A DNA stretch of 64,000 bases from Macrostomum lignano (lineage: Eukaryota): the NCBI GenBank assembly GCA_002269645.1, contig NIVC01003134.1, positions 1-64,000 of the forward strand, given 5' to 3'. Position 1 is the first letter of the stretch. Every line of letters starts with the position of its first letter. The notes below the pieces were generated by a model. It had not been told where the DNA came from, did no database searches, and was given only the letters and a program-made list of their open reading frames with translations. A program made the position numbers and the translations under genes. This document shows, one piece after another, positions 1 through 64,000 of the stretch.

Positions 1-1893
1 TACATTCAGCGGACCGGATCTGCGTACAGCGAGCGGGTGACCGAGCAGCTGTGACGGGTTGCTGGGACGCCAACTGCACAGGGTCCGGTCAGGCCCGGGC
101 AGCCAAACTCGACAGGCTTCAAGCCTATGAGCAGCTGGCTGTGAAAGCTTTCCGAGAGTGCGCCTTGCTAGAAACAACCCTTGAAGACTGGAGCTTCATG
201 GAATGCTGCTGGCCAACGGAGCCGAGATTCTGGACGAAATTGCAGATCGCGCGATTAAAGGATTGAATATGCGGCAACAGCTGAGACTCGAACAGCTGAT
301 GCCGGCACAGTCGGCAAAGAGCTTCATCAGCCCGATGATTGTTATACCAGGCGTTGCGAACGGCTGGCAGACCGGCAATTTTGCTGACGTCTAACGATAA
401 TTTTCATGGTCTCAAAGTTGTCGGGCCGTTGTTAAGAAATCTGCCGTTTCAGGCCTACAGAATGATGCGATTGCTGCAGCTTAGATCACGCGGCGGCAGT
501 CTGTTTGGCCTTATACGACGTGCTCAATCCGACCTGCTTCTGTGGAATGATCCCTGCAACCGAACCGCAGAAAGGGTTGTTGCAGACGAATTACCTGTAC
601 AGACGGTGGGCGACGCTAAGCGGCTGCTTCGGCGAGCCAACTTAACCTTCGGTTCGACGAGTTTCTGCGGCTGAACCTTCAGTTGTCGGACATCCGCCTG
701 CTGATGATTTGACACCGCTATGCTGCCAGATACGAAATCTTTTCTGCGTACCGTTTGCGTTCTAGAAAAATGCGGTAGGCGATTCACAGAGCTGCCTAAA
801 CTGATCATACTCAACCAAATCTGCGTGCTGGGCGCTGCAATCTTTTCAACTCCAAAAAATGCCAAATGTTTGGACGTTCTATTTGGAAAAGTAAGAAGCG
901 AGTCATCGAGTTCGACTGTCAACTTTGAAGGAGCATTTCGCCACTGCTGCACGGTCGCTACGCCAGGATGTTAAAAGAGGAGCGTCTCGCAGTTGAAGCT
1001 GAAATCTTTGATATTTTCCGCCGAATCAAGACGGTCTACGCGTCGGCATTGGAGTCACAGACTTGGATTCCTGAGCCCGACAAGGCCGTGTTGAAGCGAC
1101 GACTGCAGCAAACTAAGTTGAGTTTTTTCACAGAGCAAGTCAGCGAGACTGCTCTGGTGCAGCATTTTGGCGAAGCGTTTGACTCGATGCCACCCAGAGG
1201 ATGCACAATATTAGTTAGCCCGGCTTGCTTTCTAGTCCGAGCTTTGGCTCTTCAACATTACCTGATCTTTCGAACAATGGAGGAAACTTTTGACCAGGAA
1301 TCGCCGCATTATAACGCATATCAGAAGGCGGTGATTCTGACGCCAGCTTTCTTAGAATATCCGCATTATCTGTCAGACCAGCCAGCGGCAGTCAGTGTCG
1401 GTACTCAAGCGCTGGTGCTCGCTCACGAGCTCACGCACGCTGTATTTGGTTCATTCAATCAACATGACGATGGTATGTAAACGCCTCATATTGTGCCCGA
1501 CTCCAGGAGAAGCACGCTTGCCTCAGACAAAGTCTGCTTCTCCGACTGGGCTTCAACAAGACCAACGTTAAGGAGGACTTCGCAGACAGGATCGGTCTGT
1601 CGGTGACTATCGAACTTCTAGCTGAGTCGGGCATCGACCAACAACTTCCAGGATTCATGGAGCGCTACTCACCGCAGCAGCTGCTCTACATTGCCAGCCT
1701 GCGGACTTTTTGCTCGAAGAGTAGCCAAGAGTTCCTACATCACTTCATGGAGACTGGCAGCGAGACGTGGAGCCACACGCCAGGCAGACTGCGCATACGG
1801 AGCCTCATCTCCGGCGATGACGACTTCTTCAGAGCGTTCGGCTGTCCGACTTCCCAGCCCGAGCTCGCCTCCGATGAGTGCCGTCTGTGGTAA
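1..1893 (+). pseudogene. M13 family (neprilysin/ECE-like) zinc metallopeptidase, intronless, broken by several frameshifts (pseudogene or consensus errors); 5' part probably outside the window
   Basis: ORF 968-1480 has LAHELTH (HExxH). The +1 frame is open from 1468: WYVNASYCARLQEKHACL...TNVKEDFAD (ExxxD third zinc ligand)...SHTPGRLRI...FFRAFGCP...CRLW-stop, the typical M13 C-terminus. Upstream pieces lie in other frames (203-394, 720-974). Confidence 0.8.
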
Positions 1894-3291
1894 AAAGAGA
1901 CAGTAAAATGAAAAATAAGCATCCCCTATGTGTTGATGGCCTCCTCAATATCCTGTTGCAAAGAATGAATTTTCAACAGAGTTTGGATATTCAATAGAAC
2001 AATATGAAGAACTTAGGCGTGCCTATTTTTCATTCATTGTTTTGCACTGAATAAAGTTTTTTCTCGTGAAGTACAATCCTGTAATTAGCAAAATCAAAAG
2101 ATGCTACTCAAGCTTATAGATTTCGAAATATGCGGCCGGTTTTTTGCAGAAAAAAGATCGTAATTTTAATTTTTGACGGTAACGGAAGTCCAAACTTTCG
2201 GACTTCCGAATAGTGAATGAACCAAGTAGATTCCAGGGAGAGTCTTCTTCTTGAATTTTGCCAGACAGAAAAGCATGGATAGGCATGCGCAAGATTCTCA
2301 GTATCCTACTTTTCAGATTTTAAATATACTCAGCAAAATTAAAAAGTCACCAGCTTTGAGAGTGCGGAGTAAATTCTAGGCCCAGTATTGACTTTTGAGT
2401 GACGCTATTGCGCCACGCGATGCAGAGTTGGGCTGGTATACTCGACTTATATATTCGACAACTATTTATTGTACTCGTAGAAAGGGACTAAAACGCCAGA
2501 GCAGTACAGAGAGAAGACAAAATAACGCCAGAGCAGCGCAACCCCTATGAAACACACAAATCAACCCAGCAAACAACCCAGACACATTTCACACGCCACC
2601 ACAATTTCGAATAGAGGCAACATGTGGCATGAAAAGCATATCGAATAAGGACTTTCTGTAAAACAGACAGTTAAACTACTTTACTCAGGAATTATTGTAG
2701 AAAGTGCATCGGATTTAGATTATAGGCACGTGATATTACATAGCTTTTCTGTGGAGAATTACTGAATAGTCATTGGTAGAAAACCCAGACAATAGATCCA
2801 AATTTTATTTCCTTCTGAAACTAGTGGATAAAACAAGTGCACTACGAGAATATTACACTTATGCATTACTTTATTTTGCTCACAGAATAAGAAAAAAAGC
2901 TGATTTTTTGGCCGATACAAAGAGTAAGTCAGTTCAGAAATTTATAGTATAATTTTTTAAGCCTCGACAGGAAGCGTCACCATGCAAAAACAGAGATTCC
3001 GTTTTAAATTCAAAAAGCTTCAGTGAATCGCTATCAACTTTTTCAAGCTGAATTTGCTGATGTATTCATGCGATATGGTTTTTCACCGGCAGTGCGGGAC
3101 TGCATTAGGCAGCCTAGCTGCGTATGAAACAATGCATTTTGAGCAGGGCTTGACGCTGCATGGTGGGAGAGTCGGCAGTTAGCTGCCTATATACGTCCGG
3201 TTTGAGCCTCTCAACTCGCATCTCCACCACCGATTTGTGCGGAAAACGTAATAGAGATTATTATTGAATGAGAAAAAATGGCTGGCTTTGT

Positions 3292-3932
3292 TAACAGTTC
3301 CTGCTCGGTCAGTGGAAACTGGGTTTGTCTAACAGTTCTGCTCGGTCAGTGGAAACTGGGTTTATCTAACAGTTCCTGCTCGGTCAGTGGAAACTGGGTT
3401 TGTCTGGCAGTTCCTTCTCGGTCAGTGGAAACTGGGTTTGTCTAGCAGTTCCTGCTCGGTCAGTGGAAACTGGGTTTGTCTAGCAGTTCCTTCTCGATCA
3501 GTGGAAACTGGGTTTGTCTAACAGTTCCTGCTCGATCAGTGGAAACTGGGTTTGTCTAACAGTTCCTGCTCATCAGTGGAAACTGGGTTTGTCTAACAGT
3601 TCCTTCTCGGTCAGTGGAAACTGGGTTTGTCTAACAGTTCCTTCTCGTCAGTGGAAACTGGGTTTGTCTAGCAGTTCCTTCTCGATCAGTGGAAACTGGG
3701 TTTGTCTAGCAGTTCCTTCTCGGTCAGTGGAAACTGGGTTTGTCTAACAGTTCCTGCTCGATCAGTGGAAACTGGGTTTGTCTAGCAGTTCCTTCTCGGT
3801 CAGTGGAAACTGGGTTTGTCTAGCAGTTCCTTCTCGGTCAGTGGAAACTGGGTTTGTCTAGCAGTTCCTTCTCGGTCAGTGGAAACTGGGTTTGTCTAAC
3901 AGTTCCTTCTCGGTCAGTGGAAACTGGGTTTG
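3292..3932. repeat. 38-bp minisatellite, about 17 copies
   Basis: Unit CAGTTCCT(G/T)CTCGGTCAGTGGAAACTGGGTTTGTCTA(A/G), head-to-tail, no spacers. Confidence 0.95.
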
Positions 3933-4706
3933 ATGCTTTAGCATCAAGGGGCGCCAGAGCCATTAAAAACACTTGTTTAAACACTGTTTGCATAGCTGGC
4001 TTCATTAGACAATGCACTGGTTTTAACAAAATTTTTCTACAAGACGTTTTTATTTGAGAACAATTTTGACGAGTTACGAGTGCTTAAAAGAGCTTATCGA
4101 TACATTATGGTCGTTTTTGCCCAAGCAGTCAATCAATATTATCAGCATAGCGCCAAGTGAGGATTGACACAGATAGCCAGACCGCGGCCGTTTCACACTG
4201 GATCAAATGGATTTTGGCCATAGACATTCTCAGCCGACAGGACTGTCGAGCGTTTATTTAAACCTCGCTTCAATACGCCTTAGGCCTGCTAGATGCAATA
4301 TGGCTAGAAATACTAGAAACGCGTTTCCAGATAGATGGTTACTTTGCCTAGAAAATGCAGTGTTAATATAATAGATTCTTAGAAAAATTATTACAATATA
4401 AATCATACATTTTTGACATGTTAAAAAAAGAACATTAAATTTGTAAGTAAATTGTTTTCAAACTCAAGTAGATTGATATGAAATAGTTCGCTTTGCGATT
4501 AGCGAATGTTTAAAATAGAGATCTTATGACGCGTTTTGATTTATAGCACATTAAAGTTGCCTAGCAGCAATCGTCACACTGCACTTCCAGTCAGCGAGCC
4601 CAGATTCTCCTTCCATTGCCAAAACTGCTGCTGTTGTTGAAGATGCAATTGCTGCTGCTGCTGCTGCTGGAGATGCTGCTGGATGAGGCTGATCGAACGC
4701 CGATGC

Positions 4707-5133
4707 TCAAGACTGTTGAACCATCGCTGACGATCTAGAAAGATAATTTTTGTGTAGTCGTTTATAAAATCAAAATTCTACAGATAAATGTTTATTATTC
4801 TACTATTTAAACTAGTAGTAAGACGGCATGTGTATTTTATTTTTAAAAGAAACTGCTGAAGGAAACGTAATTATTATTTTCAGTAGCGTCAATAACTAAA
4901 AGAATCAGTAATTAGGGCTATCGTTAAAATATCAACCATGCTCCTGACACTTACGCAACACGCATACCTACCTGTTGCTCTTATCAACTAAAGCAGAAGA
5001 CGAGCAAGTTTTGTTGCTGGACAATTTTCACTGAAGAATTCATTTCGAGATAGAAAGTTCCCAGTTCCCAGCTCATTCGTTCTTTGTTCCTTTCTATTAA
5101 GAGGCTTTTTCCAGATGAATTTTCTCGTGACCC
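4707..5133 (-). CDS. Candidate terminal exons of the Notch-like gene (5133-4972 and 4734-4707)
   Basis: Acceptor CTAG|GGG at 5134, then an open frame (R)VTRKFIWKKPLNRKEQ...VDKSN, donor AG|GTAGGT at 4971 and acceptor TTCTAG| at 4735. Phases are compatible with the upstream candidate exon. No recognisable domain. Confidence 0.35.
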
Positions 5134-5504
5134 CTAGCTTAGTAAAACAAAACTGTTCAATAATTGGTGATTAAAAAGTCAAAGGGTGAGCGTGTGTACA
5201 CGCTGTACACCCTGTGTGATCGTGTGTACGAGTGCAAGCCTGCGTACAGTATGGGAGCGCTATGTATGTACTCAGGGGTCACCGGAATGGGCATAATTGC
5301 CGTCAGTACTGATTGTGGGAAGATGTAGTGCTAACAACCCGGTTGCAAATATTATTGATATATATTATTTGGAAGGCTAGGAGGTGCTAAAATCCAGCGC
5401 TAAAAAGCTGAAAACATCATATATGTCTTGCCAATGCATTTTGCAGCAAAATTTACACGATGGTCGAGCGTCATTGTACAAGCGTACAAGTGTCACAAGC
5501 GTAC

Positions 5505-5925
5505 TTCTCTTTCTTGGCTTCCACCAACAGTCGTCGCGGCTCCGCTCTGCTGCCAGCCCGCTGGGGGACGGTTCTGACGGTCCTGCAGTTGCCGGTCCCG
5601 AAGCTGCTGAACACGTAGCAGCAGTAGCAGCAGTTGTTGTTGTTGCTGCAGACATTGGCAACTCAGAGAAGTCCGAGTCAGTTGCCGGATGCAGACTCAA
5701 GCTGCCTGGCGACGAGGCCGTCTGGACAAATTTGATGGTTTTTGTAGAAAGAAGAAAACTGTTTGATGCTTGGCGATGCTTGGAGCTGATCGAAATCAGC
5801 GATTAGATGAGTTGGCGAGATAATGGGACAGGCGTTAAAAGTGATGGGCATCCTGGCATCTAATGCGGCTGCTGTCATCGGTGCTGCCAAATCTGCTTTT
5901 GGGCCTGTCAGACTCAATCTTGTGT
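5505..5925 (-). CDS. Candidate intracellular exon of the Notch-like gene (low complexity, probably frameshifted)
   Basis: Acceptor TGTAG| at 5926 joins the phase-1 end of the TM exon (G|AC = Asp) into ORF 5678-5917. ORF 5377-5700 continues in another frame to ...DDCWWKPRKR, with a possible donor A|GTACGC at 5504. Confidence 0.4.
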
Positions 5926-6178
5926 CTACACTAGACTGCTTGCTATCTTGTGCATGTTTTGCTTCTTTTATTAATAGTTGCTAACTAGATTAGCGTGAGC
6001 AATGGATACTCTGCAGAGCGTCTCTTTGCACCGAGTCTTGTTGGGTACGAGCTAGTAAAAGGCTAGGCTGGTTAGTGCGAAAGCAGAGGAAAGCAAAAAT
6101 TCTCATTTTTTCCCATTACGAGTAGTTCGAAGGCTTTTAGACTGATCTAATGATTTCGGATAGGATAGTTGGATAGTT

Positions 6179-6302
6179 GGATAGGGTCTGATGGTGTTGG
6201 ATAGGGTCTGATGGTGTTGGATAGGGTCTGATGGTGTTGGATAGGGTCTGATGGTGTTGGATAGGGTCTGATGGTGTTGGATAGGGTCTGATGGTGTTGG
6301 AT
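6179..6302. repeat. 20-bp minisatellite, 6 copies (intronic)
   Basis: Unit GGATAGGGTCTGATGGTGTT. Confidence 0.95.
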
Positions 6303-6497
6303 CGAACCTTAACTAGGCAGATGAAACCTTCTGTCGGTAGTCGCTCGTATGAGTCAGCGTTGGTTATAAGTATAGTTAATTGTAGGAAAAGTAATATGAG
6401 TTAGTTATATATAATAATATTTAATATACTATACATAAATCCATATACTAATAGCTAATCATAATGCATTTCAGAATCAAAATCGGTAGTCACTCAC

Positions 6498-8260
6498 CTG
6501 ACCCAAAGCGAGTCTCTGAGCTCGGTAGGCCATCGTAGGAACTGGAAGCTGCGCCGGTGACTGATAATGATGCGGCTGCAGCCGGTGCAGCGGCAGCGGA
6601 GAGCCGCTCAGGCTGGCAGCTGGCGGTGGAGCCATCGAGGCTGAATCCACCGTGCCAGTCGCCCGCCACAGGCGAGGCGGTCAGGCTTAGCGGCCCGTGA
6701 CTCGCGCCTGCCGACGACACCCACGGAATCTTCCTGCTTCATTGTTGCCGTCCGTCTCGGCCACGACGCCGCCTCGGCGCATGGCGCTGAGAAGGAAACC
6801 GAGCAGCAGGCCCAGCACCAGCAGGCAGGCGGCTGCCACTGCGCTGGCAGCAGGAAGCTGCCGACTCCGCCAGAGCGACTCACTCCGATCACGCCGCCGC
6901 CCCGCCGCCGCCGCCCCCGCCGCCGCTCCTGTTGCGGCCGCCACCGCTACCCGCCGCAGACAACTGGCTGTCACCGCTGCCAACCGAAGTAACCCGACGC
7001 AGCCGCAGGGGCAGCAGCAGGCGGCTGGACATGACCCCGGCCGCCACCGCCTGGGCTGCGAAGTTTGCGCTTCGATAGCAGAAATCGGTCAGCGACGCGT
7101 CTTGATTGGCGTCAGCGGCTGACGAGCTGGAAAAAATCTTGGCGTCCAAGCAAGCGTCCAGCTGGAATCTGACCAGCGATGCGTCAGCCGAGCCGGGACG
7201 GTGGCGGCCACCGGAGGCTGGACAAGTCGCAGAAGCGTGCCCAGGTTGCGGGACAGACTTCGCGTCAGCGAACGGATGGCCTCGGACGCTTCGGCTGGAG
7301 ACGCCGCCACCTCCAGTTCCAGCAGCTCGCTAGCAGCAGTTTTGTCGAGTTGGGATTCGCGCCACATCGAAGCAGTCGCGTCGGCGGATGTCTTTGAAGA
7401 CGACTGCGGCGCTGCTGCTGCCGCCGGCGACTGGGACGGCGGAGCGGCCGCCGGCTCAGCGCAGTCACCGCCGTCCAACAGACAGGCGGGACTGTCGCAG
7501 CCTCGGTCGCAGCTGCCGTCGGCGAAGTGATCGGCGCAGTAGCGATAGGGACACGGGTCCGAGTCGGGCTTCGCTCTCGCCGACAGCCGATCGTCTCGAC
7601 AGTCGCCGCCGTCGAACAGGCAGGCCTCGGTGTTGCAGACTGTGTTGCACTCGCCGTCTGCGTACACCGAGTCGCAGGCGGCCAAGCCGAGCCTCATAGC
7701 GGTGCAGTTCACCCACGGCCGAGCGCCCAGGCCGCCGCAGTCGCCCCGTCCCAGTCGCAGGCCGGCCCGCTGCAGCGCCTGTCACAGCGACCGTCGCCTG
7801 CGAGGACGTCGCAGCCGGCCTCGCGACAGCGGTTGCGCGCCTCCGCGAACGTCGGGCACCGTTCCGCGCAGGTGGGGCCGCACAGACCCGGCTGGCAGTG
7901 GCAACGAAAGCCGCCGCCAAGGCGAACCTGCCGGCAGGTTGAGGCGGCGCCGCGGCACGGCGATTCGTCGCAGGCGGAGCCGATGAACTGGCAGTGCTGA
8001 CCGGCGCGACCGGGCGGGCAGAGGCAGGCGGGACCAGCCGAGCTGTCGAAGACGCAGCGACCGCCGCCGAGACACACGACGCTGTCGCACGGGTCTACGC
8101 GTCGATGGCAGAGCGGACCGGAGAAGCCCGGCTTGCAGGTGCAGGTGAAGCTGCTCAGACGGTCGGACGGACCTCTGCGGAGGCAGCGAAGGGTGCCCGC
8201 TGGGCTGCACGGACCGAGGCTGTTCGCGCATTCACCCGTGTCACCTTGACAGTACGGGCC
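6498..8260 (-). CDS. Notch-like receptor exon: 3 EGF, 3 LNR, NOD, NODP, TM and start of the cytoplasmic tail; about 5 single-base frameshifts
   Basis: Acceptor TTGCAG|GGCCCG (GPYCQ) is in frame with the upstream GFQ. LNRs: ...GDGRCDRRCSGPACDWD[G]GDC, ADGECNTVCNTEACLFDGGDC, FADGSCDRGCDSPACLLDGGDC. NOD: IRSLTRSLSRNLGTLLRL. NODP: FCYRSANFAAQAVAA. TM: AVAAACLLVLGLLLGFLL, then MRR. Donor CAG|GTGAGT at 6497. Confidence 0.9.
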
Positions 8261-8445
8261 CTGCAAGGAAAGGTCGTTTATGATATTCAATACTAGAAAA
8301 CAAAGATACGAGCTACTTCGAAAAATTGTGACAGAAATTTTGTTCAGACATTTGTGGTTTCGGTGTATCTCAAAACTTTCAGTACGCCCCTCGTAGTTTT
8401 TAGGTGTTGAATTTAGGAGTTTTGATCATGTTTAGGTAAGCTGAA

Positions 8446-9016
8446 GTGGGTAACCGTAGATGGGGTGGGTGGCGGAGGATGGGGTGGGTAGCGGAGGATG
8501 GGGTGGGTAGCGGAGGATGGGGTGGGTAGCGGAGGATGGGGTGGGTAGTGGAGGATGGGGTGGGTAGCGGGGGATGGAGTGGGTAGCGGAGAATGAGGTA
8601 GGTAGCGGAGGATGGGGTGAGTAGCGGGGGATGGGGTGGGTAGCGGAGGATGGGGTGGGTAACGGAGGATGGGGTGGGTAGCGGAGGATGGGGTGGGTAA
8701 CGGAGGATGGGGTGGGTAGCGGGGATGGAGCGGGTAGCGGAGAATGAGGTGGGTAGCGGAGGATGGGGTGAGTAGCGGAGGATGGGTGGGTAACGGAGGA
8801 TGGGGTGGGTAGCGGAGGATGGGGTGGGTAGCGGAGGATGGGTGGGTAGCGGAGGATGGGGTGGGTAGCGGAGGATGGGGTGGATAGCGGAGGATGGGGT
8901 GGGTAATGGAGGATGTGGTGGGTAGGGAGGATGGGGTGGGTAATGGAGGATGTGGTGGGTAGGGAGGATGGGGTGGGTAGCGGAGGATGGGGTGGGTAGC
9001 GGAGGATGGGGTGGGT
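8446..9016. repeat. 19-bp G-rich minisatellite (intronic), copy 1
   Basis: Unit GGGGTGGGTAGCGGAGGAT. Confidence 0.95.
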
Positions 9017-9554
9017 GCTGCTGTGTTGGGCAATTAGAGAGAATTTTGGTACGAGCTACAGTGCAGAACGGGAAGAGCAAGCATAAATGACAGAGTTAAG
9101 GCGTATTGATTGCGATTGTGAGCTGGGAACAGAGGATAGAAATGAAGAGAAACAAAGGAGATGATTAACCCATTAACTAAAAATAAATAAATTAGCTATT
9201 GGAATTGGTGCAGAAAACTTTTGCGATCCGGAAATAGAATCGGATTGATACAGATACCTGGCTATCCAGAGGGTCAAAAGTGAGTCTGCTCTTCATTTAG
9301 TCTAGTCACCTTGTTTCTTCCAATCTAAGTAAACATCTGCTTTCATTAAAAACCTAAAAATAATTAGAACTTTGATCTCACAAAGGCAGGTAGCTTAGGT
9401 CAAACAGGTTGCTAAGGTGGCTGATTAAAGCGGATGATGAGGCGGCAAAAAGATCGGATTAGGGCTTAGGGAACTTCTGATGTAGGGTGGGTGACAAGTG
9501 TCAAACCTTGAGAATAGAATGAGCAGAAAACAGTGAAAAACAGAGCAACGTCCG

Positions 9555-10760
9555 GTGAGAAGTGAAGACTGCAAATTAAAGGTGTGACAGTTGACTAGGT
9601 AGCAGTGAAGAGTGACGGGTGAGGAGTGAAGAGTGACGGGTGAGAAGTGAAGAGTGACGGGTGAGGAGTGAAGAGTGACGGATGAGGAGTGAAGAGTGAC
9701 GGGTGAGGAGTGAAGAGTGACGGGTGAGGATTGAAGACTGCAAAGTAAATGTGTGACAAGTGACGGGTGAGGAGTGAAGAGTTTGACGGGTGAGGAGTGA
9801 AGAGTTTGACGGGTGAGGAGTGAAGAGTGACGGGTGAGGAGTGAAGAGTGACGGGTGAGGAGTGAAGAGTGACGGGTGAGGAGTGAAGAGTGACGGGTGA
9901 GGAGTGAAGAGTGACGGGTGAGGAGTGAAGAGTGACGGGTGAAGAGTGAAGAGTGACGGGTGAAGAGTGAAGAGTGACGGATGAGGAGTGAAGAGTGACG
10001 GGTGAGGATTGAAGACTGCAAAGTAAATGTGTGACAAGTGACGGGTGAGGAGTGAAGAGTTTGACGGGTGAGGAGTGAAGAGTTTGACGGGTGAGGAGTG
10101 AAGAGTTTGACGGGTGAGGAGTGAAGAGTGACGGGTGAGGAGTGAAGAGTGACGGGTGAGGATTGAAGACTGCAAAGTAAATGTGTGACAAGTGACGGGT
10201 GAGGAGTGAAGAGTTTGACGGGTGAGGAGTGAAGAGTTTGACGGGTGAGGAGTGAAGAGTTTGACGGGTGAGGAGTGAAGAGTGACGGGTGAGGAGTGAA
10301 GAGTGACGGGTGAGGAGTGAAGAGTGACGGGTGAGGAGTGAAGAGTGACGGGTGAGGAGTGAAGAGTGACGGGTGAAGAGTGAAGAGTGACGGGTGAAGA
10401 GTGAAGAGTGACGGATGAGGAGTGAAGAGTGACGGGTGAGGATTGAAGACTGCAAAGTAAATGTGTGACAAGTGACGGGTGAGGAGTGAAGAGTTTGACG
10501 GGTGAGGAGTGAAGAGTTTGACGGGTGAGGAGTGAAGAGTTTGACGGGTGAGGAGTGAAGAGTGACGGGTGAGGAGTGAAGAGTGACGGGTGAGGAGTGA
10601 AGAGTGACGGATGAGGAGTGAAGAGTGACGGATGAGGAGTGAAGACTTTGACGGGTGAGGAGTGAAGAGTGACGGGTGAGGAGTGAAGAGTGACGGGTGA
10701 GGAGTGAAGAGTGACGGGTGAGGAGTGAAGAGTAACGGGTGAGAAGTGAAGAGTTACGAG
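9555..10760. repeat. 21-bp minisatellite with periodic higher-order inserts (intronic)
   Basis: Unit GTGAAGAGT(TT)GACGGGTGAGGA, interrupted four times by TTGAAGACTGCAAAGTAAATGTGTGACAA; a degenerate copy of the insert lies at about 9560-9590. Confidence 0.95.
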
Positions 10761-11217
10761 TGCAGTGTGAAGAGTGTAAGAGGTAGAGTGAACTTGAAAA
10801 ATGTGAATAGCAGCGGTGAATAATAAAATTTGATCAGTAGTAAAACAGTGAAAATAGTAAAGTACACTTGATAGAGCCGAAAGTCAGGCAGACTCTGGCA
10901 AAAAGATCACGCAATAATGCTACAAAAACCTCCTGCTCATTATCCATGGACTTCGTGCTGTTTTTCCGTAGCAGAACATTTTTTGTTTGAATTAGCATCA
11001 ACTCAACTTCAGGGATGGGAAAGTTATTAAATCATTTTATAGAAAGAAAAGATATGGGCCTGTGCCCGTGCGTCTTTACTGTGCTTGCTCTGGCTCTCAG
11101 ATCCTTGGGGAAGCGTATTTCCCGAAAACGGATGGACTTTATAAATGGAGCCGTTACCTAATAAGAATTAAGTGACTAATAGTGCATTGCAATGTCAGGT
11201 ACGTTTGTAGTATTTGG

Positions 11218-11745
11218 TAGGACGGGGTGGGTAACGGAGGATGGGGTGGGTAGCGGAGAATGGGGTGGGTAGCGGAGGATGGGGTGGGTAGCGGAGAATG
11301 TGGTGGGTAGCGGAGGATGGGGTGGGTAGCGGAGAATGTGGTGGGTAGCGGAGAATGGGGTGGGTAGCGGAGGATGGGGTGGGTAGCGGAGAATGGGGTG
11401 GGTAGCGGAGGATGGGGTGGGTAGCGGAGAATGGGGTGGGTAGCGGAGGATGGGGTGGGTAGCGGAGAATGGGGTGGGTAGCGGAGGACGGAGTGGGTAG
11501 CGGAGGATGGGGTGGGTAGCGGAGGATGGGGTGGGTAGCGGAGGATGGGGTGGGTAGCGGAGGATAGGGTGAATAGCGAAGGATGGGGTGGATAGCGGAG
11601 GATGGGGTGGGTAGCGGAGGATAAGGTGGGTAGCGGAGGATGGGGTGGGTAGCGAAGGATGCGGTGGCTGGCGGGGGATGTGGGGTGGGTAGCGGAGGAT
11701 GGGGTGGGTAGCGGAGGATGGGGTGGGTAGCAGAGGATGGGATGG
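11218..11745. repeat. 19-bp G-rich minisatellite (intronic), copy 2
   Basis: Same unit as 8446-9016, with GGAGAAT variants. Confidence 0.95.
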
Positions 11746-12006
11746 GGCTGATAGTGAAAAATGACCATTTTGTAAGAAAGAGGGGCAAGAGGACTCTTGG
11801 GCTATTAGAAGATCAATCCTAAGGAGGATTTTTCAGGCTCTACCAGTTAAACAGATTAATTAGCTAAATAAAAATGGTGTGTATAAAATATACATGGAGG
11901 ACGTGTAGTATCTGAAAATAAATTTTAATTGTTGCAGATCTTTCCTGAAATTCAAGTCTCCATGTGCTGTAATGCACCTGTCTCCAATCCTCACTCAGCC
12001 ACTCAC

Positions 12007-12545
12007 CTGAAAGCCGGGTTTGCAGGTGCACCTGAACCCTCCAGGCTCGTCAACGCACTCGCCCCCATTCAGACAGGCCCCGCCGAACTGCTCGCATTCG
12101 TTCACGTCGATCTGGCAGCGACTGCCGGTGAAACCGCGTCGACACTGGCACACCGGAAGTTCGACGCCAACCAACTGGAAACAGCGGCCGCCGTTCAGAC
12201 ACCAGGACTGCCACCGGCTGGAATTGCAGGGTTCCGGCTGGACTGTCGGCAAGCCGGTCGGCTGCGATAAATGCTCGCAGTATCGGCCTCGAAATCCCGC
12301 ATGACAACGGCAGTTGAATCCGCCAGCTGCTGTCGGCAAGCAGCGGCCTCGGCCAAGACACGATGATTCGGTGCACGGGTTCAGCAGCTGCTCGCAGCGA
12401 AGGCCCAACCAGCCGGACGCGCAGTCGCATACGAATGTGCCGGTGGCGGCGAAGCTTCTGCACAGGCCACCGTGAAGGCACGGCTGGTTCGAGGCGCAGG
12501 GATCTGACACCGATTCTGACTGCGGTGGGACTTCGCAGCGGGTGC
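12007..12545 (-). CDS. Notch-like receptor exon, 4 EGF repeats (one Ca-binding)
   Basis: Acceptor CTGCAG|GC (phase 1, G-TRCEV) and donor CAG|GTGAGT at 12006. Repeats: DPCASNQPC..., NPCTESSC..., EPCNSSRWQSWC..., DVNECEQFGGACLNGGECVDEPGGFRC. Confidence 0.95.
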
Positions 12546-12589
12546 CTGCAGAGGAATTTGGCGAGGGTGAGTATTTTGTGATGGTTTTG

Positions 12590-13070
12590 CGGTGGGTGGT
12601 GGGTGAGGGTCGGCTGTGGGGTGGCGGGTGAGGGGGTCGGCTGTGGGGTTGTGGGTGAGGGGGTTGGCTGTGGGGTGGTGGGTGAGGGTGTTGGCTGTGG
12701 GGTGGTGGGTGATGGGGTTGGCTGTAGGTGGTGGGTGACGGGGTTGGCTGTAGGTGGTGGGTGACGGGGTCGGCTGTGGGGTGGCGGGTGAGGGGGTCAG
12801 CTGTGGGGTTGTGGGTGAGGCGGTTGGCTGTGGGGTGGTGGGTGAGGGTGTTGGCTGTGGGGTGGTGGGTGATGGGGTTGGCTGTAGGTGGTGGGTGACG
12901 GGGTTGGCTGTAGGTGGTGGGTGACGGGGTTGGCTGTGGGGTGGTGGCTGAGGGGTTGGCTGTGGGGTGGTGGGTGGAGGGGGTCGGCTGTGGGGTGATG
13001 GGTGAAGGGGTTGGCTGTGGGTTGGTGGGTGTGGAGGTTGGCTGTGGGGTGGTGGTGAGGGGGTTGGCTG
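12590..13070. repeat. 27-bp G-rich minisatellite next to the exon acceptor
   Basis: Unit GGGTGAGGGGGTTGGCTGTGGGGTGGT. Confidence 0.9.
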
Positions 13071-13864
13071 TAAATTAGTTAATTTCACTAACGTCCCCTA
13101 GAGTGCTTGAGGGAGTCCTCAGTCCTCTAACAGCTGTGACTTAAAATGTTTTTTTGCTTTCTCTAGTCAGCTTGTAGCAGTTCTTTTTTCAATTTCAGCA
13201 CGTTCTAGAAGAGAGTGTTTCGCTGTCTGGGCACTGAATTGCCATTAAATTTGAGGTCCACATCGGCAACTGCATATTAAAGATTTCCCAAAGGAATTGG
13301 TATTTGCAGTTGAAGGCTTGGCTCGAAAGCTTTGCAAAGTGACAGAGCTTGAGTAGGATCGAGTTTCAAATCCTCTCTTTTTCGCTGAGATGGGGAGCAT
13401 TCAGTTCTTCCCAAAATAGTACCCTAGTTATAGTTTTTTCCCCATTCCTGCTTAACTCTAATGGGGAACTGTTCAGCAGAAAAACAGTTTCTTTTTCATA
13501 TTGTTGTCACTTTTTTGCATGCTGTTTCTATTAATTCCAGCCATCAGCCCCATTAGCAGCAACGCTTTTTTCTTCCTGTTCTTAGGGGATAAAAATCTGT
13601 TGGGATCAGAGAGGATTCCGGGTTAGGGGTCTGGGCTGAAATGGCTTGATTTTGATATTTTTTTGTCGGATCAATTCTTGCATGTTTTCCCGAACAAGGC
13701 CAACATCAGCTTGCAGCTTCCTCAGTTCGGCCCCTGGCCTTCTGCCCTTCCCCTCCGGATGCGCTGGTCCCCGCTCTGTCAATTATCCCCTCCGAGGCGA
13801 GGGGAAACCGGATAAATGGTTGCCAGATTGGAGCTCGGGTCACTGCAAAGTGCTGGCTGTCTCT

Positions 13865-14390
13865 GTGTCTGACTCTCTGACACCCTGACTCTCTGACACT
13901 CTGACTCTCTGACACCCTGACTCTCTGACACCCTGACTCTGACACCCTGACTCTCTGACACCCTGACTCTCTGACACCCTGACTCTCTGACACCTTGACT
14001 CTCTGACACCCTGACTCTCTGACACTCTGACTCTCTGACACCCTGACTCTCTGTCACCCTGACTCTCTGACACCCTGACTCTCTGACACCCTGACTCTCT
14101 GACACCCTGACTCTCTGACACCCTGACTCTCTGACACCCTGACTCTCTGACACTCTGACTCTCTGACACCTTGACTCACTGACACCTTGACTCACTGACA
14201 CCCTGACTCTCTGACACCCTGACTCTCTGACACCCTGACTCTCTGACACCCTGACTCTCTGACACCCTGACTCTCTGACACCCTGACTCTTTGACACCTT
14301 GACTCTCTGACACCCTGACTCTCTGACACTCTGACTCTCTGACACCCTGACTCTCTGACACCCTGACTCTCTGCCACCACTCTCTGACTT
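13865..14390. repeat. 16-bp minisatellite (intronic)
   Basis: Unit CTGACTCTCTGACACC. Confidence 0.95.
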
Positions 14391-15239
14391 TCCCAGAGCC
14401 TCTAAATCTTCTGACTGTAAATCTCTGAGACTCTCTGACTTTCTCAAACTCTGACATTTTGACACCCTAGCTGTGTGAGCATGTGTATGAGTGCGGGCCT
14501 GCGTGCAGTATTGGCGCCTTTGTACGAGTTTGCTTAATCTTGCAGCCTGAGGAGAGTTGGAGGCGGGGGTCCAGGTCTTCTGCAGGGGAAATAAGCCAGC
14601 TTGTTTCGGAAGTCCCTGAGCCAACCCGAATGTCCGGGAGACTATTTTCTTCAAATTAAAATAATTACTTCATGAAAAACGTAGACACGCGCCGTTAGAC
14701 TAAGGATTTCAGATTTTGCCTCAAAGTTTTAGCCACTCGGACCAAATATTTGAGCTTCGAATAGGACTCGAAAGAGACTGCATGTCAGGATGTATATTGT
14801 GTGTCATATTTCTGTGGCATCATTTTTAACAGAAATCGTGACTGGAGAGACACAAATTTGCAGAACTGCCTGCCGCCTTCAACCCTCAGTTGCCACTTAA
14901 TTATTTAACACCACATATCGAGGAGAAAGGCACATCAGCCTAGTTATCGAGCTAAAAGGCACACAGAGAGAGAGAGAGAGAGAGTGGGCACAGACTGGGA
15001 CAGAGAGGCAAAGAGCGGATCGATGAAGAGCTCGAGAGCGCAGCAGATTGGGTTGTCAATCTTGGCATCAGCTGCGATTGTTGGTTAAAAGGCAGACAGG
15101 CGGACAGTGATTCTTGAATTTGTCACTAGTAAAATTTCGATTCGGCTTAAATATAATGGGGGTGTTTTGTGCGTTCGAAATTTCAGTAATGCGATGCTAA
15201 GTTTTAAGTTCGTGAAGCTTCGAGCTTATGAAATTTTCA

Positions 15240-16296
15240 GTTTGTGAAGTTTAGAGTTTGTGAAGTTTAGAGTGTGTGTAGCTTCGAGTTTGTGAAGTTT
15301 AGAGTGTGTGAAGTTTAGAGTTTGTGAAGTTTAGAGTGTGTGTAGCTTCGAGTTTGTGAAGTTTAGAGTTTGTGAAGTTTAGAGTTTGTGAAGTTTAGAG
15401 TTTGTGAAGTTTAGAGTTTGTGAAGCTTCGAGTTTGTGAAGTTTAGAGTTTGTGAAGTTTAGAGTGTGTGAAGTTTAGAGTTTGTGAAGTTTAGAGTTTG
15501 TGAAGTTTAGAGTGTGTGAAGTTTAGAGTGTGTGAAGTTTAGAGTTTGTGAAGTTTAGAGTGTGTGTAGCTTCGAGTTTGTGAAGTTTAGAGTTTGTGAA
15601 GTTTAGAGTTTGTGAAGTTTAGAGTTTGTGAAGTTTAGAGTTTGTGAAGTTTAGAGTTTGTGAAGTTTAGAGTGTGTGTAGCTTCGAGTTTGTGAAGTTT
15701 AGAGTTTGTGAAGTTTAGAGTTTGTGAAGTTTAGAGTTTGTGAAGTTTAGAGTTTGTGAAGTTTAGAGTTTGTGAAGTTTAGAGTTTGTGAAGTTTAGAG
15801 TTTGTGAAGTTTAGAGTTTGTGAAGTTTAGAGTGTGTGAAGTTTAGAGTGTGTGAAGTTTAGAGTTTGTGAAGTTTAGAGTTTGTGAAGTTTAGAGTTTG
15901 TGAAGTTTAGAGTTTGTGAAGTTTAGAGTTTGTGAAGCTTCGAGTGTGTGAAGTTTAGAGTTTGTGAAGTTTAGAGTTTGTGAAGTTTAGAGTTTGTGAA
16001 GTTTAGAGTGTGTGAAGTTTAGAGTTTGTGAAGTTTAGAGTTTGTGAAGTTTAGAGTTTGTGAAGTTTAGAGTTTGTGAAGTTTAGAGTTTGTGAAGCTT
16101 CGAGTTTGTGAAGCTTCGAGTTTGTGAAGCTTCGAGTTTGTGAAGCTTCGAGTTTGTGAAGCTTCGAGTTTGTGAAGCTTCGAGTTGAGAAGTTTAGAGT
16201 TTGTGAAGTTTAGAGTTTGTGAAGTTTCGAGTTTGTGAAGCTTCGAGTTTGTGAAGTTTCGAGTTTGTGAAGCTTAGAGTTTGTGAAGTTTAGAGT
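15240..16296. repeat. 16-bp minisatellite (intronic)
   Basis: Unit GTTTAGAGTTTGTGAA, variants GCTTCGAG and GTGTGTA. Confidence 0.95.
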
Positions 16297-16750
16297 ACCG
16301 CTGCATGAATATGTTGGAGTTCGAGTTCGATTTTTACAAAAATATTCACCGAAACCAGTTATAACAAGCAGTTAACTTCAATAATTCAATCACGCTGGTT
16401 CAAGGCAGACCCCAATCAGAGTGACATTGTTAGAAAGAAATAGGACGAAACAATAAAATCAATGTGTACGCGACTTCGTTCAAGAATTCAGACGAATATT
16501 ATGGAAGTTGGAGAAACAAGTATCAATAGAAAATTCCTTTGTTATATGGAAATATAGATTTATATAAAAACGCATAGCCTTTTCTACACTTTTTAATTTT
16601 TGTAATTTTGTAACTTCATTTCGGATCAGGTTTTCATTTGGGATCTGTCTGCATGCCTGTCATTCCATCTGTCTGTCTACCATTCTGTCTTTACCTCCTA
16701 CTCTATTTTCATCTCCATCTCCATCCCCCATTGTCCGCCTCTCCTTTCAC

Positions 16751-17211
16751 CTGAAAATCCGTCAACGCAGCGACATTTGCCGTCGAAATCGCCGCTGCAG
16801 ACGCCACCGTTGTAGCAGCCGCCGTTCAGCCGACAGTCGATCGCTGTTGAAGGTCGAGACGGTGACAAAGGCAGCTCGCAGTGCCGACCCTCGAAGCCGG
16901 CCGGGCACTGACAGCTGTACCCGCCCTCAGTGTTGACGCAACTGCCTCCGTTGGCGCACGGAGCCGACAGGCACTCGTTGACGTCAATGCTGCACGTGTC
17001 GCCTACAAAACCAGACGGACAGAGGCACTGGAAGCCCCAGCTGGTGGAGTTCACCACGCATGCGCTGGCCGGATGGCACGGGCTGTGCTGGCACGGATCG
17101 GGCAGCTCGCAGCGGTCGCCGACGAAGCCCTGCGGACAGGCGCACGTCAGCGAGCCGGCGGTGCAGACACCGCCGTGTTGGCAGGGCTCGTGGCGGCAGT
17201 CCGATGAAGCC
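16751..17211 (-). CDS. Notch-like receptor exon, 4 EGF repeats (one Ca-binding); exact acceptor uncertain (17222, 17216 or 17212)
   Basis: DCRHEPCQHGGVC..., DPCQHSPC..., DVNECLSAPCANGGSCVNTEGGYSCQC, DCRLNGGC...CVDGFS. Donor CAG|GTGAAA at 16750, phase 1, matches the next exon. Confidence 0.92.
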
Positions 17212-17237
17212 CTGACTGCGGCTGCGGGGGGGGGGTG

Positions 17238-17669
17238 AGGGGACATTGTCTGAAGTCTGAGGGACATTATCTGAGGGACATTGTCTGAGGGACATTGTCT
17301 GAGGGACATTGTCTGAGGGAAATTTTCTGATGGACATTGTCTGAGGGACATTGTCTGAGGGATATTGTCTGAGGGACATTGTCTGAGGGACATTTTCTGA
17401 TGGACATTGTCTGAGGGACATTGTCTGAGGGACATTTTCTGAGGGACATTGTCTGAGTGACATTGTCTGAGGGACATTGTCTGAGGGACATTTTCTGATG
17501 GACATTGTCTGAGGGACATTGTCTGAGGGATATTGTCTGAGGGACATTGTCTGAGGGACATTTTCTGAGGGACATTGTCTGAGTGACATTGTCTGAGGGA
17601 CATTGTCTGAGGGACTTTGTCTGAGGGACATTGTCTGAGGGACATTGTCTGAGGGACATTGTCTGAGGG
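17238..17669. repeat. 14-bp minisatellite abutting the polypyrimidine tract of the EGF exon
   Basis: Unit GAGGGACATTGTCT. Confidence 0.95.
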
Positions 17670-18375
17670 AAGGAAGTCTGTCACACTGTTTGTCATATTG
17701 CTTGTCATATTGTCTGTCATACTGTCTGTCAACCTATCTGTTTGTTCAGTGTCTCATTGAGTCATTTGAGAGTTTTATCAATTGGCTCGCACGCTACGAG
17801 AGTGTTTAGTATTTTTGTCTGCATGACATTGTATAAACCCATCAAACCAACATCTTCGACGCACTTCATCATGGCGTCATCAAAATCGATCAGCTGTTCA
17901 ATAAAACATTTTTTACAATGCTGCAAGCAAGCAAAGAGAAAAAGGATTAACCCTGACCGTAAAATTCCTTTGGGATTTGGTAGTTCATGGAATAGAGAGG
18001 CATAACAGCGTTTCTATTGGCAAGTCCGCCTACCGAACTCATCACTGAACTGCTGGTCAGGAATTCTGTCTGTAATTTTTAATTACAGGTCGAACACCTA
18101 CTTAGAACTGTTACTAAACAGAGGCGTAGGATGGGGACAGAGATGCGAGGGGAAAGATAGTCAAAGAAGGACTCAAACAGGCCGATTCATTGGCATGCTG
18201 GATCTGCATCGTAGCATTCGGTCCCCAGAGAGTGGCCATGTGCTGTGCGAAAGTCGCATGACTAGATGACTAGATTAGCATCAGGCACACACCTTTCCCT
18301 GTGAACTCTCCTCATCTGATAGCATGTATAAGCATTTCTGCGAATTTTATTCTGCTTGCGGAACATTGTGTTTAT

Positions 18376-18847
<472 letters not shown>

Positions 18848-18867
18848 AGCACACACGCAGTCTCACG

Positions 18868-19021
18868 GCCCGTTGCACCGCAGACTGGTTACGAGAGCGC
18901 TGACTGCTGAAACTTCGGTCCATTCGGCATGAAAGTCGGCCCCAGTTGCATTGTAAACCTGTAACACGGCTGTCTGGCGGCCAGAAGCATTGCCGAGAAA
19001 GCCCCACGGGAAAATATGTTC
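18868..19021 (-). CDS. Candidate upstream non-EGF exon of the Notch-like gene
   Basis: GC-balanced island between microsatellites. Acceptor TTGATCAG|, open frame HIFPWGFLGNASGRQTAVLQVYNATGADF...LRCNGP, donor CC|GTGAGA (phase 2, compatible with the acceptor at 17212). Confidence 0.3.
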
Positions 19022-19261
19022 TGATCAATTATTCACTGCTGCGGCGCCCGGCTGCTGTCGCATCTGCTGGCCAGGCAGATTCGGCCGCGGCGGCCAGCAA
19101 TGAAAACAGATATTATTTTAAAGTGAAAATTGGCCGGTAGAAGCTTCGCACTTTTTGTGCATCAGTTGCGGCTGGCTTTTGTTTTTTGACACTTCGGCTT
19201 GGGCAGAAAGCTTTTTATGTTCTATTTATCCATGTGGTGATACTGTCTCTCCACTGATTGA

Positions 19262-19758
<497 letters not shown>

Positions 19759-20449
19759 GGTCAGAGCAGTTGTTCACTGCGACATCTATACTATAGCCAC
19801 CAGAAAGTAGACAGTTATCAGACCGGTGCTCCCAGCTGCACACAGATGGCGGTGTAAATCTTAGTTTACAGGGCAGAGCTCATTAGCTTGTTCGCATAAA
19901 TTTTTAAAATGATCTCCAAAAACTGTGTACACCAGCTACCAGTTAGCTGTATCAGGCACCATCTCAGAGCTCTGCAGTACAGTCAACAATAGAATGTGCT
20001 GCATTTGAGTTCAATAGAGTTTTCTGTAGTCACGATATCCGTTGGCTCGTTGAACAAAAGTCGATGGGTCACAGATGGAGCAGGCTCCCTCTCGTATGGG
20101 ATATCGATCTGAGCTAGGGGGGGGGGTGCTCAGCTAAAAATACACTTTACCGAGTCACAGAGAAGGAAATCCACAAAAAAGGGAGTCAAAGTTCCTTTGA
20201 CTGCGGCGCAGAATGCAGTTACGAGATTTGGACTGGTAGGGCAGGCGGTAGGGCAGGGCAGAACGAGAGGAAGCCGCCCTTTTTGTAAATCGTTTGTCAA
20301 ATATGAGTTTTTTGATATGAGTGTACTTAAATTTATTTCAGCTTTTTCAATGGATTGTAAAAGTTTTTGACAAAATTAGCAAACTATTACAATAATTGAC
20401 TTTAGAAACATTGTCAACGGCATCCAGGAAACAGAAAGTAAGCCAGATA

Positions 20450-22096
20450 TACCTCAGGAACCAAAACAGACCTCAGGAACTAAAACAGACCTCAGGAACT
20501 AAAAACAGACCTCAGGAACTAAAAACAGACCTCAGGAACCTAAAACAGACCTCAGGAACTAAAATAGACCTCAGGAATCTAAAACAGACCTCAGGAACTA
20601 CAACAGACCCCAGGAACTACAACAGACCCCAGGAACTACAACAGACCCCAGGAACTACAACAGACCCCAGTAACCAAAACAGACCCCAGGAACTACAACA
20701 GACCCCAGGAACTACAACAGACCCCAGGAACTACAACAGACCCCAGGAACCAAAACAGACCCCAGGAACTACAACAGACCTCAGGAACTAAAACAGACCT
20801 CAGGAACTACAACAGACCTCAGGAACTACAACAGACCTCAGGAACTACAACAGACCTCAGGAACTACAACAGACCTCAGGAACTACAACAGACCTCAGGA
20901 ACTACAACAGACCTCAAGAACTACAACAGACCTCAGGAACTACAACAGACCCCAGGAACTAAAACAGACCCCAGGAACTAAAACAGACCTCAGGAACTAC
21001 AACAGACCTCAGGAACTAAAACAGACCTCAGAAACCTAAAACAGACCTAAGCAACTAAAGCAGACCTCAGGAACCTAAAACAGACCTCAGGAACCTAAAA
21101 CAGACCTCAGGAACCTAAAAAAGACCTCAGGAACTAAAAACAGACCTCAGGAACTAAAAACAGACCTCAGGAACTAAAAACAGACATCAGGAACTAAAAA
21201 CAGACCCCAGGAACCTAAAACAGACCCCAGGAACTAAAAACAGACCTCAGAAACTAAAACAGACCTCAGGAACTAAAAACAGACCTCAGGAACCTAAAAC
21301 AGACCCCAGGAACCAAAACAGACCTCAGGAACCAAAACAGACCTCAGGAACTAAAAACAGACAAAACAGACCTCAGGAACTAAAACAGACCTCAGGAACT
21401 AAAACAGACCTCAGGAACCAAAACAGACCTCAGAAACTAAAACAGACCTCAGGAACTAAAAACAGACCTCAGAAACTAAAACAGACCTCAGGAACTAAAA
21501 ACAGACCTCAGGAACCTAAAAAAGACCCCAGGAACTAAAACAGACATCAGGAACTAAAAACAGACCTCAGGAACTAAAAACAGACCTTAGGAACTAAAAC
21601 AGACCTCAGGAACCTAAAACAGACCCCAGGAACTAAAAACAGACCTCACGAACTAAAACAGACCTCAGGACTAAAAACAGACCTCAGGAACTAAAACAGA
21701 CCCCAGGACCAAAACAGACCTCAGGAACCTAAAACAGACCCAGGAACTAAAAACAGACCTCAGGAACCAAAACAGACCTCAGGAACCTAAAACAGACCTC
21801 AGGAACTAAAACAGACCTCGGGAACTAAAGCAGACCTCAGGAACCAAAACAGACCTCAGGAACTAAAACAGACCTCGGGAACTAAAGCAGACCCAGGAAC
21901 CAAAACAGACCTCAGGAACCAAAACAGACCTCAGGAACCAAAACAGACCTCAGGAACCAAAACAGACCTCAGGAACCAAAACAGACCTTAGGAACCAAAA
22001 CAGACCTCAGGAACCAAAATAGACCTCAGCAACTAAAACAGACCTCAGGAAACTAAAAACAGACCTTAGGAACCCAAAATAGACCTCAGGAACTAA
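20450..22096. repeat. 19-20-bp minisatellite
   Basis: Unit CAGACCTCAGGAAC(T/C)AAAA(A), sub-block variant CAGACCCCAGGAACTACAA. Confidence 0.95.
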
Positions 22097-23499
22097 ACAA
22101 TTTCATTGTACTCATCAAGTATTCATATCCAAGACCAAACCCTTTGCACCAAAATTCGAGAACAAACAACCCGTCTTCATTCCGGTCGCGACCAAGTGAT
22201 TTGCAAAGCAAATTTTGCTACATATAGAATATCTTTAACACCCAGGCGCCTCCAAACTGACAGATGCAGAATTCCCTTCAAAACTTGCTGTCCAGAATCT
22301 TTTCTCGTTTTTAACGCGCCGCGGCCATCCCTGTTTCCTCTGGCCGGTATTGCAAGAAAGAAACAATTTCGGCAACAGTTGCTACGGGAGTTGAAGGGAG
22401 TGTAACCCAGACCTGACTGACAACAACAAGTCGCAAATTCTAAAAAAATTGTTCCCAGAAGCTTCCGGGGGTCGGGCGGGGGGGAGTTCGGATATCCTTC
22501 AACCAAAATCGAAAGTTATAGTTGGGATTCTATTTGGGCCGAACACGCCCCCCCCCCTTCGCAACCCGTCCCAGCTGTGAAAGAATCTGCATGGCTTACT
22601 GGAACTGCCGACACCGCCCGCTTCCGAGGGGTCTGGGGAGAAAGTGCTAATCTGAGAGCTAAACTGTCCCAGAACCGTCGGAAGCTTATTTTGCTGAATT
22701 TCTTATAAAACAACTAAACAAATCTACGGTCCCCGAGACCGATATTGTCTATGGTTGAATCCCATTCAGTTGCTATGCATTCTCGAGAGCCTACTTTGTA
22801 AATGCACTAGCGTAGCGGTACGACAAGTACACATTCCTAGCGGCCTGCAGCTCATTTCTAAAAAAACAAAGCATGCAACAGCAATGTCGGTGCGTGATTT
22901 ACAGTTTGATTCTCGATCTAGCAAAACCTATACAAGCTAAATTCACGAGGTCGAAAATGTCCCGATCGGCACTGCTTTGAGAATGCAAACTGCAGAGTAA
23001 GAGCATAGATAGCTAGCTAGTTGAGCCCAATTAATGCTCGCATTGAGCGCAGGCACTACCAGCAGAGATTGACACGCAATTTCTCTGTTGATGGAGCTAA
23101 TCTGTGCTTGACCGAAAAGTTTCCGAATGCAAGCTTTGGCTTGCAGGACTACTGCAGTCGTGTTGATCATCAGTGAGTTGCTGTCCAGCTCGTGAATAGG
23201 AATATAAAGGACCTAGTTTTTCTCTCTAGACTTACTGACTCGTGCACAGTGAAAGCAGAAGGGACCGCTGTGCACCCACAGATCATGCATATTTTGCTTG
23301 AGGCCAATAAACTTTGTGCTGATGTCTATGGCCAGAGTATCGACTTGCCTGTCTTTTTCCGTCTGTGTCAGGGGTTGGCGAAATGTTTCACCTCATGGGG
23401 CAGATGGAAAATCTGCATGACTGTGGGCCAAGAGGAGGGGGGAGAGGATCGAGATAGAATGGAAAAGAGAGAAGAGATATAGGAGAATGGAGAGGCGAG

Positions 23500-23870
23500 G
23501 AATAAAGGAGAAGAGAGGAGAGGAAAGAGGAGAGAGGATAGAGTAGAAAATAGAAGAGAGGAGAGAAGGGAGATGGTAGGAGGGAGTGAAAGGGAGAAGA
23601 GGGAGAATATAGAAGGGAGAGGAGAGGAGAGAAGGGAGAGGAGGGAGAGGAGAGAATGGAGAGGAGAGGAGAGGAGAGGAGAGGAGAGGAGAGGAGAGGA
23701 GAGGAGAGGAGAGGAGAGGAGAGGAGAGGAGAGGAGAGGAGAGGAGAGGAGAGGAGAGGAGAGGAGAGGAGGGAGAGGAGAGAATGGAGAGGAGAGGAGA
23801 GGAGAGGAGAGGAGAGGAGAGGAGGGAGAGGAGAGGAGAGAAGAGGAGAGGAGAGGAGAGGAGAGGAGAG
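23500..23870. repeat. (GGAGA)n purine microsatellite
   Basis: Direct reading. Confidence 0.9.
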
Positions 23871-24225
23871 CGGGCCAAGTTGCTATAGTGAAGTCCCAAG
23901 GACCGAAGGTCGGGATAGAGAGGCTTCGCGGGCCGGAGTTTGCCAACCCCTGGTCTATGTGAATGTCTATGGGCCAGACCAAGTCTACCACAGCCAAATA
24001 GAAATTCACAACTTGGCTGACAAAAGCAGTATCTATTTAGTGCAATGTTTCTACTTCGAAGTAGACTGAATTATATCAATGCATTTTACCTGCTCTGAAA
24101 CAAACCTTTTTGCATTAATATACAATGAGTACATCCAGCTGAACAGGAGCAGCAACATGCAAATGCTCTCTGCATGACACTTAATACGCTACCCAAGCTG
24201 AAAGCAAATATTAACCGACAAATAC

Positions 24226-24274
24226 CTGTAAGTCCCAAAATCAGCAGTACCAACAGCCGCGTGTTCCGTTGCAT
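24226..24274 (-). CDS. Candidate signal-peptide exon (MQRNTRLLVLLILGLT-G)
   Basis: ATG at 24274, hydrophobic stretch, phase-1 donor CAG|GTATTT at 24225. Gene assignment unproven. Confidence 0.25.
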
Positions 24275-24676
24275 TGCTCACATGAAGGTGTATCTCTATG
24301 TGTTTGTTGACGCCATAGCAACAACTAGATTGGTTGAACTGCAATTTTGTTCACGTGCAATTACACACAGAGAAAGAGAGAATCTCTGTACGAATATTTA
24401 ATACAGCTGGAGCCAGATGCTTGGACTGTGGCGTCGATATGCGACTGCTGATGCTGCGCTGGCTTCTCGTCGATTCGCTGACGCCAGGGGGGCCAATAAC
24501 GGCCGCCGGCCATAGGCAAGAGCTGAGGCAAGGGCAGGTGGCCGAGGATTGTTTGCCTTAATCCGATAATAGGATAGAAATGCAGAAGTGCTCTGCATGC
24601 TTTATTAAATTGAGTTTTATGAATGCATTTCTAACTCCAGAAAGTGTTTTATGCTCAAACAAAAGTTTTATTCATA

Positions 24677-28227
<3,551 letters not shown>

Positions 28228-28934
28228 CTAAGAGGCACACGGAAAGTCTCAGTGCCCGTGTGACGGTGCCTGAAATTTGCTCACAGCTGCTTCATACTAT
28301 TGCAATCAATCCTCTTCGCTCGATCGGCACTTCATGAAAAGTGCAAAAAAGGTCATGCAGCTCAGCCCTCACCCCAGCCCCAGTTCAGAAACGTCAAAAA
28401 GTTGTCAAGCTTATTTTCACCCGAAATCCCCCAAAAACTGAAACGGAAAGATCGCAGCGGCCGGTTTTGGCACTGCAGATTTACGGCTAAGCTGCTCAAA
28501 TTCCGGGCCGCTTCATATCAATAATAAATCCGGCCAGTTCTCTTCAAAGCGGTTCGCGTGGTAACAATTTATCAAAATTGCAGATCCGCGGGCCCCAGCT
28601 GCTGGGCTGTCGCAATCGCCACCCGCGGGCATTGAATAGCGGCAAAGCGCTCAGTCCACTGTCAAGTCGGGCCTGGGACCCGCAGCTGTGTGCTGATAAT
28701 TATTGGAGGCAGTGCGCGATGGATTGAGAATTAGTGTCCCGGCAGAAACATCCAACTCGTTTGTGTGAACTCAAGTGCGTCATGCTAGCGCGCTTTGATC
28801 AGAAATTATTTTTTGGCGCTGTCTTCGATTAGCTTGCCATCGGCTGTAGTGTTCTGTCTCTCTTGACTTCTCACTTCTTTAATATAACTTCTCATCTGGC
28901 CTCTTACTTTCCGTTCTCCATCTCACTCAGCTCT

Positions 28935-29957
28935 CTCCTATCTACTCGTGCCCTCTACTCACTCCAGTGTCTCCTACTCACTCCAGTGTCTTCTACTCAC
29001 TCCAGTGTCTTCTACTCACTCCAGTGTCTCCTACTCACTCCAGTGTCTTCTACTCACTCCAGTGTCTCCTACTCACTCCAGTGTCTTCTACTCACTCCAG
29101 TGTCTCCTACTCACTCCAGTGTCTTCTACTCACTCCAGTGTCTCCTACTCACTCCAGTGTCTTCTACTCACTCCATTGTCTTCTACTCACTCCAGTGTCT
29201 TCTACTCACTCCAACTGTCTTCTACTCACTCCAGTGTCTTCTACTCACTCCAGTGTCTCCTACTCACTCCAGTGTCTTCTACTCACTCCATTGTCTTCTA
29301 CTCACTTCAGTGTCTTCTACTCACTCCATTGTCTTCTACTCACTCCATTGTCTTCTACTCACTCCAGTGTCTTCTACTCACTCCATTGTCTTCTACTCAC
29401 TCCATTGTCTTCTACTCACTCCAGTGTCTTCTACTCACTCCAACTGTCTTCTACTCACTCCAGTGTCTTCTACTCACTCCAACTGTCTTCTACTCACTCC
29501 AACTGTCTTCTACTCACTCCAACTGTCTTCTACTCACTCTAGTGTCTTCTACTCACTTCAGTGTCTTCTACTCACTCCATTGTCTTCTACTCACTCCAGT
29601 GTCTTCTACTCACTCCAACTGTCTTCTACTCACTCCAGTGTCTTCTACTCACTCCAACTGTCTTCTACTCACTCCAACTGTCTTCTACTCACTCCAACTG
29701 TCTTCTAATCACTCCAACTGTCTTCTAATCACCCCAACTGTCTTCTAATCACCCCAACTGTCTTCTACTCACTTTAACTGTCTTCTACTCACTTAACTGT
29801 CTCCTACTCACTCCAACTGTCTTCTAATCACTCCAACTGTCTCCTACTCACCCCAACTGTCTCCTACTCACTCCAACTGTCTCCTACTCACTCCAACTGT
29901 CTCCTACTCACTCCAACTATCTCCTACTCACTCCAACTGTCTCCTACTCACTCCAGT
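28935..29957. repeat. 19-bp minisatellite
   Basis: Unit CTACTCACTCCAGTGTCT(T/C), drifting to ...CCAACTGTCTT. Confidence 0.95.
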
Positions 29958-31062
29958 GTCTGAAGTACCGCACAGTATGAAAAAAATTGAAACATTTGCA
30001 CTGTCCTGGCAGCCCTAATCCAGCACAGAGATCTCTATTGTTTGTCCGACAAACTAGCCACCAAAAAATTCGCAGGTGCTGCAATTCAGTTTGCCAAAAC
30101 AAGCAGGCAGAATATCTCTGCACTAGGCTAATGCGGTGTTTGACCACAGTCAGTGAAGCCAGACATCTGGCAGGGGGTCCAGTGTATGACAGACGCAGAT
30201 ACCCCAATGGGCGGCGCTGTTTTGTCAGCAATATAACGTTCCGTTGCAGCGCAGCGCTAATGAGCCAAGTTTGGCCCAGGTAAAACAAGCCAATATACAC
30301 ATAGGCTGGGTCCGTCTCTATTGAGCGATGAGGGCGCGCAGGAAGCCAGCGCGTCTCTGCAAAATCCATTGCCTTAAGGGCAAAGCGAATAACAATTATC
30401 ATTTTTGCTGCCGGAATAGACCTAGATAATGCATAGGCCTACCCTGGCCCACGACAGGTTGGAATGCGTTTCTATGAATACATAATTGATGCGCCTGACG
30501 CGTTGCAACGCATCATTTTGCACTTTTTCTTGCTTTGAGCGTTTGCGTCAAAGGACAACTGGGGTAGGTACGAGCGTAGTAACCTTTTGTTCTGGATGAA
30601 TTTGACAAACAATTGAGAGATTAACGATAATAAATTTTTTTTAAAAAGTCATTTAGAAACTACGAGTATAAAAGATATCAATAGCTTGCACTGCAGCAGT
30701 TCCTCTATGCAGCATGGATTCTGAGTATATAGATTCGAAAATTGATTTACGCTTATCAAAGAGATTCGAGTACGCGGTAAAATTGTGCTATATTAAGGCC
30801 TCTCTATTCAAGTGGAGAGGGGTTTTAAGAACCCGACTGGCTCTATTTCAGGATCGACTGAAAATGAGGAATTAAAGCAACTAATACTAATTATACCTTA
30901 GCATACTCGTACTCAAGTTGGGCACTTAGAGAGTACTGCATGGACTCACAATTACATTTCATGATCCAAGCATAGTTTTACATATAATTCACTAATTCAA
31001 ATACATTTAAGGTACTTTTCTTTTAAGGTACATATCGCACATCTTTCGAAAGTAAATTCTTA

Positions 31063-31330
31063 GGGGGTTGCAGCCTAGTGGTTAGAGCATCGGATTCACG
31101 ACTTGAAGGTCGGGGGTTCGATTCCCGATCCTACTCGAAACAATTTGTGTCCTTGAGCAAGACGCTTAACTCTGCATTGCTTTAGTTCACCCAGCTGTAA
31201 AATGGGTGCCAGCATTAGCTGGGGTAATTAAGTGTGTCTGGCGACCCCCCTCCCCAGTCCTTGGACTGAACAGCCAGACGGTTGCACATCTGGCCCAGTT
31301 GAGGCAGGTGTAATCAATTATCATTATATT
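31063..31330 (+). mobile_element. tRNA-derived SINE with a CORE-like central domain
   Basis: Pol III A-box-like TAGTGGTTAGAGC and B-box GGTTCGATTCCC. These are followed by TGTGTCCTTGAGCAAGACGCTTAACTC...CTGTAAAATGGG, similar to the CORE consensus as recalled (TGTGACCTTGGGCAAGTTACTTAAC...CTGTAAAATGGG), and an ATT-rich tail. No TSD found. Confidence 0.75.
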
Positions 31331-31993
31331 ATACCAGCGACAGCAAACCATGAACAGCCATGAGAGCCAACCCCCAAGACGCAGAGTGTACATTCCCGAC
31401 GATTAGAAAATCAGAAGATTGCGTACGGTATTGGCGCGCTTGTACGTGCTTAGGAGTCAGCGGTATGACGAGATTGTCGTCAGCGCTGTTTGTGGAACCG
31501 ATGTCGCCAAAGCTTACTCGACCAACTATTCAACACTGTTGCTGCCTCAAGAGGTCACAATCAACAATTCATTCAAGCCAACAGCACAGATGATGACAAC
31601 CTCAAATGACTCCAAAGCTGCTAGCGTTGTGTGACGATAGACGATCAATAAGAGAAGTCAATGACAAAATCAACAGGATGATTTTGACTACATAACTGAC
31701 CCTCCAGGCAAACACCATTGTGGCACTGACAGAATCCAAATTTGCATAAAAATCAAATATCAAACTGACTCCATAAAACAAAGTGTTAAGAATTCAGAGA
31801 AACATGCACTGTTGGCTTATTGACTAACCAAGCGGAATAGCTAAACAAAAAACAGCTCTTACAGACCTCAAAAAGCCAATGTTATAACTGTAGGCATTTC
31901 TATTGCTAATTTACCTTGAAAATCTTCTAGAGAAAAGAATTTATGACAAAAGGGATAAACACAGAGTGTGATAAGACTGGCATGTGAATAGAG

Positions 31994-33217
31994 ACAGGAG
32001 ATGTGGGAGACAGCAGGGAGAGATGTGGGAGACAGCAGGGAGAGAGATGTGGGAGACAGCAGGGAGAGAGATGTGGGACACAACAGGGAGAGATGTGGGA
32101 GACAGCGGGGAGAGAGATGTGGGAGACAGCAGGGAGATGTGGGAGACAGCAGGGAGAGAGATGTGGGAGACAGCAGGGAGAGATGTGGGAGACAGCAGGG
32201 AGATGTGGGAGACAGCAGGGAGAGAGATGTGGGAGACAGCAGGGAGAGAGATGTGGGAGACAGCAGGGAGAGATGTGGGAGACAGCAGGGAGAGATGTGG
32301 GAGACAGCAGGGAGAGAGATGTGGGAGACAGCAGAGAGAGAGATGTGGGAGACAGCAGGGGAGAGATGTGGGAGACAGCAGGGGGAGAGATGTGGGAGAC
32401 AGCAGGGGGAGAGATGTGGGAGACAGCAGGGGGAGAGATGTGGGAGATAGCAGGGAGAGATGTGGGAGACAGCAGGGAGAGAGGTGTGGGAGACAACATG
32501 GGAGATGTGGGAGACAGCAGGGGAGAGATGTGGGAGACAGCAGGGGAGAGATGTGGGAGAAAGCAGGGAGAGATGCGGGAGACAGCAGGGGGAGAGATGT
32601 GGGAGACAGCAGGGAGAGAGATGTGGGAGACAGCAGGGGAGAGATGTGGGAGACAGCAGGGGGAGAGATGTGGGAGACAGCAGGGGGAGAGATGTGGGAG
32701 ACAGCAGGGGGAGAGATGTGGGAGACAGCGGGGAGAGAGATGTGGGAGACAGCAGGGGGAGAGATGTGGGAGACAGCAGGGAGAGAGATGTGGGAGACAG
32801 CAGGGAGAGAGATGTGGGAGACAGCAGGGGGAGAGATGTGGGAGACAGCAGGGGGAGAGATGTGGGAGACAGCAGGGGGAGAGATGTGGGAGACAGCAGG
32901 GGGAGAGATGTGGGAGATAGCAGGGAGAGATGTGGGAGACAGCAGGGAGAGAGGTGTGGGAGACAACATGGGAGATGTGGGAGACAGCAGGGGGAGAGAT
33001 GTGGGAGACAGCAGGGGGAGAGATGTGGGAGAAAGCAGGGAGAGATGCGGGAGACAGCAGGGGGAGAGATGTGGGAGACAGCAGGGAGAGAGATGTGGGA
33101 GACAGCAGGGGGAGAGATGTGGGAGACAGCAGGGAGAGAGATGTGGGAGACAGCAGGGGGAGAGATGTGGGAGACAGCAGGGGGAGATGTGGGAGACAGC
33201 AGGGGGAGAGATGTGGG
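31994..33217. repeat. 21-24-bp purine-rich minisatellite
   Basis: Unit GGG(GA)GAGATGTGGGAGACAGCA. Confidence 0.95.
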
Positions 33218-33983
33218 GGATTAAAAGTGAGGTAGCGGTGCAGCAATCAAGGTATCAATAACAGTGATGACGCAGATAAAAGAATCATAGGGGTGGCAAA
33301 CCCAGACGGATAAAATGATAGCTACATTACAGATTGACTACCAATAGTAGTACGCGGTTAAAGCATTGTAGCATTTTCGGCATAAGTTTAACGGCTGCCC
33401 TAAAAGTGCACAGAGCTGCAGAAACCCGATACACACCTGTTACCTACCGGCTAACAATACTAATAAAGTAGCAGTTAAATCGGGTCATTTATTAGGCTAA
33501 TTATATAGTAGAAATTCTATTATGAATGCATTAAATAAGCCACAAGACGGCTACTAATAGCAGCATGCAACGATTTTCAAATTACGAGTAGTTAAATAAC
33601 GTAGCAGCATAACTCAGGTTAATCATTTATTTGCGTGTGTAGTTTTCTTTCGCCACAGTGTAACGCATAATATTTGAATCGAATTGTTTTTGTCTTTAAC
33701 TAAACAATACCTTCACGGTGCCGATACTTCATTTGGGAAAGGAGGGCGTAAGCTCAGACAGCAGTTTTCTTGACATATGATGGGCCGGTGTGGTTAGTTA
33801 TTTAACTGGATTTCAAATTTAGAGCGAAAATTATTGTGGAAGATGACCGAGTTAAACACAAGTCAACACAATTACCCTTGTGCTTCAGTGAGACCCGTGA
33901 GAGACAGTGGAACCCACAAGATTAGAGGAAGTGTGAGAATTAGAGGAAGTCAGGAGAGGGTGAGAGGTAGAGTTGGAGAGGGA

Positions 33984-33984
<1 letters not shown>

Positions 33985-34036
<52 letters not shown>

Positions 34037-35140
34037 AAAGCAAGTCAGGGAAAGTGAGCTGGAGAGTCAGAGAGGAAGTGAGAGGTAGAGTTCGAGAGGG
34101 AGAGTCGAAGAGAGAGTGAGAGGGAGAGAGAGGGACTCAGTGAGAGAGTGAGAGGTAGAGTCAGAGATAAAGACAGGGAGAGTCAGAGATGGAGACAGGG
34201 AGAGTCAGGGATGGAGACAGGGAGAGTCAGAGATGGAGACAGGGAGAGTCAGAGATGGAGACAGGGAGAGTCAGAGATGGAGACAGGGAGAGTCAGGGAT
34301 GGAGACAGGGAGAGTCAGAGATGGAGACAGGGAGAGAGTGAGAGGTAGAGTCAGAGAGGGAGTCAGGGAGAGTGAGAGGTAGAGTCAGAGAGGGAGTCAG
34401 GGAGAGTCAGAGATGGAGACAGGGAGAGTCAGAGATGGAGACAGGGAGAGTCAGAGATGGAGACAGGGAGAGAGTGAGAGGTAGAGTCAGAGAGGGAGTC
34501 AGGGAGAGTGAGAGGTAGAGTCGGTGAGGGAGTCAGGGAGAGAGTGAGAGGTAGAGTCAGAGAGGGAGTCAGGGAGAGTGAGAGGTAGAATCAGAGAGAG
34601 TCAGGGAGAGAGTGAGAGGTAGAATCAGAGAGGGAGTCAGGGAGAGAGTAAGAGGTAGAGTCGGTGAGGGAGTCAGGGGGAGAGTGAGAGGTAGAGTCGG
34701 TGAGGGAGTCAGGGAGAGAGTGAGAGGTAGAGTCAGAGAGGGAGTCAAGGAGAGAGTAAGAGGTAGAGTCGGTGAGGGAGTCAGGGAGAGAGTGAGAGGT
34801 AGAGTCGGTGAGGGAGTCAGGGAGAGAGTGAGAGGTAGAGTCGGTGAGGGAGTCAGGGAGAGAGTGAGAGGGAGAATCAGAGAGAGAGTCAGGGAGAGAG
34901 TGAGAGGTAGAGTCAGAGAGGGAGTCAGGGAGAGAGTGAGAGGTAGAATCAGAGAGAGAGTCAGGGAGAGAGTGAGAGGTAGAATCAGAGAGGGAGTCAG
35001 GGGGAGAGTGAGAGGTAGAGTCGGTGAGGGAGTCAGGGAGAGAGTGAGAGGTAGAGTCAGAGAGGGAGTCAAGGAGAGAGTAAGAGGTAGAGTCGGTGAG
35101 GGAGTCAGGGAGAGAGTGAGAGGTAGAGTCGAAGAGGGAG
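33985..35140. repeat. Compound GA-rich repeat: (GA)n, then 22-bp and 36-bp units
   Basis: GGAGACAGGGAGAGTCAGAGAT and GAGAGTGAGAGGTAGAGTC(A/G)G(A/T)GAGGGAGTCAGG. Confidence 0.9.
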
Positions 35141-35654
35141 TCAGTGGGGTGTAGGGAAGAAGATGCAAAGGTAAAAGTATTAATTAAGCAACAAAGAATG
35201 CACGGAGCGGCAATATAAACGCAAATGACACTACAAAACAGACTAGCAACAAATAACTCGATAGTAAAGTTATATCAATATTCGAGTTCTCCGGTTGCCA
35301 GGACAAAAATACAGGATATACGGAAAATTTTATTTAAGTCGCGAATTTAGAAACAAAAGAACAAAGGAAAGCAGGTTCATTGAAGCAGCATTTTTTCCAC
35401 AACTCAGACATCTGAAACTAAACCAAGAACACGCGGACACTAGTTAAAAGTACTTTGCGGACCTGGATAAAAATAGAAACATTCTAAGAATTAGACTGTT
35501 AAAGTTTCGGCTAATTAAACTTACTGAAAAAAAGATGACACCATTTTTATTGTTTTTTTCAGGATTCGCAAGCAGGGACAAACTGGCTTAGTTAAAAAAT
35601 TAAGTAAGTTCACTTTGCCACAAAAATATAATTCACTGTTTATCAGACTTACCA

Positions 35655-36552
35655 ACTAAACAGATTGGTTGGGTAGGGAGCGGATTACTACACAGATTGA
35701 CTGGGTAGGGAGCGGATTACTTAGCAGATTGATTGGGTAGGGAGCGGATTACTTAGCAGATTGATTGGGTAGGGAGCGGATTCTGACACCAATTGGTGGG
35801 AAAGGGGCTGATTAACTAAACAGATTGATTGGGTAGGGAGCGGATTACTTAGCAGATTGATTGGGTAGGGAGCGGATTCTGACACCAATTGGTGGGAAAG
35901 GGGCTGATTAACTAAACAGATTGATTGGGTAGGGAGCGGATTACTTAGCAGATTGATTGGGTAGGGAGCGGATTACTTAGCAGATTGATTGGGTAGGGAG
36001 CGGATTCTGACACCAATTGGTGGGAAAGGGGCTGATTAACTAAACAGATTGATTGGGTAGGGAGCGGATTACTTAGCAGATTGATTGGGTAGGGAGCGGA
36101 TTCTGACACCAATTGGTGGGAAAGGGGCTGATTAACTAAACAGATTGATTGGGTAGGGAGCGGATTACTTAGCAGATTGATTGGGTAGGGAGCGGATTCT
36201 GACACCAATTGGTGGGAAGGGGGCTGATTAACTAAACAGATTGATTGGGTAGGGAGCGGATTACTTAGCAGATTGATTGGGTAGGGAGCGGATTCTGACA
36301 CCAATTGGTGGGAAGGGGGCTGATTAACTAAACAGATTGATTGGGTAGGGAGCGGATTACTTAGCAGATTGATTGGGTAGGGAGCGGATTCTGACACCAA
36401 TTGGTGGGAAGGGGGCTGATTAACTAAACAGATTGATTGGGTAGGGAGCGGATTACTACGCAAATTGATTGGATAGGGAGCGGATTACTGCACAGATTGA
36501 TTGGGTAGGGAGCGGATTACTTAGCAGATTGATTGAGTAGGGAGCGGATGAC
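35655..36552. repeat. 96-bp higher-order tandem repeat downstream of YME1L
   Basis: Two CAGATTGATTGGGTAGGGAGCGGATT subunits plus CTGACACCAATTGGTGGGAA(A/G)GGGGCTGATTAACTAAA. Confidence 0.9.
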
Positions 36553-36662
36553 CTAAAAATCGAACAACTGAAAACTGAATTCAGCAATGTGAACAATGTC
36601 ATCAAGTTTTAGCGCATAAGAATGTAAAAATGAGACAGACCAATACGAGCAGGTGGGTATAG

Positions 36663-37109
36663 TTAAATCTTTGGAGACTGAGGCTTAACAGTTTCGCTTG
36701 TAGCACCGGTGTCGCTTCCTTCGACAGCGCCGCTGCCGCCGCCACCGCCGCCACCGCTGCCTCCAAGCAGCGTTTTCAACCACGAAGCGTCGCGACCTTC
36801 CTGTTGCTGCTGCTGCTGCTGTTGCTGCTGTTTCAGCAGCTTCTGCTGGTATTGCTGCTTAGCGTTAACTTTAAACGGTTTTTTACCTGACACGACTCGC
36901 AAAATATCGTCGTAATCCAGAGACTCGAACTCCAGCAGAGCGTTGGTCAGCTGCTCCAGCTCCTGGCGGTGGTCGCGAACGAGACGCCGGACCCGCTCTC
37001 GACTGTCCTCGAGGATGCGCTTGACTTCGCTGTCCGCTTGGGCGAGAGTCTGCTGACTAGAATTTTCTGCCGATACTGTCATAACGCCGATGCCGTCGCT
37101 CATGCCGTA
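36663..37109 (-). CDS. YME1L1: YME1L exon 6 (end of peptidase M41 domain, polyQ/polyG tail, stop)
   Basis: Acceptor CCCCAG|TAC, phase 0; YGMSD...EVKRILEDSRERVRRL...ALLEFESLDYDDILRVVSGK. Confidence 0.93.
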   Translation of the reverse strand, partial: YGMSDGIGVMTVSAENSSQQTLAQADSEVKRILEDSRERVRRLVRDHRQELEQLTNALLEFESLDYDDILRVVSGKKPFKVNAKQQYQQKLLKQQQQQQQQQQEGRDASWLKTLLGGSGGGGGGGSGAVEGSDTGATSETVKPQSPKI

Positions 37110-37179
37110 CTGGGGAATGAGGCGGAGCAGAGTGAGGGGGGTTGACTGGCATAAATGAACGATGAACAAGACAAATGGG

Positions 37180-37656
37180 ACAGACAGACAGGTACTGGTG
37201 GACAGACAGACAGGGTATAGAGAGACAGAAAGACAGGTATAGAGAGACAGATAGACAGGTAAAGATAGACAGATAGGCAGGTAAAGATAGACAGATAGGC
37301 AGGTAAAGATAGACAGATAGACAGGTAAAGATAGACAGATAGACAGGTAAAGATAGACAGATAGGCAGGTAAAGATAGACAGATAGACAGGTATAGATAG
37401 ACAGATAGGCAGGTAAAGATAGACAGATAGACAGGTATAGATAGACAGATAGACAGGTAAAGATAGACAGATAGACAGGTAAAGATAGACAGATAGACAG
37501 GTATAGATAGACAGATAGGCAGGTAAAGATAGACAGATAGACAGGTATAGATAGACAGATAGGCAGGTAAAGATAGACAGATAGACAGGTATAGATAGAC
37601 AGATAGGCAGGTAAAGATAGACAGATAGACAGGAATAGAGAGACAGATAGACAGGT
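37180..37656. repeat. 22-bp minisatellite in YME1L intron 5 (continues at 39567-39780 after an insertion)
   Basis: Unit AGACAGATAG(A/G)CAGGTA(A/T)AGAT. Confidence 0.93.
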
Positions 37657-39566
37657 CCCGCCGGGCTGAATTTAGCCGTCTTTTATCCGATGCGTTGTCC
37701 GGAGTTTAATCCGGCAGGAATAGCAAATTTACATGCAAAAAAACGGACGAAAACCGGACGAAAAGTTTACAAAACGGATGAAAGTGTTGAAAATATGACG
37801 TTTATCCGGTTTGGTATCCGGCTGTGTGTCCGGTTATTGCCCGATAAGTAATCCGGAGGAAGCCGGATGGGAGAGCGGAGCCAATTCCGGATGAAAACCG
37901 GATGAAATGTATGGATGTTACAGCCGGATAAGAAACCGGAGCCATTTCCGGATCAAATGTATGGATACCTGTATACTGTCGTCGGATAATAATGGACATT
38001 CTAGATGCTTATTACTCAGCCTTAATTTGTGCTCTTTACAGCGGCTTCCAAAGGTTTGGCACAAAAATTGCACTATGTGGCGGCTATTATAGCTACGGCT
38101 CCTGCTCCTTTCTATAGCTGCTGCTCCTGCTATGATTCTGCTCGTATCTGTATGAACAAGCGAGGAGCTCTAGAGAAGCTTACTAGTAGAAAGCTTTCGG
38201 CAGGGGCGCGTCCAGAGGTTTCAGGATGGGGGCCGATCAGGAGAGGGGAGAGAAGAGAGAGGAAGGATGAAAGAAGAGAGAAGAGATGAGATAGGAGAGA
38301 TGAAAGAGGGGAAAGGAGAGATGAGAGAGCAGAGACAAGAAATGTGACAGTAGAGCTAGAACAGAGGAGAGAGGAGAGGGAAGAGAAATATGTGAGAGCA
38401 GACATGAGAGACAGTGGGAGACAAGTGGAGTGGATGGGAGGAGAAAGGAGAAAAAAGGGGGAGAATCGAGAGGACAAGAAGAGAGGGGAAGGGAGAGAAG
38501 AGGGAGGAGAGGAAAGAGAAGAATGGAGAAGGGAGAGAGTAGAAAGAAGAGGAGATGGGAGAGCAGGAGAGGTGAGAGATGAGAGGGAGGAGAGAGTAGA
38601 GACGAAAGAGAAGAGGTGAGGGAAGATGGACGAGAGAAGAGGGGAGATATAAGCGAAAATAATTCCGGGGATCAGAATTCCACATGTTCAAAATCCGCAG
38701 GTTTCAACAGCTAATGTAAAAAAACTGAAAGTGGGGGGCCAAAGGGGCCCATGGCTTTACAGGGGGGGCCTGGGCCCCCTAGCCCCCCCCCCTTGGACGG
38801 GCCACTGGCTTTCGGTAATTAAAACAGAGGATTATAAAGGCTTTAATCGAAACAGTAAGGCGATCTATATAACTTTTATCCCAACACATACATGGGCGAA
38901 TGCCGCTGAAAAAAATTGTAGGGCCAGCGCCAGTTTAATTAGATGCAAATATTTCCAACGGGTATTGTAAACAGTACAATAAATAGACATGGCATGATCA
39001 ATAAAATTTCCTGTCAACATTGATGCCCGGTGGCATCTGGTTAATAGATTCGGGTACAGAAGTAAACAACGGGCACATGTCCAATCGGCAGTCTTTTCCG
39101 TGGTATTTGAGCCGCAGTCCGCGTTTTGCTTCTCCCGGTCCATTTTTGAGCCTTGTGCGCTGAAAATTGACATTGACTTCAAGTGAACTCCCTCATCCGG
39201 ATTTTGTCCGTTTCACTATCCGGAAGTTTATCACTGTAAGCCGGATTCACAGCCGGATAAAAAACCGGAACAACTCCGGGTAGAAAGTTATGATTCATCC
39301 GACTTTCATCCGCTTCTTATTCCGGTTGGCAGTCCGGTTTTCATCCGCTGATCGACCGGAGCAGGAATCGGACACAATCCGGATAAAATGTGATCAATAA
39401 AAACACTTTAATCCGGTTTTGCTCCGGAGTTTCCTCCGTTTGTTAGTCCGGTAAGAACTGCCGGATCAAAACCGGATAAAAATTCATTTTCGTCCGGAAA
39501 AGTCTAAAATTACGGATTAAACCGGATGAAGGCCGGGTAAATACCGGGTACCGACAGCCAGGCGGG
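37657..39566. mobile_element. Non-autonomous CACTA/EnSpm(CMC)-like DNA element, 1910 bp
   Basis: 12-bp TIRs CCCGCCGGGCTG / CAGCCAGGCGGG (1 mismatch), GT dinucleotide duplicated on both sides, dense subterminal (A/T)CCGG(A/T) repeats at both ends. The superfamily call is inferred from CCC ends, the 2-bp TSD and the subterminal repeats. Confidence 0.75.
38201..38807. mobile_element. hAT-type MITE nested in the CACTA-like element
   Basis: Imperfect TIRs CAGGGGCGCGTCCA / TGGACGGGCCACTG; perfect 8-bp TSD GCTTTCGG (38193-38200 and 38808-38815); GA-rich interior. Confidence 0.85.
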
Positions 39567-39852
39567 GTATAGATAGACAGATAGACACGTATAGAGAGAC
39601 GGATAGACAGGTAAAGATAGACAGATAGGCAGGTAAAGATAGACAGAAAGACAGGTATAGAGAGACACATGGACACGTACAGATGGACAGATAGACAGGT
39701 ATAAATGGACAGACAGGTATAGATAGACAGGCAGACAGACATGAAGACAGGCAAAAATAGACAGACACAGAGAGGCGCACAGAAAACGGCAAATCTCTAA
39801 CTCTCGTACAAAATGCGCTCGAACCCCCCGCCCTCACAAAACACTTTCTCAC

Positions 39853-40197
39853 TTTCTCAACCATAGACCGAGCCAGTTGAGTAGCCTGTTGCAGATCGCT
39901 AGAACAGCCGGTGGTGACAGAGTCCGGCCCGAACATGAGCTCCTCGGCAGCTTGGCCGCCCATAAACATGTCAATCTGGGCCAGGATCTGCGATTTCCTA
40001 CTGCCAAACTGGTCGGCCTCGTCAGGCAGAGGGGCGGTGTGGCCCAGACTGAGGCCGCGCGGTAGGATGGTCACGTGATTCACTTTCGGCGCGTCCTTGG
40101 TGAACAGGGCCACGAGAGTGTGGCCAGACTCGTGCGCCGCCGTCATCGTGTTGACGTGCGGAGTTCGAGGCTTGTTGCCAACTGTGCCCATGCGAAC
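39853..40197 (-). CDS. YME1L1: YME1L exon 5 (M41 protease, HESGH zinc motif)
   Basis: Acceptor CCCCAG|GTT, donor AAA|GTGAGA; TAAHESGHTLVA...TILPRGLSLGHT...MGGQAAEELMFG...GCSSDLQQAT. Confidence 0.95.
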
Positions 40198-40244
40198 CTG
40201 GGGGGGGGGGGGGTAAAGAGGGAGGTTAAATCTCAGTTTTATGA

Positions 40245-41492
40245 GTCAGGTGATCCACTGTGAGATCAGGTGAACTACTATGAAATCAGGTGACCTACTA
40301 TGAGATCAGGTGACCCACTATGAGTTCAGGTGACCCAATATGAGATCAGGTGATCCAATATGAGATCAGGTGACCTACTATGAAATCAGGTGACCTACTA
40401 TGAGATCAGGTGACCCACTATGAGTTCAGGTGACCCAATATGACATCAGGTGATCTACTATGAAATCAGGTGACCTACTATGAGATCAAGCAACCTACTA
40501 TGAGATCAGGTGACCTACTATGAAATCAGGTGACCTACTATGAGATCAGGTGACCTACTATAAGATCAGGTGACCTACTATGAGATCAGGTGACCTACTA
40601 TGATATCAGGTGACCTACTATGAGATCAGGTGACCAACTATGAAATCAGGTGACCTACTATGAGATCAGGTGACTTACTATGAGATCAGGTGACCTACTA
40701 TGAAATCAGGTGACCTTACTATGAGATCAGGTGACTTACTATGAGATCAGGTGACCTACTATGAAATCAGGTGACCAACTATGAGATCAGGTGACCAACT
40801 ATGAGATCAGGTGACCCACTATGACTTCAGGTGACCCAATATGAGATCAGGTGACCTACTATGAGATTAGGTGACCCAATATGAGATCAGGTGACCTACT
40901 ATGAGATTAGGTGACCCAATATGAGATCAGGTGACCCAATGAGATCAGGTGACCTACTATGAGATCAGGTGACCTACTATGAAATCAGGTGACCTACTAT
41001 GAGATCAGGTGACCTACTATGAAATCAGGTGACCTACTATGAGATTAGGTGACCCAATATGAGATCAGGTGACCCACTATGAGCTCAGGTGACCCAATAT
41101 GAGATCAGGTGACCTACTATGAGATCAGGTGACCTACTATGAAATCAGGTGACCTACTATGAGATTAGGTGACCCAATATGAGATCAGGTGACCCAATGA
41201 GATCAGGTGACCTACTATGAGATCAGGTGACCTATTATGAGATCAGGTGACCCACTATGAGATCAAGCAACCTACTATGAGAACAAGCAACCTACTATGA
41301 GATCAAGCAACCTACTATGAGATCAAGCAACCTACTATGAGATCAGGTGATCTACTATGAGATCAGGTGACCTACTTTGAAATCAGGTGACCAACTATGA
41401 GATCAGGTGACCCACTATGAGCTCAGGTGACCCAATATGAGATCAGGTGACCTACTATGAGATCAGGTGACCCAAAACGAGAGCAGGTGACC
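40245..41492. repeat. 20-bp minisatellite filling YME1L intron 4
   Basis: Unit ATGAGATCAGGTGACCTACT (palindromic core AGGTGACCT). Confidence 0.96.
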
Positions 41493-41614
41493 TACGTACT
41501 TCCTTAGAAAAAAATCTCAAAAGCTACTTGCTTAATAAGTAGCATAAACCATTGCCCGACAAGTTTAGCTATATACATAATTTGCTCATAAATGTAGACG
41601 AAAATTAAACGCAC

Positions 41615-41833
41615 TTTATTATAAGCAGTCTGAATATGCCTCCAATTGACGCACTGCTCCCGTTCCAGAGCGGCAATGACTGCGCCCTGATTAATAACGT
41701 TGGCTAACTGAGCTCCGGAGAAGCCGATTGTGATTTTGGCAAGACGATCAATGTCCACATCGTCAGCGATGGACACTTTGCTGAGGTACAGCTCCAGGAT
41801 GCTGGTTCGGCCAACTAGGTCTGGTAGGTGTAC
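41615..41833 (-). CDS. YME1L1: YME1L exon 4 (AAA lid)
   Basis: Acceptor CCGCAG|GTA, donor AAA|GTGCGT; VHLPDLVGRTSILELYL...TIGFSGAQLANVINQGA. Confidence 0.95.
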
Positions 41834-41939
41834 CTGCGGACGATGGGTACAGCGTAAATTGTTATTAATATATAATTAGTTTTCTTATAGAACCCAATCT
41901 TAATTAATATATAAGCATCTACAGAAAGTTAAGATAATG

Positions 41940-42541
41940 ATCTATGACCCATGAACCACCATAACTTAATTAATGACTAATGACTTACCTGACCTAATCG
42001 AATGACTAATGACCTACCTGACCTACCTAGTCGAATGACTAATGATCCAACCTGACCTAACCAAATGACCCATAACCCACCTGACCTAATCAAATGACTA
42101 ATGACCCAAAGCCCACCTGACCTAATCAAATGACTAATGACCCATAACCCATCTGACCTAACCAAACGACCCATAACCCACCTGACCTAATCAAATGACT
42201 AATGACCCAAAACCCACCTGACCTAATCAAAAGACTAATGACCCATAACCCACCTGACCTAACCGAATGACCCATGACCCACCTGACCTAACCGAATGAC
42301 CTATGACCCACCTGACCTAACCGAATGACCCATGACCCACCTGACCTAACCGAATGACTAATGACCCACCTGACCTAATTAACTGACCCATGACCCAAAA
42401 GATCTAATCGAATGGCCCATGACCCACCTGACTTAATCGAATGACCCATGAATCACTGACCTAATCAAATGACCCATGACCCACCTGACCTAACCGAATG
42501 ACCCATGACCCACCTGACCTAACTGAATGACCCATGACCCA
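41940..42541. repeat. About 29-bp minisatellite in YME1L intron 3
   Basis: Unit GACCCATGACCCACCTGACCTAACCGAAT and variants. Confidence 0.9.
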
Positions 42542-42552
42542 CCGCGCCCTTA

Positions 42553-43041
<489 letters not shown>

Positions 43042-43199
43042 CTAATGGATGTGCATTTGAAACAATCTTTGTATTGCTAGAGGATTGCTTCTTCTTACAT
43101 AGACGAAGAAATTCCTCTTTATCAAACAAGGAATTCACGATTTCATAGAAGAATTCCACTTTGTGTATAGAAAAATTCTTGATTTCCTAGAAAAGTTTC

Positions 43200-43540
43200 T
43201 ATGCCAAGCCAGGAATTCTCAGTTCCCTAAGAAAATTCCCCTCTGCCAAGCCAGGAATTCTCAGTTCCCTAAGAAAATTCCCTTCTGCCAAGCGAGGAAT
43301 TCTCGGTTCCCCAAGAAAATTCTTTTCTGCCAAGCCAGGAATTCTCAGTTCCCTAAGAAAATTCCCCTCTGCCAAGCCAGGAATTCTCGGTTCTCCAAGA
43401 AAATTACCCTTTGCCAAGCCAGGAATTTTCGTACAAGATAATAAGAAAATTCCCCTCTGCCAAGCGAGGAATTCTCGTACAAGATAATAAGAAAATTCCC
43501 CTCTGCCAAGCGAGGAATTCTGGTACAAGATAATAGGAAA
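43200..43540. repeat. 42-bp minisatellite in YME1L intron 2
   Basis: Unit CTGCCAAGCCAGGAATTCTCAGTTCCCTAAGAAAATTCCCCT. Confidence 0.9.
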
Positions 43541-43677
43541 ATTCCCTTCCGTAGGATGGGAAATTATTTTTTAGGAATATTCCATCTATTCAAGCAGAAC
43601 ATCACCATTTTCCAAGGAAATTTCTCTTTATCAAATTTGATACTTCATATTAGAAATTTGACAGTTCACTGACTGAC

Positions 43678-44255
43678 CTTGGCAGTCGAGCCCCAATTCG
43701 TTGGAAATCTTCCGGATGCTTCAGAAACTCGACAACATCTTCCAGTTCCCTCTTGGCGGTGTCGCAGCCGCGCACATCGTCGAATCGAACTTTACTAGTC
43801 TCCTTCTGAACGCTGATATCCGTTAGCATCACTTTGCTGAGCGAGTCCCTGGGGTTCAGCAGGCTGACTAGCAGGTACAGGGCACCAACAACTGACGCAG
43901 TCTTCAGCATGCCCAAGAAAAACTTCCACGCAGATTCCGACACACGACGCTGTCTGCTGTCCGTGCCGCCGCCGCTGCTGCCAGAGTGTCCGACACCGTC
44001 GCGAACGCCGCGAGTGTAAGCGTCTACTAGGCGTAGCAGGACCGCGCTTTGGCCGTGCGCATCCAGAGGTAAATCGCGCGACACCGAGCGAAGAAGATTC
44101 TGCATCTGGGCGCTGGCTGCGCCCGAGGATGACGACTGGGATGAGGTGTCGACATGCTCGCCGGGATGCTGACTGTACAGCTGATGGTGCTGTTGCGTTG
44201 CGGCCGAATCCGACTGGATTGATGGGCGGTGTTGGCGCGCTTTATGCGAGAGCAA
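43678..44255 (-). CDS. YME1L1: YME1L exon 2 (N-domain, TM helix, start of AAA)
   Basis: Acceptor TTTAG|TTG, phase 0; [24 protein letters not shown]; [29 protein letters not shown]; donor AG|GTCAGT, phase 2. Confidence 0.93.
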
Positions 44256-44842
44256 CTAAAGATCTGGGAGGCTGGCCCAGCAACTGAGGATCTGGGAAGC
44301 TGGCCCAGCAACTGACACTCTGGGAAGCTGGCCCAGCAACTGACACTCTGGGAGGCTGGCCCAGCAACTGACACTCTGGGAGGCTGGCCCAGCAACTGAC
44401 ACTGAGAGGCTGGCCCAGCAACTAAGGATCTGGGAGGCTGGCCCAGCAACTGACACTGAGAGGCTGGCCCAGCAACTAAGGATCTGGGAGGCTGGCCGAG
44501 CAACTGAGAATCTGTGAGGCTGGCCCAGCAACTGACACTCTGGGAAGCTGGCCCAGCAACTGACACTCTGGGATGCTGGCCCAGCAACTGACACTCTGGG
44601 AGGCTGGCCCAGCAACTGACACTCTGGGAGGCTGGCCCAGCAACTGACACTCTGGGAGGCTGGCCCAGCAACTGACACTCTGGGAGGCTGGCCCAGCAAC
44701 TGACACTCTGGGAGGCTGGCCCAGCAACTAACACTCTGGGAGGCTGGCCCAGCAACTGACACTCTGGGAGGCTGGCCCAGCAACTAACACTCTGGGAGGC
44801 TGGCCCAGCAACTGAGGATCTGGGAGGCTGGCCCAGCAACTG
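44256..44842. repeat. 28-bp minisatellite filling YME1L intron 1, about 21 copies
   Basis: Unit CTGGGAGGCTGGCCCAGCAACTGACACT. Confidence 0.96.
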
Positions 44843-44869
44843 AAAGCACAGTGAAACTGCACAGCATAC

Positions 44870-45331
44870 CTGTCCGCTGAAAATGCGTCCCAGGCTGATC
44901 CCAGCAGACGGTCGCTGGCCGCCAGCCCGCTTGCCAATGCCAGTGTAGCGAAACTGCTGTTGCTGGCCATCACTGGACCGCCTAGATGTCGAAGTTCGGA
45001 ATCCTCGTCTCTGTCCAATCACACCGTTATTTCCGCCAATTCGAATAGCCAGCATATCGGCATTGAGCAGACCTGTGCCAACACCCGGCAACAGGTGAAC
45101 AGCTGAGCACTGTCGAATATTCTCAGGCTTAACACCCGATTCAGCTAATCCGCACGTGGCAACAAATTCTCGAAATGCTGATTCTTCTAATTTTAGCAGC
45201 ACAGCGGCTGGCGCAGTCGATTCAGCTGACTGCTGAGGTCCCGCTCTGGCGGCGAGGCGGCGAATCCCATTGAGAAATCGATCATAGACCAATAGACCAA
45301 TAACTGGCTCAGTGACAGTCAGGCTGTTCAT
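44870..45331 (-). CDS. YME1L1: YME1L exon 1 (mitochondrial targeting / N-terminal region)
   Basis: ATG at 45331; RRGFRT resembles the YME1L RGFKT segment; donor CAG|GTATGC, phase 0. The six exons sum to 2442 nt, i.e. 813 aa plus stop, with no frameshift. Confidence 0.85.
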
Positions 45332-46839
45332 GGCTGTTAGGCATCAAATTAAATCGGCTAAGTTTTTGTATTCTAATTTTATAGAAAATCATTTAACACG
45401 CTATCATGTTCGCTTCCTGTACACAGCCACATTCCTGACGATTAGAAAGTCAAATGCACCGCCGTACCGCTGAAGAAAGGTGACCACCTATCACCCACTA
45501 ACTGGAGGCTGTTTGCTACTATTGATATACAATATGTAGTATAGAAAGATTTGATATAAAACTACTAAATGAAATTGCAAACTAATAATTGTTTCTTACA
45601 AAAAAATTGAGAAGATAAAATTAACTTAAAAAGCATCATTTTCACATGGCCATAATTGAACTTCCCAACCACAAATGGCTTTTGCCATACTTTCTTTAGG
45701 ACAAGAGTGGTTCCACATTCAAACCATTTACAATTTATCTTTATAAAGAAACGTACTTTGATGCAGCCAAATTCAAGTGCTTTTTGGTAAGCAAAAAAGT
45801 TTACATACTTGTAAGCTAAGATAAAGAAAAAGTGAAAGAAACTACGGTTTTTCTCTTTTTCATTCTTCCTTTATTACTTTCTATTCTCTAATCTCTATCT
45901 TTTTGCCTCATTTGCTTTTCTTTCTCTTTCCTTTGAGACCTTAATCATTTTCCTTTCTTTTCTATTTCTTATTTTCTCTCTTATTTTTTACTCTTTTATC
46001 TATATAAATAAATGCAGACTGTGTTTTTGCTAGAGACAAGGTTCAAAATCAAACCCTGTGCCCAATTTTAGGGTGTAAGGCTCAGAGTGTAATTTCAAGG
46101 TGTGATATAAAAATTCAGGGTGCATATGCTCACCGTGTATAGTGTATACACAAACCTAGAATGCAACAATTAAATAAACAAATAAAAAAACAAATTAAGT
46201 AAACAATATATATAAGAGTACAATATATGTTTTTCTAGACTATTTGTCTAATACTCAATGCTTCTATGATCATATTCATGTTCTTAGCAACAAAATTATA
46301 TTAAAAATTATAAAATTGTAAAAATAATGTTTTTATTAATCTTTTTATAAATATTAAAATGTTATAGGGCTAGGGTTATGGTTGTTTCGTTGTTTAGGTT
46401 TTAACCCTAAGAACCAAAGTATTGGTTATCAATTTTCATTTTTGTTTTGGCATAGGCCAAAGACTACTTAATAGTAATATACTATAGGATGCTAGTCTGA
46501 GCATTCAGTGTAAACATTTTTGAAGGCTGGCTTCTCTGAGTCTTAAAACTGATTCATATTTTGGAGAAGAAAAACTTCGAAGCCCAACACCCCAACTATC
46601 AGAGTCCCAGTTTTTTTTAACTTTTTCTGTTTTCTTTTTTTAACATTTGACTGGGCTTTTCTGGGTGGCCACTCAGTGCAGGTTCACAACTAAAGCATAC
46701 ATAAAATGACTCATTCAAGAGGCTTTGCATACATGCATGTGTATACTGTTAAATTTAAGAGACAAGAGTTGCAACTTGGATCCTGTCTAAGGAACAATGA
46801 TTTTTTATTATCATATTTTGCTAAGAAGAACAAGACATT

Positions 46840-47502
46840 GTGTTCAAATGCAGCCTTGGAAATTGTAAAGGCAATTATGACAGCAAGCTTCAAACCAAGG
46901 CCTATGTTCCCATCTACAGTCTCCCAAAGGATACGGAGTCTTGTCAGTGGCGGTTATCAGCTCTGCCAAATTTTATCACTCTAACAGATAACACTAGAAT
47001 TTGCCGAAGACATTGGCCTGCAGATGCAATTATGATAAAAGTTAAGTACTTTTGGCGACCAAGAGACCCTATGTCTATCTTTAATGCCTCAAAGAACTTT
47101 TTGAAGCAGACTGCACCATTGTCAGACAGACAAGTTGATGCCACAAAAGTGATAATAAAAACCAGAAATGAGATTGCAAATGAGCTCAATGAGTTTAATA
47201 AGATTGATTGCATCGTTGACGGGAAAGAACTTATTGCGGGACTGCCCAACTTCTCCAAATCAAGAGACCTGACATTAAAGTCAAATGAAGAATTTGCAAA
47301 TCTGCACTTTATATCTGATGAAGACAAAGTTACATTCACTATTAAACTGCAAACAACAATGAATTTGACTACAAGCCATCAACTTTCCATTGAACTCATT
47401 GTAGTCCGCAATATTCTTGGCTATCAGCACCATCTTGAGCAATGGTCACAGTTAGAAGCAGTGGTAAGTATTGAAGGACTGAAAGGGTTTAAAAAACATT
47501 AA
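46840..47502 (+). pseudogene. THAP zinc-finger N-terminus of a P-element-like transposase (truncated)
   Basis: C2CH signature CSLGNC...YSLPKD...W...RICRRHW, then RPRDPMSIF; no ATG start (GTG). Confidence 0.8.
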
Positions 47503-47799
47503 GTACTTTTGTGATCTATTTTTGTGTTCAGAAATAAATAGCAGTCTATAAACTGAATATTTAGCAGTCTATTTGGTGAAAATGCGATCAAAATTGGTCA
47601 AGAATTGCAATCTCTAGAGTGTTATGCACAAGCATACAAACCTTAGAGATTTAGTATATTTAAATTTTTTAATTCAATTGGACCTAGGAAACTTTTTATG
47701 ATTTATGATATCTATGAAGCTAGCCTAATAATTTGAGGGAAAGCACAAATAGAAAATCTCTCTTATCTCTTTCCCCTCTCCTATCTCTTTCCTTAGGTT

Positions 47800-48760
47800 C
47801 ATTGGCTCCGAAACTTAAATTGAACTCTGGAGGAGAACTGTGCATCAGCTGCTTGACAAGTTCAAAAAGCAAATTAGTGAAACAGTTGCAGAAAACCACA
47901 ACATGAAAGCGTAAAGGTGTATTCTTTACTCAGCATCAGCAAGCAAATAGCACTTCTTGATGTTCCACCTCAGCAAAGATGATATGAACCAGTGACATTG
48001 AAGGTAGCTACCAAGCTTCTTCTCGCAAGTCAAAGCCCATCATCAGAGCATGCTGATGATAGGCTATCAGTCATGACAGGCCATTATAATATCTTTCACA
48101 TTAGAATGCGCGAACTATATCCAAACCTAGTAAAGATGAAGACTTGCACTCTCTACCATGTTGTGAATGCTGCTTGAGCTGCCTGTGATAAACTTGGCCA
48201 TCAAGCTGAGCATCTTGCTGACAATCTCCATTTGTATTTCCTATACACTTCAAGGTGAAAAAAGTATTAAGGAAGTTCAAGAACTATTAGAAATTGATTC
48301 ACATCGACTTCTTTGCCATGTTGAAATGCGCTGGCTCCAGTTGCTTTCTGTGGTAGAAAGAATTCTCATTTCTCAAGCAACTACCTGGCTTGCATAGATA
48401 CTTCCTTCATGACTTGCCCCGTGACAAGCCAGATGAGCTACGCAATCAGAGAGTTTAGCAGATTTGTGAGTCACTAGAAGATACCCAAGTCGAGTTTGAC
48501 CTCTGCTTTCTTCAAGCTGTTCTCCTAGAGATTGACAAGTTTGAAAAATACTTCCAAAAAAGAACCGTGCTTATTCACAATATGTACCCCAAGCTTTGTA
48601 AGCTTTTCCGGGGTCTGCTGACATGCTTCCTAACAACAAACCACATCCAGAGCAACAACAACAAGCTAGCAACTTTGAAGTTCGATCTGCAAGTCTCTGA
48701 ATACTTTTTTTGCACAGAATCAATCCTCTTGGCTCTTGCAAATAACTATGTTTTATAATA
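47800..48760 (+). pseudogene. hAT/ZNF862-like transposase fragments inside the P-like element
   Basis: CTLYHVVNAA; ELLEIDSHRLLCHVEMRWLQLLSVVERIL; DLCFLQAVLLEIDKFEKYFQK. Spread over frames with stops. Confidence 0.6.
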
Positions 48761-49495
48761 ACTCTTAATAAATATTTGAAAACTCGAAATCAACTGCTAT
48801 TAGAGGAGGACAAACTATGCGTGCAGTATGTTCCAGGTAACTCAGAAGTAGCTACTACTATATTAGCAAAAGAAAAGAAGCACTTATTTATTATCTCCCC
48901 AAAATTATCCTCTTTATACAATAATTTCTGACTTTGTTTATAACAAATTACTGTATATACTGGCTAATACACTCTACAACTATTATTATAACAAAAAATT
49001 GATTGTACTGTATATACTGTTTACACAGTGTTTTGACTATTTGTGTACTATGTGGGCTAATGTGCTGTCTCAATGCATAAACTTTTATATAGAAGCTCTC
49101 AATTCTATGTTGACAATGTAGTGTGCTGACCATGTACTAACTATATGCAAGAACAATAAATTGGATAGTTAAGTAATCAAATCCTTTGATCATGAGTTAG
49201 TAGCATTGGAATTTTTTGGAAAATTTATTGTGCAAATTTTCTTCAACTGTCTTCATTTTATATTGTTAGCATTTTGCTTTAGGAGACCCGGAATACATTA
49301 GGATTTAGATTCCTTGATTAGGACGTTGTTTAAATTGGTTTTAATAATATTGTGAACAAGTATTTTGAGGATTAAAAATGGATCTTTAAACTTTCTAATT
49401 CATGAAAAATATACTCTGTGGATTTTTTTAATCTGCAGATTATTTTTTAGAAATGCCTGTAACAATATTGGGAGGCTGCTACTGTATCTGTATCT

Positions 49496-50111
49496 GTGGA
49501 GCAAGTGCTATCTAGTCTAAAAGTACAGCATCTTTGTCTGTTTCACAAGCTGGAGATTTTAGTGGAAGCTCTTTTGCATGCTTCTGGAAGCTGCTACATG
49601 TCAGTATTGGATGATGGAGAGCTTATTTGGATTGATGATGCTTATGGTCACACCAAAAATGTCTCAGAGATTGAGCGGCAAGTGCTGTTCTATGTGGCCA
49701 GCTATGTCTGCTACAATGAGAACATCAAAGTCAATGATGAATTGCCATCCCAAACAACAGCTAATGACAGCAAGTTTACAATTTACAATGATGGTCTCTT
49801 GTAGGAAGCTAAAGTTTCCAAGACAGGGGGTTTTTGATTTTACCTTACTGGCATTTGTGATCTTCATATCCTTCAGTGCCTGCGGATATGCCAATTGAAT
49901 CCACCGAGTATTGTGCTTTGCTTACAAATCAAATGGATTCACATTCAAGTGTCTTGCCAATTGCCTGTCACCTAGTGAACACCTTTTTCTCAGGCTAGGT
50001 AAAGCAACACAAGGACTTGGACAATCTAAACAACTGCAGCATGCCAACAGAAGATACAAAAGCTATCTTCAAACTGAATTAGCTAAATTAATTTGCCATC
50101 TGATAGTTTGA
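49496..50111 (+). pseudogene. C-terminal relic of a P-element-like transposase
   Basis: ERQVLFYVASYVCY...SKFT...(G)KLKFPRQGVFDFTLLAFVIF resembles the L-Y-x-A-G-Y-V / GGL-x-x-P segment of THAP9/P-type proteins; stops and frameshifts. Confidence 0.5.
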
Positions 50112-51024
50112 TACTTTTGTTACTTATCTGTGCTGTCTTAAAAATAATGAAAACTGCTATGCAATATTTACACTTAACAATTTCTTTGCATTGATTAATG
50201 AAAACTGCTACGCAATATAATACAATTAACAATTTCTTTGCATTGATTCCTTTTTTATTTTCTTCTTATTTTCCTTTACCTGCTGGTAACAATATCTATA
50301 ATAAATTGCTTTTTTGCTAAATAAATTAGACTCTCAAATAGACTGAATAGCAAACACAAAATTATTGAGCATTTTAAAAAATACTATAGGAATTATTCTC
50401 TCTAAAAAATACTCCGGCAAGCTAGCCTTCAAAAAAAATTACACTGAATGGGCAGAAAAGAGTCCTGCATTATATTACTATTAAGTAGTCCTTGCATAGG
50501 CCTATTTTAAGTGCAATAAAAGTCTATTGGTATACATTGGTATATAACAGCTAGGGAAGCAATTTTCATTCCAATGTATATTTATACACACAATTCTAAC
50601 ATTAGGCAATACCTACATTTATATCATTGATTCAATAGGGTCTTTATAATATTGAATATCACTATGACAATAGTCAATAGAATAATATACTATATATAAG
50701 CTACTAAAAAGAAAAGCAGCAAAATAGCATTTAAGCAATTGTCTCTTAACCCCTAGGGCCCCTTGTTGGCTTTCCAGCTATTGACAATGCACTCACACTT
50801 ATTTACCAAGAGATTTATAGGGCCTAGGCTAGGCATATCCTATTTGTCATTTTTGCCAATGGCTTCTACCCAAGTTTTTTCTATTAGATAAGGTCCTTGG
50901 TGCATGTGGTGCATTTTTTAGATATAGTCACTTTGGTGACAAAATATTTTAATGACAATTAATTCAGTAACAAAAAGTGGCTACCCTGTAAAATTGTTTG
51001 GTAAATTATTTTCTCAATGGGGAT

Positions 51025-51865
51025 CAGTGTTGGGCAAGTTACTCAAAAAAAGTAACTTGCGTTACTGTAACTTAAGTTACCAATTTTTAAAAGGTAACTT
51101 ACGTTAGCCTAGTAACTTTAGACAAAAATCTGGTAACTTTTAAGTTACTGTCCGTTACTCACTTCCGTTACCCATGTTATTAACAAAAATTTTCAGCTTT
51201 TTTTCACATTGCACATTTTTTCACATTGTTGTTACCGAAATTTGCCATTGGGCATTGGGATTAACCGATTAACAGACAGAGACAGGAATTGGCGACACGA
51301 TGTGAGGCAAGTAGAAGGACCAATGGGCAATGGCAATCAATAATTAAAATTATAAATGATAAAATAAACGAATATCAATAATTCAATAGAGTAAAATAAA
51401 TAGAACTGTATAAAATGGTGTAGTGTACTGCAGTGCCAGTGGAGGGACTTGTGGAGGCTACAGATGAATTTCTTTCTTTGGTTGTTTGTTTGAATCAAAC
51501 TTGAAAATTTTTAGTAACGAAAATGAAAGGCGACAATATTTTACCGAAATTAACAAAGTAAAACATGTTTCAAGTATTTCTTCATTAATTAAACGCAATA
51601 CCATATGATACTATTCACTTAATTTTGAATTTAGGAATGAAAAATGCAAAAACATGTGACAACCGGCGTAATAGCTAAGCATTTCAGTTTTAAATTTAAA
51701 TATTGCGATTGTTGCAAAGTAACTGTAACGGACTTCTGAAATTTGAGTAACTTACCGTTACTCCGTTACTAAAATAAAAAAGTAACTTGCGTAAGGAACG
51801 CTTTACGAAAAAGTAACTTGCGTTACCATTTGCAAGTTACTCGGTAACGGAAGTGCCCAACACTG
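51025..51865. mobile_element. hAT-type MITE, 841 bp
   Basis: 11-bp perfect TIR CAGTGTTGGGC / GCCCAACACTG; perfect 8-bp TSD ATGGGGAT; many subterminal GTAAC/GTTAC motifs. Confidence 0.92.
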
Positions 51866-52659
51866 ATGGGGATAACTTGCATCTTAACTCTTGAGTTTAT
51901 AACAATGTAAGAAAGTAACATTGAAATGACAAAACATAAACTAGATACCAAATTTTGTTATAGTCATCTTCACATACTTTATGCATTCATCTTTATGTAC
52001 TTTGGGCAAACATCTTGGGGTGGCATGATCCATGTTGGGGCAAAAGCAGTGGTCCTAGGATGGCACAAATTTGCATCTGGCGCAAATTTTGAGCAAAGTG
52101 GCATGAATGCGCAAGTTTTTTTTGCTGTGGTGCGAGTTTTTTCTAACAAAGTGGCGCAAATTTTTTGCAACTGAATGGCCTGAATTTTAGTGGCTGTTAC
52201 GCAATTTTTTGCGACTGGGTGATGATGAAAGTAAGTGATTGTACATTCTATGAACTTCTCTACGAAACAATGTATCACTGTTATCCATGTCCTAGCATAT
52301 GGGCGCATGTTTGACATGAGGTTAAGTGAAAATGATGCAATTGCTTGCTCAATAATATTTAGCAATTCTAGCTAGATATATGGCTGTATAAACTAATTGA
52401 GCAATTGCTTAGGAGTTTTAACTTAGAATCTGAGTTTGAGCAACTGCTCGAACTCAAGTAAAAACTCAGTTGAAATTTGAATAAAGCCTTCTTAAGCATT
52501 TATCCATATGAAAATATTCACTTTATTTATGCTGAATCTTTTAGCTTAGTCTCAGCAATAGCTCTTCTATTCATTGGTCTATACAATCCTAGACTAGATG
52601 AGATGTAAATTATGTTCAAGTTAACTTAATAATCATCTTTCTGGTTCTATTTTTCAGCT

Positions 52660-54960
52660 TCTATTTACCAATGAAACACAAAAATGTTGCCTAGAGCGAC
52701 GAATGGCTTAAAACAGCAGACAAGAATAGAAACATTATTTCACTATGGGCAAGGCAATGCGACCCCAGCCAGAAAAAAGTCCACTGCAACTGGTGCAATG
52801 TGGACTTTGTTTGCCACAGTGGCCTAACAAATTTAAAGAGCCACTCTGAATCCAGAAAGCACAGATAGGTATCTCTAGCAAAGAAAAACTGCGCACTTCT
52901 TCCTGTGCAGTATCTTCCACGTGACCCTGATGAAGCTACAGGAGCTGCACCTGTTCCTGGAAGTGCAGCCAAGACTGCTGAGATTTGCTGTGTTATTAGA
53001 AGTGTGTTAAAGTTGCATAGCTTTCAATCTGAAGACGATCTTGTTGATGACTTGTGTGCAATTTGCCTGGACTCCAAGATTCCAGCGCAGATGCAGCTTG
53101 GGGTAACTAAGGTCTCCTACTTGTTGATTGATACACTATTTCCATATGTCCGAGAGTCTATTATTACTGAGATTTGTGAAGCCAGCTTTTTTTCACTGCA
53201 GGTTGACAAGGCCAACAAGGGAGTCAAGTTCCTTGGCATTGTTGCCCACTATCTCCCAAAAGATTCCTTCTATGTGAAGGTTGTTTGTATGGATCTGCTA
53301 CTACTGAAATCAACTACAGCCAAGCAGATAGCTACGACAATTTTGGAAGCAGTTTCACAATCAGGTCTTGCTAAGGAGAATTGTCTTATGGTGATGTCGG
53401 ACAGTTATAATACAATGGGTGGTTCCAAAAGTGGCATTGTAGTGTGGCTGAAAAATGATGAGGGTTTGTCCAATGACCAATGTCATTGACCTGGGTAGCT
53501 GCTCTCTACATCACATCACTAACGTTGCAAAGTATGCCTATGCTGCTGCTGATCTGGGTGTTGAGACCGAAGACCTAGTGACTAGGCTAGTCAAAGAAAT
53601 TTACTGTTACTTCAAATTTTTGAATACAGAGCAGAGCAATTTTGACAATATCCTCTCTTCAAACTTCATGGCCATCTTGCATTTCTTTGGCCAGTAAACA
53701 CTCATTGGCTTCAGGTAGTGCCAGTGGTGGAATGCATTCTCTACCTGTATGAGCCATTGGCGAAATTCTTTGACTGCAAGGCCAAAAATTGCCCAAGCTC
53801 TGCCAAAATCAAGGCAACATTGCACGATGCTAAGACCAAGTTCTTCTTCACCTTTTTGGCAGAAGCCCTAAAGCCACTTCAAGAGTTTGAGCTTCTATTT
53901 CAAAGCAAGAGCACTCAGACCCATTTGCTGCACAGCCTAATTTTGGATCTCATGAAGCATTGGCTTCGGCGGTTTTTGAAGCTGAGTAAACTTCCAGAAA
54001 AGTTCTGGACAGATGAGCTGACCAACTTGGGCGATTTGACTGTTTGGCTTTTGCCATACAATGGTGTAATGGGCAATCCAGCCAAGCGACTCTTTGTTGA
54101 GCTCTCTGCAGATGACTAACAAAAATCATTCAAGTCAATGAAGTGCTTTTTCAAGGCTGGTACACAGAAGCTTCAGAAATACTTACTGTTTAACAGCACC
54201 TTTCTCTCAGCCTGCCAAATTCTTGATCTGGTTCTTGGCGCGTCGTCTTCTGAGCATTTTCAAGGACACGGACATTGGTTCTCTTGAAGTAGAGGCTTGA
54301 CTGCATCAAACCAAAATTGATTCTACAGCTAATGCGGATTTTGACATTGTTACATTCTGGCAAAGACTTTTCAAGCCAGTGGGGGACAAGCGCCCTCTAC
54401 TGATTTGACTTGTTTGCGCACTTCTAATCCTTCTTCATGGAAATGGGGAAATTGAGCGCGTCTAGTACTTTGAGTGACACAGTAACAAAGAAATGCTGAG
54501 TTTTGAAACCAGAAACAGTTAGGGCATTGGTTGTGGCTTGTTCCTGCCTTCAAGCTCAACAATGGACTGCAGCTACTCTGCCAGTGACTTCTAGTCTGAT
54601 CAATATATGTAACAGTGCCTACGCCAACTACTGTCAAAGACTAAAGGATGATGCAGCTTTTGAGGAGGCACGCCATGCAAAGGAGCTCACAGAGTTGCTT
54701 ACTATTGAAGTCCGAGCCGAGAAGCAGGCCAGTAAGGCCATTTTCAATCTGCATGAGAATTTGGAGGATAAGGACAAAGAAATTGAGACTAAACTTAAGG
54801 AGAATGATGTCACCTACCAGCTGCTGCTGGATGCTCAAAAAGCTAAGGAGAAATGAGAACAAGAAATTGAGATGCTGCGATAGGATCGCAACAGACTCCA
54901 GAGGCACAAAGAGAATGAGACAGAGCATGTGACTGACAGTGTGCTAAAGCAAAAGGCATG
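52660..54960 (+). pseudogene. Degenerate hAT (ZNF862-like) transposase
   Basis: Zn finger KVHCNWC...HSG...H...KH; FFSLQVDKANK (catalytic D region); VMSDSYNTMGGSKSG; DLGSCSLHH; EFELLFQS; hAT dimerisation-like ALLILLHGNGEIERV and LKPETVRAL. Multiple stops and frameshifts; flanked by TGGC(A/G)C subterminal motifs. Confidence 0.8.
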
Positions 54961-55118
54961 CAAGCTGGCAATGGCCAGTTTGGAGGCTTCTGCATCAGTG
55001 AAATTGCTTCCCAAAACCTCGAAGTGTCTATGATTTTCCTTATCTTTAGCTGACTTGACTGACTGCATGCTTTTATTTTACTAATATTCACTTTTTATAT
55101 TAGGGTACATTCACTTAC

Positions 55119-55404
55119 TTCTAGTTAGCACTAAGCCAGCAACATAGCAATGAGGGGTTTTCCCTTGGATACATATCTTTTTGTAAGTGTGCCAGTTGGC
55201 GCTATGTGTGCCACATAGACAAACGTTTGTGCCAACTTTTGATGCTGCTTTCATACCTTGAAGTTTAAGTAAGATCCCACAATGATGAAAAGAAAAATGT
55301 TTTTTTTGTAATTTTTAAACTTCTACTTTTAGCGCCCAGAAAGGTTTATCAATGCCACTTTTTGCCAGAAGGTTGCTATGGTGCTGGCTTGGTGCTAACT
55401 GGAA
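55119..55404. repeat. About 32-bp inverted repeat pair (MITE-like; no TSD found)
   Basis: TTCTAGTTAGCACTAAGCCAGCAACATAGCAA vs the reverse complement of TTGCTATGGTGCTGGCTTGGTGCTAACTGGAA. Confidence 0.6.
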
Positions 55405-56039
55405 ATAAATTATCACTATTGAATACTTGTTCTCTGTTATTGCTGCATTCAATCTTATTAAAACTTACTCCTTCATTTTAACTATATTGTAACATTGCAC
55501 CATCTTTGATTTACCATCTTACTGCTAAAAACTAACGTATAACTAGAATTTTATTTGTTTGAAATATTTGTTTAATATGTTTTACTGTTGTGAGTGCTTT
55601 AAACGCTGCCACCATACATCCTGATGTTGAGATGAAGAATACACATCTATGAAAGTGCATTATCATACAAGCTAATAGCATTGGCATGTTCTGAAATTTT
55701 GAAGCTTTGCTCAGTGCAAATTCTGGCACAATTTTTTTTCATGGCCCAAAAAATCATAGGCATAACTAGCAATCTAGTGCGGCCCCCCTTCGGGGCGCCC
55801 AATAAGAAAGGAGCAAAAATAGTTCATGGAAAACAATAAAAAAACACATTTTCTTAAACACTAATTCCTTCTTCACATTTTAAAAATCACCTTATTCGTG
55901 TAAAATTGTCACGGACTAAGATGTTTGCAAAATTAAAAAATCACTTTTTCTCTAAAATTAACAAACAGTCAACAAAATATCGTTTCACTAAATAGAAAAT
56001 ATTCCCAAGACAGCAAGCAACCCCCTCCAAAAGTGAACA

Positions 56040-56455
56040 ATCGCAGATAGCAAGCATCCTCTAATGCTCATAGCAAGAATCACCACAGATAGCAAGCATC
56101 TGCAGATTAGCAAGCACCCCCCAGATATTATAGAAGCATCCACCCAGATAGCAAGCATCCACTCAGATAGCAAGCATTCTGCAGATATCAAGCACCCCCA
56201 GATATTATAGAAGCATCCTGCAGATAGCAAGCACCCCCCAGATATTATAGAAGCATTCACCCAGATAGCAAGCATCCTGCAGATAGCAAGCATCCTGCAG
56301 ATAGCAAGAATCCCTAAATAGCAAGCATCCTGCAGATAGCAAGAATCCCTGAATAGCAAGCATCCCTGGATAGAAAGAATCCCATGCATGTAGCCAGTAC
56401 CCCCTCTCCCAAATAGCAAGTATCCCCCCTCGAGAGCAAGCATCCACGAGACAGC
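56040..56455. repeat. Degenerate 18-bp minisatellite
   Basis: Unit AGATAGCAAGCATCC(T/A)(G/C)C. Confidence 0.85.
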
Positions 56456-56459
56456 AAGT

Positions 56460-59395
56460 AGCTAGTGCAAATGTTACTTCCGCTAATGCAATAATCGCTT
56501 TCTCAGGTTGTGCAACAATCCACGTCTCAGCGAGCGCAATAATCTCTTTTTTAGACAGCGCAGTAATCAGCTTCTCAGCTAGTGCAATAATCCTTGGTTT
56601 ATTAATAGCAATAATCCTTGATTAATCAAGTGCAATAATCCTTGGTTTATCAAGTGCAATAATCCTTGGTTTATCAAGTGCAGTAATCTTTGGCTTATCA
56701 AGTGCAATAATCCTTGGTTTATCAAGTGCAATAATCCTTTGTTTATCAAGTGCAATAATCCTTGGTTTATCAAGTGCAATAATCCTTGGTTTATTAAGTG
56801 CAATAATCCTTGGTTTATCAAGTGCAATAATCCTTGGTTTATCTAGCGCAGTAATCCTTGGCTTATCAGGTGCAATAATCCTTGGTTTATCAAGTGCAAT
56901 ATTTGTTTATCAAGTGCAATAATCCTTGGTTTATCAAGTGAAATAATCCTTGGTTTATCAACTGCAATAATCCTTGGCTTATCAACTGCAATAATCCTTG
57001 GTTTATCAAGCGCAGTAATCTTTGGCCTATCAAGTGCAATAATCCTTGGTTTATCAAGTGCAGTAATCCTTGGCCTATCAAGTGCAATAATCCTTGGTTT
57101 ATCAAGTGCAATAATCCTTGGTTTATCAAGTGCAATAATCCTTGGTTTATCAAGTGCAATAATCCTTGGCTTATCAACTGCAATAATCCTTGGTTTATCA
57201 AGTGCAATAGTCCTTGGTTTATCAAGCGCAGTAATCCTTGGCCTATCAAGTGCAATAATCCTTGGCTTATCAAGTGCAATAATCCTTGGTTTATCAAGTG
57301 CAACAATCCTTGGTTTATCAAGTGCAGTAATCCTTGGCCTATCAAGTGCAATAATCCTTGGTTTGCCAAGAGCAATAATCCTTAGTTTATCGAGTGCAGT
57401 AATCCTTAGTTTTCCAAGTGCAGTAATCCTTGGTTTATTAAGAGCAATAATCCTTGGCTTATCGAGTGCAGTAATCCTTGGTTTGCCAAGAGCAATAATC
57501 CTTGGTTTATCAGATGCAATAATCCTTGGCTTATCAACTGCAATAATCCTTGGTTTATCAGATGCAATAATCCTTGGCTTATCAACTGCAATAATCCTTG
57601 GTTTATCAAGTGCAATAATCCTTGGTTTATCAAGCGCAGTAATCTTTGGCCTATCAAGTGCAATAATCCTTGGTTTATCAAGTGCAATAATCCTTGGTTT
57701 ATCAAGTGCAATAATCTTTGGTTTATCAAGCGCAGTAATCTTTGGCCTATCAAGTGCAATAATCCTTGGTTTATCAAGTGCAATAATCCTTGGCTTATCA
57801 AGTGCAATAATCCTTGGTTTATCAAGCGCAGTAATCTTTGGCCTATCAAGTGCAATAATCCTTGGTTTATCAAGTGCAGTAATCCTTGGCCTATCAAGTG
57901 CAATAATCCTTGGTTTATCAAGTGCAATAGTCTTTGGTTTATCGAGTGCAGTAATCCTTAGTTTTCCAAGTGCAGTAATCCTTGGTTTATTAAGAGCAAT
58001 AATCCTTGGTTTATCGAGTGCAGTAGTCCTTGGTTTATTAATATCAATAATCCTTGAATAATCCAGTGCATTAATCCTTGGCTTATCAAGTGCAACATTC
58101 TTTACTATCAAGTGCAATAATCCATGGCTTATCAAGTGCGATAATCCTTGGCTTATCAAGTGCAATAATCCTTGGTTTATCAAGTGCAATAATCCTTTGT
58201 TTATCAAGTGCAATAATCCATGGCTTATCAAGTGCAATAATCCTTGGCTTATCAAGTGCAATAATCCTTGGTTTATCAAGTGCAATAATCCTTGGCTTAT
58301 CAAGTGCAATAATCCTTGGTTTATCAAGCGCAGTAATCTTTGGCCTATCAAGTGCAATAATCCTTGGTTTATCAAGTGCAGTAATCCTTGGCCTATCAAG
58401 TGCAATAATCCTTGGTTTATCAAGTGCAATAGTCTTTGGTTTATCGAGTGCAGTAATCCTTAGTTTTCCAAGTGCAGTAATCCTTGGTTTATTAAGAGCA
58501 ATAATCCTTGGTTTATCGAGTGCAGTAGTCCTTGGTTTATTAATATCAATAATCCTTGAATAATCCAGTGCATTAATCCTTGGCTTATCAAGTGCAACAT
58601 TCTTTACTATCAAGTGCAATAATCCATGGCTTATCAAGTGCAATAATCCTTGGCTTATCAAGTGCAATAATCCTTGGTTTATCAAGTGCAATAATCATTT
58701 GTTTATCAAGTGCAATAATCCTTTGCTTATCAAGTGCAATAATCCTTTGTTTATCAAGTGCAATAATCCTTGGTTTATCAAGCGCAGTAATCCTTGGCTT
58801 ATCAAGTGCAATAATCCTTGGTTTATCAAGTGCAATAATCCTTGGTTTATCAAGCGCAGTAATCTTTGGCCTATCAAGTGCAATAGTCCTTGGTTTATCA
58901 AGTGCAGTAATCCTTGGTTTTCCAAGTGCAATAATCCTTGGCTTCTTGAGTGCAGTAATCCTTGGTTTGCCAAGAGCAATAGTCCTTGGTTTATCGAGTG
59001 CAGTAATCCTTGGTTTTCCAAGTGCAGTAATCCTTGGTTTATTAATAGCAATAATCCTTGGCTTCTTGAGTGCAGTAATCCTTGGTTTGCCAAGAGCAAT
59101 AGTCCTTGGTTTATCGAGTGCATTAATCCTTGGTTTTCCAAGTGCAATAATTCTTGGCTTCTTGAGTGCAGTAATCCTTGGTTTGCCAAGAGCAATAGTC
59201 CTTGGTTTATCGAGTGCAGTAATCCTTGGTTTTCCAAGTGCCGTAATCCTTGGTTTATTAATAGCAATAATCCTTGATTAATCAAGTGCAGTAATCTTTG
59301 GTTTGCCAAGAGCAATAGTCCTTGGTTTATCGAGTGCAGTAGTCCTTGGTTTATTAATAGCAATAATCCTTGGCTTATCGAGTGCAGTAATCTAA
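56460..59395. repeat. 24-bp minisatellite, about 2.9 kb, with block duplications and a degenerate left edge
   Basis: Unit ATCAAGTGCAATAATCCTTGGTTT. Confidence 0.96.
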
Positions 59396-60412
59396 GTGTT
59401 TTTATTTAGTCCTTTAATAAAACCTTTTATTAAAAAATTTTACACTACTACTTTTAAACTACTTAGATTCGAACCTAGGTCGCTGCATTAGCAGTCTGGT
59501 CTGTTCAGCTCTAGGCTAGCTCTCATCGAAGTTATCAGTGATGTTGTACCACTTATATAATTCAACACTCACACCAAGTCAGGTAGAGTAAAAAGTCTCA
59601 CGAAGCAGTTATGACATAATCAATTTCTTAGGCAAGTCAGTACCAGTGTCTATGAAAGTTTACAATATGGTTACGTAATATAAATTCAGTACTGCGCTAT
59701 GCTTTCACACTCAAAGCTGTGACGCAATTCAATTGAGTGTCAAATTCAGCCAGTACACAGACGATAAATAAAGTGTATTGTGATGCAATCTATTTCAGAA
59801 TCAGAATTTAACCAGTCAGTTTTTCTGCTAGCATTCTTACGATGCATTTCAAGTCGAAAGAGCTGCTTGACCTTTGCAAAAAAGCATGTTTTTCGAATAT
59901 TTAATCCCTTTAGCATCAAGCAATTTCTTAGCCACGATGCATGTACTGTCACGGGAAAATTTCTGATCGAACAGTGCAAGTTCGAAGAAAATCGGTTGAG
60001 CCGTTTTTGCTAAAATCGATCACACACACACACATACACACACACACATACCGACAGACCATTTTTAGTATATTGGATTACTGGGACCACTGGGCAAAAG
60101 GTCATCTAGCCATTTTGAAGTGAAGAGCACTTGATCCCAGCATGTTTAGCTTAACAACTAACATTTCTAGCCCCAAGCCTATCTCTCTTAAAATGCAGAG
60201 TCAATGCAGTAATTTTGGCATTCTTTCATTTTATGATCCCCATTCCTAGGCACTTTCATTATATGATCCATATGTAAAAGATACAGTCAAAGAATAGAAA
60301 ACAGACAAAACATTATCCATGAGTCAAAGGCACTGTATTAAGGCAGTTTCAATTGATGTCTATCTGAAGTGGAGTTCAACCAAAAAGAGACAATCAAACA
60401 AAGCCTTGACAA

Positions 60413-60993
60413 GATTCTTGGTAAGAGTAGGGATGTCTTTATATTCACTTTCATTATATGATTATTTAAATGGAGAAAATGTATACAAAGGGATTGGATA
60501 ACAAAACTTGGGCTTTTCATCAATTTTGTAATACAATCCCCCAAGTCGAAAATTTGTTTGCAGGGGATTATATATCAAAAATGAAATCAAGGTATTGCAC
60601 TTGTAGATGAAGTAAAGATAGTTCATACTATCTAATAATTCCATGCCTGACCCCCCTCACTTTTGTTTTACAATCCCCTTATAGTACGGACAACATTGTT
60701 TCATGCTGTCAGGGATTGTATAACGAAAGTGAAAGGGAGTTTTAAAAAAAGAGAAAGGAGGGATTCCAAAAAAATTACAACTTACTTTTGTGGAATCTCC
60801 ATCATGTAGCCTAGACAAGGGGTTAGACAAGGTACACGATCCCCTGCAAACAAATTTTCAACTTGGGGATCGTATCACAAAATTAATGAAAAGCCCAAGT
60901 TTTGCTATCCGATCCATTTCCATACATTTCCTTCATTTGAATGATGATATAACAAAAGTGAATATAGATATGTCCCTATTCTTGCTAAGAATC
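60413..60993. repeat. Fold-back element: about 155-bp inverted arms with a nested small inverted pair
   Basis: 60413-60568 is an imperfect reverse complement of 60838-60993 (paired ORFs ITKLMKSPSF on opposite strands); inner pair about 60652-60680 / 60711-60737. Confidence 0.8.
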
Positions 60994-61819
60994 GTAGCTT
61001 AGGATTAGTTAGGGTAATTGCATTTTAAACATACTCTAGTGATATGCAAACAAGACTCCTATCTTTTATATAAAGGAATTGTATAACCTATATTGTGGAA
61101 GGTGTAGTATATGCTAGAAAATTCTGGCATACAGATGCTTTAGCTGGCATATATCTGGCGTACAAATACTTTAGCTAATATACATATTGGCATACAAGGA
61201 GGAAAAACAACGTTCTGGCACAATCATTGGCTTACAGTTTTAAAAAATATATGTTCAAGCTTGTGGTGCGTTGTACAAAAGCATTGAAGTATGTGTCATA
61301 ATTGTGTAAATTATACTAAGCAATCCTTGGTTGTAGTAAAAGTTAATTTCAGTTTTAATTTTAAGACAATGAATTAATTTTTTAAAATAATAAATCTAGT
61401 TTTTCTACAATAACTAGTGAAAAACAATATCTAAAACAATAGTATATATAACTATTTTGTTTTAATTATTATTTCCATTTTTAAATTAATATATGCTTCA
61501 TTTTTTGCAGCCATTAATTGCTACGTGTATGCATACTACTGCTTGTGGTATTAGTTATGAGCTTTTTCATCACGCAATTTTTAGTGGTGTACAATTTACT
61601 AGACCACTTAATTGATGTATTTTACTAGCGTACACTTTATTAGATAGCCAAATACTTTCCGGTATACATATAACATGATCTGCAATATGGCATATAACGA
61701 AAGTACTATGTTCTATAGAACAAATGTAAAGAGATTGTAAAAGGAAAGAATACCATAATTTTGGCCATAGATATATTTTCTCAAAATGCAGTTCATGCCA
61801 TGCCATGTGGCATAGAATT

Positions 61820-62117
61820 GGTAATGGCTAGAGTTCCGGCACCGGAACCCGTTTTCTAACAGCTAAGGATCCGGCAGTATCATATAGAAGCATATAAAGA
61901 CTGCTAAGAACATATCTAAAGAAGTATGAATATTAGAAGCATCTTGTCCCAAATCTTATTATATTGTCTTTAAATTTTAATCTATTCGATAGAACAAAAT
62001 CTCAATATCAACCACCTATAGAAAGGAAAATATAATGTTCCATCTATATTATAATGGCACTGCCGGATCCGTAGCCAATAGAAAATGGGTTCCGATGCTG
62101 GAACTCTAGCCATTGCC
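61820..62117. mobile_element. Mutator-like MITE, 298 bp
   Basis: About 59-bp imperfect TIRs starting GG(T/C)AATGGCTAGAGTTCC; perfect 9-bp TSD CATAGAATT (61811-61819 and 62118-62126). Confidence 0.88.
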
Positions 62118-63518
62118 CATAGAATTATTAATGGCATGCCAATAAACATCATTTTTGGAATTTTAGACATGTTATTATGGGAATTCAAATGCATGTTCAT
62201 ATTAATTTTGTCCAGTATTTGCCCAGTACTTTTTGTACTGGGTTGTCCACTATTACCTATTCTAAATGCATAAAGTACATGAAGACATGACTATAACAAA
62301 CTAACTTAGCATCTATTTTTCATTTTGTCATTTCAATGTTACTTTCTTACATTAGGCCCTATTCTAAACTCAAGAGTTAAGATGCAAGTTATTCCTGTTG
62401 AGAAAATAATTTAACAAACGATTCTGCAGTATAGCCCAAGTCATTTTAGGCCTAATGACAAAAAGGACCCTTAATTTGATAACAGCTGTTGTGGTTGCAA
62501 GTAGAAATCTATCTTGCCAATCTTAACTTCTTAACTTGAGTGATATTAGTTACAGTGACATTTTATCAGTGAGGGTTTTGATTAAAAAGGGCAACAATCT
62601 AGAACTGAGTAAGTTAAGATCGGACAAAATAATAAAATATATTAGGATATATAATGGAAAAATGTAGAGGTGCAGGCCTCTATATTTTGAAGTTAGGCCT
62701 ATCTGTTAGGCCCTAACAATTATGTTTGATGATCTAGCACATAAAAACATACCAAAAGACGTCAATTAATAGGTTTATGCTTATAAGAACATCACAAATT
62801 TACAAGGAAAACTATATATATAGTAAATGTTAATTTAGTCGGCCTAAATACTACCTCTAGTCTAAGTCTAACTTATAAAATATGTACTTTGATGGATAAG
62901 TCTTGCCCTTGAATAGTCATAACCCCAGCTTACATTGTAATTGATCAAAATAAATACGATTCATACACTGACAGCCGACACTATATTATATAATAACATT
63001 AGTAAGGTCGATTCGATCGTGGATTAGGTGAGATCGAAGAGTCAGAAGAGTAAATATTGTTTCTTTGAGTATTCGAATTTAAAAATGTAAGATACCTGTT
63101 GATTTAAACAAAATATCAAGTACATTAATTTATTGAAATTTCTGTCACTAGATTAGCCAGATTAAAAGATGTCTAAAATATATTAGAATATATTATAAAT
63201 ATATAAAATACATTACAGTAACACACAGTGCATGCTAAATTTAAAAAATTATAATTCTTTAAACGCATGTGACGAATTAAGTAAATATAGCGCAGCGTAT
63301 CATAGACTTTGGCACTCAAGAACGACTGAACAGAATTATGGTAGTAGTCCAAGAAAGCAATATTTTAGCTTGCTGAGTTAGCCCCGTTTCTTAGAGTAGC
63401 GACGAAGAAACAAGTTATTAATAATAGATCAAAGGATACATGGTAGCAGCAAATTATGATTGGTTAAAAGTTACATTGGGCGCTGGGCAAAATTATCAAT
63501 TGGCTAGAAATTTATCAC

Positions 63519-63562
63519 CAAGGACGACTTAAGTAAGTACTTAAGTACTTAAGTCGTCCTTG
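63519..63562. mobile_element. 44-bp P-like micro-element or excision footprint
   Basis: 17-nt inverted arms CAAGGACGACTTAAGTA / TACTTAAGTCGTCCTTG, 10-nt filler, perfect 8-bp TSD TTTATCAC. The first 14 nt match the P-like TIR at 50494 in 13 of 14 positions. Confidence 0.8.
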
Positions 63563-64000
63563 TTTATCACTTGCCGATATATAAACGCCGATGTTAGAAT
63601 ATACACAGAAGTTATACAAAATAGGATACATTTACATATTAGTCTACTGACGGTAAAAACAATGGTAGATTGTATAGTATGCAACTGAGTTGAATAATGG
63701 CCAAAATACGAGTTGCATTGCGGGATTGCATTGATTGGATTAAGAATGACCATGGAACTGAATAACTGCCGGACCTGCCGGAAGTGGATGGCTTCAATGA
63801 GCAGTTGGCCAGGGAACTCAGCGCTTTGAGAACTGCACCTTTAATTTCGGGGCTTTGCTCGCCTCGAGACCATCATTAAATGCAGCCTCGGACATTCTGA
63901 CCATAGAATGCTTATTAAATGGCTATTAAAGTTCAGAAAATTTGCATTCAATTTAAGAATTTGAAGTGAGCATATATGGCCACATTGGCTGCAAAGTGCA

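What the first reader, a model, noticed from the sequence alone, without database searches (positions are those of the whole stretch)
4570..6800. Notch-like receptor with no ankyrin repeats in its cytoplasmic tail
Seen: EGF-LNRx3-NOD-NODP-TM-MRR is followed only by Ser/Ala/Gly-rich sequence and small candidate exons. No ankyrin-like ORF or canonical juxtamembrane WFP RAM motif appears before the convergent M13 gene; only a distal WWKP next to a basic KPRKR cluster. Knowledge: canonical Notch needs RAM+ANK to assemble the CSL/Mastermind complex. Inference: a decoy/ligand sink, or a non-canonical receptor with an intact mechanosensor but a novel output domain.
Basis: partly seen in the sequence, partly recalled or inferred. 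Interest (0 to 1): 0.78.

Follow-up and report, generated by a model that had tools for sequence, protein, structure and literature searches.

The report
Flatworm Notch-like gene without ankyrin repeats
A Macrostomum lignano (flatworm) gene encodes the outer, force-sensing and membrane parts of a Notch receptor but no recognisable inner signalling part; the sequence has several probable assembly errors, so only a cDNA can show whether this is a real truncated receptor.

Summary
The window is Macrostomum lignano DNA. On the minus strand lies a short Notch-family gene (exons 17221-16751, 12545-12007, 8266-6498). It encodes 11 EGF repeats and three LNR modules (Pfam E=1.5e-22). Pfam barely detects the HD domain, but AlphaFold plus Foldseek place it on human NOTCH1-3 NRR crystal structures. 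A TM helix and an MRR stop-transfer follow.

No ankyrin repeat is encoded anywhere in the 64 kb on either strand, and no WxP (RAM) motif follows the TM. By contrast, 38 of 41 canonical homologues have WxP, and every homologue with a TM and at least 400 residues after its LNRs has ANK.

However, the last exon is broken by three to five 1-nt frame shifts, all in G/C runs. Two UniProt models of the same gene read through different subsets of them, and the neighbouring M13 gene also has one. These are most likely long-read assembly indels rather than decay. The tail's frame, its length (31 aa or about 100+ aa) and its 3' exons cannot be fixed without cDNA.

Best reading: a real, lineage-specific Notch paralogue without RAM or ANK, acting as a ligand-binding receptor that cannot signal through CSL. 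Rivals: exons missing beyond M13, or a dying duplicate. Moderately interesting and unproven.

The parts
16751..17221 (-). Exon A: EGF1-3 and the start of EGF4. EGF3 (16973-16878) is a Ca-binding EGF carrying CLSAPCANGGSC, which fits the O-glucose and O-fucose consensus. Acceptor ccccgcag|CC, donor CAG|GTGAAA. An upstream signal-peptide exon was not found.
12007..12545 (-). Exon B: end of EGF4, EGF5-7, start of EGF8 (Ca-binding, DVNEC). 100% identical to residues 1-179 of UniProt A0A1I8FNQ7.
6498..8266 (-). Exon C, 68-72% GC: end of EGF8, EGF9-11, LNR-A/B/C, HD, linker, TM and the start of the cytoplasmic tail. Broken by 3-5 single-base frame shifts in the window.
7461..7828 (-). Three LNR modules (7828-7734, 7709-7599, 7553-7461) with all cysteines present. 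LNR-A is split by the frame shift at 7745 (GGGG where GGGGG is needed for WDGGDC).
6976..7328 (-). Heterodimerisation (NOD/NODP-like) domain: beta-alpha-beta-beta...alpha-beta, with two invariant HD-C cysteines. Frame shift at about 7195 (CCCGG run). No RxxR S1 site between the two halves.
6843..6975 (-). Gly/Ser/Ala-rich linker between HD and TM. It contains a GGC repeat with one or two frame shifts (about 6901 and 6842).
6780..6842 (-). Transmembrane helix AVAAACLLVLGLLLGFLLSAM, followed by MRR.
6498..6782 (-). Cytoplasmic tail within exon C. In frame 0 it reads MRRGGVVAETDGNNEAGRFRGCRRQARVTGR and then TGA at 6689-6687 as the window stands. With a 1-nt repair at about 6694 it continues as a Ser/Ala/Gly-rich stretch to 6498. 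No WxP, no domain, weak coding signal.
6492..6497 (-). Splice donor GTGAGT after ...GGGTCAG. GC content drops sharply beyond it.
5380..5721 (-). Candidate exon after acceptor tgtccag|ACGG. Its ORF TASSPGSLS...DDCWWKPRKR...STS* is phase-compatible with frame 0 of exon C. The UniProt model A0A1I8IH08 instead uses 5661-5474 in another frame (VANVCSNNNN...TLVQ*). No domain; unverified.
4574..4734 (-). Candidate last exon after acceptor ctttctag|AT: RQRWFNSLEHRRSISLIQQHLQQQQQQQLHLQQQQQFWQWKENLGSLTGSAV*. It is phase-compatible with frame 2 of exon C, or with a donor at 5505. AATAAA at 4258-4253. Unverified.
1..1893 (+). 3' part of a convergent M13 (neprilysin/ECE-like) peptidase gene, with HELTH, EDFAD and C-terminal CRLW*. 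It limits the space for further Notch exons to about 4.6 kb and itself carries a frame break near 1466-1470.

Best explanation
This is a real, Macrostomum-lineage Notch paralogue. It keeps the ligand-binding type of ectodomain (11 EGF repeats), the autoinhibited LNR-HD switch and the membrane anchor, but it has a short or low-complexity cytoplasmic tail in place of RAM and ANK. The frame breaks in the window are homopolymer-length errors of a long-read assembly, not mutations.

Without RAM and ANK it cannot build the CSL/Mastermind complex. Its most likely action is therefore to bind DSL ligands, in trans or in cis, without producing a canonical signal, and so to damp signalling through the animal's canonical Notch receptors, as engineered Notch lacking the intracellular domain does.

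Shown here: the domain anatomy, the absence of ANK and WxP in the window, the predicted NRR fold, and the indel contexts.

Inferred: that the transcript ends in the window, that the protein is made, that it binds ligand, and that it acts as a sink.
For: - Species and gene: 82-94% identity to two M. lignano UniProt models.
- Ectodomain under constraint: all cysteines of 11 EGF and 3 LNR modules are intact, with strong codon-usage signal from 8260 to 6940.
- NRR: aligns with 28 canonical NRRs and both HD-C cysteines are invariant. AlphaFold gives pLDDT 80.7 and pTM 0.76. Foldseek hits are human NOTCH1/2/3 NRRs at E about 1e-14 with TM-score (target) 0.72-0.78.
- No ANK in 64 kb.
- No WxP after the TM, against 38 of 41 canonical homologues with WxP 30-45 residues after the TM start. 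Every homologue with a TM and at least 400 residues after its LNRs has ANK.
- Not a recent copy of a canonical Notch: outside the LNRs nothing among 1.84 billion representative proteins matches, and the nearest M. lignano paralogue fragment is about 50% identical.
- Frame breaks look like errors. Each lies in a G/C run. The UniProt models change frame relative to the window without losing residues, and they read intact through 7745 (one model), 7195 and 6842 (both models). The neighbouring M13 gene also needs a 1-nt repair.
- Phase-compatible candidate 3' exons with stop codons and an AATAAA lie before the M13 gene.
Against: - No transcript evidence of any kind. The protein database returned only genome-derived UniProt models, and the loci could not be fetched.
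- The tail has only a weak coding signal. As written, the window reads a stop 31 residues after the TM.
- Three DNA versions disagree about the frame after 6696.
- The AlphaFold alignment was made of canonical NRRs, which biases the model towards that fold.
- The window ends inside the M13 gene, so exons further downstream on the minus strand cannot be excluded.
- Ligand binding and a sink function are argued by analogy only.
Confidence: 0.45

Rival explanations
1. Incomplete gene model. The receptor is canonical, or at least has ANK, but the exons for the rest of the intracellular domain lie outside what was examined. They could be beyond the left edge of the window, with the M13 gene nested in a long intron, or lost or misplaced by misassembly of this repeat-rich polyploid genome.
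For: - The window starts inside the M13 gene, so nothing beyond it can be read.
- Exon C ends at a strong donor, so at least one more exon is expected.
- Every homologue with a TM and at least 400 residues after its LNRs has ANK.
- The published M. lignano assembly named in PMC10468722 (Mlig_3_7) is fragmented (>5000 contigs, N50 about 245 kb) and the genome is a recent polyploid. Which assembly the window comes from is not known.
- Surveys of Notch genes warn that missing terminal domains are often prediction or assembly artefacts (PMC2770060).
Against: - The WxP RAM motif should lie within about 20 residues of the TM, in the exon that is present, and it is absent.
- The gene's known introns are 3.7-4.2 kb; this one would have to exceed 6.5 kb plus the whole M13 gene.
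- Candidate terminal exons with stop codons and a poly(A) signal exist before M13.
- The UniProt model A0A1I8IH08 also terminates there.
Confidence: 0.2
2. Decaying or dead duplicate. After the recent whole-genome duplication, or after a partial duplication that left the intracellular exons behind, this copy lost its function. The frame shifts are real and the 'tail' is former non-coding DNA.
For: - At least three frame shifts in one exon, and a stop 31 residues after the TM as the window reads.
- The UniProt model A0A1I8FNQ7 shares the shift at 7745.
- The coding signal fades after the TM.
- M. lignano has many redundant gene copies.
- No transcript-derived protein was found.
Against: - All frame breaks are in G/C runs in a 68-72% GC exon, and they differ between three DNA versions of the gene.
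- There are no in-frame stops or lost cysteines in about 900 codons of ectodomain.
- The gene is about 50% diverged from its nearest paralogue yet keeps every structural residue, which requires long purifying selection.
- A frame break also sits in the neighbouring M13 gene. That fits a property of the assembly better than two dead genes side by side.
Confidence: 0.2
3. Non-canonical signalling receptor. Ligand pull opens the NRR, ADAM and gamma-secretase cut, and a new intracellular fragment is released that acts without CSL. That fragment would be Ser/Ala-rich with a basic WWKPRKR(N)RQRW cluster and a poly-Gln end.
For: - Predicted intact NRR and TM.
- A phase-compatible exon chain 6498 to 5721-5505 to 4734-4574 would place a basic cluster next to a Gln-rich C-terminus. 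Gln-rich stretches occur in the C-terminal activation region of some Notch proteins (own knowledge).
Against: - The exon chain is one of three phase-compatible possibilities, and each junction matches by chance about one time in three.
- No domain, weak coding potential and no conservation outside the species.
- Cleavage sites cannot be read from the sequence.
Confidence: 0.1

Closest known systems
Canonical Notch receptors (Drosophila Notch, C. elegans LIN-12/GLP-1, vertebrate NOTCH1-4; among flatworms e.g. Calicophoron daubneyi Notch A0AAV2T2Y2)
   Same: EGF repeats that include a Ca-binding EGF with O-glucose and O-fucose consensus, three LNR modules, an HD domain with two conserved cysteines, a single TM and a basic stop-transfer. 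The EGF number (11) resembles LIN-12/GLP-1 (10-13). The LNRs score best against these proteins.
   Different: No WxP RAM motif, no ankyrin repeats and no recognisable C-terminal domain in the window. The HD is too diverged for Pfam NOD/NODP cut-offs. The HD-TM linker is longer and Gly-rich. The flatworm canonical Notch found here has both WFP and ANK.
Engineered Notch lacking the intracellular domain (dominant-negative 'extracellular plus TM' constructs used in Drosophila and Xenopus; own knowledge)
   Same: Same parts list: ligand-binding ectodomain, NRR and TM, with no RAM or ANK. This is the basis for the 'ligand sink' mechanism.
   Different: Those are laboratory constructs. Here it would be a natural, diverged gene, and its ligand binding is untested.
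Human NOTCH2NL
   Same: A natural Notch-derived paralogue without the signalling domain that modulates Notch signalling (own knowledge).
   Different: NOTCH2NL is a recent partial duplication that keeps only the first six EGF repeats and has no LNR, HD or TM. The flatworm gene keeps the NRR and TM and is an old, diverged paralogue.
synNotch-type engineered receptors (Notch NRR-TM core with a foreign intracellular domain; cf. PMC11839477)
   Same: A Notch regulatory core joined to a non-Notch cytoplasmic part. This is a model for how a non-ANK tail could still be released by regulated proteolysis.
   Different: Artificial. In the flatworm gene no functional output module is recognisable.

Membership tests
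Notch receptor family | Tandem EGF-like repeats, including Ca-binding EGFs, in the ectodomain | tested here: met
   11 six-cysteine EGFs. Pfam EGF E=2.4e-17 and 1.1e-23, EGF_CA E about 1e-9.
Notch receptor family | Three LNR (Lin-12/Notch) modules directly after the EGF repeats | tested here: met
   PF00066 E=1.5e-22 with 3 stretches. All cysteines align with 28 canonical Notch NRRs. This requires a 1-nt repair at 7745.
Notch receptor family | Heterodimerisation domain (NOD/NODP) packing against the LNRs to form the NRR | tested here: inconclusive
   Pfam NODP 18.2 bits, below the 25-bit cut-off, and NOD not found. HMMER finds no relatives for this part. However, the alignment keeps both HD-C cysteines, and the AlphaFold model matches NOTCH1/2/3 NRR structures at E about 1e-14 with TM-score (target) 0.72-0.78. 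The model's alignment consisted of canonical NRRs, which biases it.
Notch receptor family | Single-pass TM followed by basic residues | tested here: met
   AVAAACLLVLGLLLGFLLSAM then MRR, at 6842-6774. The same reading appears in both UniProt models.
Notch receptor family | RAM region with a WxP motif within about 10-25 residues after the TM | tested here: not met
   Absent in frames 0 and 2, the supported ones. 38 of 41 canonical homologues have it 30-45 residues after the TM start.
Notch receptor family | Seven ankyrin repeats in the intracellular domain | tested here: not met
   Nothing on either strand of the 64-kb window. In homologues ANK starts about 100-310 residues after the TM start, in most about 130-170. 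Exons outside the window cannot be excluded.
Notch receptor family | Regulated S2/S3 proteolysis and CSL-dependent transcription | not testable with these tools
   Requires biochemistry. No RxxR S1 site is visible between the HD halves.
Processed or unprocessed pseudogene | Frame shifts or stops that are real in the genome, with relaxed constraint on structural residues | tested here: inconclusive
   Frame shifts are present but lie in G/C runs and vary between DNA versions. Structural cysteines are all kept. Read-level data are not available.

The most novel reading that the evidence does not exclude
A natural 'synNotch'. On this reading a flatworm has kept the force-gated Notch proteolytic switch but replaced RAM and ANK with a new tail (a basic cluster plus a poly-Gln end). 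That tail would be released on ligand pull and would act in the nucleus independently of CSL, giving a second, orthogonal juxtacrine channel built on Notch hardware.
Probability: 0.08. Interest if true: 0.8.

Novelty: new variant of a known kind. Interest (0 to 1): 0.45.

Why it matters
Comparative surveys describe the Notch intracellular domain (WxP plus ANK) as the most conserved part of the receptor across animals (PMC12166595; bioRxiv 10.1101/2025.09.30.679519). A natural, membrane-anchored paralogue that keeps the ligand-binding and force-sensing parts but has dropped that domain would be an endogenous modulator of Notch signalling of a kind known mainly from laboratory constructs. It would also sit in a regeneration and stem-cell model animal where RNAi is routine.

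It is equally a cautionary case. In an error-prone polyploid assembly, a 'missing domain' cannot be separated from a broken gene model without cDNA.

Tried and rejected
- Protein database searches for transcript-derived copies or orthologues found only two genome-derived M. lignano models and one paralogue fragment. even missed the two near-identical models, so absence in this index is weak evidence.
- The full HMMER search found relatives only for the LNR part. No orthologue with the same HD or tail was found, so conservation of the ANK-less architecture could not be tested.
- Fetching the source loci of the UniProt models, or of a window ORF, to read beyond the window was tried. None is on record.
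- Pfam on the candidate tail exons and on all minus frames downstream of 6558 gave nothing.
- Codon-usage scoring to fix the tail's frame gave only weak scores: frame 2 +4.4 for 6696-6600, otherwise about 0. The plus-strand ORF 5384-5806 scores as well as the minus-strand candidates, so the frame stays unresolved.
- An intron model for M13 (1472-1527) was rejected in favour of a 1-nt indel, because the repaired protein aligns without a break to ECE-1.
- Rfam and tRNA scans of the window found nothing.
- The literature gave no description of M. lignano Notch genes or of ANK-less Notch paralogues in flatworms. One review reports up to six Notch genes in planarians (PMC10970066) but gives no domain detail.
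Full report
**What the window is.** The composition and ORF pattern are those of an animal genome: GC-rich exons separated by AT-rich introns full of minisatellites. A repaired translation of the region matches two Macrostomum lignano UniProt entries. These are A0A1I8IH08 (P0001) and A0A1I8FNQ7 'Notch receptor 3' (P0002), at 82-94% identity, with exon B 100% identical over 179 residues. The window is therefore M. lignano, a free-living flatworm with a recent whole-genome duplication; the published assembly Mlig_3_7 is fragmented (PMC10468722).

**The gene.** It lies on the minus strand. Three exons with good splice sites are visible:
- exon A, 17221-16751;
- exon B, 12545-12007;
- exon C, 8266-6498.

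Together they encode 11 six-cysteine EGF repeats. EGF3 and EGF8 are of the calcium-binding type. EGF3 carries CLSAPCANGGSC, which fits the O-glucose and O-fucose consensus sites of ligand-binding Notch EGFs; the sequence is read directly and the consensus is from my own knowledge.

Three LNR modules follow (Pfam PF00066, E=1.5e-22, three stretches). Next comes a region that Pfam barely recognises: NODP scores 18.2 bits against a cut-off of 25, and NOD is not found. After it come a Gly-rich linker, a clear TM helix (6842-6780) and MRR. No EGF-coding exon lies further upstream, and the signal-peptide exon was not found. Upstream on the same strand is a YME1L/FtsH-like protease gene (36663-45331). 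Downstream, and convergent, is an M13 peptidase gene ending at 1893.

**Is the regulatory switch intact?**
- MAFFT aligns the repaired LNR-HD region with 28 canonical Notch NRRs. All LNR cysteines and both HD-C cysteines are invariant columns.
- AlphaFold2 with that alignment gives mean pLDDT 80.7 and pTM 0.76, with the beta-alpha-beta-beta...alpha-beta order of a Notch HD.
- Foldseek against the PDB returns only Notch NRR structures at the top: human NOTCH1 3L95/3ETO, NOTCH3 4ZLP, NOTCH2 2OO4 and mouse Notch1 7ABV. E-values are about 1e-14 and TM-scores normalised to the target are 0.72-0.78. The next hits have E>0.1.

The alignment fed to AlphaFold was made of canonical NRRs, so this shows compatibility with the fold rather than independent proof. 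No RxxR furin site lies between the two HD halves.

**No ANK, no RAM.**
- Pfam on the three minus-strand frames from 6558 down to the 38-bp repeat array at about 3850 finds nothing, even at E<=10.
- I recalled the human NOTCH1 ankyrin domain from memory and confirmed it as identical to PDB 2F8X chain K. It finds nothing in the whole window on either strand: tblastn best E=1.9, phmmer best E=8.5.
- As a control, a full HMMER search of 1.84 billion representative proteins gave 313 hits. All of them except the gene's own model match only the LNR part.
- The named hits are canonical Notch receptors of insects, reptiles, mammals, nematodes, a snail, a rotifer and a trematode flatworm.
- Every hit with a TM and at least 400 residues after its LNRs has ANK, starting about 100-310 residues after the start of the TM, in most about 130-170.
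- 38 of 41 such hits have a WxP motif 30-45 residues after the TM start.

In the flatworm gene the 97 codons after the TM are in the same exon as the TM, and they contain no WxP in the frames supported by the data. This is the strongest single argument that the intracellular part is non-canonical, because it does not depend on exons that might be missing.

**The frame problem.** As it stands in the window, exon C cannot be translated in one frame. The frame runs as follows:
- frame 1 down to 7745;
- frame 0 down to about 7195;
- frame 2 down to about 6901;
- probably frame 1 down to 6842;
- frame 0 through the TM down to 6696;
- then either a stop at 6689-6687 or frame 2 down to 6498.

Each switch lies in a G or C run or a GGC repeat, within an exon of 68-72% GC. 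Examples are GGGG where GGGGG would give WDGGDC, and CCCGG.

The two UniProt models are collinear with the window but change frame relative to it without losing residues. Their source DNA must therefore differ from the window by small indels. P0001 reads intact through 7745. Both models read intact through 7195 and 6842. P0001 in turn is garbled in exon B, where the window is intact.

The neighbouring M13 gene shows the same kind of defect. An apparent 56-nt intron is better explained by one missing base near 1468. After repair, the C-terminal domain aligns without a break to ECE-1 residues 476-670 at E=5.7e-9, against 0.037 and 0.0027 for the two pieces.

The ectodomain has lost no cysteine and has no in-frame stop, although it is about 50% diverged from its nearest paralogue fragment, A0A1I8HF91. 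That fragment shares the odd 'CQPGLCGPTC..RCPTF' EGF-LNR junction. I therefore read the frame shifts as long-read homopolymer errors. A real pseudogene remains possible; I put it at about 0.2.

**The tail and the 3' end.** After the TM, all three DNA versions agree on MRRGGVVAETDGNNEAGRFRGCRRQARVT, and then they disagree. Codon-usage scoring is strongly positive over the ectodomain, at +7 to +17 per 90 nt, but close to zero after about 6780, with frame 2 slightly best. The tail is therefore either very short (31 residues, if the window is right) or about 100 residues of Ser/Ala/Gly-rich low-complexity sequence ending at a strong donor (CAG|GTGAGT).

Downstream there are two GC-richer islands with acceptor sites:
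- 5721, with an ORF containing WWKPRKR. The UniProt model P0001 instead uses 5661-5474 in another frame.
- 4734, with a Gln-rich ORF ending at 4574, followed by AATAAA at 4258-4253.

Three exon chains are phase-compatible. None has a Pfam match. A plus-strand ORF over the first island scores equally well. These exons are candidates, not findings.

**Weighing the readings.** The anatomy fits a Notch-family receptor that can bind ligand and has the autoinhibited switch but cannot assemble CSL/Mastermind. By analogy with engineered Notch lacking its intracellular domain (own knowledge), the most probable effect is titration of DSL ligands, that is, negative modulation of canonical signalling. I give 'real ANK-less paralogue' about 0.45. 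Within that, the decoy action is the default, and a released tail with its own activity is a minority possibility (about 0.1 overall).

Against it stand two other readings. One is an incomplete gene model (0.2): the window ends inside M13, and a nested-gene arrangement or a misassembly cannot be excluded. The other is a dying duplicate (0.2). No transcript evidence could be obtained with the tools at hand, and that is the decisive gap.

**Novelty and score.** Surveys of Notch across animals describe the WxP and ANK intracellular domain as the conserved core (PMC12166595; bioRxiv 10.1101/2025.09.30.679519). They also warn that missing terminal domains are often annotation artefacts (PMC2770060). 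I found no description of a natural receptor with an NRR and TM but no ANK.

If confirmed, this is a new variant of a known kind, in a tractable regeneration model. Given the broken frame, the lack of cDNA and the lineage-specific, single-species evidence, I score interest at 0.45.

Noticed in passing
window 1400-1650 (+): The M13 peptidase gene has a frame break near 1466-1470. Adding one base (GAC-CGA) makes the C-terminal domain align without a gap to human ECE-1 476-670, whereas an intron model (1472-1527) would delete about 26 conserved residues. This points to indel errors in the assembly beyond the Notch-like exon.
   Followed up: yes
window 36663-45331 (-): A YME1L/FtsH-like AAA+ / M41 metalloprotease gene lies upstream on the same strand (Pfam AAA E=7e-35, Peptidase_M41 E=4e-35). 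Its exons look frame-intact. Its C-terminus carries poly-Gln and poly-Gly runs.
   Followed up: partly
window 3282-3932, 8459-9016, 9604-10792, 11219-11746, 12594-13072, 13869-14378, 15199-16296, 17255-17670, 24674-28037 and others: The introns and flanks of the Notch-like gene are packed with minisatellites of 4-38 bp units, including 3.3 kb of (ATAG)n. The 19-bp unit GATGGGGTGGGTAGCGGAG occurs in two separate introns (8459-9016 and 11219-11746).
   Followed up: no
P0003 (UniProt A0A1I8HF91, M. lignano), compared with window 7900-7470: A 193-aa paralogue fragment shares the unusual last-EGF/LNR junction (CQPGLCGPTC..RCPTF.E.R) at about 50% identity. This suggests a small lineage-specific Notch-like subfamily. 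Its C-terminal architecture is unknown.
   Followed up: partly
window 46700-54900 (+): An AT-rich stretch with several 100-220 aa ORFs (46840-47502, 52905-53489, 53718-54119, 54503-54856) that have no Pfam match at E<=0.001. It may be a degraded mobile element or lineage-specific genes.
   Followed up: partly
window 56581-59392: A 2.8-kb array of a 24-bp unit (AGTGCAATAATCCTTGGTTTATCA, about 117 copies) gives long open frames on both strands. These ORFs are repeat artefacts.
   Followed up: no
tool behaviour: The word-indexed protein search returned the two near-identical M. lignano models for one query but not for a shorter query from the same protein. 'No hit' in that index is therefore weak evidence of absence.
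   Followed up: no

What the first reader, a model, noticed from the sequence alone, without database searches (positions are those of the whole stretch)
6985..7075. Furin consensus RLRR sits exactly at the Notch S2 (ADAM) cleavage position
Seen, in one uninterrupted frame (ORF 6889-7149): FAAQAVAAGVMSSRLLLPLRLRR|VTS, with RLRR at 7005-6994. Knowledge: human NOTCH1 reads ...LGSLNIPYKIEA|VQS (recalled), with S2 at A|V, and furin cleaves after R-X-[KR]-R. The P...V register is identical, and no furin site is evident in the short NOD-NODP linker where S1 normally lies. Inference: this receptor may replace ADAM shedding with proprotein-convertase cleavage, constitutive or force-gated. With the ANK-less tail this suggests a rewired Notch-type proteolytic switch.
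Basis: partly seen in the sequence, partly recalled or inferred. Interest (0 to 1): 0.8.

Follow-up and report, generated by a model that had tools for sequence, protein, structure and literature searches.

The report
Arg-rich S2 strand in flatworm Notch-like gene
A truncated Notch-like gene of the flatworm Macrostomum lignano really does carry an RLRR motif where Notch receptors are normally cut by ADAM proteases, but the motif sits in a predicted folded strand, is followed by an unfavourable valine and is missing from the sister Notch gene, so nothing here shows it is a furin-operated switch.

Summary
RLRR is encoded at 7005-6994 on the minus strand, in the frame stated. That frame is used by three independent gene models and fits codon-position GC content. 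The window is Macrostomum lignano DNA, and the gene is a lineage-specific Notch-family paralogue (UniProt A0A1I8HWF1, A0A1I8FNQ7, A0A1I8IH08). It has EGF repeats, three LNR modules, an HD domain, a transmembrane helix and a short tail. No RAM or ANK sequence lies before a convergent neighbouring gene. An AlphaFold model matches the NOTCH1-3 NRR crystal structures (TM 0.70-0.75). A 49-sequence alignment puts RLRR|V on NOTCH1 (V/K)IEA|V, the S2 position.

The motif is unusual for the family. Basic residues are rare in those columns, and only one other lineage, the nematode Panagrellus redivivus (RVKR), has such a motif there.

The furin-switch inference is not supported. The motif lies in a confidently predicted beta-strand of a closed NRR. 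P1' is Val, which is unsuitable for furin. The canonical Notch paralogue in the same genome reads PLIG|VS. The protein has 9% Arg and 1% Lys. There is no intracellular effector domain to release.

The window copy also has three 1-nt deletions that break the reading frame, most likely assembly errors.

Low-to-moderate interest.

The parts
16929..17222 (-). Upstream EGF-repeat exon of the same gene
   Evidence: tblastn of P0001 residues 99-196, 97% identity
12007..12543 (-). EGF-repeat exon (about 4.5 EGF), one open frame
   Evidence: tblastn of P0002 residues 1-179, 100% identity
7868..8260 (-). Start of the terminal coding block, after the acceptor ...ccttgcag|GGC; holds the last three EGF-like repeats
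   Evidence: Pfam EGF E 4.4e-5
7704..7828 (-). LNR-A and the A-B linker. A missing nucleotide at about 7747 (GGGG where P0001 needs GGGGG) breaks CDWDG|GDC.
   Evidence: Pfam LNR E 1.7e-22, 3 stretches
7599..7676 (-). LNR-B
7461..7553 (-). LNR-C
7197..7328 (-). HD-N half (strand, helix, strand). Ends at a missing nucleotide at about 7199 (ATV|PGSADA).
6982..7182 (-). HD-C half: strand, Cys...Cys loop with a 23-residue insert, helix, final strand
   Evidence: Pfam NODP E 7e-4, below the curated cut-off
6994..7005 (-). RLRR (cgg ctg cgt cgg), in the last HD beta-strand at the position homologous to Notch S2; next residue is Val (6993-6991)
6852..6981 (-). Gly/Ala/Ser-rich juxtamembrane linker made of GGC/GCG repeats. 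The reading frame is uncertain: 1 nt is missing at about 6903, and a 26-nt stretch at 6883-6858 is treated as an intron in P0001. The three gene models disagree here.
   Evidence: pLDDT below 50 for model residues 297-325
6783..6851 (-). Transmembrane helix AASAVAAACLLVLGLLLGFLLSA
   Evidence: (helix 328-354)
6690..6782 (-). Short basic cytoplasmic tail MRRGGVVAETDGNNEAGRFRGCRRQARVTGR, up to a stop codon in this frame; no RAM (WxP) motif and no ANK

Best explanation
The window holds a Macrostomum lignano gene for a divergent, lineage-specific member of the Notch family. Its architecture is several EGF repeats, three LNR modules, an HD (NOD/NODP) domain, a long Gly-rich linker, one transmembrane helix and a cytoplasmic tail of about 30 residues with no RAM or ANK. 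The LNR-HD part is predicted to fold as a closed, Notch-type negative regulatory region. RLRR forms the first half of the last HD beta-strand, LRLRRVTSV. That strand corresponds to the one carrying the ADAM (S2) site in NOTCH1, and the last Arg lies on the P1 Ala.

I infer that RLRR is most likely not a working furin site. It is better read as an Arg-rich version of a sequence-variable, alternating (Leu in, Arg out) strand, in a protein whose GC-rich codons give 9% Arg and 1% Lys. If the protein is shed at all, the step should still be gated by opening of the NRR. Because no effector domain is attached, the protein would act as a ligand-binding, adhesion or decoy molecule rather than as a transcriptional switch.

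The frame breaks in the window copy are most likely consensus indel errors of a long-read assembly.

Shown here: sequence, frame, domain content, fold prediction, alignment register, rarity in the family, absence from the paralogue, absence of RAM and ANK. Inferred: burial of the strand, lack of furin cleavage, decoy-type role, error origin of the frame breaks.
For: Organism and gene: P0001 is 98% identical to the stitched translation, P0002 92% and P0003 84%, all from M. lignano. Domains: Pfam LNR E 1.7e-22 with 3 stretches, EGF, and NODP at E 7e-4; the LNR region matches the NOTCH1-3 NRR chains at E 1e-22 to 1e-25. Fold: AlphaFold2 gives mean pLDDT 78.6 and pTM 0.69, with the strand at model residues 287-293 and a mean pLDDT of 95 for block 281-290. 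Foldseek finds 4zlp, 3eto, 2oo4 and 3l95 at E about 1e-14, with target-normalised TM 0.70-0.75 over about 290 columns. Register. The S2 site is buried in the closed NRR (PMC3415683). Val at P1' is unsuitable for furin (PMC5129557). The canonical paralogue (L001, which has a RAM-like LWCPPGF and ANK exons) reads TLPLIG|VSAQ. Composition is R 9.0%, K 1.0%. No RAM or ANK: tblastn with the paralogue's RAM and ANK peptides gives only E above 1; no Pfam family matches any open segment of 40 aa or more on the minus strand of 1-6800; a convergent Peptidase_M13 gene ends at about 1890. Frame breaks: the window and P0001 agree in 511 of 512 codons but differ by three 1-nt deletions. The paralogue locus and the neighbouring M13 gene also show frame changes inside exons.
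Against: The motif is rare at this place. Basic residues occupy the three Arg columns in only 4/48, 3/47 and 2/47 other Notch lineages. RX[KR]R occurs there in only one other lineage. The chance of it arising at that exact residue is about 1e-3. So composition alone is a weak explanation. The S1 loop is absent, which leaves RLRR as the only convertase-type motif in the ectodomain. The furin P1' rule comes from mammalian enzymes. No transcript evidence was available, so the 3' end of the gene and the linker frame are not certain.
Confidence: 0.6

Rival explanations
1. One reading: RLRR is a working proprotein-convertase site that replaces ADAM cleavage at S2. Cleavage would be either constitutive in the secretory pathway or exposed only when ligand pulling opens the NRR.
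For: The register matches S2 exactly. It is the only RX[KR]R in the ectodomain, and the placement is unlikely by chance. No S1 loop or S1 motif is present. The same columns carry RVKR in Panagrellus redivivus Notch, A0A7E4UU52, which could point to a recurrent solution.
Against: The motif sits in a high-confidence beta-strand of a closed NRR-like fold, not in an exposed loop of the kind that carries the S1 site. P1' is Val (PMC5129557). It is absent from the canonical paralogue in the same genome and from Panagrolaimus, the nearest relative of Panagrellus in the set, which reads VRVYEARV. There is no RAM or ANK, so no Notch-type output. The strand lies about 38 residues from the membrane.
Confidence: 0.1
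2. The copy in the window is a decaying pseudogene, so the motif has no function.
For: There are at least three frame breaks inside 1.6 kb of coding sequence. The three gene models use three different frames for the linker and tail. No RAM or ANK is present. No gene with exactly the P0001 product is on record in the contig collection, and no NCBI-named protein appeared among the close hits.
Against: The differences from P0001 are three 1-nt deletions against at most one amino-acid change in 512 codons. That is the signature of consensus indel errors, not of neutral decay. All LNR and EGF cysteines and the two HD cysteines are intact. The GC3 codon signal is preserved. Other genes in the same assembly material show similar frame changes.
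Confidence: 0.15
3. The Arg-rich strand has another role. It could be an electrostatic latch against the acidic, Ca-binding LNR cap that stabilises autoinhibition. Or it could be a site for a different Arg-specific sheddase, for example a trypsin-like membrane serine protease, once the NRR opens.
For: In LRLRRV, Leu falls on the columns that are hydrophobic across the family and Arg on the variable polar columns, as expected for a strand with one core face and one outward face. LNR modules are rich in Asp.
Against: This is purely inferential. No coordinates were available to check contacts, and there is no conservation outside near-identical copies.
Confidence: 0.12

Closest known systems
Negative regulatory region of human NOTCH1, NOTCH2 and NOTCH3 (PDB 3ETO, 3L95, 2OO4, 4ZLP)
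   Same: Three LNR modules cap an alpha/beta HD domain. The predicted fold superposes with TM 0.70-0.75. The last HD strand aligns residue for residue with the S2 strand.
   Different: There is no S1 loop; the HD-N/HD-C connection is about 12 residues with no basic residue. The S2 strand reads LRLRR|V instead of YKIEA|V. A 23-residue insert lies between the two HD cysteines. The linker to the membrane is about 38 residues. At sequence level the HD is undetectable outside M. lignano.
Canonical Notch paralogue of M. lignano (BOX15_Mlig029643g1 / A0A1I8FU46; contig NIVC01002279.1)
   Same: Same genome, same EGF-LNR-HD-TM layout, 38-41% identity over the EGF and LNR part.
   Different: The paralogue has a RAM-like LWCPPGF and ANK exons 5.8 and 8 kb downstream of its transmembrane exon. 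It has an intron inside HD-C. Its S2 strand is TLPLIG|VS, with no convertase motif. It does carry GRRRPRP in an inserted loop just upstream.
Panagrellus redivivus Notch (A0A7E4UU52)
   Same: It carries R-V-K-R in the same four alignment columns as RLRR, and it also has a long insert between the HD cysteines.
   Different: It is a nematode protein and not an orthologue. P1' is Ala. The related Panagrolaimus protein has VRVYEAR at the same place, so the motif is not conserved even there.
S1 furin site of mammalian Notch
   Same: The motif is of the R-X-[KR]-R type and lies in the HD domain.
   Different: By established knowledge (not tested here), S1 lies in a long disordered loop between the HD-N and HD-C halves and is cut constitutively in the trans-Golgi. 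RLRR lies in a structured strand about 70 residues further on, and the corresponding loop is missing in this protein.

Membership tests
Notch receptor family | Tandem EGF-like repeats in the ectodomain | tested here: met
   Pfam EGF and hEGF hits; EGF exons at 17222-16929, 12543-12007 and 8260-7868
Notch receptor family | Three Lin-12/Notch repeats | tested here: met
   Pfam PF00066 E 1.7e-22, 3 stretches; phmmer against NOTCH1-3 NRR chains E 1e-22 to 1e-25; all LNR cysteines invariant in alignment A1
Notch receptor family | Heterodimerisation (NOD/NODP) domain packed under the LNRs | tested here: met
   Met by predicted fold: Foldseek target TM 0.70-0.75 to NRR crystal structures over about 290 columns. 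By sequence the match is only sub-threshold: NODP 19.9 bits against a cut-off of 25, and no significant PDB hit with the HD alone.
Notch receptor family | Single transmembrane helix after the NRR | tested here: met
   Predicted helix 328-354, encoded at 6851-6783
Notch receptor family | RAM region with a WxP motif after the membrane | tested here: not met
   No WxP-type motif in any of the three frames after the transmembrane helix. tblastn with the paralogue's RAM peptide gives only E above 1.
Notch receptor family | Ankyrin repeats in the intracellular domain | tested here: not met
   No ANK by tblastn or Pfam in the 6.7 kb downstream. A convergent Peptidase_M13 gene ends at about 1890. Exons lying beyond that gene cannot be formally excluded without a cDNA.
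Furin / proprotein-convertase substrates | R-X-[KR]-R at P4-P1 | tested here: met
   RLRR at 7005-6994
Furin / proprotein-convertase substrates | P1' residue is not aliphatic hydrophobic | tested here: not met
   P1' is Val; the rule is quoted in PMC5129557 (Nakayama 1997; Tian 2009)
Furin / proprotein-convertase substrates | Site lies in an exposed, flexible segment | tested here: not met
   Predicted beta-strand 287-293, with mean pLDDT 95 for block 281-290, inside an NRR-like fold. Solvent exposure itself could not be computed because no coordinates were available.
Furin / proprotein-convertase substrates | Demonstrated cleavage | not testable with these tools
   Needs expression, inhibitors and N-terminal sequencing
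Furin / proprotein-convertase substrates | Motif conserved in orthologues | tested here: inconclusive
   Identical in three near-identical M. lignano copies, absent from the paralogue. No orthologue from another species was found among 1.84 billion representative proteins.

The most novel reading that the evidence does not exclude
A Notch-type mechanosensor whose gated strand carries a proprotein-convertase site instead of an ADAM site. Pulling open the NRR would expose RLRR to a cell-surface furin-like enzyme. The design would have arisen independently in a flatworm Notch-like protein and in a nematode Notch (RVKR in Panagrellus). In the flatworm it would be used for force-dependent shedding of a receptor that has no transcriptional domain.
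Probability: 0.07. Interest if true: 0.7.

Novelty: new variant of a known kind. Interest (0 to 1): 0.28.

Why it matters
If RLRR were a gated convertase site, it would be the first natural example showing that the protease acting at S2 can be swapped while the NRR mechanosensor is kept. Receptor engineers do this deliberately. It would also show a Notch NRR used for shedding without nuclear signalling. As the evidence stands, the value is more modest. The analysis documents a RAM- and ANK-less Notch-like paralogue with a complete NRR in a regeneration model organism. It shows that the S2 strand tolerates very different sequences. It also flags that this locus, like its neighbours, carries frame-breaking single-nucleotide deletions that corrupt the public gene models.

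Tried and rejected
1. phmmer of the HD region alone against PDB sequences gave no Notch hit; the best matches were glycerol dehydrogenases at E 0.15. The register therefore had to come from a family alignment and the fold prediction.

2. The second word-indexed protein search, with the NRR-to-tail query, was swamped by low-complexity Gly and Ala words. It returned only two irrelevant LNR proteins, so that search was wasted.

3. The exhaustive HMMER search found 348 relatives, but apart from the gene's own cluster they matched the LNR part of the query. No orthologue was available to test conservation.

4. Looking up the DNA that encodes P0001 failed because it is not on record. The window could therefore only be compared with the gene models at protein level.

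5. I considered real introns as the cause of the frame changes and rejected this for about 7747 and about 7199. The protein sequence of P0001 is continuous across both points and needs exactly one extra base at each. The 26-nt GT...AG stretch at 6883-6858 is left open.

6. A weak RAM-like tblastn hit at 126-34 (E 5.5) was rejected. It lies in the region of the plus-strand M13 peptidase gene and is not significant.

7. Burial of RLRR could not be measured because the structure tool returns no coordinates.

8. Two reviews of Notch evolution held nothing on flatworm ANK-less Notch or on convertase motifs at S2.

Full report
**Observation.** The ORF 6889-7149 (86 aa) is in the mechanical ORF list with the quoted peptide.

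**What the locus is.** A stitched translation of the GC-rich block 8260-6690 hits three Macrostomum lignano predicted proteins. These are A0A1I8HWF1 (P0001, 98% identity), A0A1I8FNQ7 (P0002, named 'Notch receptor 3', 92%) and A0A1I8IH08 (P0003, 84%). A more distant paralogue pair, BOX15_Mlig029643g1 (P0004) and A0A1I8FU46 (P0005), scores 38-41%. The window is therefore flatworm nuclear DNA. The gene lies on the minus strand, with EGF exons at 17222-16929 and 12543-12007 and a terminal coding block from 8260. Its introns are filled with minisatellite arrays.

**Frame integrity.**
- The terminal block cannot be translated in one frame.
- A frameshift-aware alignment shows that the window and P0001 agree in 511 of 512 codons.
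- The window lacks one nucleotide at about 7747 (CDWDG|GDC, GGGG where GGGGG is needed), at about 7199 (ATV|PGSADA) and at about 6903 (poly-Gly).
- Indels without substitutions are the signature of long-read consensus errors rather than pseudogene decay.
- The paralogue locus in assembly GCA_002269645.1 and the neighbouring M13 peptidase gene show similar in-exon frame changes.
- Its frame is nevertheless the right one. All three gene models read SSRLLLPLRLRRVTSVGS, and third-position GC is highest in this frame over 7200-6900.
- The Gly/Ala-rich stretch between the motif and the membrane (6981-6852) is read differently in every model, so its true frame and length are uncertain.

**Domains and fold.** Pfam finds three LNR modules (E 1.7e-22), EGF repeats and a sub-threshold NODP match (E 7e-4, 19.9 bits against a cut-off of 25). 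The LNR part matches the NOTCH1-3 NRR chains at E 1e-22 to 1e-25. The HD part alone matches nothing in PDB by sequence. It also has no detectable relative outside M. lignano among 1.84 billion representative proteins.

I predicted the structure of the LNR-A-to-TM segment with AlphaFold2, using an alignment of 24 Notch NRRs. The model has mean pLDDT 78.6 and pTM 0.69. The HD elements run strand, helix, strand, strand, helix, strand, followed by 38 low-confidence residues and a transmembrane helix. Foldseek returns only Notch NRR structures as significant hits (4zlp, 3eto, 2oo4, 3l95, 7abv). These score E about 1e-14 with target-normalised TM 0.70-0.75 over about 290 columns. The protein therefore has a complete Notch-type negative regulatory region.

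**Register.** I aligned the HD-C-to-TM segments of 47 Notch-family proteins, P0001 and my spliced model of the paralogue with MAFFT. In that alignment LLLP-LRLRRVT aligns with LNMP-YVIEAVT of a NOTCH1-type protein and LDFP-YPLRDVR of NOTCH3. In mouse Notch1 the S2 site lies between Ala1710 and Val1711 (PMC7600097). On that basis the last Arg of RLRR falls on P1 and the Val on P1'. In the model RLRR is residues 286-289, the DSSP strand is 287-293, and block 281-290 has mean pLDDT 95.

**How unusual it is.**
- RLRR is the only RX[KR]R in the ectodomain.
- Shuffling gives 0.30 motifs per ectodomain and about 5e-4 at that exact residue.
- Across the family the three Arg columns hold a basic residue in only 4/48, 3/47 and 2/47 sequences.
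- The only other lineage with RX[KR]R there is Panagrellus redivivus Notch (GVRVKRAL). Its relative from Panagrolaimus reads GVRVYEAR.
- The motif is therefore atypical, but it appears sporadically rather than as a conserved feature.
- The protein has 9.0% Arg and 1.0% Lys, in keeping with its GC-rich codons. This raises the background for Arg motifs but does not fully explain the placement.

**Is it a furin site?** Four points argue for it: the motif itself, the exact register, the absence of any S1-type loop or motif (the HD-N/HD-C connection is QPPVAATVPGSADA), and the nematode parallel.

Five points argue against it.
- The motif is part of a confidently predicted strand in a closed NRR. 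In the solved NRRs the S2 site is buried under the LNR cap (PMC3415683). The S1 site that furin does cut lies in a long disordered loop (established knowledge).
- P1' is Val, and an aliphatic P1' residue is described as unsuitable for furin (PMC5129557, citing Nakayama 1997 and Tian 2009).
- The canonical paralogue in the same genome has TLPLIG|VSAQ here. I derived this from locus L001 by joining ...DYAAQ|gtgagt...ccccag|ALAADL.... It does have GRRRPRP in an inserted loop eight residues upstream, but that is not a good convertase site because Pro follows the last Arg.
- The strand is about 38 residues from the membrane helix in the model.
- There is nothing for a 'switch' to release, as the next section shows.

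**Tail.** After the transmembrane helix the frame gives MRRGGVVAETDGNNEAGRFRGCRRQARVTGR and then a stop. No WxP motif occurs in any frame. The paralogue, by contrast, has GRLWCPPGF directly after its helix, and ANK exons 5.8 and 8 kb downstream. Using those peptides as tblastn queries against the window gives only E above 1. No Pfam family matches any open minus-strand segment of 40 aa or more in 1-6800. A plus-strand Peptidase_M13 C-terminal domain occupies 929-1890 and runs to the end of the profile. The two genes are therefore convergent, and the Notch-like gene should end between 6690 and about 1900. The 'ANK-less' statement is supported. The only caveat is that a cDNA was not available.

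**Interpretation.** The best-supported reading has three parts. First, this is a lineage-specific, RAM- and ANK-less Notch-family protein with an intact NRR. Second, RLRR is an Arg-rich version of the variable S2 strand: the Leu residues fall on the family's hydrophobic columns and the Arg residues on the polar ones. Third, any shedding would still depend on opening of the NRR. Without an effector domain the protein would more likely act in ligand binding, adhesion or as a decoy. Pseudogene status of this copy (about 0.15) and another role for the Arg strand, such as an electrostatic latch or a different Arg-specific sheddase (about 0.12), are the other rivals.

**Novelty and score.** The gene already exists as uncharacterised predicted proteins in UniProt. 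The ANK-less architecture and the atypical S2 strand make it a new variant of a known kind, not a new kind. A specialist would find the motif placement curious but not surprising without cleavage data. Interest 0.28.

**Dead ends.** One protein search was lost to low-complexity words. P0001's DNA is not on record. Two Notch-evolution reviews held nothing relevant.

Noticed in passing
window 929-1890, plus strand: C-terminal catalytic domain of a neprilysin-like Peptidase_M13 gene (HELTH zinc motif). It is convergent with the Notch-like gene. The match is split over two reading frames, 929-1477 and 1468-1890, so it probably carries a single-nucleotide frame error as well.
   Followed up: partly
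window 8459-17670, also 19264-44843 and 56581-59392: The introns and flanks are packed with minisatellite arrays of 4-38-nt units. Examples are 8459-9016, 9604-10792, 15199-16296, a 3.4-kb (ATAG)n at 24674-28037 and a 2.8-kb 24-mer array at 56581-59392. Many produce long spurious ORFs.
   Followed up: partly
L001 20311-20353 and about 20400: The canonical M. lignano Notch paralogue in assembly GCA_002269645.1 also changes frame inside the exon between LNR-B and LNR-C. It reads AAY where LNR-C needs a Cys (CDTAAYLFDGGDC). Its public gene models (P0004, P0005) are truncated or mis-spliced as a result.
   Followed up: partly
L001 21238-21345: The canonical paralogue has a roughly 14-residue insert (SASSTAAGRRRPRPS) with a basic cluster just before its S2-equivalent strand. 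It also has an intron, filled with tandem repeats, inside HD-C; the window gene has no intron at that place.
   Followed up: partly
P0041 (Panagrellus redivivus Notch, A0A7E4UU52), segment GVRVKRALAEP: A nematode Notch carries RVKR in the same alignment columns as RLRR, with Ala at P1'. The related Panagrolaimus sequence does not. This is an independent candidate for the same hypothesis.
   Followed up: partly
window 6883-6858, minus strand: A 26-nt GTGAGT...GCAG stretch between the Gly-rich linker and the transmembrane helix is treated as an intron in model P0001. It is very short for a spliceosomal intron, and the other two models read through it in different ways.
   Followed up: no
window 7242-7170 (HD cysteine loop), and P0041, P0050, P0053: The loop between the two HD-C cysteines is 23 residues long in the window protein. 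It is similarly long in three nematode Notch proteins, against about 2-9 residues in the rest of the alignment.
   Followed up: no
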